Shown in pieces: positions 1 through 47,013 of a DNA stretch of 47,013 bases; position 1 is the stretch's first letter; every line of letters begins with the position of its first letter. The notes beneath the pieces were generated by a model. That model worked only from the letters and a program-made list of their open reading frames with translations. It did no database searches and had not been told where the DNA came from. The stretch is from Candidatus Sumerlaeia bacterium. GTDB taxonomy: Bacteria > Sumerlaeota > Sumerlaeia > SLMS01 > JAHLLQ01. The stretch is taken from contig JANQSL010000192.1 in assembly GCA_028284075.1 (NCBI GenBank), forward strand, positions 1-47,013, written 5' to 3'. Position numbers and translations under genes: made by a program.

Positions 1-165
1 GCGCTTGCACTTGCGGATTTCAAGGGCATTCACGACCTTGGCATTTTGTGCATCATCGGTGTCGGACTGACTTTGATCTCAGCCGTTCTGGTTCTTCCGG
101 CGCTGATGCGACTGACCCAGGTGCGAGTTGTTCAGACAGGAGGTCACGGCGATGACCTCGGGTGA
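1..165 (+). CDS. 3' end (partial) of an MMPL/RND-superfamily membrane transporter (C-terminal TM helix ...LADFKGIHDLGILCIIGVGLTLISAVLVLPALMRL)
   Basis: Frame 1 is open from the window edge to TGA at 163-165; the hydrophobic C-terminal helix pattern is typical of MMPL/HpnN-like RND exporters. Family call is by pattern recall only. Confidence 0.4.
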   Translation, partial: ALALADFKGIHDLGILCIIGVGLTLISAVLVLPALMRLTQVRVVQTGGHGDDLG

Positions 166-168
166 GCT

Positions 169-1095
169 TCAGTTTTCCGGCGACTCGGCGACGGAGAGAG
201 CGAACGCAAGAATGAAGGCGTTGTGGCGCATGCGATCCAGGTAATGGTCCCGCGTCAATGCACCGGTTTCAAAGGTGTCCAGCGAGACAACTCGAAGTCC
301 CAGTTCCGCGGCTTCCTCGGCAAGAAGAGGGTTCCGGCTTCGACCGTTGGTTACAACAACTCTCAGTGCGACACGCTCCGATTCCCGGGCAAGAGCATCG
401 CGGAACTCCTGATTATCGTCTGTTCGCGCCGGATCATCTTCAACGAAGCGAGGTTCAAGACCTGTGGCGTCGAACCACGGTTTCATGTCGCGCCGGGTAC
501 AAATCAACATCCTGCCCTGCCAGGGGCTGAGGTCGCGCTTCAGCTTCTCAGCCAGGACATCGAGTTCTTCCAGCAGTTCTTCCTCGTTTGATTTGATCCG
601 ATCTGTAAATTCGGGATACTGTGAATGGAGTTGGCTGGAGAGCAGGCTCACTGCGGCGGCGGATTCAGCGGGATTCAGCCAGACGAGCTCTTCCAGTTCC
701 TCGTCAGATACTTTGATAACCGCTTTCCCGTTTTTCCCCTCAAAGCGTTCAAACGCCTCCACCGCTCTTTCGTCGCGCACACCATCGGACGCCACCAGAC
801 AGGAGGCCCCGGGTATGGGATTGTTTGCAGGGAGATTTTTAGCCTTCAGCGCGTCGTCGATTTCACGTGTCAGAAGCAGGCGCGGTTCATCGACTCCATC
901 GAGGAGAGAAGCTGTCCAGCTTTGGAGAGCTGCGTTTGTTGTGACAACAGAGGGTTGAGTCTCGACCAGGGGCACTCCCCGTTCCCGGGAACATCCACCG
1001 GCGAGGAGGGTGAGGAGGATTGACAGGCAAAGAAAAGCGGCCGGCTGCCAGGGAAGTCGTCGGAGAAGGCAGTGCCGGCCGGAAATCACAAACAA
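169..1095 (-). CDS. ZnuA/TroA-fold (cluster A-I) periplasmic solute-binding lipoprotein, with the canonical metal-coordinating His residues substituted
   Basis: Lipoprotein signal ...LLTLLAGGC|S; the mature protein aligns by eye with ZnuA blocks (VVTTNAALQSW ~ VVTTFSILGDW; VWLNP ~ HVWLDP; KPWFDATG ~ HDAFGYF). The ORF-track start at 1257 overlaps rpmG; the likely start is TTG 1095 or GTG 1089, just after the rpmG stop. Confidence 0.6.
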   Translation of the reverse strand: MFVISGRHCLLRRLPWQPAAFLCLSILLTLLAGGCSRERGVPLVETQPSVVTTNAALQSWTASLLDGVDEPRLLLTREIDDALKAKNLPANNPIPGASCLVASDGVRDERAVEAFERFEGKNGKAVIKVSDEELEELVWLNPAESAAAVSLLSSQLHSQYPEFTDRIKSNEEELLEELDVLAEKLKRDLSPWQGRMLICTRRDMKPWFDATGLEPRFVEDDPARTDDNQEFRDALARESERVALRVVVTNGRSRNPLLAEEAAELGLRVVSLDTFETGALTRDHYLDRMRHNAFILAFALSVAESPEN

Positions 1096-1108
1096 TGCTG
1101 GAGAGCGA

Positions 1109-1291
1109 TTACTTGATTTCGCGGTGGATCGTGTGGCGCCGGAGGAACTTGTTGTACTTCTTGAGTTCCAGACGCTGCGGAGAATTCTTTCGATTTTTAA
1201 CCGAGACATAACGGGAAACGCCCGGCACGTCGGATTCGCGGCTTTCGGTGCACTCAAGGATCACCTGCACGCGGTTGCCCTTCTTGGCCAT
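1109..1291 (-). CDS. rpmG: 50S ribosomal protein L33, single-Cys (C-, zinc-independent type)
   Basis: 60-aa [16 protein letters not shown]...[21 protein letters not shown] matches the L33 family; ATG at 1289-1291; only one Cys, so no CxxC...CxxC zinc ribbon. Confidence 0.9.
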
Positions 1292-1310
1292 TGGTCTTCT
1301 TCCTGCGCTG

Positions 1311-1325
1311 GACACGTACTGTGTC
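1311..1325. promoter_or_regulatory. Imperfect inverted repeat GACACGTACTGTGTC 15-30 nt upstream of the rpmG start; candidate operator
   Basis: Arms GACAC/GTGTC seen directly. Function is not demonstrated; it does not resemble the proteobacterial Zur-box consensus. Confidence 0.2.
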
Positions 1326-1562
1326 GGGAAATTCGCGGATGAGCCTCCGCGGGAGCGCCGGAGTAAAGTGATGGAACCCTGCCCGATCAAGGGAAATCTG
1401 GCTTCCGTTCCCGCACCACACCCGGCCGGGGAAGCCGACATTGACCGTTGAGAGTACACGTGTTGGATCGTGTTGAAGAACTTCGGAAGGGATGGCTGCC
1501 GAGAGGCGCTTTCGCCTTTGCTCCCGCGGCAAAATGAGAGTCCCGTGGTCTGGAATCGTCCG

Positions 1563-3623
1563 ATGCCACCAACTCGCCCCACTGTTTCCTCTCCCGGTTC
1601 GCGTGCCGGCCTCCTCGTTGGGGGGGTGGTCGGTCTGCTGTTTGTTGCGGCGCTCCTGGTGACGGATTCCGGCATCCGCATTGGTGTGGTTCAGCCGGAT
1701 GCTTTGATCTACTCGCGATATGCGCTACAGGCTGCTGAGGGGATGCCGTACAGCTTTAACCCGGGGGATCCCGCCACAACCGCTGCCACAAGTCACCTCT
1801 GGCTTTGGCTGATGACCATTCCGGCATTCATTGGTGGGGGTGTTTCCGCGATCGCCGCCTGGGGAACGCTTCTCGGGTTTGGAGCATGGCTTGTGACGAT
1901 CCGGCTGGCGGGACGCATCGCAGGTGTTATCAGTCCCGGGACTGAGGATCTTGCGGCCCTCTTTGTGGCGATGGCGGGACAGACGGCCATGATGGCGTTT
2001 TCCCAGGTGGATATTGCCATCTATATCCCGGCGGTTCTTGCGGCGATTCTGGCGGCTCTTGAGAAAAGGGACCGTCTCCTGACAGTCCTGCTTGGACTCC
2101 TGCCCTGGATTCGTCCCGAAGGAGTTCTCTTTGCCGTCCTGCTCGGTTTGGTGTGTCTTGCCAGGTGCCGATCCGGGGAGAATCATCGGGCCTTTCTTTT
2201 CGCCTCGGTGCTTGGGATTGGGTCCTTCGGGCTGCTGCTGCTGTTCAACCTGATACTGACGGGTTCACCGGGATTCAGTTCGATGGAATCCCGTCGTCTT
2301 CTGGCAGACCGTCCTCTCTGGGCAGTCGCGGGGACTGTGGCGTTGGGAATGAGTGAGACGGTTCAAAACGTGATTCTCGGGATTCCCTCCACCCGGCTCC
2401 ACACGGTGTTTCCGGTGGTGACGTTTGTGCTCGCGATGACCGGGCTTTGTTTTGTTGTCCGGGCGCGGAAGGATTCCGGTTCGGTTCTGCTGTGGGCCGG
2501 TTTGTGCGTTGTGGCAACGATTGCGATTGGTGCGGCAGGCGGTTATCATGATTCAGGCTGGTTTCGTCTCAGCAGTTGGATGACACCACTTCTTCTCGTT
2601 TTCGCTGTCGCGGGTCTCTGCCTTGTTGCGGAGCGCTGGGAGTTGCCTCGTTCCGGTCTCTTCATTGTTGTCGGAGTAATGCTGGGTTATCAGGCACTCG
2701 GTTTGGTGGCATACGGGTCATCCGTGCGAGATTCCGTTCGCGTTGTTGAAGGACGTCTTTCCTTTGTGAAGGGTCTGGCGGAGCGGATTGAAGAAGGCGA
2801 AAGGATCGCTTCGCCGGGCAATGCGGGCTATGTCGCGGTTCTGCCCGGGCGTGCGGTTGTTAATCCGGCGGGCTTTGCATCACCGCGATTTCACACGAAT
2901 GGTGAGCTGGCTGCGGCAATCGAGGTTTTGAAGCACGAACCGGAAGCACGTTTTGAATGGTGGCTTGTTGAGCCGGGAGATCTGGCTTCGGAGTATATTG
3001 CACCGCTGGCGGGGGCGGTTGTTTCCGATCAGTTTCCGGTGTTTTCTCTGGCGGCAACGATGCAACTCGCACGGGCCGACATGTCACTCGTCAATATCCC
3101 GAATACCCCGCTGGATTCACAGGTTCAAAAAGCTGTCGAGGGGCTGACAAGAATAGGCAGCCTGGATGTTGGATATCTGAAGGACGAGAGAGAGAAAGGC
3201 TACCGCATTGTCAGCCGGTATCCTGAGTCGCGTTCGGAAGCGTTTGTGGTGAAAGGCCGTCCTGGCGAAACGGAGTTGCTGGAGTCGGGCAGGCTGGTGA
3301 GCGGTTACGAGAAGTTGAACCTCAGGATCGACCCGAACAAGGACCTGGTGGTGGTGCTTCGGCTTGCGACAGAAGCTTCCGTGCGTGTGTTCGCAAATCA
3401 CTCAGCGGCGAGAACTTCCACTCCGTTTGCGTTTGAATTGCCAATGATCCTGCCGGTTCTCGTCAATGAGCGCCGTGTGGGAGAAATTCGCGTTGAAGGT
3501 GCCGTGAATCGCCCACTGTTCGAGGTGGTGCATTCGATTCCGGCCGATCAACTGAGCGAATCGGAAATTCAGCTGATGATTGGTGGCGATCATCTCAGCA
3601 CCGCGATGTGGTTTTTCCAGTAG
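1563..3623 (+). CDS. Large polytopic membrane protein (about 10 or more TM helices) with a roughly 300-aa C-terminal soluble domain; possible GT-C-like glycosyltransferase or unknown
   Basis: Long ORF with many hydrophobic segments followed by a hydrophilic C-terminal domain. The start is uncertain (the ORF opens at 1470; an ATG at 1563 precedes the first TM). No recognisable catalytic motif. Confidence 0.5.
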
Positions 3624-3629
3624 CCGGAC

Positions 3630-4478
3630 TTAATCAAGTCCCCGCGCGGCAAGCTCCTCTTCGTCGAGACCAAGGAAGTGTCCGATTTCATGGCGGAGTG
3701 TGATATCCAGTTCTTCCATGAGTTTTTTTTCATCGGATGCGGCCAGAGCGATGTTTTCCGAGAAGATGAGTATCCGGGTCACATCGGTTTCCACTCCAAA
3801 GGCACTCTGTTCCGGCAGTGGGACTCCGTCGAACAATCCCATCGCGAGAGGATCGATGGGTGGATTGGAACTGTGAATGATCTCATCCGGCATCTGATCT
3901 TCAAGAATGATCGCCACGTTGCTGAGTGATTCACGGACGTCGGGAGGCAGTTCGTTGAAGATGTTGTTGAGTATTTTCTCGATTGCTTCGGGTTCGAGAA
4001 ACTTCGGTTTGAGCCAGCGGGCGGGCTCGCGTTCGTTGGCGCGTGCAAAGAAGATATCCGCAAGCTCGTGTTTGCGATCACGAAGGGCCAGCAGACCCAG
4101 ATAATACCATGCTTCGGCGATTTCCGGGTCTTCCACCGTGACCAGTTCGAAGCACTGTGCGGCGGAGACGAATCGCCCGAGATGGAAAAGAGAAACTCCC
4201 ATGGCAACGGCGGAATCAAGCCGTTCCGGGTCGGATTCGGATGCCTGGCGGTAGTAGCGCAGGGCTGATTCCAGATCACCATCCTCCCAGCAGGCATGGC
4301 CGGCGATCATCAGAAAATCCGATGGAGCGTACTTGCAGTCCTCATCGAAGTTGTAATCCAGAAGTTCCAGTGCCGTCTGGCATTTTTTGATGGCCTCTTC
4401 CGCCAGTCCCTCGCTCGAAGCCGCTTCGGCGCTGTTGTGAAGTTGTTCCAGCCGTTCGTTCAGTTCGTTTGAATCCAT
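3630..4478 (-). CDS. TPR-repeat protein fused to a C-terminal minimal zincin-like metallopeptidase domain (HEIGH motif)
   Basis: The N-terminal half has TPR-like AxxAxxYYxxA periodicity (ALRYYRQASESDP, AWYYLGLLAL). The C-terminus has LRHEIGHFLGLDEEE, the HExxH zincin signature of small 'metallopeptidase family' proteins. Start chosen at ATG 4476-4478 (MDSNELNERL). Confidence 0.6.
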   Translation of the reverse strand: MDSNELNERLEQLHNSAEAASSEGLAEEAIKKCQTALELLDYNFDEDCKYAPSDFLMIAGHACWEDGDLESALRYYRQASESDPERLDSAVAMGVSLFHLGRFVSAAQCFELVTVEDPEIAEAWYYLGLLALRDRKHELADIFFARANEREPARWLKPKFLEPEAIEKILNNIFNELPPDVRESLSNVAIILEDQMPDEIIHSSNPPIDPLAMGLFDGVPLPEQSAFGVETDVTRILIFSENIALAASDEKKLMEELDITLRHEIGHFLGLDEEELAARGLD

Positions 4479-4486
4479 ATGGACTG

Positions 4487-5692
4487 CTATTCCATCGTGC
4501 CGGAGTGATTGAGATCGACGCGGCAATGCTTGTTCTGGCAGGCTTTGGGAATGTGATTGTTCAGAAAATCACGGCGCATTCCCACCGCGCCTTCGCCGTT
4601 CCAGACTTCATCGAAACTCAGTTTGTTAAGATTGCCAAAGGATATTCCCGTCCAACAGCAGGGTCTGCAGTCGCCGTCCGTATCAATCAGCGCAAAGTAC
4701 CAGGGGTAATGGCACTTCTCCATAAGTGTTTGTCCCTTTGTCGAGACTGTGGCCATTGGATCGTCCGTCCGGCCATCGGTTGCCTGATCGAATTGCCGGC
4801 GTTCGGGAAGTGAGAGTCCTTTGGTCATGAGGTTTCGCAGGGCGATGTTGATATGCACTCTCACCGGTTTGCCTTCGGCCCGCTTCATTGTTTCGATCAC
4901 CATCTCACGTGCGAGCTCGATGTGGTTGCCGAGGAATTCATCCTCCAGTTCGGGATTCTCCATCTCCATCAACTGAACGCTATACACTTCGAAACCGTGG
5001 CGGACGGCAAAGTCCACCAGGCTCGGCATCTGGCGCACGTTTCTCTCCATGAAGGTCGATGCAAGGGTCATGGTCGGGCGTGGTTTGCCGAGTTTGCGTT
5101 TCCACTTGTTGATGGACTGCAGGGCGTTTTCGACTTTATGGAGTTCTCCCCGAACGCGCATTGAGGCGTAGACGTCGGGATCGTCTGAATCGACGCTGAC
5201 GAAGATATGGTTCATGCCGCCGTCGACAAGCATCTCGGCCCGTTCGTCGGTGATGAGGTTGGCGTTGGAAGTCATTGCCAGGTTGTGACTGCCAAGCTGA
5301 CCGTGACGCTCAAGAACACGGCCGAACTTGCTGTAAAGAAGCGGCTCGCCCAGGGGCGTGAGTGTGATGGTTTCCGGATAAGGCATGAGCTCCATCACGG
5401 TGTCGAAAACGCGGTCGCTGATTTCCAGTTCGCGGGGCGGTTTTGCTTTGAGTTCTTTCTGAGTGCTTTCAAGAGTCAGGCGGCAGAAGTTGCACTTGAG
5501 ATTGCAGGTCCAGTTTGTGCCGATCTGCATCAGGCGGGGTCTGGAGTTCAGTTCAACGCGTTTGTGCCAGTACTCGCGCCAGTTCAGCCGCGAGTTCGCA
5601 AGCTTGACGTCTTCGCCGGTTGCGCGACGGAGATCAGATTCAAGTCTGGCGCGTTTCACGGCGCGGACAGCTTCGCGAAGAACTGATGTCAT
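4487..5692 (-). CDS. Radical SAM enzyme with a Cys-rich C-terminal auxiliary-cluster (SPASM/twitch-like) domain
   Basis: CNLKCNFC (Cx3Cx2C) radical-SAM cluster motif after LMQIGTNWT; C-terminal cysteines CHYPWYFALIDTDGDCRPCCW...CQNKHC. Start at ATG 5690-5692 is preceded by GGAAGGAAAA; the ORF-track start at 5809 would abut the HU stop. Confidence 0.75.
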   Translation of the reverse strand: MTSVLREAVRAVKRARLESDLRRATGEDVKLANSRLNWREYWHKRVELNSRPRLMQIGTNWTCNLKCNFCRLTLESTQKELKAKPPRELEISDRVFDTVMELMPYPETITLTPLGEPLLYSKFGRVLERHGQLGSHNLAMTSNANLITDERAEMLVDGGMNHIFVSVDSDDPDVYASMRVRGELHKVENALQSINKWKRKLGKPRPTMTLASTFMERNVRQMPSLVDFAVRHGFEVYSVQLMEMENPELEDEFLGNHIELAREMVIETMKRAEGKPVRVHINIALRNLMTKGLSLPERRQFDQATDGRTDDPMATVSTKGQTLMEKCHYPWYFALIDTDGDCRPCCWTGISFGNLNKLSFDEVWNGEGAVGMRRDFLNNHIPKACQNKHCRVDLNHSGTME

Positions 5693-5825
5693 ACGAGGTT
5701 TTCCTTCCGCCAACAAGGAAAGACGCTCATCACCTGGTCGCGCAAGAGAAGACGACAAGTCCTCCAATGACAACGGCTCCCGGCAGATGTGCCGGGAGCC
5801 GCTGATCAACTTGAGGAGATGGAAG

Positions 5826-6122
5826 TTAGAGAACTTCGTCCTTGGCCTGCTTGGCGAGGCGGAATTTGAGAGCCCTGCGGGCAGGTATCTTGATGGCTTC
5901 GCCGGTCTGCGGGTTGCGGCCCATGCGAGCCTTGCGCTTCACGACCACCAGCTTGCCAAGGCCGGGAAGGGTGATGCCCTTCTCTTTCTTGGCTTCCTTG
6001 TAGGCAATTGCCAGAAGTTCGTCCCAAACCAGAATAATATCCTTCTTGGTCAGACCGGTCTGGTCGGCCAGGTGGCTCATCAACTGGGATTTCGTCAGGG
6101 GCTTGTGCACTCTCTTGGCCAT
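5826..6122 (-). CDS. hup: HU/IHF-family histone-like DNA-binding protein
   Basis: GLGKLVVVKRKARMGRNPQTGEAIKIPAR carries the RNPQTGE arm signature of HU/IHF. ATG 6120-6122 is preceded by GAGGTG; the upstream in-frame extension to 6308 has no homology. Confidence 0.85.
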   Translation of the reverse strand: MAKRVHKPLTKSQLMSHLADQTGLTKKDIILVWDELLAIAYKEAKKEKGITLPGLGKLVVVKRKARMGRNPQTGEAIKIPARRALKFRLAKQAKDEVL

Positions 6123-6288
6123 CGGGAACACCTCGTCTGCGGGATGATTTCGCCGGTTTTTACCCGGCATATGGCTCGTGATTGAACCTTTCAAACGGTG
6201 AATGCCTGCTTTTTCCCCAGTAGAGTCAACGAAAAGCAGCAAGTTGTGAATAAAAAACCGTGATTTTTCGCACTTTTCATACTTCGAA

Positions 6289-6318
6289 GGGCCTAAAAGC
6301 CGCGTCACAGGCCCTTTT
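6289..6318 (-). terminator. GC-rich hairpin (GGGCCT-N14-AGGCCC) abutting the histidine-kinase stop codon; possible intrinsic or bidirectional terminator
   Basis: Perfect 6-bp stem seen directly. On the + strand it is followed by TTTT; on the - strand by TTCGAAGTATGAAAAG, a weak U-tract. Confidence 0.3.
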
Positions 6319-7547
6319 CAGGGTTCTTTCAGCGGTTCGGAATCGTTGAACTCGACTACTGACTGGCCCTCTGATTCCAGCAGGCGGACAGGTTTTTCCG
6401 CCAGCGGGAGGGCGATTCGAAACACCGTTCCACGGCCGGTTTCACTGTCCAGGCCGATGGCTCCCCGATGGGCCTTTATGATGCGAAAAACCACCATGAG
6501 ACCCAGGCCCGAGCCGTCGAATTTCGTTGTGTGGTATGGCTCGAAGATGCGGAGGCGGTCGCCTTCCGGAATGCCTGAGCCGTTGTCCTCGACTTCGACA
6601 AGGACCCCGTCCTGAAGCACCGCGGTGCGAAGAGCCACCCGTCCCTCCGGTTTATCGATGGCCTCCATCGCATTCCGGGCAAGGTTAAGAATGGCCTGTT
6701 TGATCTGTTCAGGGTCGAGTTCAAGCGGAGGAATGACCGGGTCGAGATCGATCTCAAGTTCGATCCTGCGGCGTTCACATTCCGGTTCGATCAGGCCTGC
6801 AACAGCGGAGACAATTTCGTTCAGGTCGCCACGCTGGAGAGTGAGTTTGGGTGGCTTGGCGGCCTTGATGAACTGATCCACGATGCGCGTCAGGCGGGCA
6901 ATTTCCTCCAGCAGGATTCCGGTGCTTTTTTCAAGACGACCGGCCTCCTCTTCCTCAACTCCCCGAGCCGCAAGGTCCACCGCCAGCCGTTGAATGAGTT
7001 GGGCATGAATGTTCAGGCTGTTAAGAGGGTTCTTGATTTCATGGGCGATTCCCGCAGTCAGTGTGGCGAGAGACTGTATGCTCTCGAACTGACGCTTTTC
7101 CTCAAGACGTTCATACTCCGCGGTCCGGTCGCCAATGATCCATACGCTGTGAGCGGGTTCCGCACTGTCGCTTTCAATCGGTACAACGGAGACCGTGTAG
7201 ACTTTCCGCTCCGGAAGACCCGCCCGGATTTCAACGTTGGATCTGGCTTCCGGATGATGGCGGTATTCTTCAGCAAGGTTTTTCAGTTCGCGGTCCTTGA
7301 GGATCTTTTTGAGGTCGGATCCGAGAACCTTGCGCGGATCGATGCCGAGGAGGGAGCGGCTGGATTCGTTTGCGAATGCCAGTTTCAGTTCGGCATCGAC
7401 GACGAGAATCGCCTCCTGAATTGAGTCAAAGACGGCTCGCTGGAAGTCTTTCTCTTTGACGAGTTGGGTCAGAAAGGACTCGATCTGGGGGGGATCGATC
7501 CTTTCCAGACGGGAAATGAATTTATTGGCAAAGTTGGATTGATCCAT
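6318..7547 (-). CDS. PAS-domain sensor histidine kinase (NtrB/AtoS-like); no cognate response regulator in the window
   Basis: H-box HEIKNPLNSL, N-box LARNAMEAI, G-boxes DNGSGIPEGDRLRIFEPYHTTK and GSGLGLMVV; N-terminal PAS-like region. ATG 7545-7547 has GGAG upstream. Confidence 0.8.
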   Translation of the reverse strand: MDQSNFANKFISRLERIDPPQIESFLTQLVKEKDFQRAVFDSIQEAILVVDAELKLAFANESSRSLLGIDPRKVLGSDLKKILKDRELKNLAEEYRHHPEARSNVEIRAGLPERKVYTVSVVPIESDSAEPAHSVWIIGDRTAEYERLEEKRQFESIQSLATLTAGIAHEIKNPLNSLNIHAQLIQRLAVDLAARGVEEEEAGRLEKSTGILLEEIARLTRIVDQFIKAAKPPKLTLQRGDLNEIVSAVAGLIEPECERRRIELEIDLDPVIPPLELDPEQIKQAILNLARNAMEAIDKPEGRVALRTAVLQDGVLVEVEDNGSGIPEGDRLRIFEPYHTTKFDGSGLGLMVVFRIIKAHRGAIGLDSETGRGTVFRIALPLAEKPVRLLESEGQSVVEFNDSEPLKEP

Positions 7548-7661
7548 GCTCGCAACTCCGACGGCCGGACCTGTTGGGTTCACTGAGTGGGCCGCCAACT
7601 CAACAAGAGAGTGGTCTTCCGGCGTTCACAGGGCAAGCGGCGCGGAGGCTTGGCGATTAAC

Positions 7662-8642
7662 ATGACACGTCACCTGAGCACACTTCTGATTCTCGCTTTT
7701 TTCCTGCTCATGATGAGTTTGCTCACGAAGGATCACATTCTGCCGATGCTCGAGTACGGCGATTCCGCGGTGGTCAGCGGAGCACAACTCGCGGAATCCT
7801 GGGGCGGTACGGACGAATGGATGACTCTCTCCTTCAATGGGAAGCAGATCGGCGGAATGCGTCAGGCTGTCACCAAACTGCCGGACGGCTTTGCCGCCAC
7901 CGGGAAGACTCTGATCCGCGCCGGTTTCGTGGGGGGCACTCTGGAAACCGCCGCCACCATGAATGAACGCCTGGAACTCCAGCAGGTGCGCCTCGTTCTG
8001 CGGCTGGGGAACGGGCAGGAGATCGAGCTCGCGGGAATGGTGGAACGCCTTACACTTTATCTGCGTCTGAAGAGCGGTACGGGTGTTCGATACACGCAAA
8101 TCCCCCTTCGACAGGTTCCCACTTTGAACATTTCCTCTGACGCGCTGTTTGCAGGGCGCATGATGCAGAAGGGTGAGTCTTATCTGATGGATGTTTACGA
8201 TCCTCTCTGGGGAATGCAGGCGGGAAAGATGCGTGTCTCGCTTGTGGGGACAGAGGAGATTGAAACGGAGCAGGGAGTCGTTGAGGTGAAGGTTGCGGAA
8301 GCGAAGATGCAGAATATCCGTATGAGAATCTGGCTGGACGATGTTGAAATGCCGCTTCGAAGGGAAGTTTCCTATTCACCCGGTACATCAAACGGTCAGG
8401 CAAGGCTTGAGCCGATGAAGCCTTCTTTTGTTCTTCGCATGGACAGGATGAGTGAAGCGGAAAAACGGACGCCGTTCTTCGAGACGTTGTACGTTGAACC
8501 TGAGCCTCCCGACCTTGCTCGCGATGAGCTTCGAGGCGAGAACGAGGGTGAACCTCTGGAAGCCTTCGGGCTGCTGCCGTTGTTGTTCAAGAGTCAGTTC
8601 GAATCACTTGCACGGAATACAAATTTCAAAGGCGACGAATGA
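7662..8642 (+). CDS. Membrane-anchored or secreted hypothetical protein; first gene of the ABC exporter operon
   Basis: ATG 7662 is preceded by GGAGG; N-terminal TM/signal segment LSTLLILAFFLLMMSLL; no recognisable domain; ends 4 nt inside the ABC ATPase start (ATGA overlap). Confidence 0.5.
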   Translation: MTRHLSTLLILAFFLLMMSLLTKDHILPMLEYGDSAVVSGAQLAESWGGTDEWMTLSFNGKQIGGMRQAVTKLPDGFAATGKTLIRAGFVGGTLETAATMNERLELQQVRLVLRLGNGQEIELAGMVERLTLYLRLKSGTGVRYTQIPLRQVPTLNISSDALFAGRMMQKGESYLMDVYDPLWGMQAGKMRVSLVGTEEIETEQGVVEVKVAEAKMQNIRMRIWLDDVEMPLRREVSYSPGTSNGQARLEPMKPSFVLRMDRMSEAEKRTPFFETLYVEPEPPDLARDELRGENEGEPLEAFGLLPLLFKSQFESLARNTNFKGDE

Positions 8643-9421
8643 TGCTGGAAATTTCCACGGTCTCCAAGGACTATGACGGTTTCAATGCGGTTGTCGATTT
8701 GGACCTCTCAATTCCGACGGGCGAGTTTTTTTGTTTTCTGGGACCCAATGGCGCCGGCAAGACCACAACAATCAAGATGATCACCGGTCTTCTAAAGCCC
8801 ACGTCGGGCAGTATTGTCATCGACGGACAGAATATTCAGGAGAATCCGATTCAGGCGAAGCGGCGTATCGGCTACATTCCGGACACCCCGTACTTGTATG
8901 AGAAGCTGTCGGGGCGCGAGTTTCTGAATTTCATCGGTGATTTGTATGAAATTCCCCGGAGTGAACAGGACGAGGCGCTGGAGCGTTATTTCTCGGTGTT
9001 CGGTCTTCTCGAAAATGCCGACAAGCTGATCGAGAACTATAGTCACGGCATGCGGCAGAAGTTATGCTTCGCGGTGGCATTCATGCATAAACCGAAGCTG
9101 CTGGTTATTGACGAGCCGATGGTGGGACTCGACCCGCGGTCGGCTCGCACACTGAAAAATCTCCTGCGGGAGTTCTGTGAAAACGGCGGAACGATCTTTC
9201 TTTCGACCCATCTTCTTTATATTGCTCAGGAGTTGGCGGACCGTCTGGGTATCGTCACTCACGGCCGAATGAAGTTTCTCGGGACAACCGAGGAGCTTGG
9301 CCGGCAGTTGTCCCGTGAGGCGAACCTGGAGGATTTGTTTCTGGAACTCACGGAAGACGGTTGCACGGAAGAGCCGGACCTTGTTGGAGGAATGCCCTCC
9401 CTCACGGCGGAGGCCTCATGA
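8639..9421 (+). CDS. ABC transporter ATP-binding protein (ABC-2/exporter type)
   Basis: Walker A GPNGAGKTT, Q-loop, signature-like YSHGMRQKL, Walker B LLVIDEPMVGLD, H-loop STHLL. Confidence 0.9.
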   Translation: MMLEISTVSKDYDGFNAVVDLDLSIPTGEFFCFLGPNGAGKTTTIKMITGLLKPTSGSIVIDGQNIQENPIQAKRRIGYIPDTPYLYEKLSGREFLNFIGDLYEIPRSEQDEALERYFSVFGLLENADKLIENYSHGMRQKLCFAVAFMHKPKLLVIDEPMVGLDPRSARTLKNLLREFCENGGTIFLSTHLLYIAQELADRLGIVTHGRMKFLGTTEELGRQLSREANLEDLFLELTEDGCTEEPDLVGGMPSLTAEAS

Positions 9422-11127
9422 ATTCGCGCATTCTCGAGGCCAAGTACAGATTCGCCGCCAACGGCATTCGGAACATTCCCGGCCACATGTATTTTCACGT
9501 GGCGTTCGGGATCGGGGTGCTTCTGATTTTTCTGGCAGGTGGCGCCTGGCTCTTCCACCGTGTTTTCGAATTTCTCATGTCTCAGGAGGTTTTCGGACCG
9601 CCACTGATGGACAAGCTTGTCGGCATTGTGTTCCTTGCGTTTTTCTCGATGCTGATTTTTTCCAACCTGATTATCACGTTGTCCACCTCCTACATTTCGC
9701 GAGAAGTGGATTTCCTGATGGCGCAACCGGTCCCTCATGCCGCCATTTTTCGCCAGAAGCTGATTGAGTCCATTGTTTACAGTTCCTGGGCATTCGTGGT
9801 TCTGTCGCTGCCGTTTTTTCTGGCGTTTGGCCTGGCAAGAGATGTGACGTGGTATTTCTATCCCCTTGTCGCGCTTCTGATCATTCCGTTTCTTGCAATT
9901 CCCGCAATCATCGGATCGATTCTCACGGTGGTTGTGACAGCGTTTATTCCAGCCCGCCGAACTCGATTCCTTGTCGGAGGCCTGGTCATACTCTCCATTA
10001 TCGTTTCTTTTGTGATGGCAAGGGCGATGGGGTTGCGAAATCTCTTTGCGAGGGCGGAGGAGGAGAACTTCCTGGCGGTGATGAATTTTCTGGAATTCGG
10101 ATCATCGCCGTTTGTTCCAAGCACGTGGATGATGAACGGTGTTTTGTCCCTGGGGCCTGGAACCATGGGCCCGGCAAACCTGCCTCAGTTTGTCTACTGG
10201 TTCGCAATGCTGAGTTCCACGGCGCTTTTTCTCTGGCAGGTGTCTGAGTGGATCGTTCGGCCGTTGTATTATCGCGGCTGGTGCCTTACGAAGGATTCGT
10301 CCAGCCGGGGCGATGTCAGGAAGTCCGGGTTCTCACCGTTTGTGATTTTTGATCGCCTGATTCGATTCCTGCCGATGCGGCAGGCGGCGTTGCTGGGCAA
10401 GGATATGCGGACTTTCTGGCGTGATCCCGCACAATGGACGCAGCTGGTGATTTTGTTCGGCCTGCTGGTTATCTACACCGCGAACCTGAAGGCCGCGCGC
10501 AATTATTCCACAACGATTGAGTTTTTGGTTACCCAGTGGCGGTCAATTCTTGCCTTCTTTAACATTGGTGCCACAGGCTTCGTGTTGTCCATTTTGACGA
10601 CACGGTTCATTTACCCCATGCTGAGTCTGGAGGGGCGGCAGTTTTGGTCAATCGGTCTGGCACCGATGAGGCGAGAAACGATTGTCTGGCAGAAGTACGC
10701 GCTTTGTCTGAGTTCGGCGCTCCTGCTGTCTCTGGTGTTGCTGGTGTTGAGCAGCTGGGTTCTTCAGATTGAACCGCACCTGCAGCTTGTCGGCTTTGTG
10801 ACAACGATCCTTCTGGCGTTCGGGCTTTCTTCTCTTTCCATTGGGTTCGGAGCGTTGCTGCCCAATTTCCGTGAAGACAATCCGGCTCGTATCGCCAACG
10901 GCGTTGGAGGTACGGCGAATGCGCTGTTGTCGATGCTCTATATCGCACTGACAGTCGGGATGGTCGGGGTTCCCATGCATGTGTTTATTCAGGGGCACCT
11001 TGATAACTGGCCCTGGTGGGACACATTCTGGCCGGTGTATGTGATGGGATTTGTGGTGATTCAGATGACGGCAATTGTTCTTCCAATGTGGTTGGGACTT
11101 CGAAAGTGGCGAGAGCTGCAGTTCTGA
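9418..11127 (+). CDS. Large polytopic ABC-2-type permease ('putative ABC exporter' architecture, about 570 aa)
   Basis: ATG 9418 overlaps the ATPase stop (ATGA); more than 10 hydrophobic segments; translationally coupled to the ATPase. Confidence 0.7.
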   Translation: MNSRILEAKYRFAANGIRNIPGHMYFHVAFGIGVLLIFLAGGAWLFHRVFEFLMSQEVFGPPLMDKLVGIVFLAFFSMLIFSNLIITLSTSYISREVDFLMAQPVPHAAIFRQKLIESIVYSSWAFVVLSLPFFLAFGLARDVTWYFYPLVALLIIPFLAIPAIIGSILTVVVTAFIPARRTRFLVGGLVILSIIVSFVMARAMGLRNLFARAEEENFLAVMNFLEFGSSPFVPSTWMMNGVLSLGPGTMGPANLPQFVYWFAMLSSTALFLWQVSEWIVRPLYYRGWCLTKDSSSRGDVRKSGFSPFVIFDRLIRFLPMRQAALLGKDMRTFWRDPAQWTQLVILFGLLVIYTANLKAARNYSTTIEFLVTQWRSILAFFNIGATGFVLSILTTRFIYPMLSLEGRQFWSIGLAPMRRETIVWQKYALCLSSALLLSLVLLVLSSWVLQIEPHLQLVGFVTTILLAFGLSSLSIGFGALLPNFREDNPARIANGVGGTANALLSMLYIALTVGMVGVPMHVFIQGHLDNWPWWDTFWPVYVMGFVVIQMTAIVLPMWLGLRKWRELQF

Positions 11128-11131
11128 AGGA

Positions 11132-11992
11132 CTACATTTCCCACGGACGCAGCAGATCCGCCCAGCCGCGGTCATAGCGCGCTTTGTCGAGGCGCTCCTC
11201 CTCTTCCTCTCCCTCTGCCTCCTGAATCTGGCGCCAGGACGTGGGGCGATTCTCCGCAGCGTCGGTTCTCCGCGACGCCCTCGCCTCTGCGGCTGCAATC
11301 ACGTCATGAAGGCTGTTGATAACCATTGCCGGCAGAACAAATCCGTAAATCAACAGCCCGGCAAGTTTGAGGAAGGTCCCCAGGGTGAGAACGACGGTAA
11401 TGAAAAGGAGTACGGTCAGGGTGAGGATCGGATACTTCAACGTTGCGAGTGTTCCAAGTTTGAAACACGTCCATAGCGAGTGCCCGGTTCGCACTGCGAG
11501 CGGCAGGGTATGAGCCAGTACGCCCGCGACGATCAAAAGCAGCCAGAGGCAGAGGCCTCCAAGCACATAGCCGCCGAAGCGCCATGGCCCGGGAACTGTT
11601 CCACTGAAAAAATACCACCAGAGATTTGCCAGCAGCACGAGAGCGATGACTGCTCCACACAGGACAACGGATCCCACCCGCCGCCCGCACTTCACAATGC
11701 CGGACAGGAAATCACGTGCGGGAGGATCCTTTTCCTCGCTCACGCGCCATCCGAACCACAGCAGACCCGAAAACACAAACGTCGTGGAGATCACTGTCAC
11801 AAGAAAACCGCCACCGGCGAGCACGAGAAGGCCACTGGCTTTGGGCAGCGTTGCGGCGATGGAGAGGAGCAGCAGGCCTGAGTAGAAAAGAATCGGTCCC
11901 GCGATCAGTACGAGCAGCAGGTTGAGCAGCAGCAGGCGCCCAAGATGATCGTACGTATCCCAGAACCATTGTTTGAGAACCTGTCCAAACAT
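11132..11992 (-). CDS. Polytopic membrane protein of unknown function with an acidic C-terminal tail (EAEGEEEEERL)
   Basis: Six or more hydrophobic helices; convergent with the permease (4-nt gap). Confidence 0.5.
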   Translation of the reverse strand: MFGQVLKQWFWDTYDHLGRLLLLNLLLVLIAGPILFYSGLLLLSIAATLPKASGLLVLAGGGFLVTVISTTFVFSGLLWFGWRVSEEKDPPARDFLSGIVKCGRRVGSVVLCGAVIALVLLANLWWYFFSGTVPGPWRFGGYVLGGLCLWLLLIVAGVLAHTLPLAVRTGHSLWTCFKLGTLATLKYPILTLTVLLFITVVLTLGTFLKLAGLLIYGFVLPAMVINSLHDVIAAAEARASRRTDAAENRPTSWRQIQEAEGEEEEERLDKARYDRGWADLLRPWEM

Positions 11993-12003
11993 CCGGGAAA
12001 AGC

Positions 12004-13332
12004 TTATTCCTTGTCTTCAGGTGCAGGTGGTGTAACGCGCATGCGTCGGATGCGATGACCGTCCATTGCGGCAACCCGGAGAATCCAGCCGTTTTCCTCG
12101 AGAGTCTCGCCCCGGCGCGGAACGCGGCCAAGGCGGGCATAAACATAGCCGGCAATGGTTTCAGCGTTGAATTTGGTGATATCGAGGCCGATCTCCTCCC
12201 GCAGATCATCAATGTCAGCGGAGGGATCGACGATCCAGCCGCCCTTGATTTCAAAATACATCCGCTGAGGACGCTCGAGTTCGTCTTCAATATCGCCAAC
12301 GATTTCCTCAAGAATGTCTTCGCGGGAAAGCCAGCCGGAGGTGCCGCCGAATTCGTCGAACACGATGGCCACCTGTTGCTTGGCATGTATCATCTGTTGC
12401 AGAACCGAATCCACGCGTGCTGTTTCCGGAATGTAAAGAGGCTTTGTCATCAGCTCCCGGAGATCGCCACGGCGGTCGCCTTCCTCCTCCAGAACATCGT
12501 AGATATTGATATAGCCGGAGAGGTTGGTGATCTGGTCTTCATACACAGGGACACGAGTGTAGCCGGTGCGGCGCGCAAGATCCAGGAAGCGACGTGCCGT
12601 GTAGTCCGACAAGCGGATGGCTGTCACATGGTTAATGGGTTTCATGATTTCACGCACAAGCGTGTGTCGCAGGCGCTCGATGGAGCGCACCATATCGCGT
12701 TCGGATCGAACACGCTCTGTCTGTCCTGGTGATGTCTCGATACCGACGCTTTCCTCCGACAGTCCGAGGCGAATTTCATTGTCGCGTTCAAACAGCTGTG
12801 CTTTGGGCCGGCCTGCGCCGATGTGGTTAAAGAGCCAGTCGAATCCAGTGTGGATCTGTTCCCAGACGAGATGTCCGGCCTGGTAGGGGAGAGGCGGTTG
12901 GGCTTCGCGGTCGACAAGCCAGTTGGGGAAAGAGACTTTCTCGTTCAGTTGTGGGAACGGGAATTGTCGTGCAAAAACACCGTGCAACAGGAGTGCTGTG
13001 AGAAACGTTGTGGCGGTTAGCGCAAAAAAAAGCAGAACGATGGCTGTGACGGATCCGTTCAAACTGCCGGTGTTGATTGTTTGCCAGAGGAGTGCTGCAG
13101 CAGAGGGATAGAGGAGGAACAGGGCGGAGATTCGAGCAAGTTTTGCCGTGCTCAAAACCATTCTGGTGCGGTCGAGGCCCGTGGAAATACGAACGGGATC
13201 GGTGGATTCATCCTCCGGAGCCACTCGCAGCATGGCAGTGGCAAGACGCAGTTGGCGCGCTTCAACCAGTTCCCCCCACATGCGAAGGATGAGTGCCAGA
13301 ATCAGGAAGCCGGCGGATGTCGCGAGAATCAT
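12004..13332 (-). CDS. CNNM/HlyC/CorC-family transporter (DUF21 TM domain + CBS pair + CorC_HlyC C-domain), paralog 1
   Basis: CBS-pair region (REIMKPINHVTAIRL ... VAIVFDEFGGTSGWLSREDILEEIVGDIEDE) and C-terminal CorC/HlyC transporter-associated domain (ETIAGYVYARLGRVPRRGE). Confidence 0.8.
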   Translation of the reverse strand: MILATSAGFLILALILRMWGELVEARQLRLATAMLRVAPEDESTDPVRISTGLDRTRMVLSTAKLARISALFLLYPSAAALLWQTINTGSLNGSVTAIVLLFFALTATTFLTALLLHGVFARQFPFPQLNEKVSFPNWLVDREAQPPLPYQAGHLVWEQIHTGFDWLFNHIGAGRPKAQLFERDNEIRLGLSEESVGIETSPGQTERVRSERDMVRSIERLRHTLVREIMKPINHVTAIRLSDYTARRFLDLARRTGYTRVPVYEDQITNLSGYINIYDVLEEEGDRRGDLRELMTKPLYIPETARVDSVLQQMIHAKQQVAIVFDEFGGTSGWLSREDILEEIVGDIEDELERPQRMYFEIKGGWIVDPSADIDDLREEIGLDITKFNAETIAGYVYARLGRVPRRGETLEENGWILRVAAMDGHRIRRMRVTPPAPEDKE

Positions 13333-14738
13333 CAGGAGATTTCCCTCTGTTCCACAGGGATGGCTTCCGCGACTGCATCCGCTCCGGTTTGTTCATTACG
13401 ACGAAAAGCAACCGCAAGTATACGGGTGTTGACCACTTCGCGAACGATAAAGTGACCGCCGTCGATATCGATCTCCTCGCTTTCCTTCGGAAGGCGGCCG
13501 AATTCGTGCATCAGCAGTCCACCGAGTGTTCTCGCGACTTTTTCATCGAGATCAAGATCGAGTTGTTCGTTGATTTCCCACAGTTCCACACGACCGGAAA
13601 TGACGGCTTCATCCGGGCCCTTTCGCTCGATCCAGAATTCCTCTTCCTCTTCTTCATCAGCGATGTGCTCGCCAATAAGTGCCTCGAAGAGGTCGTGAAA
13701 GGTGACAATGCCGGCCGTGCCGCCATACTCATCGACAACAACGGCGAGATAGCTGCGCTCACGCCGCAACAATATCAGCAGGTCAGGAAGATTCGTGGCG
13801 GTGCTGACGATTGCCGGCTTGCGCAGCAAATCCATTGGGTTTCCGGGAAGGTTAAGGAGAACTTCCTTTGCCAGGAGGAACCCGGCGATACTGTCGAGGT
13901 TCTGGTCGTAAACAAGCAGACGACTGTAGCTGGTTTCATTCAGCCGTTCAAAGAGTTCCTGGCGGCCGATGTTGCGAGGGACACCTTCGAGATCCGTGCG
14001 CGGTGTCATGATGTCGCGCGCCGTACGCTCAAAGAATTCACGCACGGAATCGATCATCTCAACGGCTTCTTCCTCCATGACCGTGTCCACGGCCTGAACA
14101 TGTGGAAGAAGCCGCAGCTCGCGGTCGTGCACGAGTCCGGCGATCAGGCGGCTTTCGTTGTCGGCATGCTTCAGCGAAGAGCCAAGAGTCAGGGTTACGA
14201 GGGGCCGGACCGGTATCGTGAGAATTCTCGCAGGTGAATCGAAGATGCGAACCACGAATTCGACGTGGTTCAGTGTTATCTGACGGACAAAAATATCGAA
14301 TACCGCGAATTGAAGAACCGCCGCGAGCAGCCCTCCCGCGATACAGGCCGCGACCCACATCCCTGGCAGCATGGAAATTCCCAGAAGGGCGGAAAACAGT
14401 CCGGCTGCGAGGTTGAGAAGAAGAGTTCCGGCCCAGCAGGAGCGTTCAAGAACAGCGGCATCCGCCGGGAGTACGCTCGCAGGGACAGGAGTTTCGTCGT
14501 CCTCACCCGAGCCCTCGAGTTCTGTCAGGGCTCCGAGCGCGGTTTGCACGGAATACAGAATTCCTGCGGCAAGGGAGCAGGCCAGCACGATCATGAACAG
14601 GATTCCGGCACGAGGCAGTACGGTTGCCGAGTCTGCATCGGGCGATGTCTCGACGGCGCTCAACGCCACGGCGGCCGGTACCATCAAGGCAGTGACGAGA
14701 AGGGGTAATCGGCTGGTACTTGGAGGGTCGGAGTCCAA
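13332..14738 (-). CDS. CNNM/HlyC/CorC-family transporter (DUF21 + CBS pair + CorC_HlyC), paralog 2; its stop overlaps the start of paralog 1
   Basis: RDIMTPRTDLEGV...LAVVVDEYGGTAGIVTFHDLFEALIGEHIADEEEE followed by a CorC_HlyC-like C-terminus; 1-nt overlap with the downstream paralog. Confidence 0.8.
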   Translation of the reverse strand: MDSDPPSTSRLPLLVTALMVPAAVALSAVETSPDADSATVLPRAGILFMIVLACSLAAGILYSVQTALGALTELEGSGEDDETPVPASVLPADAAVLERSCWAGTLLLNLAAGLFSALLGISMLPGMWVAACIAGGLLAAVLQFAVFDIFVRQITLNHVEFVVRIFDSPARILTIPVRPLVTLTLGSSLKHADNESRLIAGLVHDRELRLLPHVQAVDTVMEEEAVEMIDSVREFFERTARDIMTPRTDLEGVPRNIGRQELFERLNETSYSRLLVYDQNLDSIAGFLLAKEVLLNLPGNPMDLLRKPAIVSTATNLPDLLILLRRERSYLAVVVDEYGGTAGIVTFHDLFEALIGEHIADEEEEEEFWIERKGPDEAVISGRVELWEINEQLDLDLDEKVARTLGGLLMHEFGRLPKESEEIDIDGGHFIVREVVNTRILAVAFRRNEQTGADAVAEAIPVEQREIS

Positions 14739-15023
14739 ATCAGGTCAGGTCAGGCGTTCACGGTGAGTATCAGTGTTTCCTTGAGACATGATTCGCTAGG
14801 GTACGAGCGGCGCCTTCGTCAAGGGAGGAAACCTGTATTTTGGGTGAATTGAGGGCTCAAAGAGCCAGGCTCCCCGGGCCATTGCAACAGGCAGATCGAT
14901 GTGCGCAGCGGGTCCGGCAACGGCTACACCCTGGATTTCAATCCAACAGCATGGATTACGGCATTCCGAGAGCTTTCCGCTTTCTTCGAGCGGGCAGTCC
15001 TGCAGGAGCGACCGGTTGGCTCT

Positions 15024-16226
15024 TCAGTCTTTCCGAGGCGGATCCTCTGTGTTGGCGCCGAGCGCTCCGGCACGCCGCGCCCAGCGTTCTCGTGCAAGTT
15101 CCTGCATGTCTTTCGTTTTGTCCGCCTCGTCGACGATCTCCGTACCAACGAGTGTTTCAAGGGCGTCTTCCAGGGTGACAACCCCCTCCGTGCCTCCGAA
15201 CTCATCGAACACGAGAGCAATGTGCTCCTGGCTATCCAGAAGCTTCTCGAGAAAGCCGGAAATAGACAGTTTCGACGGGACTGTCATCAGGTCCCGGCGA
15301 AAATCGGAAACGGGGCGATGACCGTGGTTTTCCGCCTTTGCGAGAAGCAGATCGCTCTTGAGCGCGAAGCCAATGACATCATCGAGGTCTTTTCCGTAAA
15401 GAGGAAGACGTGAAAACGAATCCTGTGCATGCTCATCGATTGCCTCCGAGACGGATGTGTCCCGTTGGATGGCGGAGATAACGGTTCGGGGCGTCATGAT
15501 GTCGCGGACGGTGAGTGATTCGAGGAGGAACAGGTTGGAGATGATCCGCGACTCCTCTTCTTTCAGATAACCGGACTGCCCGCCCATGCGTGCCATTGCG
15601 ACGAATTCCTCCCGATCAAAGGAATGACCGGTTCGGCCGCGGGCGATCAGTTTGGTGAGTGCCTCGGAAACGACAATGAGTGGGTACATTATGACGATCA
15701 GGCTTCGAATAAAGAGAGCTGCAGGCCATGAAAGAGCGCGCCAATAAAGGGCACCAAGGGTTTTAGGGACAATTTCAGAGAGGAACAGAATCAGCAGCGT
15801 CATCACGGCGGAGAAGACTCCGAACCAGGCGCTGCCAAAAACCACCGTTGCTTTGGCTCCCGATCCGATGGCGCCGACGGTATGGGCGATCGTGTTGAGT
15901 GTCAGGATTGCGGCGAGAGACCGGTCGACGTTGTCCTGCTTGAGTTTTTGGAGCAGCTCCGCTCGTCGCGGGTGGGTCTCTTCAAGTCTGGCGACAAAGG
16001 ATGGCGTGATACTGAGAAGCACCGCTTCGGCGATGGAGCAGAGGAAGGAGAAGACGAGCGCCAGAAACACATATGCCAAAAGCATCACGACATCCGTACT
16101 GTCATGGCTCGCGGTTGTTTCAGCCGATTGCGGAACTCCGGCGGCATAAAGGATCCCGGTCAGGCCGGGAAAGCAGAGAGCGACTGCCAGGATCTTTGCC
16201 CATGCAGGGCGGGTTACGATCTTCAA
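15024..16226 (-). CDS. CNNM-family (DUF21 + CBS pair) membrane protein, paralog 3, lacking the CorC_HlyC domain; TTG start
   Basis: VRDIMTPRTVISAIQRD...IALVFDEFGGTEGVVTLEDALETLVGTEIVDEAD. The start codon at 16224-16226 reads TTG (the ORF track translated it as M). The N-terminal 25 aa look like a signal peptide. Confidence 0.75.
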   Translation of the reverse strand: MKIVTRPAWAKILAVALCFPGLTGILYAAGVPQSAETTASHDSTDVVMLLAYVFLALVFSFLCSIAEAVLLSITPSFVARLEETHPRRAELLQKLKQDNVDRSLAAILTLNTIAHTVGAIGSGAKATVVFGSAWFGVFSAVMTLLILFLSEIVPKTLGALYWRALSWPAALFIRSLIVIMYPLIVVSEALTKLIARGRTGHSFDREEFVAMARMGGQSGYLKEEESRIISNLFLLESLTVRDIMTPRTVISAIQRDTSVSEAIDEHAQDSFSRLPLYGKDLDDVIGFALKSDLLLAKAENHGHRPVSDFRRDLMTVPSKLSISGFLEKLLDSQEHIALVFDEFGGTEGVVTLEDALETLVGTEIVDEADKTKDMQELARERWARRAGALGANTEDPPRKD

Positions 16227-16548
16227 TGCGATTCTCCAACTCTTCCGATGGGATGAAGTCTGAGGCTGTGTGCGTCAAGCATTCCTCCTCACGCCGATCA
16301 TACAGTCGAAACAAAAAACACGCGATTCCCTCACATCGAGCAAACAGTCGGTGATCAACAAACAATCCTTCGGTGTTTCATCATCACCGTCCTCGTTTGT
16401 TAGCGCTTTGTTCGTTTCATATGTGGACCCGTGAAATCGGGATTCCCCGCTTGCGATCCGTAATCCGGCAAGCACAGTCCCGCCGCGTTTGGTTCGGTGA
16501 AAGTTGCTTCAGACTCCGGTTGAACAAGACAGAAAGGGATTTCCCTGA

Positions 16549-17331
16549 ATGAAAACTGCCCGGGCATGGCGGCCACTGTTACTCGCGGTGATGGCACTTG
16601 GATTTTCCACAGATATGGCTGTCGCCAATGAGACTGCGGCCGAGATAAGGCAGGCTCGTTCCTCCCTGGAGGAGTGGGTCGAGACCAGGCGGGTCATTTC
16701 GAAGGAAAAGCGGGATCTCGCTCTCTCAAAGGAAATGCTTGGAGAGCGAATCACGCTGGTTCAGCGGGAGATCGAGTCGCTTCGAGAGAAAATCTCCGAA
16801 GCGGAAAAAAGTGTCGCTGAAGCGGACAGGAAGCGCGAAACTCTGATAGAGGAAAACGACCAGCTGAAAAAAGCCTCTGCGGCACTGGCTCACTTGCTCG
16901 CCTCCCTTGAACAGCGTACGGCGGATCTTCTTGGACGCCTGCCGGAACCCATTCGCGAGCGCGTTCGTCCTCTGAGCCAGCGGATTCCCAAAGATTCCGA
17001 AGAAACGAAGCTTTCAATGTCGGAGCGTTTTCAGAACGTCGTTGGCATTCTCAACGAGATAAACAAGTTCAATCGTGAGATCACTGTGACCAGCGAAGTG
17101 CGGAAGCTTCCTGACGGGACTTCGGCGGAAGTGACGGCACTCTATCTTGGCATTGGTCAGGCGTTCTACACAGGTTCGAGCGGCACCATCGCGGGTGTCG
17201 GCAGAGCGACGGAGACTGATTGGACATGGGAGTCTGCCAACGAAGCCGCGGAGGAGATCGCAGGTCTCGTTGCCATCCTGCAAAACGAACAGGTGGCTTC
17301 CTTTGTTCACGTACCTGTCAACATCAAGTGA
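16549..17331 (+). CDS. Periplasmic coiled-coil protein, DUF3450/TtpB-like; first gene of the TonB2-type cluster
   Basis: Signal peptide then long heptad-rich coiled coil (EIESLREKISEAEKSVAEAD...). Its position immediately upstream of a large MotA/ExbB-family gene matches Vibrio ttpB-ttpC-exbB-exbD-tonB2-ttpD (recalled, not searched). Confidence 0.6.
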   Translation: MKTARAWRPLLLAVMALGFSTDMAVANETAAEIRQARSSLEEWVETRRVISKEKRDLALSKEMLGERITLVQREIESLREKISEAEKSVAEADRKRETLIEENDQLKKASAALAHLLASLEQRTADLLGRLPEPIRERVRPLSQRIPKDSEETKLSMSERFQNVVGILNEINKFNREITVTSEVRKLPDGTSAEVTALYLGIGQAFYTGSSGTIAGVGRATETDWTWESANEAAEEIAGLVAILQNEQVASFVHVPVNIK

Positions 17332-17353
17332 GGGTGACTTCACCACTGTGACT

Positions 17354-19102
17354 ATGAAACGACTTCTTCTTTTTGTGTCCTGCCTGATGATTGGCGTGTT
17401 CGCTCACGGCCAGGAAGGACCGGATTCCGGCAGAGAAGCCTTCGGCAATGCCGTTGGCTCCGTTCAGCAGAAGCTTGAGGCAAGCATTGCTGAACTCAAT
17501 CAGCTTCGTGAGCGCACAGCGGAGGAAACCATTCCTCTCAGCCGGGAACTTCGTGAGCTTGAGGACCAGCTGACAGAGGTTCGCTCCGAGTTTCAACAAA
17601 CGACCCGGATTCTCGACAGCCGTACACTGGATCTCAGCAATCTTCGCACAGAGATTCAGCGCCGTGAGCAGGAGGCGACGTATCTGTCGAACCTGCTTGG
17701 CGAATACATTCGTAATTTTGAGTCACGTCTGCACATAGCGGAACTTCAGCTCTATCGTGAGACACTGGAAGAGGCGAGGCTTGCTCCTGAGAACAGTGCG
17801 CTCTCCGAAGAGGAGGTTTTTCATGTCCAGGCAAACATGCTTTCCGCTTCGTTGGATCGTCTCGACGAATCCCTGGGCGGTGACCGCTTCAACGGGGCGG
17901 CCGTCGACACGGCGGGGATTGTAAAGAATGGCACTTTTGTGCTTCTCGGTCCTGCCGCGATTTTCAGCTCCGACGACGGCGAAATCGTGGGAACCGCCGA
18001 GCAGCGCCTCGGGTCTCTTGAGGCTGCGGCAATCCCTTTCAATGATGCGGAAAACATGGAAGCCGCGAGGAATCTCATTGCCGGTTCCACGGGGTTCTTT
18101 CCTTTGGACCCGACTCTTGGCAACGCTCACAAGATTGAGGAGACAGAAGAGACCTTTATCGAACACGTTCGCAAGGGCGGACCGGTCATGATTCCGATCT
18201 TCTGTCTTGCGGGTGCGGCGTTGCTTGTCGCGTTGTTCAAATGGTTCTGCATGATTCTGGTCAGGAATCCCTCTCAGGGGCGAATTAACAGGCTGCTGCT
18301 GGCTGTTGAGAAGCATGACCGGGAGGTTCTTGCAAAAGAGGAGAAAGCTCTTCGCAAGCCTCGTGTTCATCCCGTATTCGACTGGTTGTATGGAGGGCTT
18401 TTCGGAGCGGCATTCGGAGCCGCCGCCTGGAGCATCCACCGGGTCGATCTCGGAAGTTTTGTATCACCCATCAATCTTGGCACGGACGTTACCGTTTATG
18501 TGATCGCCTTCGCGGCGGGAGGTGCCGCGCTTCAGTTCCTGCTGATGCGTATCGTCGGTTCATCGCCCGTCGGAAGAATGCTGGCTGTTGGAATCGACCA
18601 TGTCACGGAGCCGCCGGAATTAATCGAGGAAGTCATGTATGAACAGATGCTCTCGACGCGGCTGAGTCTGGAACGATTCCTTCCCTTTGTCGCCATCAGC
18701 GCCGCCGCCGCTCCGTTGCTTGGCCTTTTGGGAACAGTGACCGGTATCATTAACACGTTCAAACTGATTACGGTTTTTGGCTCGGGCGATGTCAAGACAC
18801 TCTCCGGCGGTATTTCCGAGGCACTTGTTACGACCGAGTTCGGTCTTATTGTTGCCATTCCGTCCCTGCTGATTCACGCGTTTCTATCGCGGAAGGCGCG
18901 CGGTGTTGTGAATCAGATGGAAAAGGCGGCTGTTGCTTTTGTGAATCAGGTCAGCAAGACTCCCTTTGCCGACAGTGACGGCAACGGCAGGACGATTCCT
19001 CCGCGGACCTCTCCCGAACCGGACGTGAAGAGAGCGGCCCCGGAATCACCCGACACGCAGGAGATTCCTGAAACCGAACCTCAGCTCGTCGGCAGCCAAT
19101 AA
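17354..19102 (+). CDS. TtpC-like large MotA/TolQ/ExbB-family protein (signal peptide, long periplasmic coiled-coil domain, C-terminal 3-TM proton-channel domain)
   Basis: C-terminal LLGLLGTVTGIINTF...SGGISEALVTTEFGLIVAIPSLL is the ExbB/TolQ signature. ATG 17354 chosen; the ORF-track start at 17147 overlaps the upstream gene. Confidence 0.7.
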   Translation: MKRLLLFVSCLMIGVFAHGQEGPDSGREAFGNAVGSVQQKLEASIAELNQLRERTAEETIPLSRELRELEDQLTEVRSEFQQTTRILDSRTLDLSNLRTEIQRREQEATYLSNLLGEYIRNFESRLHIAELQLYRETLEEARLAPENSALSEEEVFHVQANMLSASLDRLDESLGGDRFNGAAVDTAGIVKNGTFVLLGPAAIFSSDDGEIVGTAEQRLGSLEAAAIPFNDAENMEAARNLIAGSTGFFPLDPTLGNAHKIEETEETFIEHVRKGGPVMIPIFCLAGAALLVALFKWFCMILVRNPSQGRINRLLLAVEKHDREVLAKEEKALRKPRVHPVFDWLYGGLFGAAFGAAAWSIHRVDLGSFVSPINLGTDVTVYVIAFAAGGAALQFLLMRIVGSSPVGRMLAVGIDHVTEPPELIEEVMYEQMLSTRLSLERFLPFVAISAAAAPLLGLLGTVTGIINTFKLITVFGSGDVKTLSGGISEALVTTEFGLIVAIPSLLIHAFLSRKARGVVNQMEKAAVAFVNQVSKTPFADSDGNGRTIPPRTSPEPDVKRAAPESPDTQEIPETEPQLVGSQ

Positions 19103-19104
19103 CA

Positions 19105-19800
19105 ATGATGGAAACTGCGGAAACAGAGGCGGCAGCGAGCCGGTTCGAGGCCCTCTGGCAGGAAGCCACGGTGATCTGGTTTTCAGGCGGTTGGGCCATG
19201 ATCGCCATCGCTGCCATTGCGTTTCTGATGTTCGGCCTTGGCATTCATGTCTGGTTCAGACTGACGGCACGGCGTTTCGGTTCAGTGGGTGAGAAAACGT
19301 GGCGGCGCTGGATCGATGACACGCCCGAGGAACGTCGCGGACCGATTGGTGAGATGCTCGATTTTGTGACCGGCGGCCGGACAATCAAGGACACGGTAAC
19401 GTATTTTGAGGAGCTTCGCACGTCAGAGATCGCACCCTTCGAGCGGGATCTCCGAGTGATGCGTATCTGCGTTACGGCTGCTCCGTTGCTCGGGCTTTTG
19501 GGAACGGTAACGGGCATGCTTGCCACGTTCGCCGCTTTGTCCAGCGGTTCCGGAGGCGACAAGACCATGGAGATGGTGGCGGGTGGAATTTCCGAGGCGC
19601 TTGTGACGACGGAAACAGGTTTGGTCATCGCACTGCCGGGCCTTTTTTTTCAGTACCAACTGGTGCGGAAACTGGAGTCCTACAAGGCGTTTCTGGCACA
19701 CCTCGAGACGGTTTGCACGCAGCGACTCTATCGACGGCTGCGCGGAACCCTGACGAGCGATGCTCGGTCTGCACTTCCCGATTCAGCCACAAGACCCTGA
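19105..19800 (+). CDS. exbB: ExbB/TolQ proton-channel protein
   Basis: PLLGLLGTVTGMLATF...AGGISEALVTTETGLVIALPG with 3 TM helices. Confidence 0.85.
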   Translation: MMETAETEAAASRFEALWQEATVIWFSGGWAMIAIAAIAFLMFGLGIHVWFRLTARRFGSVGEKTWRRWIDDTPEERRGPIGEMLDFVTGGRTIKDTVTYFEELRTSEIAPFERDLRVMRICVTAAPLLGLLGTVTGMLATFAALSSGSGGDKTMEMVAGGISEALVTTETGLVIALPGLFFQYQLVRKLESYKAFLAHLETVCTQRLYRRLRGTLTSDARSALPDSATRP

Positions 19801-19807
19801 GGTCAGC

Positions 19808-20221
19808 ATGAGCCGATTCAGCCGTATGTCAGCGGAAGACAACAGCGAAACGGGAGTCGATATCTCTCCGCTGCTGGATTGCGTCTTCATTCTTCTGATT
19901 TTCTTCATCGTGACGACGACGTTTGTGGAGGAGACCGGCGTTGAAGTCGACAAACCTCAGGCTGCATCGGCGGTGAAGCTGGAGAAAACAAGTATTCTGA
20001 TCGCGCTTACCGAAAAGGGTGAAGTCGTCTATGGGGGCCGCGAAATCGGTGTGAGCGGGATTCGCCCGCTGGTAAAGCGTATGCTTCAGGCTGAAGATGT
20101 CCCGGTAATCGTTCAGGCGGACGCCGGCGCTGAGACAGGTCTCCTGGTTCGCATTATCGATGAAGTGAAACTGGCGGGAGCGAACAAGGTCAGCGTGGCC
20201 ACCAGCCAATCAAAGAGTTGA
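19808..20221 (+). CDS. exbD: ExbD/TolR biopolymer transport protein
   Basis: DISPLLDCVFILLIFFIVTTTF single N-terminal TM with the conserved Asp; periplasmic domain; ATG 19808 is preceded by GAGG. Confidence 0.85.
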   Translation: MSRFSRMSAEDNSETGVDISPLLDCVFILLIFFIVTTTFVEETGVEVDKPQAASAVKLEKTSILIALTEKGEVVYGGREIGVSGIRPLVKRMLQAEDVPVIVQADAGAETGLLVRIIDEVKLAGANKVSVATSQSKS

Positions 20222-20233
20222 TCGAACACCGTT

Positions 20234-20911
20234 ATGCGGCATCGAAAGCGGAGTCCGTTCCGGATCCTCGCAGACATTTTGCACCCTGTGATTGTCGTAC
20301 TCGGCGCGGCGGCATTCACTCTGCTGTGCTTTCTTGTGCTCCCTCTGATTCAGACTTTGAACAAGCCGCCGACAGCGGACTTGATGCTCCAGAACATGGA
20401 TGTGGCTCAGCTGGAACCTCCTCCCCCTCCACCCGAGGAGGAAGAGCCTGAAGAGGAGGAGCAGGAGGAGGAACCTCCACCGGAGCTGATGGAAGAAGCA
20501 CCACCTCTCGATTTGTCTCAGCTCGAACTTGCACTGAATCCCGGTGTGAGCGGCGGTTTTCTCCAGGGCGATTTCACCGTGAACCTGGTGAGCATGGCTT
20601 CCGGCGGGAAGGATGTGGAAGAGTTGTTTTCTCTGGCGGATCTCGACCAGAAGCCCCGGGTGATTTATCAACCCGGTCCGCGTGTCACTCCGGAAGTTCG
20701 CAAGTACGCGCCAGGTACCGTCTATCTGATCTTCATTGTTAACAGGGACGGACGCGTTGAGAATCCCATCGTTCAGAAATCGTCGAACCCGGTGTTCGAG
20801 AAGCCTGCTCTCGATACCATCAGAAAATGGAAGTTCGATCCTGGCAAGAGGAACGGACAGGCTGTCCGATTCCGTATGCGCGTACCGTTTACTTTTCCGG
20901 AAGGTCTGTAA
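20234..20911 (+). CDS. tonB: Energy transducer TonB (TM anchor, Pro/Glu-rich spacer, C-terminal TonB domain)
   Basis: PPPPPPEEEEPEEEEQEEEPPPE spacer; C-terminal YPxxA-like region ...KYAPGTVYLIFIVNRDGRVENPIVQKSSNPVFEKPALDTIRKWKFDPG. Confidence 0.85.
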   Translation: MRHRKRSPFRILADILHPVIVVLGAAAFTLLCFLVLPLIQTLNKPPTADLMLQNMDVAQLEPPPPPPEEEEPEEEEQEEEPPPELMEEAPPLDLSQLELALNPGVSGGFLQGDFTVNLVSMASGGKDVEELFSLADLDQKPRVIYQPGPRVTPEVRKYAPGTVYLIFIVNRDGRVENPIVQKSSNPVFEKPALDTIRKWKFDPGKRNGQAVRFRMRVPFTFPEGL

Positions 20912-20934
20912 TTCCGCAAGGAGCTGAATCACTC

Positions 20935-22365
20935 ATGCCATTTTCAAACGATTACTTTACCTCCACTCTTCGCCGGACAATACCGCTTAAAGGAAGTCTT
21001 CTCTGTGGGGTGGTTTGTTGTGCTCTTTTTGTTACCGGTTTTGCCGGGGCACAGCCTTCGGGGGTTAGTGAGGAGGCTCTTGATGTGTGGCGCGATCCGG
21101 CGTTTCAGAAGCGCTTCGCGGAGAGTTACATGGCGGAGACGGACATCGAGCCACGGGTCGATGCGGAAGAGCGCGAAGTGATGCAGGAAATTCTCGATCT
21201 CATCTCCACGGAACGCATGGACGAGGCGGCGGATCTTCTTCGGAATCAACTCGAGCGTGAGGAAACCGCCAGTGCGGTATTTGATTTCACACTCGCCAAC
21301 ATTTATTTTCAGCAGGATCAGCTGGACGAAGCGGTTCCGTACTACGAATCCGCCGTTGAGAAATTTCCGAAGTTTCGCCGAGCTCTGAAGAACTTAAGCC
21401 TGATTCATGTTCGAAAGAACCGTTTTGAAGAGGCGCTTCCCGTTCTGACGAAGGTTGTGGAGCTCGGCGGCGCAGACTCCATAACGTATGGCTTGCTTGG
21501 TTACTCCTACTCATCGGTGGAGAATTTCCTCTCCGCTGAATCAGCCTATCGCATGGCCATCCTTCTCGATCCGGAAACTCTGGACTGGAAGATGGGACTG
21601 GCTCGCGCCTTTTTCAAACAGGAGCGATTTGCCGAGGCCATCGCGCTTTGCCGGCAGTTGGTTGAGCGGTTTCCCGAACGCACAGACCTGTGGCTGCTGC
21701 AGGCCAATGCCTACATCGGGCTCGGGCAGCCAATGGAAGCGGCGGAGATCTACGAGATAGTCGATCACATGGGTGGTTCGACAGCGGATAGTCTGAATAT
21801 GCTTGGTGATATCTATATCAACGAAGAACTGTACGAGCTTGCCAGCGGGTCCTATATTCGTGCCATGGAGAGCGACGAGGAGGCGAACGCCAATCGCGCG
21901 ATTCGCTCTGCCAGAATTCTTGCCGCGCGCGGGGCTTTCGATGAAACAAAACAGTTGGTTTCAAAAATTGAGCAGATTCACGGAAACGGTCTTGAGACGG
22001 ACGAGCGAAAAGATCTCCTGAAACTCCGGGGGCGGCTTGCCGTTGCCGAAGGGGCAGGTGACGAAGAGGTAAGTATTCTCGAGGAGATCATCGAAATCGA
22101 TCCACTGGATGGAGAAGCTCTGATCCTTCTTGGCCAACACTCCCGCCGAAATGAGGATGTGGAACAGGCTGCATTCTATTTCGAACGGGCCGCCGCCATC
22201 GAAGGTTTTGAAGCGGATGCGAGCGTTCGCCATGCACAGCTTCTCGTTGGCGACGGACGGTACGAAGAGGCACTGCCTCTTCTGCGCCGCGCGCAGCAGA
22301 TTAAATTTCGTGAAAACGTTCAGGAGTATCTTGAACAAGTGGAACGGGTTGCCCGGACGCGATAG
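20935..22365 (+). CDS. Secreted TPR-repeat protein (TtpD-like) ending the TonB cluster
   Basis: Signal peptide then multiple TPR units (IYFQQDQLDEAVPYYESAVEKFP...); ATG 20935 is preceded by AGGAG. Confidence 0.7.
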   Translation: MPFSNDYFTSTLRRTIPLKGSLLCGVVCCALFVTGFAGAQPSGVSEEALDVWRDPAFQKRFAESYMAETDIEPRVDAEEREVMQEILDLISTERMDEAADLLRNQLEREETASAVFDFTLANIYFQQDQLDEAVPYYESAVEKFPKFRRALKNLSLIHVRKNRFEEALPVLTKVVELGGADSITYGLLGYSYSSVENFLSAESAYRMAILLDPETLDWKMGLARAFFKQERFAEAIALCRQLVERFPERTDLWLLQANAYIGLGQPMEAAEIYEIVDHMGGSTADSLNMLGDIYINEELYELASGSYIRAMESDEEANANRAIRSARILAARGAFDETKQLVSKIEQIHGNGLETDERKDLLKLRGRLAVAEGAGDEEVSILEEIIEIDPLDGEALILLGQHSRRNEDVEQAAFYFERAAAIEGFEADASVRHAQLLVGDGRYEEALPLLRRAQQIKFRENVQEYLEQVERVARTR

Positions 22366-22407
22366 ACGGGCGGGGCGGTATGTCGCTTTTCCGTCATTGA
22401 AATGACA

Positions 22408-22419
22408 GCTGACGTCAGC
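22408..22419. promoter_or_regulatory. Perfect 12-bp palindrome GCTGACGTCAGC (CRE/TGACGTCA-like) about 30 nt upstream of the Sel1-repeat gene; adjacent smaller inverted repeat GTCATTGAAATGAC at 22393-22406
   Basis: Seen directly in the 84-nt intergenic region. Confidence 0.3.
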
Positions 22420-22448
22420 GTGATCTGATCTGGAACAGCACGAGTGCG

Positions 22449-23483
22449 ATGGATTTTCTCAGAAGTCAGTGGTTCTTTCTCTCTCTCTTGTTCCTTGCGA
22501 GCGCTTGCAAGTGTCTGGCTCAGGATCGGGATTCCTGGCAGTCATACGATGAAGGCGACTATACAAAGGCTCTCAAGGAAACTCGTCCACTCGCCGAGCG
22601 GGGAGATCCTGAAGCGCAGTTCCGCCTTGGATTAATGTATGCAGACGGTAACGGTGTTCCGCAGAGCCACGAAGATGCGGCGGACTGGTACGGGAAGGCG
22701 GCGAGGCAGAAGTACGGTCCCGCTCAAATGAATCTGGGACTCCTCTATCTCGTTGGTGATGGGGTGCCGAAGGATGCGAAGCTGGCAAGGACCTGGTTGA
22801 CGGCAGCCGCGGAGCAGGGAGTGGCACGTGCGCAGTTCGCGATGGGCCTTTTGCACTCTGACGGCGTGAGCGCTGCCCAGGATGACGCGGAGGCTGCAAA
22901 GTGGTTTCAGCTGGCCGCGAAAGAGGGGCTCGCGGTTGCGCAGTGTTCTCTTGGAAGCCTGTACATGAGCGGCCGGGGTGTCGAAAAAGACGAAAAAGAA
23001 GGCATTAAATGGCTTCGCCGGGCTGCCCGCCAGGGAGACGTTTCCGCCATGGAAAAGCTGGGAATGGCCTATGTAGAGGGAGCTGGTGTTGAAATCGATC
23101 TGGAGGAAGGCATTCGCCTGCTCCGTCAGGCCGCCGATGCCGGCAACGCCGTGGCTCAAACCAACCTTGGTTTGCTCGTTTTACGAGGCACGGGCGTTCC
23201 GCAGAGTGATCCTGAGGCTCTGGAGTTGTTCCGGAAAGCGGCGGAGCAGGGTCTCGCATCAGCACGCAGCAGGCTCGGATCCATGCACGAACACGGGCGA
23301 GGCGTTCCGCAGGACAACATTCAGGCCTACATATGGTATAGTCTTGCGGTATTGGCGGGAGATGAGGGGACCGTTCCTCTCAGAGACCGTGTTGAGAGAA
23401 AACTTGATGCCGAACAGCTTGAAGGCGCCCTTGAAGTGATCGGTGAACGTGAGTTCATCGATGGCGCTCGGCAGACTCGTTAA
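22449..23483 (+). CDS. Secreted Sel1-like repeat (SLR) protein
   Basis: Seven or more tandem units matching the Sel1 consensus (AQFRLGLMYADGNGVPQSHEDAADWYGKAA...). Confidence 0.8.
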   Translation: MDFLRSQWFFLSLLFLASACKCLAQDRDSWQSYDEGDYTKALKETRPLAERGDPEAQFRLGLMYADGNGVPQSHEDAADWYGKAARQKYGPAQMNLGLLYLVGDGVPKDAKLARTWLTAAAEQGVARAQFAMGLLHSDGVSAAQDDAEAAKWFQLAAKEGLAVAQCSLGSLYMSGRGVEKDEKEGIKWLRRAARQGDVSAMEKLGMAYVEGAGVEIDLEEGIRLLRQAADAGNAVAQTNLGLLVLRGTGVPQSDPEALELFRKAAEQGLASARSRLGSMHEHGRGVPQDNIQAYIWYSLAVLAGDEGTVPLRDRVERKLDAEQLEGALEVIGEREFIDGARQTR

Positions 23484-23765
23484 AAACGCATGAGGTATCA
23501 TGTCTTTTTGGTGAAGATGAATGCTTTTGTATCGAAAGTGCCTGGAGTGTGCACTGCTCCGCCGGTCTTCAGAAAATTCTTTTCTCGCGTGGATAATACT
23601 GTTTCTTACAGCACGGATCATGTTCTTCTAACATTCGGAAAGTAGCCTCATCCCGCTTCGAGCCAGGCGATGCACCTTTTTCCCATGAAGGCGGGGACAG
23701 TGGAGGTGTGGCCGGGGCGAAGACGAGACTTCCCAAAACAACCTTCGGAAAGGAAGATGATTCAC

Positions 23766-25475
23766 ATGAGGAACAAAGTAATCGTGCTTGGTGCTCTGCT
23801 GGTTACGGCCAGCATTGGCGCTGCCAACGCTCAGGTGGTCAATATTGGTGATTCGGCCGCCGGATCGCAGGCTGCGGACCGGATCACGGGAACCGAAACC
23901 TGGACGGCAAACAACACGTACGTTCTTCAAGACCAGATTTTTGTTATGCCAGGCGCCACGCTGACCATCGAGGCGGGAACGGTTGTTCAGTCAACTCCCG
24001 CTCTCCAGGGAAGCCTTGCCGTGACCAATGGCGGGCAGATTTTCGTCAACGGTACGGCGGCGGAGCCGGTCATCATGACATCCAGCGAAGACATCGCGAC
24101 ATGGGACGTTGACGGGACGCACCCGACGGGTGGTGACCCCAGGACCGGCGTGCACCGCTACGGCGACAGCGACGGCGGCCCGAACGAGAACATCGGTGCT
24201 CTTGAGTGGGGCAATCTCACGATCATGGGCGATGCGATCATTTCCGAAAACGCCACCGGTGGCAACACCGCCGTTCCGACGGCCAGCAATGTCGCCGACA
24301 TGGAAGGCCTCACCGTTCCGAGCGGTCAGCCCGCCAGCATCATTCAGTATGGCGGTGGCAACGATGACGACGACAGCGGCTCCATCAGCTACCTTTCAAT
24401 TCGCTATGGCGGCAAGGTGATTGGTCTCGCCAACGAGCTGAACGGTCTGTCTCTTGGCGGGATTGGCCGGGGTACCGACATTAACTACGTTGAAATCTTC
24501 AACAACGTCGACGACGGCATTGAGATCTGGGGCGGTACCGTCAATCTCAAGTATGTCAATATCTGGAACGTTGGCGATGACAGCTTCGACGTTGACCAGG
24601 GATGGCGCGGCAAGACCCAGCACGGCCTCATCGTTCAAGGCGGCAGCATCAACGACGACCAGGGCTCCGGCATGGGCGACAACGCTTTCGAGGTTGACGG
24701 TGCCGAGGATTCTGACTGGCAGCCTGTTACGACCGCCGCGGTCTACAACTACACCGTCATCGGTCAGCCCTTCTCACCTGGTGGTTCCGACGGCATGACA
24801 ACGTGGCGTGACAACGCCCGCGTTCAGTACCGCAACTGCATCTTCATGGATTCTCCCGACGATCTCGTTCGTTTCGACGATGTGGACGGCGACGGAGCCA
24901 ACGGTTATGGTCACAACGGGACGCTTTCCTGGCAGCAGACCTGGGACACGGGCGCGGATACGCTCCCGACGGTGAACGCAAGTGCCGTTGCCGGCTTTAC
25001 ACCCGCGGAACTCTACACGGCCCAGTCCCTCGAGTATGACGGCGCGAATGTCGGACGTCTCGCGGAAATCCGTGACAGCGTTGTCTTCAACGTTTCCGAC
25101 ACTTCGGCAACGGGTCTGACGGGCATTGACCTGTTCGTCACCAACTACGATAATGTTGCGGCCACAAACATGCCCATCACGTCGCTGACACGTCTTGGCT
25201 CCAACGTAACATATGACAGCGGTGCTCATACCTGGCAGCCGGTTACGGCAATCGATCCGTTCCCTGCCAACGATGCGCTCACCAGCGTGGACACCGCCCC
25301 GAACGACGGTTTCTTCGACCAGGCCAACTACCGTGGCGGTTTCGAGCCCGTGGGTTCAAAGGGCGTTGCTGACTCCAACTGGCTCCTTCGCTGGACGGCG
25401 GTTGACGCCTTTGGTCTGCTCGCTTCTTCCGCCGATGTGGATTTCAGCTCGGTGGATGGGTGGATGTTCCACTAA
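23766..25475 (+). CDS. Secreted Gly/Asp/Asn/Thr-rich protein with a predicted right-handed beta-helix (pectate-lyase-like) repeat region
   Basis: Signal peptide VIVLGALLVTASIGAANAQ; repeated V-x-I/G-D-D motifs (NYVEIFNNVDDGIEIWGGTVNLKYVNIWNVGDDSFDVDQG). Start at ATG 23766 has AGGAAG 12 nt upstream. Confidence 0.5.
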   Translation: MRNKVIVLGALLVTASIGAANAQVVNIGDSAAGSQAADRITGTETWTANNTYVLQDQIFVMPGATLTIEAGTVVQSTPALQGSLAVTNGGQIFVNGTAAEPVIMTSSEDIATWDVDGTHPTGGDPRTGVHRYGDSDGGPNENIGALEWGNLTIMGDAIISENATGGNTAVPTASNVADMEGLTVPSGQPASIIQYGGGNDDDDSGSISYLSIRYGGKVIGLANELNGLSLGGIGRGTDINYVEIFNNVDDGIEIWGGTVNLKYVNIWNVGDDSFDVDQGWRGKTQHGLIVQGGSINDDQGSGMGDNAFEVDGAEDSDWQPVTTAAVYNYTVIGQPFSPGGSDGMTTWRDNARVQYRNCIFMDSPDDLVRFDDVDGDGANGYGHNGTLSWQQTWDTGADTLPTVNASAVAGFTPAELYTAQSLEYDGANVGRLAEIRDSVVFNVSDTSATGLTGIDLFVTNYDNVAATNMPITSLTRLGSNVTYDSGAHTWQPVTAIDPFPANDALTSVDTAPNDGFFDQANYRGGFEPVGSKGVADSNWLLRWTAVDAFGLLASSADVDFSSVDGWMFH

Positions 25476-25631
25476 CAGGAAGAGAGAAGAAAACAACCTG
25501 ATGCACTCAGGGAAGAGAGAGTGCCGACGGTAAAAGTGCGAAACATGAGAAGTAAACGATCTGGTGGCGATAGGTTCTTTCGCCACCAGATTGTTTCGCT
25601 TCGGAACGTCACAAAACGGAAAGCAACAGGA

Positions 25632-26882
25632 ATGATCAGAAGAAACGCGATTCTCGCAGTTTTTGCTCTGTTACTCACGACGGCGGTGGGTTTTGAAAAA
25701 GAGGACAATTCAACGGGGACGGCGATCACTCGGCAACATCCTGACATTGAAGGATTGCCGAAGCCGGGGAATCAGGACATTGAGCTTTATCGGGCGGAGT
25801 TGCTCGATCTGGCATTTGCCACCGCCAGCACGATTCACATCAAGCCTCATATCAAGAACCGGTCGCGCGCGCAGGAGTCCGTTGTCGGAGCATGTCTCGA
25901 ACTGGACCAGCCCGCGCTTGCACTGAGTTACATTCCGTATATTGAAAACTGGCGGAGAGGGTTATCGTATGCCCGTCTGTCGCTTTATCTTGCAGAGCAC
26001 GATTTCGAGCAGGTCGAACCGTTTCTCGAGCGGGCGGCGGACGACCTGGACAGCGCCAAAGACTGGCGCCGGGAGAGGTTGAGTATCCACATCGCCCAGG
26101 CCTGGCTGCGACTTGGTAACGAGGCGATATCAGCCAGGTACGCAAGAGGCGTCGGTCGGGCTGAGATCGGGAAGGTTTCGGAAGTCAGAGCAACAATGGC
26201 GGATGAGGAATCGTTCGGCGAGCAGCTTGAGAGAATGAAGGCCATTGTCGCCATCGACAACCTGAACATGGATGTTAACAGGAACATACTCGGGGCTTAT
26301 GCGGCGCTCTATGAACGATTTTATGAGGACGAGGAACGACGGGGTCAGGTTGAGGACGCGATCAGGGAAACCTGGACGAAAGTTCCCGTAATTATAAACA
26401 TTGAGGTGTTGATGCGTCTTTCGCGAACGGCTCTTGACAACGGCGACTCAGAAACGGCGCAGAGACTGCTCAACGAGTGCATGAAGTATCTCGACTATCC
26501 GTGGGGGAAGCCCGAAGACAAAATCAGATTTGCGGCGGAGCTTGCAGGAAAGCGCCATGAGGCGGGGTTGCGGGAAGAGGCGAAGAAGCAGGCGGATGAA
26601 TTCCTCGAATACTACGAAGAGAAGCGGCCGGGCATTGTTGATATTTTTCGGTGCCGCGCTCTTCGTCCTCTCGCGGAAGCATACGTTGCCATGGGAGATA
26701 TGGAGACTGCTGCCAGAGTATACACGATGGCGGTTGAAGAAGGATTTGCCAATCCGAACCTGAGGCCGCGTGGAGAGGATTTGACTGCCACGCTATGCTC
26801 CATGGCTTTGCATTCGTTCGAGCCCGATGACGCTCTCTGGAGGCGCATCCATCAAGTTCATTCTGAGTTGAAGACCCAATGA
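25632..26882 (+). CDS. Secreted alpha-helical hypothetical protein (TPR/HEAT-like)
   Basis: Signal-like N-terminus ILAVFALLLTTAVG; helical, acidic sequence; its stop overlaps the TBDR start. Confidence 0.45.
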   Translation: MIRRNAILAVFALLLTTAVGFEKEDNSTGTAITRQHPDIEGLPKPGNQDIELYRAELLDLAFATASTIHIKPHIKNRSRAQESVVGACLELDQPALALSYIPYIENWRRGLSYARLSLYLAEHDFEQVEPFLERAADDLDSAKDWRRERLSIHIAQAWLRLGNEAISARYARGVGRAEIGKVSEVRATMADEESFGEQLERMKAIVAIDNLNMDVNRNILGAYAALYERFYEDEERRGQVEDAIRETWTKVPVIINIEVLMRLSRTALDNGDSETAQRLLNECMKYLDYPWGKPEDKIRFAAELAGKRHEAGLREEAKKQADEFLEYYEEKRPGIVDIFRCRALRPLAEAYVAMGDMETAARVYTMAVEEGFANPNLRPRGEDLTATLCSMALHSFEPDDALWRRIHQVHSELKTQ

Positions 26883-29854
26883 CGGTCCGCCCGCCTTGCC
26901 GCGGGTTATTCCTGGTGGTCTGGACACTGCTTGCTGCGGTGTCCTTCGCGCAGCAGGCGGGAGGTATTCGGGGAGTTCTCTATGACGACGACTTCGATGC
27001 TCCTCTTCCCGTGGCTCGTGTCACAATTGCGGAAACAGGTGAAGAAGTCACGAGTACGGACGAGGGAAACTATGTGTTTAATCAACTCCCTCCTGGAACC
27101 TATACACTGGTGTTTTCGAAGGATGGATACACTCGTCAGGTCAAAGCGGATGTCGTCGTTTCTCCCGGCCGGCTGACGGAGGTGAATGCCTCGCTGTCCG
27201 GTGATTTTGTGGAGATGGAGGAGTTTGTTGTTCAGGAGATTCAGTTCGCCGGCGGAACGGAAGCGGCTCTTCTGGAACTGCGATTCGAAAGCCCGGCACT
27301 CATGGATTCCATTAGTGCCGAGTTGATGAGCAAAGCCGGTGCAAGCGATGCCGCCGCGGCTCTCACGCTGGTTTCCGGAACAACAGTACAGGATGGAAAG
27401 TTTGCAGTCATCCGTGGCCTGCCGGATCGGTATGTGAACTCCCAGATGAACGGGGTCCGGCTTCCGACAGCCGATCCCGAGAAGCGTGCCGTTCAACTCG
27501 ATCAGTTTCCGGCTGCCGCGATCGAGAGCATTCAGGTCAGCAAGACTTTTACCCCGGACCAGCAGGGCGACGCATCCGGGGGTGCCGTGAACATTGTTCT
27601 CAAGGGCATACCGGACGAAAGAGTCATTCAGGCGGGCGTGTCGACCAGCTACAATGAGCAGTTTTCCTACGAGGATGATTTCCTGACCTCGAACGGAGGC
27701 GGTTTCGATGATTATTGGGGGTTTCGGGAATTCGACGAACAGCTCACCGGACAGAGCTGGGACGGTGCTGTGGGGACGACTCGCGACAGAGCTCCCATCG
27801 ACTACAAATGGAACATGGCTCTTGGTGACAGACTTGAACTGGACGACGGGGTGACCGTGGGTGGCTTCGGAAGCTTCTTTTACGAGCGGGACAGCTCATA
27901 CTTTGAAAACGGAACCAATGACAAGCTGTGGGTTGCCAAAAAAGGGGAGGGACTCACTCCACGTACAAGTCAGGGATCGCCAAGCCAGGACGAATTCCTG
28001 ACGTCTCTCTTCGATGTGACGGAGGGCAGTCAGCAGATTCGATGGGGCATGCTCGGGGCAGTCGGCATTGAGACCGAGAATCATTCGATTACCGCTTCGG
28101 GTCTGTTGACACACGATGCAGAGGACACCGCCTCGCTGCTTGAGGACACGCGCGGAAAAGAGTACTATTTTCCCGGTCATGATCCGGATGATCAGAGCAC
28201 ACCAGGTCATGGAGAGGATTCCCGGGATGCCGCCCCTTACCTGCGGCTGCAGACTCTTTTGTTTCGTGAGCGGGAGACGCGAACTCTGCAGCTGCACGGA
28301 GCCCACACCCTGCCGGATCCCGAGATGGAAATTTCGGGCTTTCTCAACACGCTGAGCCCCGAGGTGGACTGGACGGTTTCGAGAAGCTATTCGGAGCTGA
28401 AAGAGCCGGACAAACGTCAGTTTGGTTCACAATGGAAACCGGGGATTGATGAGTTCAATCTTCCTCCGACCTACACCGCATTCAAGCCCTCCGCAAACTT
28501 CACTCTCGGCAACCTTCAGCGGGTCGACAAGGAAGTCAAAGAGGAGAGCGATCAGTATTCCGTCAATGTCAAGCTTCCCTTCGAGCAGTGGACCGACAGT
28601 GAAGGCTTTCTCAAGTTCGGCATCTTCAAGGATGAAGTGGATCGCAGATACGATCAGGACTCCTTCAGCAACTTTTCGGATCCCAATGACGGCTATGTGG
28701 GGGACTGGGAGGACTATTGGAGTGATGTGTGGGAAGAGCAGGAGCATCTCATCACCGCGGCGAAAATCGATGTTAACTATACCGGCGAGCAGGAGATAGG
28801 AGCCTGGTACTGGATGGCGGATATTCCGCTGACATCCTGGTTTAACGTGATTGGCGGCTACCGGTATGAGGATACCGAGATTTCAATCATTAATGATCCG
28901 GAGGAAAACGCGACCTGGTTTCGGCCGGGAGAGACGAGTCCCTCTGAACTGGGTCCGGGAGACGCGGATGTCTTCTTCGAGCAGTCCGACACGCTTCCAT
29001 CCCTTGGATTCAGATTTCATCCGATTGATCTGATCACACTGCGCGGTAGTTACAGCGAGACCGTCGCACGTCAGACCTTCAGAGAATTAAGTCCGATCCT
29101 GCAGCAGGAGTTTCTCGGCTCTGACATTTTCATTGGTAACCCCGAGCTGCAGATGAGTGCGGTCAAGAACTACGACCTTCGCCTGGACCTGACACCGACG
29201 GATGACACTTTGATTTCCGTATCCTACTTCCTCAAGGAAATCGAAGACCCCATCGAGAACGTTCAACGGGTTGCAAACAACTTCGATTACACGACTCCCA
29301 TCAATTACCCCGAGGGCGAGTTGAGTGGCTGGGAATTGGAGATACGGCAGGAGATGGGTCGTATCTGGGGAGGTCTTGAAGGACTCATGATCGGCGGCAA
29401 CGCGACGTTTATTGATTCCGAAGTAACACTGCCGGAGGAGGAGGCTGCTCAGTTCTCTGATCCGGATGTCGACAAGCCCATCGAGACTCGGGACATGACG
29501 AATGCTCCCGAGCATCTGTACAACATTTACATGACCTACAAGATGGACAAGATCGGGTTAAGGGGAACCGAACTGGCGGTCTTCTACACGGTAAGAGGCG
29601 ACACGCTTGTCGCCGGTGCGGGCACCGACTTCTCACGTTTTGTTCCGAGTGTCTACGAAACGGAGTTTGAGACCCTGAATGCGAGCCTGACTCAGAAAAT
29701 CACGGACTATCTCAAGGTCAAGCTTCAGGTGAAGAACATTCTCGATCCTGAAATACAGACAGTCTACCGCTCTGAGCATCTTGACGGCGACACCGTGAAG
29801 ACGTCGTACAAAAAGGGGCGGGAGTATTCCCTTGGCCTGACAGCATCATTCTAG
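26879..29854 (+). CDS. TonB-dependent outer-membrane receptor with an N-terminal carboxypeptidase-regulatory-like domain
   Basis: Signal peptide; CarbopepD-reg-like block (EGNYVFNQLPPGTYTLVFSKDGY); plug domain (AVIRGLPDRYVNSQMNGVRLP); roughly 700-aa barrel ending ...LGLTASF with a terminal Phe. Confidence 0.85.
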   Translation: MTVRPPCRGLFLVVWTLLAAVSFAQQAGGIRGVLYDDDFDAPLPVARVTIAETGEEVTSTDEGNYVFNQLPPGTYTLVFSKDGYTRQVKADVVVSPGRLTEVNASLSGDFVEMEEFVVQEIQFAGGTEAALLELRFESPALMDSISAELMSKAGASDAAAALTLVSGTTVQDGKFAVIRGLPDRYVNSQMNGVRLPTADPEKRAVQLDQFPAAAIESIQVSKTFTPDQQGDASGGAVNIVLKGIPDERVIQAGVSTSYNEQFSYEDDFLTSNGGGFDDYWGFREFDEQLTGQSWDGAVGTTRDRAPIDYKWNMALGDRLELDDGVTVGGFGSFFYERDSSYFENGTNDKLWVAKKGEGLTPRTSQGSPSQDEFLTSLFDVTEGSQQIRWGMLGAVGIETENHSITASGLLTHDAEDTASLLEDTRGKEYYFPGHDPDDQSTPGHGEDSRDAAPYLRLQTLLFRERETRTLQLHGAHTLPDPEMEISGFLNTLSPEVDWTVSRSYSELKEPDKRQFGSQWKPGIDEFNLPPTYTAFKPSANFTLGNLQRVDKEVKEESDQYSVNVKLPFEQWTDSEGFLKFGIFKDEVDRRYDQDSFSNFSDPNDGYVGDWEDYWSDVWEEQEHLITAAKIDVNYTGEQEIGAWYWMADIPLTSWFNVIGGYRYEDTEISIINDPEENATWFRPGETSPSELGPGDADVFFEQSDTLPSLGFRFHPIDLITLRGSYSETVARQTFRELSPILQQEFLGSDIFIGNPELQMSAVKNYDLRLDLTPTDDTLISVSYFLKEIEDPIENVQRVANNFDYTTPINYPEGELSGWELEIRQEMGRIWGGLEGLMIGGNATFIDSEVTLPEEEAAQFSDPDVDKPIETRDMTNAPEHLYNIYMTYKMDKIGLRGTELAVFYTVRGDTLVAGAGTDFSRFVPSVYETEFETLNASLTQKITDYLKVKLQVKNILDPEIQTVYRSEHLDGDTVKTSYKKGREYSLGLTASF

Positions 29855-29862
29855 GCTCAGAG

Positions 29863-32292
29863 TTGACTCGAATGAAACCGTTGAACCTACCGCAGGTTGA
29901 TCATCGTGCACGCTCGACTCGCAATGCGACCGGTGCATTGGTATTTCTGCTTGTTCTGGGAGTTGCCCTTCTCTCGCCGCCCGGACTCCCGGCTCAGCAG
30001 ACGGGGCAGGGCCCGGTGCTTCAAAACATCGTTGTCCTCGGGCTTGATGAGACCGGCGAGGCCGTTGCGCGGGAAGCGGTTCCGATGCCTCTCGGCAAAC
30101 CCCTGACCCGGCAGGCGATGTTGCAACTTGAAGAGAGGCTGGTGAGTTCGAACCTTCCAACAGAGCATCTCAAAATCAGTCTTCAGCCAATCAACAGTGA
30201 TACGGTGGAGGACGGTGGAGATATTGGAAAACCATCGACGGGTGCGGAGCTGACTCTGGACTTTCGGCCACCCGCGCGAATTGCCTCCATCTCGGTATTT
30301 CCGCTTGTTCGCATTGATGCGAAAGAGCTGTGGGCGCCGATTCCGATTTATGCAGGCGACGGCTTCACAGAGGATTCGCTAAAGAAAATTCTCGATGCCA
30401 TCAGACTGACGGCGGAGGGCGCGGGGCATCGCGATGTTTCGATCATTCCACACCATCGCTGGCTCAGTGACCGAGAGGTCGAGCTCGGGTTCATCGTTGA
30501 GGGGTCGGTATCACCCCTTCTTCACAAGCTGCGCTTTGAAGATGCCGGATTCGGACATGCCTCAGCCATTCGCAAGTTTCTCAAGGAGGAAGAGGAAGAT
30601 CCGTTCTCCAAAGGCTCGCCGGTTACAGCTGCAAGGCTTGCAGAAGTTGAGACAATGGCGGCAAATCTCATGGTGTCCCAGGGCTATCTTGACGCGACAG
30701 CGCGTTTGCTGGAAACATCGGTTGCTCGAAAAGGCCTCGAGATCAGGTATGTCATTGACCGGGGGCCGCGCTACGAAGTTGGAGCCACATACATAACCGG
30801 AGCAAAAATACCGGATCCCGAATTCTGGAAGCCTGCGTCAAAGGGTCTCGAAGGCAGGAAACTGACCGGAAAACGAGTCAAGGAGTTGGAAGAGGCTCTT
30901 GAAAAGCGAGCACAGACCCGGGGCTATATGGCTCCGGAGGTGGAGCTCGATTTCACGTCCAACCGGATTGACAGAACTGTCGCCGTTGATGTCACGGTGA
31001 CGGAAGGGGAAAAGAGTGGAATGCGGCGCGTTTTGATCGAACGCCAACGCCCGGAGCGGGACTACGGAAAATCCTGGTATCATCGCGCCTTTGTTCCGCC
31101 GGTCGAGGAATCAATCATTCGCAAGCAGGTTCGTGTGCGGGAGGGCGAGGAATTGAACCGGAAACTGATCGAAGACGCGGAACGTCGTCTTTGGCGTCTG
31201 GGAACTTTTGACAGCGTGGAGGTTACCACAGCTGCGACCAGTGACACGCTGACTCGCGATGTTGTTGTCAAGGTTCGGGACAAGCGTACCGGCATTCTCG
31301 ATGTGGGACTGGGGGTTAACGATCAGATTGGTCCCGTCATTCGTGCAACTTTTTCCGAGGGTAATGTCGGCGGCCGTGCTGACCGCCTGACCTACTCGGG
31401 GTTTCTCGGTTTCAGCGAGACGGATTTTGGAGGAGAGGTTTCGTATCTGGATCGTTACTGGAAACTCGGGGAAAAGATTGTTGGGGAGCGGCGCGAGCCG
31501 TCCCTGATGTATTCCGCATTCTTAACGGAATATTCCTATCGTGTCTATTCGGAGCGTCGTACTGGCGGTCGGTTGCGGACGCGCTATCTGGTGGGTGACC
31601 CCATGGGGCCCTGGTCCAATTCCTGGGGAGCACGACTGGAGCATATCGACTACAATCCCTTTCGTGGCGAGGATGACTTTGAGGAGAGTTTCGAGTCCTA
31701 TCTGGCCGCAACACTCTCCTGGCACCTGACTCACGATACACGCGATCGCGGAGACGTGGATTCCACAAGCGGTCTGCTCTTTGATACCGGACTTGAGCTC
31801 GGTGACGCCGACGGAACGCTGATCAAGTGGACAAACCATGCTGAGTGGCACCGCCCCATTTCGCGTCACTGGGGATGGGTGAGTCGCGGTCAGTTTGGCC
31901 TGATGCCGTACGATGCTCAGGATGTCGGAATCAGTGACCGCTTTCAGTCCGGTGGTCTCGACACGATCAGAGGCTTCGAATATCGCGGTATCGGACCGGT
32001 GGATGACAGGAACGAGGATTTGCACATTGGTGGTTCAACGATGACCGCACTTCAGAACGAGATTCGCTACATTTACAACAAGAGTGTGGAGTTTCCCCTG
32101 TTTCTCGATGTGGGTACACTGGATGACAGCGCCTTGAAATTCTCCACACCGAACGCCACCGCCGGCCTTGGTATTCGAATGAAGCTCCCTGGAACCGAAC
32201 AAAGGGCCTATCTCTACTACGGGGAGCAGCTTCTCAGTGAAGACACTGACGAACAGCGAAGTCTGCATTTCGGCCTGACGTTCGGGCTTTAG
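29863..32292 (+). CDS. Omp85-family outer-membrane protein (BamA/TamA-like) with N-terminal POTRA repeats
   Basis: C-terminal barrel motifs RFQSGGLDTIRGFEYRGIGP, TALQNEIRY, FLDVGTL typical of the D15/Omp85 surface antigen; about 400 aa of POTRA-like repeats; 9 nt downstream of the TBDR. Confidence 0.8.
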   Translation: MTRMKPLNLPQVDHRARSTRNATGALVFLLVLGVALLSPPGLPAQQTGQGPVLQNIVVLGLDETGEAVAREAVPMPLGKPLTRQAMLQLEERLVSSNLPTEHLKISLQPINSDTVEDGGDIGKPSTGAELTLDFRPPARIASISVFPLVRIDAKELWAPIPIYAGDGFTEDSLKKILDAIRLTAEGAGHRDVSIIPHHRWLSDREVELGFIVEGSVSPLLHKLRFEDAGFGHASAIRKFLKEEEEDPFSKGSPVTAARLAEVETMAANLMVSQGYLDATARLLETSVARKGLEIRYVIDRGPRYEVGATYITGAKIPDPEFWKPASKGLEGRKLTGKRVKELEEALEKRAQTRGYMAPEVELDFTSNRIDRTVAVDVTVTEGEKSGMRRVLIERQRPERDYGKSWYHRAFVPPVEESIIRKQVRVREGEELNRKLIEDAERRLWRLGTFDSVEVTTAATSDTLTRDVVVKVRDKRTGILDVGLGVNDQIGPVIRATFSEGNVGGRADRLTYSGFLGFSETDFGGEVSYLDRYWKLGEKIVGERREPSLMYSAFLTEYSYRVYSERRTGGRLRTRYLVGDPMGPWSNSWGARLEHIDYNPFRGEDDFEESFESYLAATLSWHLTHDTRDRGDVDSTSGLLFDTGLELGDADGTLIKWTNHAEWHRPISRHWGWVSRGQFGLMPYDAQDVGISDRFQSGGLDTIRGFEYRGIGPVDDRNEDLHIGGSTMTALQNEIRYIYNKSVEFPLFLDVGTLDDSALKFSTPNATAGLGIRMKLPGTEQRAYLYYGEQLLSEDTDEQRSLHFGLTFGL

Positions 32293-32299
32293 GGCTCTC

Positions 32300-33475
32300 T
32301 CAGAGTATGTTGTTGAAGCCGGCACCGCCGGATGGTGTCGCGACGTGTAAACCGGCACTGAGGCCTGTTTTTCTCCGGTACTCACCGCCAATGTGCGCTT
32401 CTGCTGATCGAGTGTGTTCAGGATCAACAAGTGCAATTGCGCTTCCTCCGAATCCCGCACCCGTCATTCGACAACCGTAGACACCCGGAGTTGAGGCTGC
32501 GATTTCGACAAGAGTGTCGAGTTCCGTGCAGGAAACCTCGAAATCATTTCTCAGACTCTCGTGCGATTCGAGAAGAAGGCTTCCCGCGCGGTCCATATTG
32601 CTTCGGGACAAAGCCTGCTGGAAGTCGAAAACGCGCCGGTTCTCTCGATGGTTGTGGCGTACGCGTCTGAGAATGTCTCCGGGTAGGTTCTCTGCGTATT
32701 GATCGACGACCTCGGCGGGAACATGGCGCAGGGTGGGGAAACTCTCCCCGGCTTTTTCTCTCAGTATGTGGAGTCCTTCCTCACATTGCTTCCGACGGGA
32801 ATTATACTCCGAGTCTGCAAGGCCACGCTTTTTTCCTGAATCAATGACAAGAATGTTCGCGAGCGAGGAATCGAAGGAAACCAGTTCATGCTCGAGGTTG
32901 TGACAGTCGAGCTTCAATACATGGCCATGTTGTCCGAAGATGGATGTGTATTGGTCCATAACTCCACAGCTGACTCCGACAAGAGGTCCGTTTTCCGCAG
33001 CCTGAGAGAGAAGAGCAAGTTCACGGTCTTTCATGCTCAACTTGCGGATTCCATTGACGAGAACGGCTGTACACACCGTGAAGGCGGCGGAAGATGAGAG
33101 GCCGGCTCCATGAGGAATATCCCCGTCGATCACGGCACGAAGACCCGGTATGTGGCAGCCTTTTTTCTGAAACTGATCAATAACGGCCAGGAAGTAGCTT
33201 TGCCAGGTCCCCATCCCCGGAGAATCCGTAAGCCGGTCCGCTCGGGTTGTCCATTTTTCCTGAAACGTGATACTGTGGAGCTCAAACTCATCGCTGCCTG
33301 AGGGGCCCGCCGCAATGCAGAGGTTTCGGTCGATGGCTGCGGGCATTGCAAAGCCACCGTTGTAGTCGGTATGTTCACCTATCAGGTTAATTCGCCCGGG
33401 GGCGCATGCGATCCACTGAGGATCGGTGCGCCAGATTTCCGCGTATTGCTGCCGGAGAGTGGCCTGCTCAATCAC
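32300..33475 (-). CDS. galK: Galactokinase
   Basis: Galactokinase signature [17 protein letters not shown] and GHMP ATP-site [10 protein letters not shown]. Confidence 0.85.
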
Positions 33476-34533
33476 TTCCCAGGCTTTCCTGCGGAATGTT
33501 TGTAGTGTATCTCGCTTTGTTCCCGCAACATGCCCGCAGCGGTTTCAGGAGTCAGATCCCGTTGCGGCATTGCCAGCATCTCGAAACCAACCATGAATTT
33601 TTGCACCGTGGACGACCGAAGGAGTGGTGGATAGTAGTGTGCGTGCAGACACCAGTGGTCCGTGTTCCCGCTCTTGCAGGGAGCTGAATGCCATCCCATC
33701 GTATAAGGAAATGAGACCTGGAAGAGATTATCGTAACGAGTCAGCAGCCGTTTTGTCAAATCGGCAAGTGCGTCCTGATCGGACTCACTCAGTTCCGTGA
33801 GTGAAGGAATGGTGCGGCGGGGGAGGAGAAGCGTTTCGAAAGGCCATTTTGCCCACCAGGGAACCAGAGCGACCCATGCATCATTCTCGCAAACCACACG
33901 CTCTCCTCGGGAGGTTTCAATAGCCAGGTAGTCGGAGAGCAGACATGAGCCTTTTGCCTTAAACCATTCATATTGATGCCGATCTTCACGCTCGACCTCG
34001 AAGGGAACGCATCCCGTTGCCCATATCTGACCGTGTGGATGCGGGTTGCTGCATCCCATGATTGCACCCTTGTTTTCAAAAATCTGGACATAGTGAATAT
34101 TCTCCCGAGAGGAGAGGTTGAGATATTCCAGGATCCATGTTTCAACAACATGGCGGATCGCCCGTTCATCCATTTCCGCCAGCGTGATATCATGGCGCGG
34201 GGAAAAACAAACAACACGGCAAATGCCTGATTCCGGTTCAGTTCCCAGCAACTCATCGTGAATGACGTTTTTGTTCGGTTCGTCGGGAAGCAGAGCCGCA
34301 AAGTCGTTCGTAAAGACATACGTGTTGTCATAGACCGGATTGATGGCGCCGTTCGCACGTTCGTTTCCGGGACAGAGATAGCACTTCTCGTCGTATTTCG
34401 GGCGCGAGTCCTCCTGTGGTATCTCGACCTTGCCCTGCCAGGGTCGCTTCATTCGATGAGGGCTGACAAGAACGGATTCTCCCGTCAGCGGGTTATACCG
34501 TCGATGAGGAACGTCATTAAGATCGATGGTCAT
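33472..34533 (-). CDS. galT: Galactose-1-phosphate uridylyltransferase
   Basis: Zn-site CYLCPGNE and active-site HPHGQIWA (His-Pro-His) motifs; overlaps the galK start by 4 nt. Confidence 0.85.
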
Positions 34534-34591
34534 GGTGGTGCAAATATCGACAGAGCCCGTTTCGGTGCAATGTCAGAGCGAGCCCCTCTTC

Positions 34592-35515
34592 TCAAGCAAC
34601 CTTTGACCACATGTCCCGAAGCGCGCGTGCCGAGTTTTGCAAACCCATTCGCTCTTTCGGCCAAAGATCGATTTCCACGTGCTCGATCGCTCCTTCGCGT
34701 CCAATCACGGTCGGAACACTGAAGCAGACGTCACGGACCCCATACGCGCCGCTTTGGAGTGTTGAAACCGGGAGCAAAGTCCTCTTGTTGAGCGCGATGG
34801 CATCAATGACTTCACGAATGGCGACAGCGACCGCCCAGCCTGCGCCACCCTTGCGTTTGATCACCTCCGCGCCGCTCCCCTTTGTCCGTTTATAGAGGCG
34901 TTCCTGTAGAGTGGCGTTCATTCCCGGCACACTTGTCAGTGGCAGGCCGTTGACGCTGGCGCTGGACCAGACTGGCACCATCGTGTCCCCGTGTTCACCC
35001 AGAAGAAGGGCCTTCACCTGTGTCGCCGCAAGGCTCAGTTCCTCCGCAATCAGTGACGAGAAACGGCATGTGTCGAGCATGGTTCCGAGTCCGATGACTT
35101 GTTGCCACGGCAATCCCAGTACTCGCACAGCCTGCATGGTCAGAATATCCACGGGATTGGAGACCACGAAGACAATCGCGTCTCGTTTCATGCCGGCGGA
35201 CTTGATGCTCTCCATGATTTGGTTGAAAAGGCCGAGATTGCGATTAATCAGGTCGAGTCTCGATTCATCAGGCTTTCGACGAAGACCCGCCGTGACCAGA
35301 AAAACGTCACTGTCGGCTCCATCGGCGTAGTTTCCGACATGGATGCGCTGATCGGCCGTCATGGCCGCACCGTGAAGCAGATCAAGCGCCTCACCTTCCG
35401 CAGTCTCCCGGTTGGCGTCTATAATCTGAATGTCGGAGACGATTCCGCCACACTGAAGAGCGAAGGCGGCACACGCTCCAACTCGTCCGCCTCCGCCGAT
35501 AATCGAAACCTTCAT
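34592..35515 (-). CDS. LDH/MDH-family NAD-dependent 2-hydroxyacid dehydrogenase (Arg at the substrate-specificity position suggests malate-dehydrogenase-like)
   Basis: IIGGGGRVG Rossmann motif, AGLRRKPDESRLDL loop (R rather than the Q of LDHs), catalytic GEHGDT. Confidence 0.8.
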   Translation of the reverse strand: MKVSIIGGGGRVGACAAFALQCGGIVSDIQIIDANRETAEGEALDLLHGAAMTADQRIHVGNYADGADSDVFLVTAGLRRKPDESRLDLINRNLGLFNQIMESIKSAGMKRDAIVFVVSNPVDILTMQAVRVLGLPWQQVIGLGTMLDTCRFSSLIAEELSLAATQVKALLLGEHGDTMVPVWSSASVNGLPLTSVPGMNATLQERLYKRTKGSGAEVIKRKGGAGWAVAVAIREVIDAIALNKRTLLPVSTLQSGAYGVRDVCFSVPTVIGREGAIEHVEIDLWPKERMGLQNSARALRDMWSKVA

Positions 35516-35542
35516 GATTTCCGCCGCTCCTTCGAGATTGCG

Positions 35543-36634
35543 TTACGAGGGTTCAATCACCCGCTGCATGATCAAGTCCGTGATTTGCTGTATCAGTTCT
35601 TCGGTCGATTCGTCCCGGTCTTTTGCAACCGGCGCCTTCTTTGACTGGCACTGGCACTTCGGATCCGGCGGTGACGCACAAATGACCCCGGGCCTCCACT
35701 GGGCATCATCCTGCAATGCGATCTCCGAGATGTCCTTTCCGATTCTCGGGTCATGGACGCCCATGGTTTGCTTGATGTTCAGAAGCTCCTTCATTTGGCC
35801 GGATGTAAAGCGATTGGGCGGTGCCCCCAGTTGCGACGTAATGGCAATGGTTCGGCAGTAGGCTTCAAGGATTTCAATCTTGAGGTATGCATCCTCGACC
35901 GAGACATCGCTCCACGCCACTACCCCGTGGTTGGCCATGAGGATTGTGCTGTGATCCGAGCTGTGACTCGCAACCTTCCTGGCGATTTCGATCGTTCCGG
36001 GTGTTTCGTAGCCGGCGATCGGAACTTCCCCGACAAAGAGTTCGAATTCAGGAAGGATCTTGTTTGGCGGCTGGACACCGGATGCCGCAAAAGCGGTCGC
36101 ATAGGGAGGATGACAGTGCACGCACGCCACTGCCCGTGGCTGGGCCTTCATGATTTCCAGATGCATCAGGATTTCGCTGGTGGGTTTTTTTTCACCCGCC
36201 TTTCGATTTCCATCGAGATCCACCATACAGAGATCGGCAGGCTTCATGAAACCCTTGGAAATACGAGTTGGCGTGCAGAGAACAAGATTCCTGTCCACGC
36301 GGATGGAAATGTTGCCGCCATTACCGTCGAGATAGTCGCGAGCCCACATCCGCCGTCCCACTTCGCAGATCTGCTCTTTGCGGTGCGCGTTTTCCGGGGA
36401 GTTGAACAGCGACTCAATGTCCATGCCTGAATTGTTCGAGACGTGGCCGGATGGGTTTTCTGTTTGTGCGGATGGTTGCAGAGCTGATGTTGTGGAACGC
36501 GCGGTCATCCTGCCGAGTTCCGACAACAAGTCCTGAGCCGCGGGTGTTATGATCGCGTCAGCCGGGATGGCGGAAATATCCGTCCCGTTTTTTATCAGCG
36601 TCTCCACGTCCTTGACAGTAATAACCTGTCTCAT
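35543..36634 (-). CDS. Class II (FucA/RhaD-type) aldolase with a roughly 85-aa N-terminal extension and a C-terminal amphipathic encapsulation peptide
   Basis: Core GNGGNISIRV...CVHCHPPYATAFA...MANHGVVAW class II aldolase/adducin motifs; C-terminal EELIQQITDLIMQRVI helix after a Pro/Cys-rich linker. Confidence 0.8.
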   Translation of the reverse strand: MRQVITVKDVETLIKNGTDISAIPADAIITPAAQDLLSELGRMTARSTTSALQPSAQTENPSGHVSNNSGMDIESLFNSPENAHRKEQICEVGRRMWARDYLDGNGGNISIRVDRNLVLCTPTRISKGFMKPADLCMVDLDGNRKAGEKKPTSEILMHLEIMKAQPRAVACVHCHPPYATAFAASGVQPPNKILPEFELFVGEVPIAGYETPGTIEIARKVASHSSDHSTILMANHGVVAWSDVSVEDAYLKIEILEAYCRTIAITSQLGAPPNRFTSGQMKELLNIKQTMGVHDPRIGKDISEIALQDDAQWRPGVICASPPDPKCQCQSKKAPVAKDRDESTEELIQQITDLIMQRVIEPS

Positions 36635-36933
36635 GTTTGGGGCCTGTAATCCAGTGTGTCGATGAGTGCACAGTTATAGGCGTCCACCGGAGTGGGTTTT
36701 TCAAAGGGCATTGCCGCCTCACGCCCTTCGACATAACCGATGATGTTGCCATTCCAGCCTCCCAGGTCGTCATAAACGACAGGCGTTGGAAGGCTGCCGG
36801 TCGGCACCTCTTCTTTGTTTCGCGAAGTGAGGGACTCCTGATCCATGGGGCTGACAATCAACCACCGTCCTCCTTCGACTTGCGGGAGACAGGCGTTCAG
36901 AGTGACTCGCCCTACAACCTGTCCGAGCTTCAC
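36631..36933 (-). CDS. BMC vertex (pentamer) protein, EutN/CcmL/PduN family, copy 3
   Basis: GTG start at 36931-36933 overlaps the TGA of the upstream BMC-P (GTGA); product (M)KLGQVVGRVTLNAC... fits the BMC-P N-terminal consensus. The ORF-track start at 36960 would overlap by 31 nt. Confidence 0.7.
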   Translation of the reverse strand: MKLGQVVGRVTLNACLPQVEGGRWLIVSPMDQESLTSRNKEEVPTGSLPTPVVYDDLGGWNGNIIGYVEGREAAMPFEKPTPVDAYNCALIDTLDYRPQT

Positions 36934-37223
36934 AGAGAACCTCTTTCGGAGGAGCTGCACGAATCGCCTTCATCAACGATACCGACGACCATGTTACGAA
37001 CCGGGCTGTACTCATCCTTGACCTGGTTTCGCGTTGCCGCGCCGTCAGTTGAAACAATGACCGTTGAGTGAAGGCCTGCGCCCCAGGGATCGATGGCAAT
37101 CCACGGGACACCGTATGCCACTCCTTTCTCATCCACCGGCTGGCAGATGAGCATCTTCTGGCCCTTCAGGCTGGGATGTTTGTGAGTGGAAACGGCAGTT
37201 CCTTCCACGCGTGCCAGAATCAT
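36930..37223 (-). CDS. BMC vertex (pentamer) protein, EutN/CcmL/PduN family, copy 2
   Basis: MILARVEGTAVSTHKHPSLKGQKMLICQP...DPWGAGLHSTVIVSTDGAA, the classic BMC-P pattern. Confidence 0.75.
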   Translation of the reverse strand: MILARVEGTAVSTHKHPSLKGQKMLICQPVDEKGVAYGVPWIAIDPWGAGLHSTVIVSTDGAATRNQVKDEYSPVRNMVVGIVDEGDSCSSSERGSL

Positions 37224-38683
37224 CAGTAAATCCTTAGATTGTCCACCATGGTACAGCGGCGGAGTCGCGTGAAGGTTCGTGCTCTTGTAACGCCTTCGCC
37301 GGTTGGAGTGGCGATAGTGAAGCCGGAGTAACCCTCACCGCCGGCCGCGAGCCCCGCCACACAGGGGCCGTTCTTGATGAAGAGTGTCGTGTCCATTGCC
37401 CGGGCCATGGCGGTCATATGGTTCACGTTGTGCGTGTGAATAATCGCTGTGTGTCTGTAACCGTGCTCCGCGCGCCGCGCAGCCTTGATGCCTTCATTCA
37501 CGTCCCGTACCCGGACCACGGGGATAAACGGCATCATCTGTTCTTCGATGACAAAGGGATGATCCTCTGACGTTTCCGCGAAGAGCATGGGGCAGTCATC
37601 CGCCACACTTGTTCCGGCTGTTCTGGCCAGAACCGACGCGTCGGATCCAACATAATCCTTGTTTACATGAGCCCGCCCGCAGCCACCTCCCTTTCCCGTT
37701 TCAAAGGTAAAGGCTTCTTCAGTGAGTCTGTCGAGTTGGGAAGAACTCAAGTCAGCTGCGCCATGCTTCTTCATCGCCGACATGAAGCGCTCGAACATTG
37801 AGTCGACGACAAAAACTTCTTTTTCCCCGATGCACAGAAGGTTGTTGTCGTAACCACCGCCTGTAATCACGGAGTTCGCGGCCCGGTCAGGACAGCAATC
37901 CTCCGCAACCAGAACGGGAGGATTGCCAGGACCGGCGCAAATGGCGCGCTTCCCGGTCTTCATGGCGGCCTTCACGACACCAGGACCGCCGGTTACAACA
38001 ACGAGCCGGGTATGCTCATTTGTGCAAATACCATCAAAGGACTCAAGTGTGGGGTGTTCGATGATACAGATGATGTTTTCAACGCCGGTTTCCCGGGAGA
38101 TTGCCTCATTATAAGTTCGAGCGGCTTCCACAGCACACTTTACCGCGCCCGGGTGCGCATTGAACACGACCGCGTTTCCCGCTGCCACCATGTTGATGGC
38201 GTTTGCCGTGAGCGTTGGAATGGAGTGGGTTGCGGGAGTCACTGCGGCAATTACACCGAAAGGGCAGCGTTCCTCCAGTGTGATACCGTGATCGCCGCTG
38301 AACCCCTCCGGTTGCAGATCTTCAACGCCAGGTATTCCCGGCATCATCAGGAGCTTCTCGATCTTGTGATCAATGCGGCCGATCTTGGTTTCATCCAGTT
38401 CCAGCTTCCCCCATTCCTTCGCTTTTTCCACCGGAATGCGCTTAAGTATCTCGACGATCTTTCGCCGGGTTTCCATTCCCTTCTCCTGAAGCTGGAGGAA
38501 GGCGTCATGAGCTGCCTTGCAGGCTTCGGCGGGATCCTGAAACACACCGTGACGATTATCGGAACGTCGAGTCCTGGGAGCAGGGTTCACACCGCCGGCG
38601 GCTTTCCCGTGCCCGAGGCGGCCGAGAACCTCGTCGACCACGTCTCGAATCAGCGTCTCGTTCAATGTGCCTGATTCTGCCAT
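37223..38683 (-). CDS. CoA-acylating aldehyde dehydrogenase (PduP/EutE-like) with an N-terminal encapsulation peptide
   Basis: ALDH-fold blocks (GVIAAVTPATHSIPT, VVVTGGPGVVKAAM); N-terminal amphipathic helix LIRDVVDEVLGRL followed by a linker. Confidence 0.85.
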   Translation of the reverse strand: MAESGTLNETLIRDVVDEVLGRLGHGKAAGGVNPAPRTRRSDNRHGVFQDPAEACKAAHDAFLQLQEKGMETRRKIVEILKRIPVEKAKEWGKLELDETKIGRIDHKIEKLLMMPGIPGVEDLQPEGFSGDHGITLEERCPFGVIAAVTPATHSIPTLTANAINMVAAGNAVVFNAHPGAVKCAVEAARTYNEAISRETGVENIICIIEHPTLESFDGICTNEHTRLVVVTGGPGVVKAAMKTGKRAICAGPGNPPVLVAEDCCPDRAANSVITGGGYDNNLLCIGEKEVFVVDSMFERFMSAMKKHGAADLSSSQLDRLTEEAFTFETGKGGGCGRAHVNKDYVGSDASVLARTAGTSVADDCPMLFAETSEDHPFVIEEQMMPFIPVVRVRDVNEGIKAARRAEHGYRHTAIIHTHNVNHMTAMARAMDTTLFIKNGPCVAGLAAGGEGYSGFTIATPTGEGVTRARTFTRLRRCTMVDNLRIY

Positions 38684-38710
38684 TCGGAATACCTTCTGAC
38701 TTCAGGTGTG

Positions 38711-39028
38711 TCAGTGATCGTTGCGTGAATCGAAAATTCGTTCGCCAAGTACATCCACCGAATCGACGATTCCAATAATGACCGCATCCACCGGTGCGCC
38801 TTTCAGGCCCGGCGCGAGCCGCGCTGAGCTTCCCTGGCTGAAGAGCACGAGTTCACCTTCGCCCGCGCCAAGGGAATCCACGGCAACGATGGTGTTCTGC
38901 CCCTGCTTGAAGACCGACGGGTTCTCCTGGTCCACGAGCATGGGCCGGAGGATCAGCAGCTTCCGTCCGGAAATGCCATCGTCCTTTTTTGTGGCGACCA
39001 CCTGGCCTTCCACGCGGGCGAGAAACAT
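38711..39028 (-). CDS. BMC vertex (pentamer) protein, EutN/CcmL/PduN family, copy 1
   Basis: MFLARVEGQVVATKKDDGISGRKLLILRP...DSLGAGEGELVLFSQGSSAR; ATG at 39026-39028. Confidence 0.75.
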   Translation of the reverse strand: MFLARVEGQVVATKKDDGISGRKLLILRPMLVDQENPSVFKQGQNTIVAVDSLGAGEGELVLFSQGSSARLAPGLKGAPVDAVIIGIVDSVDVLGERIFDSRNDH

Positions 39029-39029
39029 C

Positions 39030-39332
39030 TTATTTGCTCCGCCCCGCGGGCTTCGCCGGCAGAATCCTGGACACGTCGTCATGCGGACGAGGAATCACGT
39101 GAACGCTGACAAGTTCTCCACCCATGACCTTCACGGCCTGCGCTCCGGCATCCACGGCCGCTTTTGCCGCGGCAACGTCGCCGAGAACGGAGACGCTGAC
39201 GAGTGCGCCACCGACCTGCTTCATGGGGCCCGCCAGAGTCACGTTTGCCGCCTTGAGCATTGCATCCGTGGCCTCCACCAGCGCCACGAGGCCGCGTGTT
39301 TCAATCAAACCAATTGCCTGTTGAGCTGCCAT
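39030..39332 (-). CDS. BMC-H shell protein (Pfam00936 single BMC domain, PduA/EutM-like)
   Basis: AIGLIETRGLVALVEATDAMLKAANVTLAG...GGALVSVSVLGDVAAAKAAVDAG. Confidence 0.85.
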   Translation of the reverse strand: MAAQQAIGLIETRGLVALVEATDAMLKAANVTLAGPMKQVGGALVSVSVLGDVAAAKAAVDAGAQAVKVMGGELVSVHVIPRPHDDVSRILPAKPAGRSK

Positions 39333-39371
39333 TTTCCGTTTCTCCTTGAATACTCGTGTCGTGGTCCGTTC

Positions 39372-39662
39372 TCAGCCCTTCAGGAACGAGCCCATTCCTT
39401 CCAGTTCATCATGCGGTCGTGGAATAACACGAACCCCGACCACCTGGCCAATGCGTGCACCGGCTTCGGCGCCGGCATCCGTCGCTGCTTTGACTGCTGC
39501 AACGTCGCCCGAAAAAAACGCGGTGACGAAACCGCTGCCGATCTTTTCCCAGCCCGTCATGGTGACATCCGCCGCTTTCAATGCGGCATCGGAGGCCTCC
39601 AGCAGGGAGCAAAGACCCTTCATCTCAATCATGCCGAGAGCTTCTCTCTTTGCAGGTGCCAT
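39372..39662 (-). CDS. BMC-H shell protein (single BMC domain)
   Basis: ALGMIEMKGLCSLLEASDAALKAADVTMTG...VTAFFSGDVAAVKAATDAG. Confidence 0.85.
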   Translation of the reverse strand: MAPAKREALGMIEMKGLCSLLEASDAALKAADVTMTGWEKIGSGFVTAFFSGDVAAVKAATDAGAEAGARIGQVVGVRVIPRPHDELEGMGSFLKG

Positions 39663-39719
39663 GATTCCTTATCCTTCGTATGGTTGACTCAAACGCGGTC
39701 GTGGGTTGGAGGTTGATTT

Positions 39720-40397
39720 TCAGCCCTTAACGAGTTCCACCGGGGTGTCCGGTTTCAAATCGCAGGCGTTGCCTTCGTCCGTATCGATATGCACCTCGAG
39801 GCGGAACGAGGGATCGACGCGTACCATCAGTTTCTCAAGGTTGACGGCGCACGGCCCGCCAATCCTGAGAGTCATTTCGTCGAGGTGCCGAACTCCGTAA
39901 AAGTCCGCATCTTCCGGTGCCATGTGCACGTGACGCACTGCCCGGATGACGCCTTCCGTCATCTCGAAAAAGCCATGAGGTCCTTGGAGCATGCAGCCGG
40001 GCGTGCCATCGACATCTCCTGACATGCGCGCTGGAATCTTGAATCCCAGCATGACGGCATCGGAAAATGACAATTCGATCTGGTTCAATTTCCGGCATGG
40101 GCCAAGGATGCGCAGATTCGAGATGACACGATTGCGGGGGCCGATCAGTGCAACCGTTTCCTCCGCCGCAAACTGTCCTTCCTGATACAGCCATTTCATT
40201 GGCGTCAGCCGATGCCCGGGTCCGAACAGTCGCTCGACCGCTTCCTGCGTCAGATGGCAGTGGCGGGCACTGATGTTGACCACGAGCGGGCTGGGTGCCC
40301 TCGCGACTTCAGGTGTCGGCCGACCAAGACGCTCGTAAACGACCTGGCGTACAAGGTGTTCGACTTCGACTCGATGCATGGACTTTGAAACCATCAT
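39720..40397 (-). CDS. pduL: PduL-type phosphotransacylase with an N-terminal encapsulation peptide
   Basis: Two PduL repeats with His motifs (VNISARHCHLT; VRHVHMAPEDA); N-terminal VEVEHLVRQVVYERLG helix. Confidence 0.8.
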   Translation of the reverse strand: MMVSKSMHRVEVEHLVRQVVYERLGRPTPEVARAPSPLVVNISARHCHLTQEAVERLFGPGHRLTPMKWLYQEGQFAAEETVALIGPRNRVISNLRILGPCRKLNQIELSFSDAVMLGFKIPARMSGDVDGTPGCMLQGPHGFFEMTEGVIRAVRHVHMAPEDADFYGVRHLDEMTLRIGGPCAVNLEKLMVRVDPSFRLEVHIDTDEGNACDLKPDTPVELVKG

Positions 40398-40426
40398 GGC
40401 ACAGTGGTGCTCGACGTTGTCGGCTG

Positions 40427-40699
40427 CTACTTCATGAACTGAGTGATCAGTTCCGTATGAGGGCGGGGGATCATATGCGATCCGACCAGCTCACCAACGC
40501 GAGCTGCCGCATCCGCTCCGGCATCAACCGCCGCCTTCACGCTGCCGACGTCACCTTGCACCAGGACCGTAATAAATCCGCCGCCAATCGGTACCGTCTT
40601 TACCAGTTCAACGTTCGCGGCTTTGACCATCGCATCGCTGGCCTCAACGCTGCCGACGAAGCCTTTCGTCTCCACCATTCCGAGTGCTGCACTGCTCAT
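40427..40699 (-). CDS. BMC-H shell protein (single BMC domain); first gene of the BMC operon
   Basis: [29 protein letters not shown]...[21 protein letters not shown]; ATG 40697-40699 is preceded by GGAGG. The upstream in-frame extension to 40828 is non-homologous. Confidence 0.85.
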
Positions 40700-40930
40700 C
40701 CGGGAAACCTCCGTGATGACATTCCCGCCCCACTGCGGAGCGAGGCGCCGGACCGAAACAACTGAGTGGTCCGAAAGGACTGAGGAGCCACAGACCCTTG
40801 AAATCAAGCATATTGTGGATATAAACACACAAAAACACAGATTGTTCGCAGAAAATCAAAGTGAAAGAATCGCCGTTTTACGATCCTTTGTAACCATTAA
40901 GTCATTTGAAATCAATGTGATGAGTTGGCT
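40700..40930 (-). promoter_or_regulatory. AT-rich 230-bp intergenic region upstream of the BMC operon (putative promoter/operator region)
   Basis: Marked local drop in GC (e.g. catattgtggatataaacacacaaaaacacagattg...aaatcaatgtgatgag) between the P-loop NTPase stop and the first BMC-H gene; contains TGTG/CACA-rich repeats. Confidence 0.3.
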
Positions 40931-41596
40931 TTATGAGTGAGAAACGGCTGCCGTCCGTTCACAGGCGTCATACAGGCGGAGGATGGCTTCGCGGCCGTTT
41001 CCTTCACAAGAGGCCAGAAGGTCTGGCGTACTGTATCCCGGCAAATCTCTGATCACGCCTTGTTGCGGCACCGGGAGTTGAGCGAGTCGCTCCTCCACAA
41101 TCTGAGCGAATGCGGTTGGGCAGATGGACACGTCAATATGAGCACCGTGGTTTAGAGTGGCATGCGTCGTGAAAACAAGTCCTCTCTCCAGAATCCGTGC
41201 AGTAAACCGCAGAACGGATAGTTGTCGGCGAGGGAGGACCTCCGCTCCGTCCAGCAGGAGAACGTCGCATCGTACGAGAGTGGCAAGCCAGTCGGAGGGG
41301 AGTGTTGAATTTTCTTCATGACAGAAAATCCGCCCTGTTGACAGGCCTTCAAGACAAAGGTGCTTGCCGATTGTGGCAAGAAGCGTCGATTTCCCCGCAC
41401 CGTGTGGGCCACACAGCTCGCCGCTCCATCCATGGTCCTCGAGCTGATTCAGGACGTATTCCCTCCCGAGGTTGGCGGAGAAGACATAGTCGCAGTATCC
41501 GGGACTCAGGTCGCGCACGTTGAACGGGTTGCGTGACAGTCCGCCACGGATTCTTGACCTGCGGCTGTCTTCCAACTCCGCAACGTGGATTGTCAT
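40931..41596 (-). CDS. P-loop NTPase, Hda/DnaA-like AAA+ architecture (Walker A GPHGAGKST, Walker B DVLLLDGAE)
   Basis: ATG 41594-41596 overlaps the stop of the upstream ORF (ATGA). Motif order (box-like NPFNVRD... Walker A ... hhhhD) resembles Hda; no search done. Confidence 0.55.
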   Translation of the reverse strand: MTIHVAELEDSRRSRIRGGLSRNPFNVRDLSPGYCDYVFSANLGREYVLNQLEDHGWSGELCGPHGAGKSTLLATIGKHLCLEGLSTGRIFCHEENSTLPSDWLATLVRCDVLLLDGAEVLPRRQLSVLRFTARILERGLVFTTHATLNHGAHIDVSICPTAFAQIVEERLAQLPVPQQGVIRDLPGYSTPDLLASCEGNGREAILRLYDACERTAAVSHS

Positions 41597-42012
41597 GGTG
41601 GAGGCGGCTCCTGTGGCAGCGATGCGTTGCGATGAGAGGGGCGGATGGTGATTTCCTTTTCCGCCACGGCTTCCTTTTCTCCCTTCGCTTTGACGTACAC
41701 GCCAACCTGCCACTTGATCTTCAACTTCACGCCCTGATAAGTCCATGGCATCATGGGAAGAGAAAACGCAAACCGCCTTTCAAAACGGGGCGAAACGTCT
41801 TCATCCTTTTCCAGAAGCTTCTCGACTCGCGCTGCCTCGCGGTTTTCATCACCCCGTCCCTCCGTATGCCAGACAAGAGCGGCATCAGCGTACTCACACT
41901 CCCACGATGCCGGGGCGGAGATTGTGACACGGCCGCTGAGACGGTCTCCGGGAGAGAAGTCAGGACATGATTCGTCCAGTTCGATTTGAATATCAAAACC
42001 CGCGTTCTTCAT
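41593..42012 (-). CDS. Hypothetical 139-aa protein with an arrestin-N/beta-sandwich-like motif pattern (RFERRFAFSLP...P)
   Basis: Translationally coupled on both sides (ATGA overlaps); no signal peptide; Pro-rich C-terminus. Confidence 0.45.
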   Translation of the reverse strand: MKNAGFDIQIELDESCPDFSPGDRLSGRVTISAPASWECEYADAALVWHTEGRGDENREAARVEKLLEKDEDVSPRFERRFAFSLPMMPWTYQGVKLKIKWQVGVYVKAKGEKEAVAEKEITIRPSHRNASLPQEPPPP

Positions 42013-42962
42013 CGTTGAGACTCCGGAATAACCCGGAATTCGAAGAATTCCTTCACATCCGGACGTCCGGGTATGTCCATGGTGACTTCAATGCCCCAGC
42101 CAAGCTGATTGTTCGAGGCTTTGAAGGAATGCATGGCGTCGTCGGGAACGGACGTCTCGCAAGACACGAGCGGCGTTGAGCCTGTCGTTCGAAGGTTCCC
42201 GCCCTGATGCAGAACCTCACTCAGAACATCTTCCATCGATGTGTGCGTGTTCGTTCCGACACGCCAGCGAACAGTCTCGCGGCAAATGAGCTTCATGGTG
42301 AGGCTTGTGATCTCGAAATCTCCCTTCTGGCGCAGCGTCAGGCGAATACGATCTCCGGGTCGAACCGGCATGCGGTCAATTTCCAGACTCGTGCCGCCGA
42401 CAAGAAGACATCGAAGCAGCGCATGCCCCGCAAGTCCGATCACAAACAACCCGATGAGGCAGAAGAACCCGATGAAGATGATGGGAAAATACTTGAAACC
42501 ACTGGATCCGAAATCATTCCAGACATGATAGAGTGCGAACCACGAGATGCCGTTCCAGAAAGCCGCGAAGAACGTCAGACCGAGGAATCGGGCGAAGGGC
42601 GAGGCTTCCGTTCCGAGCAGAAATCCGCCTCTCGACCCCCTCTTTGCCCGCGCTTTCGGAAAGAACTTGCTGGTTTTCCAGTTGTCGTCGAACCCGGAAT
42701 CTTTTGGACGCTTTCGCCCCACATACTTGTGACCGAACAAACCGCCCCAGATGATTGCAAGGCCGACTACCAGAAAGATCGCACCCATGATGATAAACAC
42801 AGCCGGGTGCCCGTCCATTTCGACCGTGTTTCGGCCGAAAAGAAGAAGTGTTCCCTGAAAGAGAACAAATCCTCCCATTCCCGCGAACGGAAGCCCGAAA
42901 AAAAACAACAGACAGCCGCCAATAAACCGGCCGGCAGGTCCCGCCTCTTTCTTTTTGGTCAT
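42009..42962 (-). CDS. Membrane protein (about 4 TM helices) with a roughly 130-aa C-terminal soluble beta-rich domain
   Basis: Hydrophobic segments CLLFFFGLPFAGMGGFVLF, FIIMGAIFLVVGLAIIWGGLF, FLGLTFFAAFW, IIFIGFFCLIGLFVIGLAG; first gene of a coupled 3-gene operon. Confidence 0.5.
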   Translation of the reverse strand: MTKKKEAGPAGRFIGGCLLFFFGLPFAGMGGFVLFQGTLLLFGRNTVEMDGHPAVFIIMGAIFLVVGLAIIWGGLFGHKYVGRKRPKDSGFDDNWKTSKFFPKARAKRGSRGGFLLGTEASPFARFLGLTFFAAFWNGISWFALYHVWNDFGSSGFKYFPIIFIGFFCLIGLFVIGLAGHALLRCLLVGGTSLEIDRMPVRPGDRIRLTLRQKGDFEITSLTMKLICRETVRWRVGTNTHTSMEDVLSEVLHQGGNLRTTGSTPLVSCETSVPDDAMHSFKASNNQLGWGIEVTMDIPGRPDVKEFFEFRVIPESQR

Positions 42963-43183
42963 TCACCTGGTCCCGTTGCACGATTTCATTAAAGCCAATG
43001 AACGACGGCCTACACAGTCAACCCCGTTGAGTTCACAAAAGGTACGTCCGGCACCCTCATGTTATTCAGGCAACGAAACGGAATGGCATCCTCCTCAACT
43101 GTCCGTTCGGTCAGTTGGCGGGTGGGGTCAGCCGCCCGACAATGTATCTCGCTCGATACAATACAAAGGAAGATACAACTCAA

Positions 43184-45148
43184 ATGTATGAACACTCATC
43201 AAGTCGCCTGGCTCGCCGGGTGGTCATGACTGGCTGTGGCCTGCTGGCCATTCCGGTCCTGACAATCGCACAACCGACAACCGTGTCATATCAGGGGTAT
43301 TTGGAGGAGGGAGGGGCACCTGCCGAAGGAGTCCACGATTTCGAGTTTCGGCTGTTTGACGCCGACAACGCCGGAGGACAGGTGGGAGATCCTTTCGTTG
43401 CCGATGACCTTCAGGTGAGCGACGGGCTTTTCTCCACGTCTCTCGATTTCGGCCCCGGCGCGTTCGAAGAATCGCCACGGTTTCTTGAGATAGGAGTTCG
43501 GGCCGGAGACAGTGTTGGAGCCTTTTCTGTTCTTAACGGCCGCGTTGAGTTTCAAAGCGTTCCCTTCAGCCAGACCGCAAACTACGCAACAGCTGCCGGT
43601 AAAGCGGCCACTGCTCAGACCGCAGCCGTTGCGGAAGACTCCGACGCCCTGCAGGGGATGGTTCCCGCGGATTTTGCCGCGGCGGACCACAGACACTCAC
43701 AGCTGGCAACACCGGACGGCACAAACGAGGACGCCGTAAGTGTCGACAACGCTTCCAACATCCTGTTGGAGGGAGATATCGTTCTGGGAGACGGAGATCG
43801 CTTGTCCAGTGTCCCCGGCGGTATATTGAGGTTTGAGTCGGACGGGCTTGAAGAGAGCATCGAGTTGCAGGTTAACCCCATGGGATCATTTATTCAGGGG
43901 GGAGGAGACGGCAGCACCCCTTTCGGCATCTTCTCAAGGGAGGGGACCGAAGACGAACCGGATGGAACGGCATTGTTTCTCCTCTCAGGGAACGGCAGCG
44001 ACGACGATGGTGGTGGCAAAGGAGGGGAAATTTTAATTCAGGCCGGTGACGGGCAGGGCGAGGATCCAAGAAGGGGTGGTGACATTCGATTGATACCCGG
44101 TTTTGGCAGTGCCGGGGGGGACAGGGGCGTTGTGAGCCTGGACGGTCCGGTCGACATGGAGAATTGGGTTTTTCTCCATAGTCGCCTGCACGATAGTGAA
44201 GGAAATGAGGGGGCGACAGGTCAGTTGCTCTCCAGTACCGGTTCGGGTACGCAATGGATAACCCCACAAATCAAACAGCTTGCCAACTCCGACGGCTCGA
44301 ACCCTGATTTTGTCAGCACATCATTCAATGCAATGACAGTGGATGGGCAACTCATAGCCAAGAGTCATTTGTTTCTTCAGGATGGGATGGCGCTTCGCAA
44401 CACTTCGCCCGTGAATCTCTACATTGATACGCCTGAAAACGATGCGCAGTTTCGGTTGTTGTTGAATGACGACGTTTATTTACTGGCAGATGTTGTTCCC
44501 GGGAATTTCTTTGAGATCCGGCCGGAGCTGGTGCCCGCTTCGAACAATGGTATAACTCTTCGTTTGAAGGGGGGGGCAGCCGCCGCGGGAGGAACGGGAG
44601 CCAACGGAGGAAATGTTCAGATTTTCGGAGGCGACGCAAAAACGCCGGGAGATCATCATGGCGGCGACATTAGTCTCTTTCCGGGAGACGGCGTTGGAAC
44701 CGGAACGGACGGAATCGTTTACATCGCGAGCAACCTGGGTGTTTTCGATTCAAACCCCCTGCACCCGATCGAAGTTGGAACCAACGGCACAAATGGTAAC
44801 GGTGCTCATGTTACCGTGGGCGGAATCTGGACGAACGGATCTGATCGGAACTCCAAAACCGATGTTGAAGAGGTTGATGGTGCCGAGGTTTTGCGCAAGG
44901 TGGCGGAGCTTCCTGTCACGTCGTGGCGATACAGCTCTGAAGACGAGGACGTTCGTCACATCGGCCCCATGGCCCAGGACTTCATGGAGGCATTCGGTCT
45001 CGGAGAATCGGAGAAGCATATCGGAACCGTGGATATCGATGGTGTTGCTCTCGTCGCGATCCAGGAACTGCACGCCGAACTCCTGAAGCTCCGTAGTCAA
45101 AACGAGGAACTCCGTTCCCGTGTTTCCGCTCTGGAGGAAGGAAGATGA
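43184..45148 (+). CDS. Secreted tail-fibre-domain protein with a C-terminal Peptidase-S74 intramolecular-chaperone auto-processing domain
   Basis: Signal peptide; N-terminal fibre-like block (VSYQGYLEEGGAPAEG...FEFRLFDA...RFLEIGVRAG...SVPFSQTANYA); internal Gly-rich repeats (GGEILIQAGDGQGE...GGDIRLIPG / GGNVQIFGGDAKTPG...GGDISLFPG); C-terminal GSDRNSKTDVEEV...HIGPMAQDF...DGVALVAIQELHAELLKL with an S-x4-K dyad. Confidence 0.7.
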   Translation: MYEHSSSRLARRVVMTGCGLLAIPVLTIAQPTTVSYQGYLEEGGAPAEGVHDFEFRLFDADNAGGQVGDPFVADDLQVSDGLFSTSLDFGPGAFEESPRFLEIGVRAGDSVGAFSVLNGRVEFQSVPFSQTANYATAAGKAATAQTAAVAEDSDALQGMVPADFAAADHRHSQLATPDGTNEDAVSVDNASNILLEGDIVLGDGDRLSSVPGGILRFESDGLEESIELQVNPMGSFIQGGGDGSTPFGIFSREGTEDEPDGTALFLLSGNGSDDDGGGKGGEILIQAGDGQGEDPRRGGDIRLIPGFGSAGGDRGVVSLDGPVDMENWVFLHSRLHDSEGNEGATGQLLSSTGSGTQWITPQIKQLANSDGSNPDFVSTSFNAMTVDGQLIAKSHLFLQDGMALRNTSPVNLYIDTPENDAQFRLLLNDDVYLLADVVPGNFFEIRPELVPASNNGITLRLKGGAAAAGGTGANGGNVQIFGGDAKTPGDHHGGDISLFPGDGVGTGTDGIVYIASNLGVFDSNPLHPIEVGTNGTNGNGAHVTVGGIWTNGSDRNSKTDVEEVDGAEVLRKVAELPVTSWRYSSEDEDVRHIGPMAQDFMEAFGLGESEKHIGTVDIDGVALVAIQELHAELLKLRSQNEELRSRVSALEEGR

Positions 45149-45426
45149 AACGCCGGTTTGCCGCATCCGCGGCCGCACTTTTTCTGTCGTGTGCCATTCC
45201 GGTAACAGCCGGTGCTCCCGGAGGTTCATCCGTTTTGGTGCGCTCAACGATGGAAGCCGGTGGTGGTATTTCCGGAAGTGAAAATCAGAGTCTCTACTCC
45301 AGTCTTTGTCAGCCGGCTGTTGAGCACTCCGCGCCTTCCGGCAATGGTGAGCATGAGTTGAGAAGCGGATTTCTCGCCGGAGTGCCACGCCGGATCGTGG
45401 TAACAGACGTCTGGGCGATTCGCTAG
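45145..45426 (+). CDS. Small secreted hypothetical protein (93 aa) translationally coupled to the tail-fibre-like gene
   Basis: ATGA overlap with the upstream stop; signal peptide AASAAALFLSCAIPVTAGA; no homology recognised. Confidence 0.4.
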   Translation: MKRRFAASAAALFLSCAIPVTAGAPGGSSVLVRSTMEAGGGISGSENQSLYSSLCQPAVEHSAPSGNGEHELRSGFLAGVPRRIVVTDVWAIR

Positions 45427-45465
45427 AGCGGCTTGTTTCGCAAAAAGCGGGAAAAACCCGACCAG

Positions 45466-45510
45466 GCGACTCCCTCCCAATGCGGATGGGAGTCGCTTGG
45501 CGCTTAATCT
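45466..45510 (+). terminator. Perfect 9-bp stem hairpin GCGACTCCC-N13-GGGAGTCGC followed by a T-rich tract; candidate terminator of the tail-fibre operon
   Basis: Seen directly 40 nt after the small ORF stop; the U-tract is interrupted (TTGGCGCTTAATCTCATTT). Confidence 0.35.
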
Positions 45511-45630
45511 CATTTCCGGAGCGGCAGGTTGGCGGCAAAAACACAACTCGGCTCTTGACCGCAGCGCATCATCTCGAATCCTGGATTTGGCAGGCCATTC
45601 CTGCCTCATCGCCGTTCCGTGGAGTCCAGG

Positions 45631-45840
45631 ATGCCATACGTCAACATCCAGATCACCAAAGGTGCAAGTCGCGGGCAGAAGTCAGAGCTTGTGCGCGACG
45701 TGACGGATTCCCTGGTGCGAGTGCTCGAAAAGAAACCGGAGCACATTCACGTCGTGATTCAGGAGATTGACGAAGAGAACTGGGGGTTTTCCGGAAAACT
45801 GACGGACGACTGGAAGAAGATGCAGGGCGAGGGATCATGA
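45631..45840 (+). CDS. 4-oxalocrotonate tautomerase-family protein (Pro1 catalytic)
   Basis: MPYVNIQITKGASRGQKSELVRDVTDSLVRVLEKKPEHIHVVIQEI matches the 4-OT family pattern; ATG 45631 has GGAG upstream. Confidence 0.75.
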   Translation: MPYVNIQITKGASRGQKSELVRDVTDSLVRVLEKKPEHIHVVIQEIDEENWGFSGKLTDDWKKMQGEGS

Positions 45841-46151
45841 GTGCACGGGAAGGCGAGCGTGTTCTCTGTCGGACGCCTGCGCCTGGCAAAAAACCCACAC
45901 GTATCCTGCGTTGGAAGTACGAGGTTGTGCGCCGTGCAATTCTTGCCAGCCTGCCGGAGTCCGAACCGGGCCTGCCCTTCAAGGATCTTTCGAGGTTTGT
46001 TGGGAGACAGCTTTCTCAACAGGAACAGGACGAACTCGGCTCTATTGGCTGGTATACGACGACCGTTAAGCTCGATATGGAGACCCGCGGTGAAATCAAA
46101 CGCATCGGAAAATCTTCCCCACAGCGTTTGATTCGCCTGGTGCATGAATAA
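45837..46151 (+). CDS. Hypothetical 104-aa protein translationally coupled (ATGA) to the tautomerase gene
   Basis: ORF with start overlap; basic N-terminus; no recognised domain. Confidence 0.4.
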   Translation: MSAREGERVLCRTPAPGKKPTRILRWKYEVVRRAILASLPESEPGLPFKDLSRFVGRQLSQQEQDELGSIGWYTTTVKLDMETRGEIKRIGKSSPQRLIRLVHE

Positions 46152-46192
46152 CTGTCCGGCTCGCAAGCAAGGCGCGGTCGACTCCTGCACTC

Positions 46193-47013
46193 CTACTGGA
46201 TGGCACCAACTGTATTCGCAAGGTCCGCCACCGTTTTGACACCAATGGTTCTGGCCTGTTGAACTTCATTGCCGGAGCGGTCGTAGAAAACCCAGGTCGG
46301 AACGCGATAGATACCAAGCTGCTGAGAGAGCTGCGGGTAATTTCTTGTTTCAATCCATGCCCATGCCGCACTCGGGAGAACCTGCTGAAACTCCGGGACC
46401 TGCAGGAATCCGTTTTGCTCGATGCAGGGCTGGGCTGATTCCAGATTGAAGTAGAGCACGAGAGGTTTGTTCTGCTGATCGGCCTCCGTTCTCGCATCAG
46501 CATAGGTCTTGAAGCCGGGTATGGCGCCTGTAGAGAGAGTGGATGCTGTGGTATAAGTCAGTGTCGTCCTGTTTTGTTGTCCGGACGTTGGGGCTGGAAA
46601 CGCGGCCACGGTGTTTTGGTGAGCACGTTGGGCGGCAAGCCATGCTTTTTCCGCGGCATCACGCGCGGGCCCGCCAAGCTTGAAAAAGAAATAGTCGCGC
46701 AGCAGCGGTTTTTGAATGCCAGGTCTGCCACCACCAAAGTAAATAGTGCCTCGCCGGTAATCCGGTGCCGCTGCATGGTAGGTCTTGTTGGGAACAAGAC
46801 CCGGGCGGCGAACCCATTCGCTCACTCCCAGTGGAGTCACGGCGGCATACCAGAGATCGCTGCTTTGTACGGCGTTCGTATAGCGGGGAGAAAAAGACAT
46901 CAGGTAACTGCCGACAACCGAACTCGATGCTCCGTAGATCCCGACCGGCAACGACCGGGACTCACGGCGCCAGTTTCCAAGTTTGCCGGATCCGAGGATG
47001 GCGGCTGAAAACA
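46193..47013 (-). CDS. Secreted thioredoxin-fold-like protein, possibly 5'-truncated by the window edge
   Basis: C-terminal KPLVLYFNLESAQPCIEQNG...LGIYRVPTWVFYDRSGNEV resembles a thioredoxin-like fold with a degenerate CxxC (single Cys). The reading frame stays open upstream of the first ATG to the window end. Confidence 0.45.
   Translation of the reverse strand, partial: FSAAILGSGKLGNWRRESRSLPVGIYGASSSVVGSYLMSFSPRYTNAVQSSDLWYAAVTPLGVSEWVRRPGLVPNKTYHAAAPDYRRGTIYFGGGRPGIQKPLLRDYFFFKLGGPARDAAEKAWLAAQRAHQNTVAAFPAPTSGQQNRTTLTYTTASTLSTGAIPGFKTYADARTEADQQNKPLVLYFNLESAQPCIEQNGFLQVPEFQQVLPSAAWAWIETRNYPQLSQQLGIYRVPTWVFYDRSGNEVQQARTIGVKTVADLANTVGAIQ

Follow-up and report, generated by a model that had tools for sequence, protein, structure and literature searches.

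Ribosomal proteins that lack the zinc ribbon (C- paralogs) and are controlled by Zur are represented by rpmGC of the B. subtilis Zur regulon and by the alternative ribosomal-protein operon of mycobacteria. AdcAII, an orphan zinc substrate-binding protein (SBP), is a lipoprotein encoded away from permease and ATPase genes which retains its metal ligands and binds zinc. It belongs to the cluster A-I SBPs (PF01297), a group that also includes ZnuA, AdcA, TroA, PsaA, MntC, AztC and YcdH, and in all classical cluster A-I sequences compared by a survey the metal ligands and the Trp residue of the HxWLDP motif were conserved (PMC7731109). In the Bacteroidota, rpmG is part of a cluster of the type rpmB-rpmG-(small conserved ORF)-ftsY-like and codes for a bL33 with a single Cys. 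In this report, we compare with these systems a gene pair located in a 47,013-nucleotide stretch of DNA from a Candidatus Sumerlaeia bacterium, in the following termed the window, and we describe the protein family to which the second gene of the pair belongs.

Both genes are real and are encoded on the minus strand, with rpmG upstream and a gene for a ZnuA-like lipoprotein downstream. The features of the pair are as follows:

1..165, plus strand: 3'-terminal part of an MMPL/RND-type transporter gene in convergent orientation (from its translation), which forms the downstream boundary of the two-gene unit
169..1095, minus strand: lipoprotein gene, 308 aa, TTG start at 1095, with a predicted cluster A-I (ZnuA/PsaA) fold and no His triad (Pfam, hhalign, AF2, Foldseek)
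991..1095, minus strand: putative signal peptide with the lipobox-like LAGG-C35, Cys codon at 993..991 (sequence)
1096..1108, minus strand: spacer of 13 nt between the rpmG stop codon (TAA) and the TTG of the lipoprotein gene (sequence)
1109..1291, minus strand: rpmG, coding for bL33, 60 aa, with the single Cys C14 (translation, Pfam PF00471, TIGR01023, identity to 7jil/9i5t)

The distance of 13 nt between the two genes, already given by the sequence-only reading that preceded this analysis, was confirmed, and the spacer is devoid of a Shine-Dalgarno-like sequence. NCBI lists the same lipoprotein as a 306-aa product (P0164), and from this length a GTG start at 1089 would follow, in which case the spacer would measure 19 nt; a look-up of P0164 itself gave no further record. 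A longer ORF (169..1257), which runs into rpmG in another reading frame, was rejected as a real gene, because the family alignment sets the signal peptide directly behind the rpmG stop codon. Full-length MMPL genes are found at the same convergent position in two further loci (L001 and L003). Searches for Rfam families and for tRNAs gave no match anywhere in the 47-kb window.

The rpmG product scored 67.3 bits against PF00471 (cut-off 25), 70.1 against TIGR01023 (cut-off 23.95) and 79.1 against NF001860 (cut-off 50). It is of the 'VILECTE...SRY' type, in which both CxxC zinc knuckles are missing, and its only Cys is C14, as had been stated beforehand for an L33 without zinc ribbon. The sequence-only reading had further taken the single Cys as the sign of a Zur-regulated C- paralog, and this claim was not supported. 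Including its insertion, the protein shares 70-75% identity with the bL33 present in purified ribosomes of Flavobacterium johnsoniae (7JIL) and Porphyromonas gingivalis (9I5T), and the same type of L33 is encoded in rpmB-rpmG-(small ORF)-ftsY-like clusters of the related metagenome loci that were inspected. Since a single-Cys L33 is built into purified Bacteroidota ribosomes, one Cys is no marker of a Zur-regulated paralog, and the identity to the ribosomal proteins together with the rpmB-rpmG clusters indicates that this is the normal housekeeping form in whole phyla; the L33 of the window is thus not a spare copy distinct from the type found in normal ribosomes. With the Zur-regulated C- paralogs the locus has in common that an L33 without zinc ribbon is encoded beside a gene of zinc-uptake ancestry. 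It differs from them in that the L33 of the Sumerlaeota is the standard type of FCB-like lineages rather than a diverged spare copy, and in that the window showed neither a Zur box or zur gene nor a C+ copy or functional zinc importer. The Bacteroidota cluster shares the single-Cys bL33 type (68-77% identity), but a ZnuA-like ORF was present within 3.5 kb in 0/80 of its loci, whereas the rpmG of the Sumerlaeota has no rpmB beside it and is followed by the ZnuA-like gene.

The homology of the lipoprotein to ZnuA/TroA proposed by the sequence-only reading is well founded. The protein matched PF01297 (ZnuA) with 47.4 bits (gathering cut-off 29) at profile positions 75-258 of 263, and hhalign against canonical ZnuA gave a probability of 100 and an E value of 2.6e-40 for 271 columns, covering the full length and both lobes. 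The AF2 model (pLDDT 87, pTM 0.81), for which an alignment of 26 sequences was used as input (with 2 sequences the N lobe was unusable, pLDDT 61), contains two four-strand lobes and, linking them, helices 142-159 and 161-192. When it was compared with the PDB by Foldseek, the top 50 matches were all ZnuA, YcdH, AdcAII, PsaA, MtsA, FpvC, MntC or AztC structures with TM scores of 0.65-0.78, headed by 1pq4, 2o1e and 2ps0. The lipoprotein is predicted from this model to take the cluster A-I fold, composed of two alpha/beta lobes and a long connecting helix. A better fit to a cluster-A family other than ZnuA was looked for in the Pfam, Foldseek and hhalign results and in the ligand alignment, and none was found. 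ZrgA has an unrelated fold. At the N-terminus, a hydrophobic segment precedes the lipobox-like sequence. Within the family, which was analysed on the basis of 25 representatives, the strict lipobox pattern is present in 14, and about 19 (judged by eye) have [GAS]C behind a hydrophobic stretch; the remainder carry either a signal peptide of the AxA type or a hydrophobic anchor.

The metal-ligand positions were assigned by two independent alignments, one made with hhalign and one with MAFFT L-INS-i (25 family and 18 canonical sequences). They correspond to the following codons of the window:

850..852, minus strand: A82, at the position of canonical His1 (PH of GPHDY), within 'DDAL' (hhalign, MAFFT)
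679..687, minus strand: L137-V138-W139, at the position of H-x-W in HxWLDP, with His2 replaced by Leu and the Trp kept (MAFFT)
493..495, minus strand: R201, at the position of canonical His3 (H of HDAF), within 'TRRD' (hhalign, MAFFT)
277..279, minus strand: D273, the retained fourth ligand (D of LDxLE) (MAFFT)

The three canonical histidines are thus gone and only the Asp of the fourth position is kept, which in a homolog of ZnuA is far beyond chance. The sequence-only reading had likewise concluded that the metal-binding histidines were lost, and this conclusion stands in the corrected register, there being no His at the positions it had named either. Of its three motif matches, LVWLNP is in register, His2 corresponding to L137, whereas DEP (residues 69-71) and PWFDAT (residues 206-211) were misplaced. 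In the canonical sequences, His occupies the first column in 18/18, the second in 18/18 and the third in 17/18 cases, and Asp the fourth in 17/18. The first column is variable in the family (A5/S5/P3, n=25), and the second, third and fourth read F10/Y5/H3, D12/R4/S3 and D21/N4, respectively (n=25 each), so that the histidines are mostly replaced by a small residue, by Phe/Tyr and by Asp. No exception to the Trp of the HxWLDP motif (W139) occurs among the 25 family and 18 canonical sequences. A complete His-His-His-Asp site is found in 16/18 canonical proteins and in 1/25 family members (P0013), the His triad being absent from the other 24 representatives.

With the cluster A-I SBPs the lipoprotein shares the full-length homology, the two-lobe fold with the long helix and a signal for export as a lipoprotein or periplasmic protein; the Trp of HxWLDP and the Asp at the fourth ligand position are likewise common to both. 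Unlike these SBPs, the lipoprotein lacks the three His ligands and the His-rich loop, and its gene is not flanked by genes for an ABC-3 permease or ATPase. As judged from the ligand alignment, the protein is probably unable to bind zinc in the canonical manner, in agreement with the sequence-only reading; this would also set it apart from AdcAII, with which it shares membership of the cluster A-I lipoproteins and a gene remote from permease and ATPase genes.

The family became visible only by an exhaustive profile search, as a word-indexed homolog search had yielded just the identical protein and one relative with 60% identity. When genome contigs were searched with a profile of a narrow alignment, a single Sumerlaeota metagenome-assembled genome matched, which was already known. 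The members with a taxonomic name are assigned to Candidatus Sumerlaeota or Sumerlaeia (five), to 'bacterium' (one) and to Poribacteria (one). In the 10 family members looked up, some of which lie on short metagenome contigs, rpmG is located directly upstream of the lipoprotein gene (10/10) while the other neighbours differ, and the gap between the two genes ranges from -1 to 83 nt (9 loci). No znuB or znuC (ABC-3 permease, ATPase) no gene of the Fur/Zur family and no second rpmG was found in the 47-kb window, nor was any of these found beside the pair in the 9 other loci. The operon that encodes the control P0021, which is the nearest canonical relative with His ligands, has the order znuA-ABC_tran-ABC-3 and contains no rpmG.

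The family forms a monophyletic group with P0013 nested inside it, and this protein scored 272 bits with a family HMM from which it had been left out, compared with 150 bits for the canonical profile. P0013 has, besides the full His-His-His-Asp set, a small His-rich loop. From its ligands it follows that the ancestor of the family probably bound metal, and a zinc-related ancestry of the rpmG-lipoprotein pair is plausible. A search for close relatives of P0013 found none, so the ligand-bearing state within the family rests on one sequence.

Signals for expression were sought upstream of rpmG, and two candidate elements can be named:

1296..1304, minus strand: Shine-Dalgarno-like sequence AGGAAGAAG just 5' of the rpmG ATG (sequence)
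1362..1399, minus strand: promoter-like element consisting of a T-tract/-35 region AGATTTCCCTTGATC (1399..1385), a 17-nt spacer and the -10-like TTTACT (1367..1362)

Other rpmG loci have AGGAG-like sequences at the same place as the former. The pattern TTT-N2-4-CTTG, which was defined post hoc, occurs once in each of the 9 regions upstream of rpmG, between -91 and -125, compared with a mean of 0.1/9 in shuffled sequences. A scan with the strict sigma-70 consensus detected no promoter, and a terminator scan gave chance-level hits only. A conserved leader RNA was rejected: the consensus fold of the nine rpmG leaders, which are too divergent, contained no pairs. In the window, the 260 nt that precede rpmG contain neither an inverted repeat of at least 6 bp nor an AT-rich operator, so that the search for Zur-box-like motifs, which had been suggested by the sequence-only reading, produced no operator-like palindrome. 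Such a palindrome is also absent from 6/8 other loci scanned; an AT-rich 7-2-7 palindrome, TGAGAATTCATTCTCA, directly adjoining the -35-like motif occurs at the P0013 locus (L012) alone. As a Zur operator motif is not established for this phylum, the missing palindrome is weak evidence.

These data bear on the proposal of the sequence-only reading that the operon is a zinc-starvation module, in which a Zur-repressed C- rpmG would replace a C+ L33 and the lipoprotein would act as a modified partner of zinc uptake, e.g. as sensor or chaperone. The missing zinc ribbon of L33, the descent of its neighbour from ZnuA, the ligands and the His-rich loop of P0013 and the palindrome confined to the P0013 locus are in line with it, and in other phyla there are well-documented cases of Zur-controlled C- paralogs beside zinc-uptake genes. 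However, the L33 is of the housekeeping type, the His triad is lost in nearly the whole family, and a second rpmG, zur or znuBC was found neither in the window nor in about 118 kb of related loci. Furthermore, L33 is far more conserved between loci (78-85% identity) than the lipoprotein (40-60%), and most upstream regions scanned, including that of the window, lack a palindrome. We therefore consider a zinc-starvation module very unlikely.

The loss of both the defining ligands and the transporter partner could also mean that the lipoprotein gene is a decaying relic without function, which is retained only by its location inside the rpmG transcription unit. This is contradicted by several observations and appears extremely improbable. 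The ORF is intact in every member of the family although divergence extends down to about 20% identity, the family-specific residues W60, L64, L65, P71, P206 and N292 are conserved, and the export signals are maintained. In comparison with the 60%-identical ortholog, dN/dS of the lipoprotein gene is about 0.14 (rpmG, 0.10), a ratio which indicates that the lipoprotein is under purifying selection. On the basis of this ratio and of the conserved residues, a pseudogene was rejected.

In another reading, the protein is still a working SBP which serves an ABC importer encoded elsewhere in the genome and whose remodelled cleft now accommodates either a hard cation bound through carboxylates or a ligand other than a metal. 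Purifying selection has preserved the complete fold, the export signal and many motifs of the family, Asp is frequent at ligand positions 3 (D12/25) and 4 (D21/25), and two publications describe orphan cluster A-I SBPs with a distant transporter, such as AdcAII (PMC8966984, PMC3842936). With Asp at the third and the fourth position in about half of the family, a hard cation could still be bound, as far as can be deduced from the alignment. On the other hand, the 10 loci lack genes for an ABC-3 permease or ATPase next to the pair, whereas the nearest canonical relative P0021 has both, and the variation at position 1 (A/S/P and others) and position 3 (D/R/S and others) argues against a single conserved binding chemistry. 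In addition, the protein of the window has Arg instead of Asp at position 3, and the acidic lobe-surface residue E250 of canonical proteins, for which a role in docking may be assumed, is not conserved in the family. A shifted but functional SBP is a possibility, though not a probable one.

We favour, with a probability of about 0.6, the reading that the pair is a fixed two-gene operon composed of a housekeeping rpmG and the gene of an orphan, SBP-like lipoprotein which has a dead metal site and is under purifying selection. The ancestral lipoprotein would have been a genuine metal-binding SBP already linked to rpmG, and its metal site would then have decayed, probably repeatedly, as a transition metal was no longer required for the function under selection. 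To judge from the spacing of the genes, the rpmG promoter may also drive the lipoprotein gene, and ribosomes may reach its start by translational coupling to rpmG or by re-initiation. Production of the lipoprotein would then be constitutive and would follow the synthesis of ribosomes instead of the zinc supply. As a periplasmic orphan 'pseudo-SBP' it might interact with a non-metal partner or ligand, or it might serve as a structural or docking element on the periplasmic side of the inner membrane; this assignment of a role is the least certain step of the scheme. A more far-reaching form of this scenario appears rather unlikely to us: a zinc-binding ZnuA would have been captured early into an rpmG unit of the Sumerlaeota and exapted, with repeated loss of the metal site, into a metal-independent envelope factor of the periplasm which is coupled to growth rate by translational linkage of its synthesis to that of a ribosomal protein, and the metal-binding, possibly metal-regulated state would survive in at least one lineage (P0013/L012).

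No relevant publication on a ZnuA clade devoid of the histidines, or on the zinc biology of the Sumerlaeota, was retrieved from the literature; the new element is the genomic context, i.e. the link of a His-less ZnuA-like clade to rpmG. NCBI and IMG list members of the family under the names 'zinc ABC transporter substrate-binding protein' or 'ZnuA'. With 24/25 representatives lacking the zinc ligands and no transporter encoded nearby, a zinc-uptake capacity of the Sumerlaeota inferred from these genes is probably wrong, and if the favoured reading is true, their annotation as zinc transporter components needs correction. It would also call for caution in comparative genomics, since a C- L33 beside a znuA homolog resembles a hallmark of Zur regulons, while here the combination more likely represents a housekeeping gene with a degenerate passenger. 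A monophyletic His-less clade would then exist within the cluster A-I SBPs, whose metal ligands are regarded as universally conserved, strictly linked to a ribosomal protein gene and with one surviving ligand-bearing member. This would provide a tractable case of a binding protein repurposed after loss of its ligand site, and, if the exaptation scenario applies, the ligand-bearing state preserved in P0013/L012 would open the transition to direct study.

The gene pair lies on the minus strand and is composed of two genes, since a convergent MMPL-type gene stops at 165, beyond the end of the second one:

1291..1109, minus strand: rpmG, 60-aa bL33 with one Cys, stop codon TAA
1095..169, minus strand: lipoprotein gene, 308-aa ORF with a TTG start 13 nt past the rpmG TAA

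Both bL33 models recognise the rpmG product, Pfam PF00471 with 67 bits and TIGR01023 with 70 bits. The NCBI product of the same lipoprotein gene on the 47,013-bp contig has 306 aa, a length from which we infer a GTG start at 1089. The N terminus contains a hydrophobic segment followed by a lipobox-like LAGG-C35. Upstream of rpmG, a divergent gene starts at 1470 (1470-3623, plus strand) and encodes a 717-aa multi-pass membrane protein without a Pfam match; it is located between rpmG and a gene for a TPR and Zincin_1 (PF06262) protein (3630-4526, minus strand), whose counterpart in the related locus L003 is the next gene upstream of rpmG, in the same orientation.

The second gene encodes a ZnuA homolog. 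Its product scores 47.4 against Pfam ZnuA (gathering score 29), with only profile positions 75-258 covered, and the family profile aligns with a canonical ZnuA profile over 271 columns (hhalign; probability 100, E 2.6e-40). The AlphaFold2 model, based on a 26-sequence alignment (pLDDT 87, pTM 0.81), has a long helix connecting two four-stranded lobes, and the best 50 Foldseek matches in the PDB are all cluster A-I solute-binding proteins (SBPs; TM 0.65-0.78, identity 13-18%), including ZnuA (1pq4 and 2ps0), YcdH, AdcAII, FpvC, PsaA, MtsA, MntC, and AztC. The ZnuA fold proposed in the sequence-only reading thus holds, and a better fit to another cluster-A family was not encountered in these four comparisons. 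A word-indexed search with the protein retrieved one identical protein and one 60% relative and nothing more; an exhaustive profile search retrieved about 25 full-length relatives (20-39% identity), followed in rank by ordinary ZnuA proteins aligning over the C-terminal half only. Of the family members with an organism name, five are assigned to Candidatus Sumerlaeota/Sumerlaeia, one to Candidatus Poribacteria, and one is called simply "bacterium"; each of them is labelled as a zinc or metal ABC substrate-binding protein.

Although the protein belongs to cluster A-I by homology and fold, it fails the functional hallmarks of this cluster, which are the ligand triad and a transporter partner. 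According to a published survey (PMC7731109), every classical cluster A-I sequence in its comparison retains the ligands and the Trp. The ligand positions were located by two independent, concordant alignments (hhalign; MAFFT L-INS-i with 25 family and 18 canonical sequences).

Residues at the four canonical metal-ligand positions
His1 (GPHDY): canonical H 18/18; window protein A82; family (25) variable, A5, S5, P3
His2 (HxWLDP): canonical H 18/18; window protein L137; family (25) F10, Y5, H3
His3 (HDAF): canonical H 17/18; window protein R201; family (25) D12, R4, S3
Asp (LDxLE): canonical D 17/18; window protein D273; family (25) D21, N4

The loss of the coordinating histidines noticed earlier is upheld, as no His occurs at the properly aligned positions either. 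The match of LVWLNP to HxWLDP is in register in both alignments; those proposed for DEP and PWFDAT are displaced by about 12 and 5 residues, respectively. W139, the Trp of HxWLDP, is invariant, and W60, L64, L65, P71, and P206 are conserved specifically in the family.

Only one of the 25 representatives, P0013 (gene at L012:3360-4322, directly downstream of rpmG at L012:3091-3276), has the complete His-His-His-Asp set, together with a short His-rich loop, GHDHDAH; no ABC-3 or ATPase genes adjoin it in L012. P0013 truly belongs to the family: a family HMM from which it was left out gives it 272 bits, compared with 150 bits for the canonical profile, it shares N- and C-terminal motifs with a subclade whose remaining members lost the histidines, and it is nested inside the family in a neighbour-joining tree. 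On the simplest reading, the ancestor, already linked to rpmG, would have been a metal binder, and loss of the site would have occurred repeatedly; this reading rests on one sequence, because P0013 has no close relatives in a database of 5.8 billion proteins.

Synteny was inspected for ten members (the window protein, P0002, P0003, P0004, P0005, P0006, P0010, P0013, P0035, and P0040). Each of the ten genes directly follows a codirectional rpmG at a distance of -1 to 83 nt, the P0005 locus being a contig fragment in which only the last rpmG codons are visible. The other neighbours of the pair differ in almost every locus. The control P0021, the nearest His-bearing relative, is encoded in a classical znuA-ABC_tran-ABC-3 operon without rpmG. 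No ABC-3 permease or ABC ATPase gene adjoins the pair in the ten loci, and we consider it unlikely that the protein is an SBP with altered specificity working for an importer encoded elsewhere. The pairing is specific to the Sumerlaeota-like lineage, because none of 80 metagenome loci with a 68-77% identical L33 has a ZnuA-like ORF within 3.5 kb, the L33 gene in the inspected loci being preceded by an L28-like ORF and followed by a small conserved ORF and an FtsY-like gene (flanking genes identified by eye from translations).

The closest solved relatives of the bL33, from Flavobacterium johnsoniae (7JIL) and Porphyromonas gingivalis (9I5T), are 70-75% identical, are chains of purified ribosomes and carry the same insertion in place of the first zinc knuckle; therefore, whole phyla have the single-Cys form as their normal ribosomal protein. 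Across the Sumerlaeota loci, L33 remains 78-85% identical, while the lipoprotein falls to 40-60%. Within the 47-kb window there is no second rpmG and no Fur/Zur-family or ABC-3 gene, about 118 kb of related loci contain one rpmG per locus, and upstream of rpmG in the window no inverted repeat of at least 6 bp is present. The proposal that this L33 is a zinc-starvation paralog was accordingly not borne out by the ribosomal identity, the gene content and, more weakly, the missing operator-like repeat; judged from sequence, it is probably not such a paralog, the one gap being a conceivable C+ copy in the genome beyond the window, and a zinc-starvation module formed by the pair is quite improbable.

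Upstream of rpmG, a T-tract/-35-like motif, TTT-N2-4-CTTG, occurs once in each of nine regions (9/9) between -91 and -125; about 0.1 of 9 is expected from shuffled sequences, for a pattern that was defined after the sequences were seen. In the window, this element reads TTGATC-17 nt-TTTACT (1390..1362, minus strand). Locus L012 has, immediately next to the -35-like motif and some 111 nt before the ATG of rpmG (around L012:2980-2995), an AT-rich palindrome of perfect 7-2-7 symmetry, TGAGAATTCATTCTCA; it occurs only in this locus, whose ZnuA-like protein retains the histidines, and resembles Fur-family operators but has a spacer of 2 nt. Its position beside retained ligands is a lead, not evidence. 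Another perfect palindrome, of the 8-1-8 type, is present in L004 about 121 nt before the ATG, TTGGCTTGTCAAGCCAA; it overlaps the -35-like motif and is absent from the other loci. The rpmG leader in the window contains a 5-5-5 inverted repeat, GACAC-AGTAC-GTGTC (1311-1325, minus strand), which recurs with a different spacer in L001, the locus of the 60% relative; the nine leaders are too divergent for a consensus fold to be obtained.

The lipoprotein gene is not decaying: the ORF is intact in every family member, export signals are kept (strict lipobox pattern in 14/25, about 19 lipoprotein-like by eye, the others with AxA-type signals or an anchor), and comparison with the 60% ortholog gives a dN/dS of about 0.14 at saturated dS. 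A functionless relic is hardly credible. The best account would be a housekeeping rpmG whose promoter drives transcription of both genes, the second one presumably being translated by coupling. The 13-nt gap contains no Shine-Dalgarno sequence, and in two loci the rpmG stop overlaps the start of the lipoprotein gene. The lipoprotein would be an orphan with an SBP fold and a dead metal site, and would have a metal-independent role in the periplasm.

No description of a His-less, rpmG-linked ZnuA-like clade was found in the literature. The value of such a clade would lie mainly in an annotation correction for a family now labelled zinc/metal ABC substrate-binding, in a clean example of a binding protein retained after ligand-site loss, and in a warning not to take a C- L33 (without the CxxC zinc knuckles) next to znuA for a Zur regulon.

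Further genes in the window include an outer-membrane transport block, which indicates a diderm envelope, genes typical of a Planctomycete/Verrucomicrobia-type bacterial microcompartment sugar pathway (35543-40397), and three tandem CNNM/CorC-type genes:

12004-16226, minus strand: three genes whose products have CBS and CorC_HlyC domains and may be Mg/Co efflux or hemolysin-like transporters
16549-32292, plus strand: outer-membrane block with DUF3450, two MotA/ExbB, ExbD, TonB_C, TPR protein, Sel1-repeat protein, TonB-dependent receptor, and Omp85/POTRA
26879-29854, plus strand: TonB-dependent receptor with carboxypeptidase-regulatory domain
29863-32292, plus strand: Omp85/POTRA protein
32300-35515, minus strand: lactate/malate dehydrogenase and galT/galK, adjoining the microcompartment-type block
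35543-36634, minus strand: class II aldolase, microcompartment-type block
37223-38683, minus strand: aldehyde dehydrogenase, microcompartment-type block
39720-40397, minus strand: phosphate propanoyltransferase PTAC, microcompartment-type block

A 677-aa protein (43115-45148, plus strand) has a C-terminal Peptidase_S74 (endosialidase chaperone) domain, which is known from the tail fibres of phages and from some surface proteins. The listed ORF of an HU/IHF-type DNA-binding protein (PF00216; 5826-6308, minus strand) has about 70 extra N-terminal residues, which may be real or may come from an ORF that was called too long.

Follow-up and report, generated by a model that had tools for sequence, protein, structure and literature searches.

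A PVM-type metabolosome locus, probably rearranged and trimmed, with a galT-galK pair behind it

Twelve genes lie on the minus strand between positions 40699 and 32300 of the window, the whole 47-kb contig (47,013 nucleotides) analysed here. In the direction of reading they encode a BMC-H protein, PduL, two more BMC-H proteins, a BMC-P protein, an acylating ALDH, two more BMC-P proteins, a class II aldolase, an LDH/MDH-family dehydrogenase, GalT and GalK. Profile searches gave a strong match for each gene, with coordinates and strand as in the first-pass annotation, and confirmed its set of three BMC-H, three BMC-P, PduL, acylating ALDH and class II aldolase. All twelve open reading frames are intact and of full length, their catalytic residues and encapsulation peptides (EPs) are conserved, and the genes are tightly spaced with 4-nt overlaps in places.

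The first BMC-H gene (40427..40699; 90 aa; PF00936, E 3e-28) begins with an ATG at 40699, which is preceded at 8 nt by a GGAGG ribosome-binding site. The 231-nt intergenic region upstream of it (40700..40930), as read from the sequence, probably holds the operon's promoter. Past the end of the 271-aa gene further upstream, at 40889-40864, there is a 10-bp hairpin with a U-rich tail. The PduL-type phosphotransacylase, the equivalent of PvmB (39720..40397; PF06130, 1.4e-68), scores 234 bits against NCBIfam PRK15070 (cutoff 209) and 146 bits with rPduL 5cuo. It is followed by two BMC-H genes (39372..39662 and 39030..39332; PF00936, 3e-26 and 9e-23) and a BMC-P gene (38711..39028; PF03319, 8.5e-28). 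The CoA-acylating ALDH, the equivalent of PvmJ (37223..38683; NCBIfam PRK15398, 574 bits, cutoff 403), precedes the second and third BMC-P genes (36930..37223 and 36631..36933; PF03319, 1.6e-24 and 3e-11). The last of these starts with GTG, shares 4 nt with the end of the gene before it, and is 100 aa long in the gene call of the identical contig L001. The signature FucA-like class II aldolase (35543..36634; 363 aa; PF00596, 1.6e-46) is separated by 27 nt, containing an AAGGAG ribosome-binding site, from the LDH/MDH-family NAD dehydrogenase (34592..35515; Ldh_1_N and Ldh_1_C). A 58-nt spacer (34534..34591; fold z-score -1.1) leads to galT, encoding a class I galactose-1-phosphate uridylyltransferase with the HPH motif (33472..34533; NCBIfam PRK11720, 539 bits, cutoff 448; Pfam), and then to galK, encoding galactokinase (32300..33475; TIGR00131, 295 bits, cutoff 227; GalKase signature). 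The galK gene starts with a GTG over the galT stop and ends 7 nt from the stop of a convergent Omp85 gene. The two intergenic regions, like the twelve genes, are read on the minus strand.

In identity comparisons, each of the six shell proteins pairs 1:1 with one canonical PVM paralog. The first BMC-H is 76% identical to Ha of L005 and L006, versus 49-54% to Hb and Hc; the second is 74-75% identical to Hb and the third 73-77% to Hc. The three BMC-P proteins correspond, in gene order, to Pa (72%), Pb (60%) and Pc (53% over 100 aa) of L005. Together with the synteny, these matches bear out the PVM type proposed earlier. The proteins of the locus are 45-77% identical overall to the sampled PVM proteins; the locus is a normal fucose/rhamnose-degrading PVM gene cluster of a poorly sampled bacterium. 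The homologous class II aldolase with a C-terminal EP is shared with the PVM-like and GRM5 aldolase BMC loci of Firmicutes, Solibacter and Melioribacter, but the 3:3 shell set of the window, its 1:1 orthology and its synteny are those of PVM.

The EPs had been placed at the N-termini of ALDH and PduL and at the C-terminus of the aldolase, and alignments, with an AF2 model of the aldolase, support this placement. The ALDH peptide, LNETLIRDVVDEVLGRLG (~38612-38665), is conserved over 25 PVM ALDHs and is followed by a variable linker; the enzyme is 56-66% identical to 47 PVM ALDHs. The PduL peptide, HRVEVEHLVRQVVYERLGR (~40320-40376), is conserved over 32 PVM PduLs, which also share the WLYQEGQFAA motif with this one. 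In the aldolase, the encapsulation helix comprises residues 342-360 (nt 35555-35611) and lies behind a disordered linker. The EPs agree with the published pattern, which is C-terminal for the aldolase, N-terminal for the PTAC and terminal for the ALDH (PMC4594438). The first-pass annotation overlooked that the LDH/MDH, galT and galK proteins have no EP-like extension.

PVM loci have been described by Erbilgin 2014 and, as cluster 4.1, by Axen 2014, and are represented 285 times in Sutter 2021. Their canonical order, drawn here from one 10.5-Mb genome and dozens of metagenome loci, is a divergent DeoR gene followed by PduL, H, H, AckA, H, P, ALDH, P, P, aldolase, the LDH/MDH-family gene where present, and U420, a conserved unknown protein of ~420 aa. 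Downstream genes were counted in 34 independent loci with at least 2.5 kb beyond the aldolase, and upstream genes in 26 informative loci that extend 6.5 kb or more in that direction. Gene order from the first BMC-P through ALDH, P, P and aldolase to the dehydrogenase is the same here, but the order of PduL and Ha, the missing genes and galT-galK differ. AckA and DeoR are each found in 25 of the 26 loci and U420 in 24 of the 34; all three are absent here, and the contig has no U420 homolog elsewhere. Neither tblastn (E<=1) nor Pfam scans of all large ORFs detected an acetate kinase, a DeoR regulator, an iron-ADH or a further BMC-domain gene in the window. Hc, which follows the acetate kinase in canonical loci, lies 39 nt behind Hb, and tblastn with AckA (E<=1) found no remnant of the kinase between them. 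Ha, which canonically comes just after PduL, is upstream of it, a point missed in the earlier reading.

The PVM locus of Planctopirus limnophila and Verrucomicrobia has the same aldolase with a C-terminal EP, the same ALDH and PduL with N-terminal EPs, the same three BMC-H and three BMC-P without BMC-T, and the same dehydrogenase straight after the aldolase. The present locus differs in lacking the PvmG kinase, the divergent DeoR and the ~420-aa protein, in having PduL between Ha and Hb, and in the appended galT-galK. In the kinase-less PVM loci L051 and L063, as here, PduL and three canonical BMC-H run into BMC-P and ALDH; unlike here, PduL comes first, there are two extra BMC-H, and neither LDH/MDH nor galT-galK stands behind the aldolase.

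Five features had been flagged as unusual, three of which turn out to be defining or normal for PVM loci. BMC-T is indeed absent from the window, but no canonical PVM locus of the sample has one. An iron-ADH is absent as well, but is not expected, because Axen 2014 (PMC4207490) predicts that the LDH/MDH-family gene behind the aldolase stands in for the core alcohol dehydrogenase of PVM and recycles NAD+. The position and 27-nt spacing of that gene were described correctly, but they are canonical according to the same paper, and 15 of the 34 loci carry orthologs. The loss of acetate kinase and the adjacency of galT-galK are real, the latter being unique in the sample (galT or galK downstream in 0 of 34 loci). 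The real deviations are the absence of acetate kinase, DeoR and U420, the PduL/BMC-H swap and the appended galT-galK.

The dehydrogenase is the standard PVM enzyme, 65-77% identical to 24 PVM-linked orthologs, and is no local novelty. It has the full Rossmann and catalytic domains of LDH-like malate dehydrogenases and L-lactate dehydrogenases, with R86, D148, R151 and H175 corresponding to R109, D168, R171 and H195, and R80 to position 102. What sets it apart from the superfamily is a unique loop, RRKPDESR, that contains the MDH-like Arg102, and KGGAGW instead of KGATHY. The loop, AGLRRKPDESRLDL, is retained by 20 of 20 orthologs; they show just four single-residue substitutions in it, and none of these touches an arginine. 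Position 102 lines up with R81 in the MDH of E. coli and is Gln in T. maritima LDH, which is the best PDB match (216 bits; MDHs ~200 bits).

The region is very probably a rearranged, trimmed PVM metabolosome locus with an ordinary galT-galK pair behind it. Judged by the homologous system characterised in Planctopirus limnophila, the EP-tagged aldolase would cleave L-fuculose-1-phosphate or L-rhamnulose-1-phosphate to DHAP and L-lactaldehyde inside a shell presumably assembled from the six BMC-H and BMC-P paralogs, three of each. The EP-tagged ALDH would then produce lactyl-CoA and NADH from lactaldehyde, the EP-tagged PduL would convert lactyl-CoA to lactyl-phosphate with recycling of CoA, and the dehydrogenase is presumed to re-oxidise NADH. 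The acetate (lactate) kinase and DeoR are absent from the contig, and therefore the ATP-yielding step and the regulation are encoded elsewhere or absent. The substrate, the encapsulation and the operon structure are all putative assignments by homology. Against this explanation, the canonical pathway is incomplete on a contig without ackA.

The galT and galK genes form an ordinary Leloir pair with translational coupling. They stand at the point where a canonical locus would finish, most likely brought there by rearrangement, and read-through from the BMC promoter is possible. The pair was correctly described as co-directional with the BMC genes, but its two genes share 4 nt (GTGA) and have no gap. 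The adjacency is the sole observation by which a functional or transcriptional link to the BMC genes may be argued. A further reading, which appears unlikely, is that the pair belongs to the BMC transcription unit and that a single promoter deliberately drives both D-galactose (Leloir) and L-fucose/L-rhamnose (PVM) catabolism, for instance in the use of sulfated polysaccharides that contain fucose and galactose. Galactose is also present in fucose-containing sulfated polysaccharides (PMC8857213), and since the usual DeoR is missing, regulation must differ from that of canonical loci. The genes are co-directional, and the 58-nt spacer contains no terminator-like hairpin and no consensus promoter; the absent hairpin is weak evidence for a link, and simple promoter and terminator scans are uninformative for so poorly sampled a host. 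Because no terminator-like signal was found there, chance juxtaposition without co-expression is likewise only a possibility. Nor does the spacer hold a Shine-Dalgarno sequence for galT; GalT and GalK both lack an EP, and the window contains no galE or galM. The 3' flanks of PVM loci vary, with unrelated genes for GH116, citrate synthase, an esterase and a hybrid kinase, and none of the 34 has galT or galK. Both genes pass curated equivalog cutoffs, and the nearest galT homologs (64-65% identity) belong to stand-alone galT-galK pairs without BMC genes; these relatives have the same 4-nt overlap (as in L090), but each pair follows a divergent intergenic region of its own. Neither BMC nor gal genes adjoin a relative of the flanking TBDR-Omp85 pair (48% identity). 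The missing AckA, DeoR and U420 and the disturbed gene order could also mark a decaying, non-functional remnant that makes no working organelle, but this is highly improbable: the twelve ORFs are intact with conserved catalytic residues and EPs, all six shell paralogs are kept, spacing is tight with 4-nt overlaps, other acetate-kinase-less loci exist (L051, L063), and the missing genes may be on other contigs.

Within the preferred reading of a trimmed PVM locus, the role of the dehydrogenase is a step that fits poorly. Its Arg102 inclines the predicted specificity to the malate side, as in malate dehydrogenases; Wilks et al. are said to have turned LDH specificity into MDH in 1988 by changing Gln102 to Arg. 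The MDH-type Arg102 and the complete 2-oxo-acid site, odd for a lactaldehyde reductase, would suit lactaldehyde reduction poorly. It is conceivable, if somewhat doubtful, that in all PVM loci the enzyme is no lactaldehyde reductase but acts on 2-hydroxy/2-oxo acids, as a dehydrogenase of the malate/oxaloacetate or lactate/pyruvate type; it would then either use an organic-acid couple to recycle NAD+ or convert L-lactate, the pathway product, in the cytosol. The four catalytic residues are invariant, including R171, which binds the substrate carboxylate, Arg102 is present in 20 of 20 orthologs, and the NCBIfam scores fall just under both cutoffs (LDH, 282 versus 339; MDH, 280 versus 283). The lactaldehyde-reductase role was assigned by elimination alone (Axen 2014, PMC4207490), and literature searches found no assay of a PVM LDH/MDH enzyme. 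The enzyme has no EP, but the alcohol dehydrogenases of other BMCs also have none and are thought to piggyback (PMC4594438). The dehydrogenase is, however, the sole candidate NAD+-regenerating enzyme of the locus (PMC4207490), and published pathway schemes include 1,2-propanediol among the products (PMC8857213). Specificity prediction from residues can fail, and the gene, found in fewer than half of the loci counted, may be accessory.

The identity of the aldolase to other PVM aldolases is no more than 45-60%, a further point against the preferred reading. Its Foldseek TM is ~0.85 to FucA and YgbL structures. A conserved N-terminal mini-domain (residues 1-47, nt 36494-36634), overlooked in the first-pass annotation, is followed by a disordered linker, the core (residues 73-290), a second linker and the C-terminal helix. 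This architecture is kept in 18 aligned homologs, in which E154, H173, H175 and H236 are invariant.

The locus is a bona fide microcompartment operon of the Planctomycetes-Verrucomicrobia (PVM) type, trimmed and slightly rearranged, in a poorly sampled lineage. Its twelve ORFs form a tight array on the minus strand from position 40699 to 32300 and were identified by profile searches, confirming the operon as described in the first-pass annotation. The array begins with a BMC-H shell gene (Ha, 40427-40699, PF00936), which is followed by the gene for the phosphotransacylase PduL (39720-40397; PRK15070, 234 bits against a cutoff of 209), two further BMC-H genes (Hb, 39372-39662, and Hc, 39030-39332; both PF00936), a BMC-P gene (Pa, 38711-39028, PF03319), the CoA-acylating aldehyde dehydrogenase or ALDH (37223-38683; PRK15398, 574 bits against 403) and two more BMC-P genes (Pb, 36930-37223, and Pc, 36631-36933; both PF03319). 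The class II aldolase (35543-36634; PF00596, 1.6e-46), the LDH/MDH-family dehydrogenase (34592-35515), galT (33472-34533; NCBIfam, 539 bits against 448 and 480 against 102) and galK (32300-33475; TIGR00131, 295 bits against 227) complete the array. The aldolase and the dehydrogenase are separated by 27 nt, and the dehydrogenase and galT by 58 nt.

An intergenic region of 231 nt lies 5' of the operon, and a GGAGG site precedes the first ATG. The window was scanned for Rfam families and tRNAs with no match, and thus no riboswitch is seen ahead of the operon. A horizontal insertion of the operon was rejected on the basis of its GC content, 0.53-0.59, which is the same as that of the rest of the window. 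Directly upstream, and in the same direction, is the gene of a 271-aa P-loop protein (40931-41746, minus strand; GPHGAGKST), which has only weak, AAA/Hda-like similarity and no counterpart among the other PVM loci compared; directly 3' of this gene there is a terminator-like hairpin with a U-rich tail.

The assignment to the PVM type holds. The aldolase carries a C-terminal encapsulation peptide, ALDH and PduL are also tagged, and three BMC-H and three BMC-P genes are present without a BMC-T gene. PVM-like and GRM5 assignments were rejected, since the locus agrees with PVM proper in shell stoichiometry, orthology and synteny. All three proposed encapsulation peptides are conserved with PVM orthologs. 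The N-terminus of ALDH, LNETLIRDVVDEVLGRLG, is kept in 25 PVM ALDHs, with a variable linker rich in Pro and Ala behind it, and the N-terminus of PduL, HRVEVEHLVRQVVYERLGR, is kept in 32 PVM PduLs. The C-terminus of the aldolase, whose fold matches that of FucA, is an amphipathic helix (residues 342-360) following a disordered linker, as judged from an 18-sequence alignment and an AlphaFold model. These positions fit the published pattern, in which the peptide is C-terminal in the aldolase, N-terminal in the phosphotransacylase and at either end of ALDH (PMC4594438). The dehydrogenase, GalT and GalK have no terminal extension, the dehydrogenase running from the Rossmann fold to the last helix.

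The PVM aldolases also possess, at the N-terminus, a conserved mini-domain of about 45 residues (residues 1-47 in the window, 36494-36634, minus strand; homologs P0003-P0096 in the aldolase alignment A1) with the consensus MKxIISAxDVEELLRNGGDxxSLPxDAILTPSARDLLR. It has a beta-alpha-beta-alpha pattern with an AlphaFold pLDDT of about 92, is followed by a disordered linker, and has no sequence match in Pfam, NCBIfam or the PDB. The survey of encapsulation peptides reported only the C-terminal extension for these aldolases (PMC4594438).

The gene order was compared with that in a 10.5-Mb genome (L005), in long metagenome contigs (L006 and L007) and in 80 loci found by aldolase alignment (L010-L089). 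The canonical order is a divergent DeoR gene, then PduL, H, H, acetate kinase, H, P, ALDH, P, P, aldolase, in some loci the LDH/MDH gene, and U420, a conserved protein of about 420 residues. Each BMC-H and BMC-P protein of the window has a clear best match to one canonical paralog (72-77% identity for BMC-H, 53-72% for BMC-P), and the window order is Ha-PduL-Hb-Hc-Pa-ALDH-Pb-Pc-aldolase-dehydrogenase. Relative to the canonical locus, PduL and Ha are swapped and the acetate kinase between Hb and Hc is missing, only 39 nt being left there. Two other PVM loci without the kinase (L051 and L063) still have PduL in first place, unlike the window.

DeoR and acetate kinase are described as ancillary genes of PVM loci (PMC4207490). 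Each was found in 25 of the 26 loci with at least 6.5 kb of upstream sequence, whereas the 47-kb window contains no acetate kinase, DeoR regulator, iron-ADH, or fucose or rhamnose isomerase or kinase. A BMC-T, ackA or DeoR gene hidden elsewhere in the window was considered and rejected, none having been found; the rest of the window has no further BMC-domain gene at E<=1. The missing kinase, pointed out in the first-pass annotation, is therefore a genuine deviation, and so are the missing regulator, the missing U420, the gene swap and the appended galT-galK. The acetate kinase may be located elsewhere in the genome. Among the 34 loci with at least 2.5 kb past the aldolase, U420 is present in 24, the LDH/MDH gene follows the aldolase in 15, and neither galT nor galK is found downstream in any. 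The PVM core thus tolerates the loss of kinase, regulator and U420 from the locus and an exchange of places between PduL and a shell gene, and the type is extended to a poorly sampled lineage.

U420 is encoded at 12062-13324 of L005 (plus strand) and occupies the equivalent place, at the end of the locus, in L006, L010 and 21 other loci. It has no sequence match in Pfam, NCBIfam or the PDB and seems to be an uncharacterised protein integral to the PVM system. U420 is succeeded directly, and in the same direction, by a citrate synthase gene in two PVM loci (L054:11649-12965 and L075:13133-14557, both plus strand), which hints at a link to oxaloacetate/TCA metabolism in some lineages.

The aldolase homolog search returned 4143 proteins, most with the architecture of about 350 residues. 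PVM microcompartments are, accordingly, very common in environmental data; they are also well described, and the locus has little weight as a discovery. A search of genome contigs with the single aldolase sequence gave one match, distant and alphaproteobacterial, and the nearest named matches of the aldolase and GalT belong to several phyla, with 55-65% identity. For the closest aldolase relatives (58-68% identity), the contigs are not long enough to show the region after the dehydrogenase. Some close aldolase relatives, of 56-58% identity, that have the C-terminal extension and no nearby BMC genes occur in L003 (10001-11104; GCA_020444065.1), L004 and L009; one of them adjoins a PfkB kinase and another has an SSF transporter beside it. 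Among these relatives, P0005 has the N-terminal domain as well and no BMC gene within 10 kb on a 1.26-Mb contig, and P0004 lacks most of that domain and is on a contig of only 3.7 kb. The shell genes of these relatives may lie elsewhere, or they may be orphan aldolases bearing an encapsulation peptide.

Gene identity, orthology, encapsulation peptides, conserved catalytic residues and synteny are established by these comparisons. By homology, the aldolase would cleave fuculose-1-phosphate or rhamnulose-1-phosphate into DHAP and L-lactaldehyde, ALDH would convert lactaldehyde into lactyl-CoA with formation of NADH, and PduL would convert lactyl-CoA into lactyl-phosphate, freeing CoA. The conversion of lactyl-phosphate to lactate and ATP would require the kinase that is absent from the contig. 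The dehydrogenase would re-oxidise NADH, with an uncertain substrate.

The LDH/MDH-family gene had been singled out as an unusual NADH-recycling partner, and the missing iron-ADH and BMC-T genes as further oddities. The account of Axen et al. and the orthologs make all of these features canonical: the LDH/MDH-pfam gene was already predicted to be the NAD+ recycler, being the only other gene able to regenerate NAD+ (PMC4207490), and the window gene, directly after the aldolase, shares 65-77% identity with 24 PVM-linked orthologs. BMC-T is indeed absent from the window, as is usual for PVM.

The choice between lactaldehyde and a 2-oxo acid as the substrate of the dehydrogenase is informed by its active site. 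The closest solved structure is T. maritima LDH (216 bits), with MDHs at about 200 bits. The NCBIfam scores fall below both the MDH cutoffs (280 against 283, 210 against 352) and the LDH cutoffs (282 against 339, 279 against 304). The enzyme has equivalents of R109, D168, R171 and H195. In the LDH/MDH superfamily R171 binds the substrate carboxylate. The substrate loop (residues 76-89) is AGLRRKPDESRLDL in all 20 PVM orthologs examined (L005-L066), with just four single-residue substitutions, all of them outside the two invariant arginines. The second of these, R80, aligns with Gln102 of LDH (PQK in the T. maritima structure, 1a5z) and with R81 of E. coli MDH (ARKPGMDR). Wilks et al. in 1988 reportedly found that Arg102 selects oxaloacetate over pyruvate, Gln being the residue for pyruvate. 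An arginine at position 102 would thus favour MDH-type substrates, and this applies to the whole PVM dehydrogenase family, beyond the window alone. Judged by these residues, the active site appears to be of the 2-oxo-acid dehydrogenase type, an odd choice for the reduction of lactaldehyde. The comparison exposes an assumption in the published PVM model, namely an NAD+-recycling "alcohol dehydrogenase" with what seems to be a 2-oxo-acid, MDH-like active site. Arg102, R109, R171 and H195 suggest, tentatively, that the PVM dehydrogenase is not a lactaldehyde reductase but a 2-oxo-acid dehydrogenase of the malate/oxaloacetate or lactate/pyruvate type, a proposal that we consider possible but rather doubtful; a search of the literature found no biochemical test of the enzyme. 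If it were true, an organic-acid couple would supply the encapsulated lactaldehyde dehydrogenase with NAD+, or else lactate outside the shell would be what the enzyme acts on, and the textbook PVM scheme would need revision.

The proposed tie of galT-galK to the microcompartment genes stands as adjacency, but no support beyond adjacency was obtained. Both genes pass the curated equivalog cutoffs for a class I galactose-1-phosphate uridylyltransferase and a galactokinase, and their translations show the HPH and GEHTDYNGG signatures. They overlap by 4 nt, as they also do in the comparison locus L090. No hairpin resembling a terminator, no consensus promoter and no Shine-Dalgarno sequence is seen in the 58-nt spacer, whose folding is no better than that of shuffled sequence; read-through into galT-galK is possible. 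It could then be supposed that in this lineage Leloir galactose catabolism has been fused to the microcompartment transcription unit and is co-regulated with it, a minority hypothesis that we hold to be unlikely. The closest GalT homologs, of about 65% identity, are spread over several phyla, and in the three homologous contexts inspected galT-galK is free-standing behind its own intergenic region, with no BMC genes near. The 3' flanks of the other PVM loci are mixed, with GH116, citrate synthase, esterase and hybrid kinase genes as well as oppositely oriented genes. So far the adjacency has no parallel, and a juxtaposition is its best reading; for it to carry weight, transcript data would have to show true co-regulation.

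On its other side galK is flanked by a conserved, overlapping pair of genes (26879-32292, plus strand) encoding a CarboxypepD_reg-type TonB-dependent receptor and an Omp85/POTRA protein; the stop codon of galK is 7 nt from that of the convergent Omp85 gene. The only detectable relative of the pair (L093:6999-12403, 48% identity) has its genes about 2 nt apart and no BMC or gal genes alongside. A DUF3450-ExbB-ExbB-ExbD-TonB-TPR cluster follows the pair in L093, whereas it precedes the pair in the window (16549-22365).

In PduL, Gln77 of the R. palustris enzyme (rPduL) is stated in the literature to be replaced by Tyr or Phe in the pvm enzymes. The window protein has the PVM motif WLYQEGQFAA at residues ~64-75, where rPduL has AMKQPGQFAA. 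By residue count from the rPduL structure, 5cuo, Gln77 is the Q of GQFAAEE, a Q that the window protein retains, as do 29 of 32 PVM PduLs, and the PVM-specific aromatic residue is the Tyr of WLYQEGQF, aligned with Lys73. The alignment with 5cuo thus points to a discrepancy between the numbering of the PVM aromatic residue in the literature (Gln77) and that obtained by counting (Lys73).

Elsewhere in the window, three tandem CBS-domain paralogs of the CNNM/CorC type, resembling Mg/Co efflux proteins, are encoded at 12004-16226 on the minus strand; two have CorC_HlyC and CBS matches and one CNNM and CBS matches. A Gly/Asp-rich protein of 677 residues (43115-45148, plus strand) has a C-terminal Peptidase_S74 (endosialidase chaperone) domain, a feature also of phage tail fibres and of self-cleaving surface fibres.
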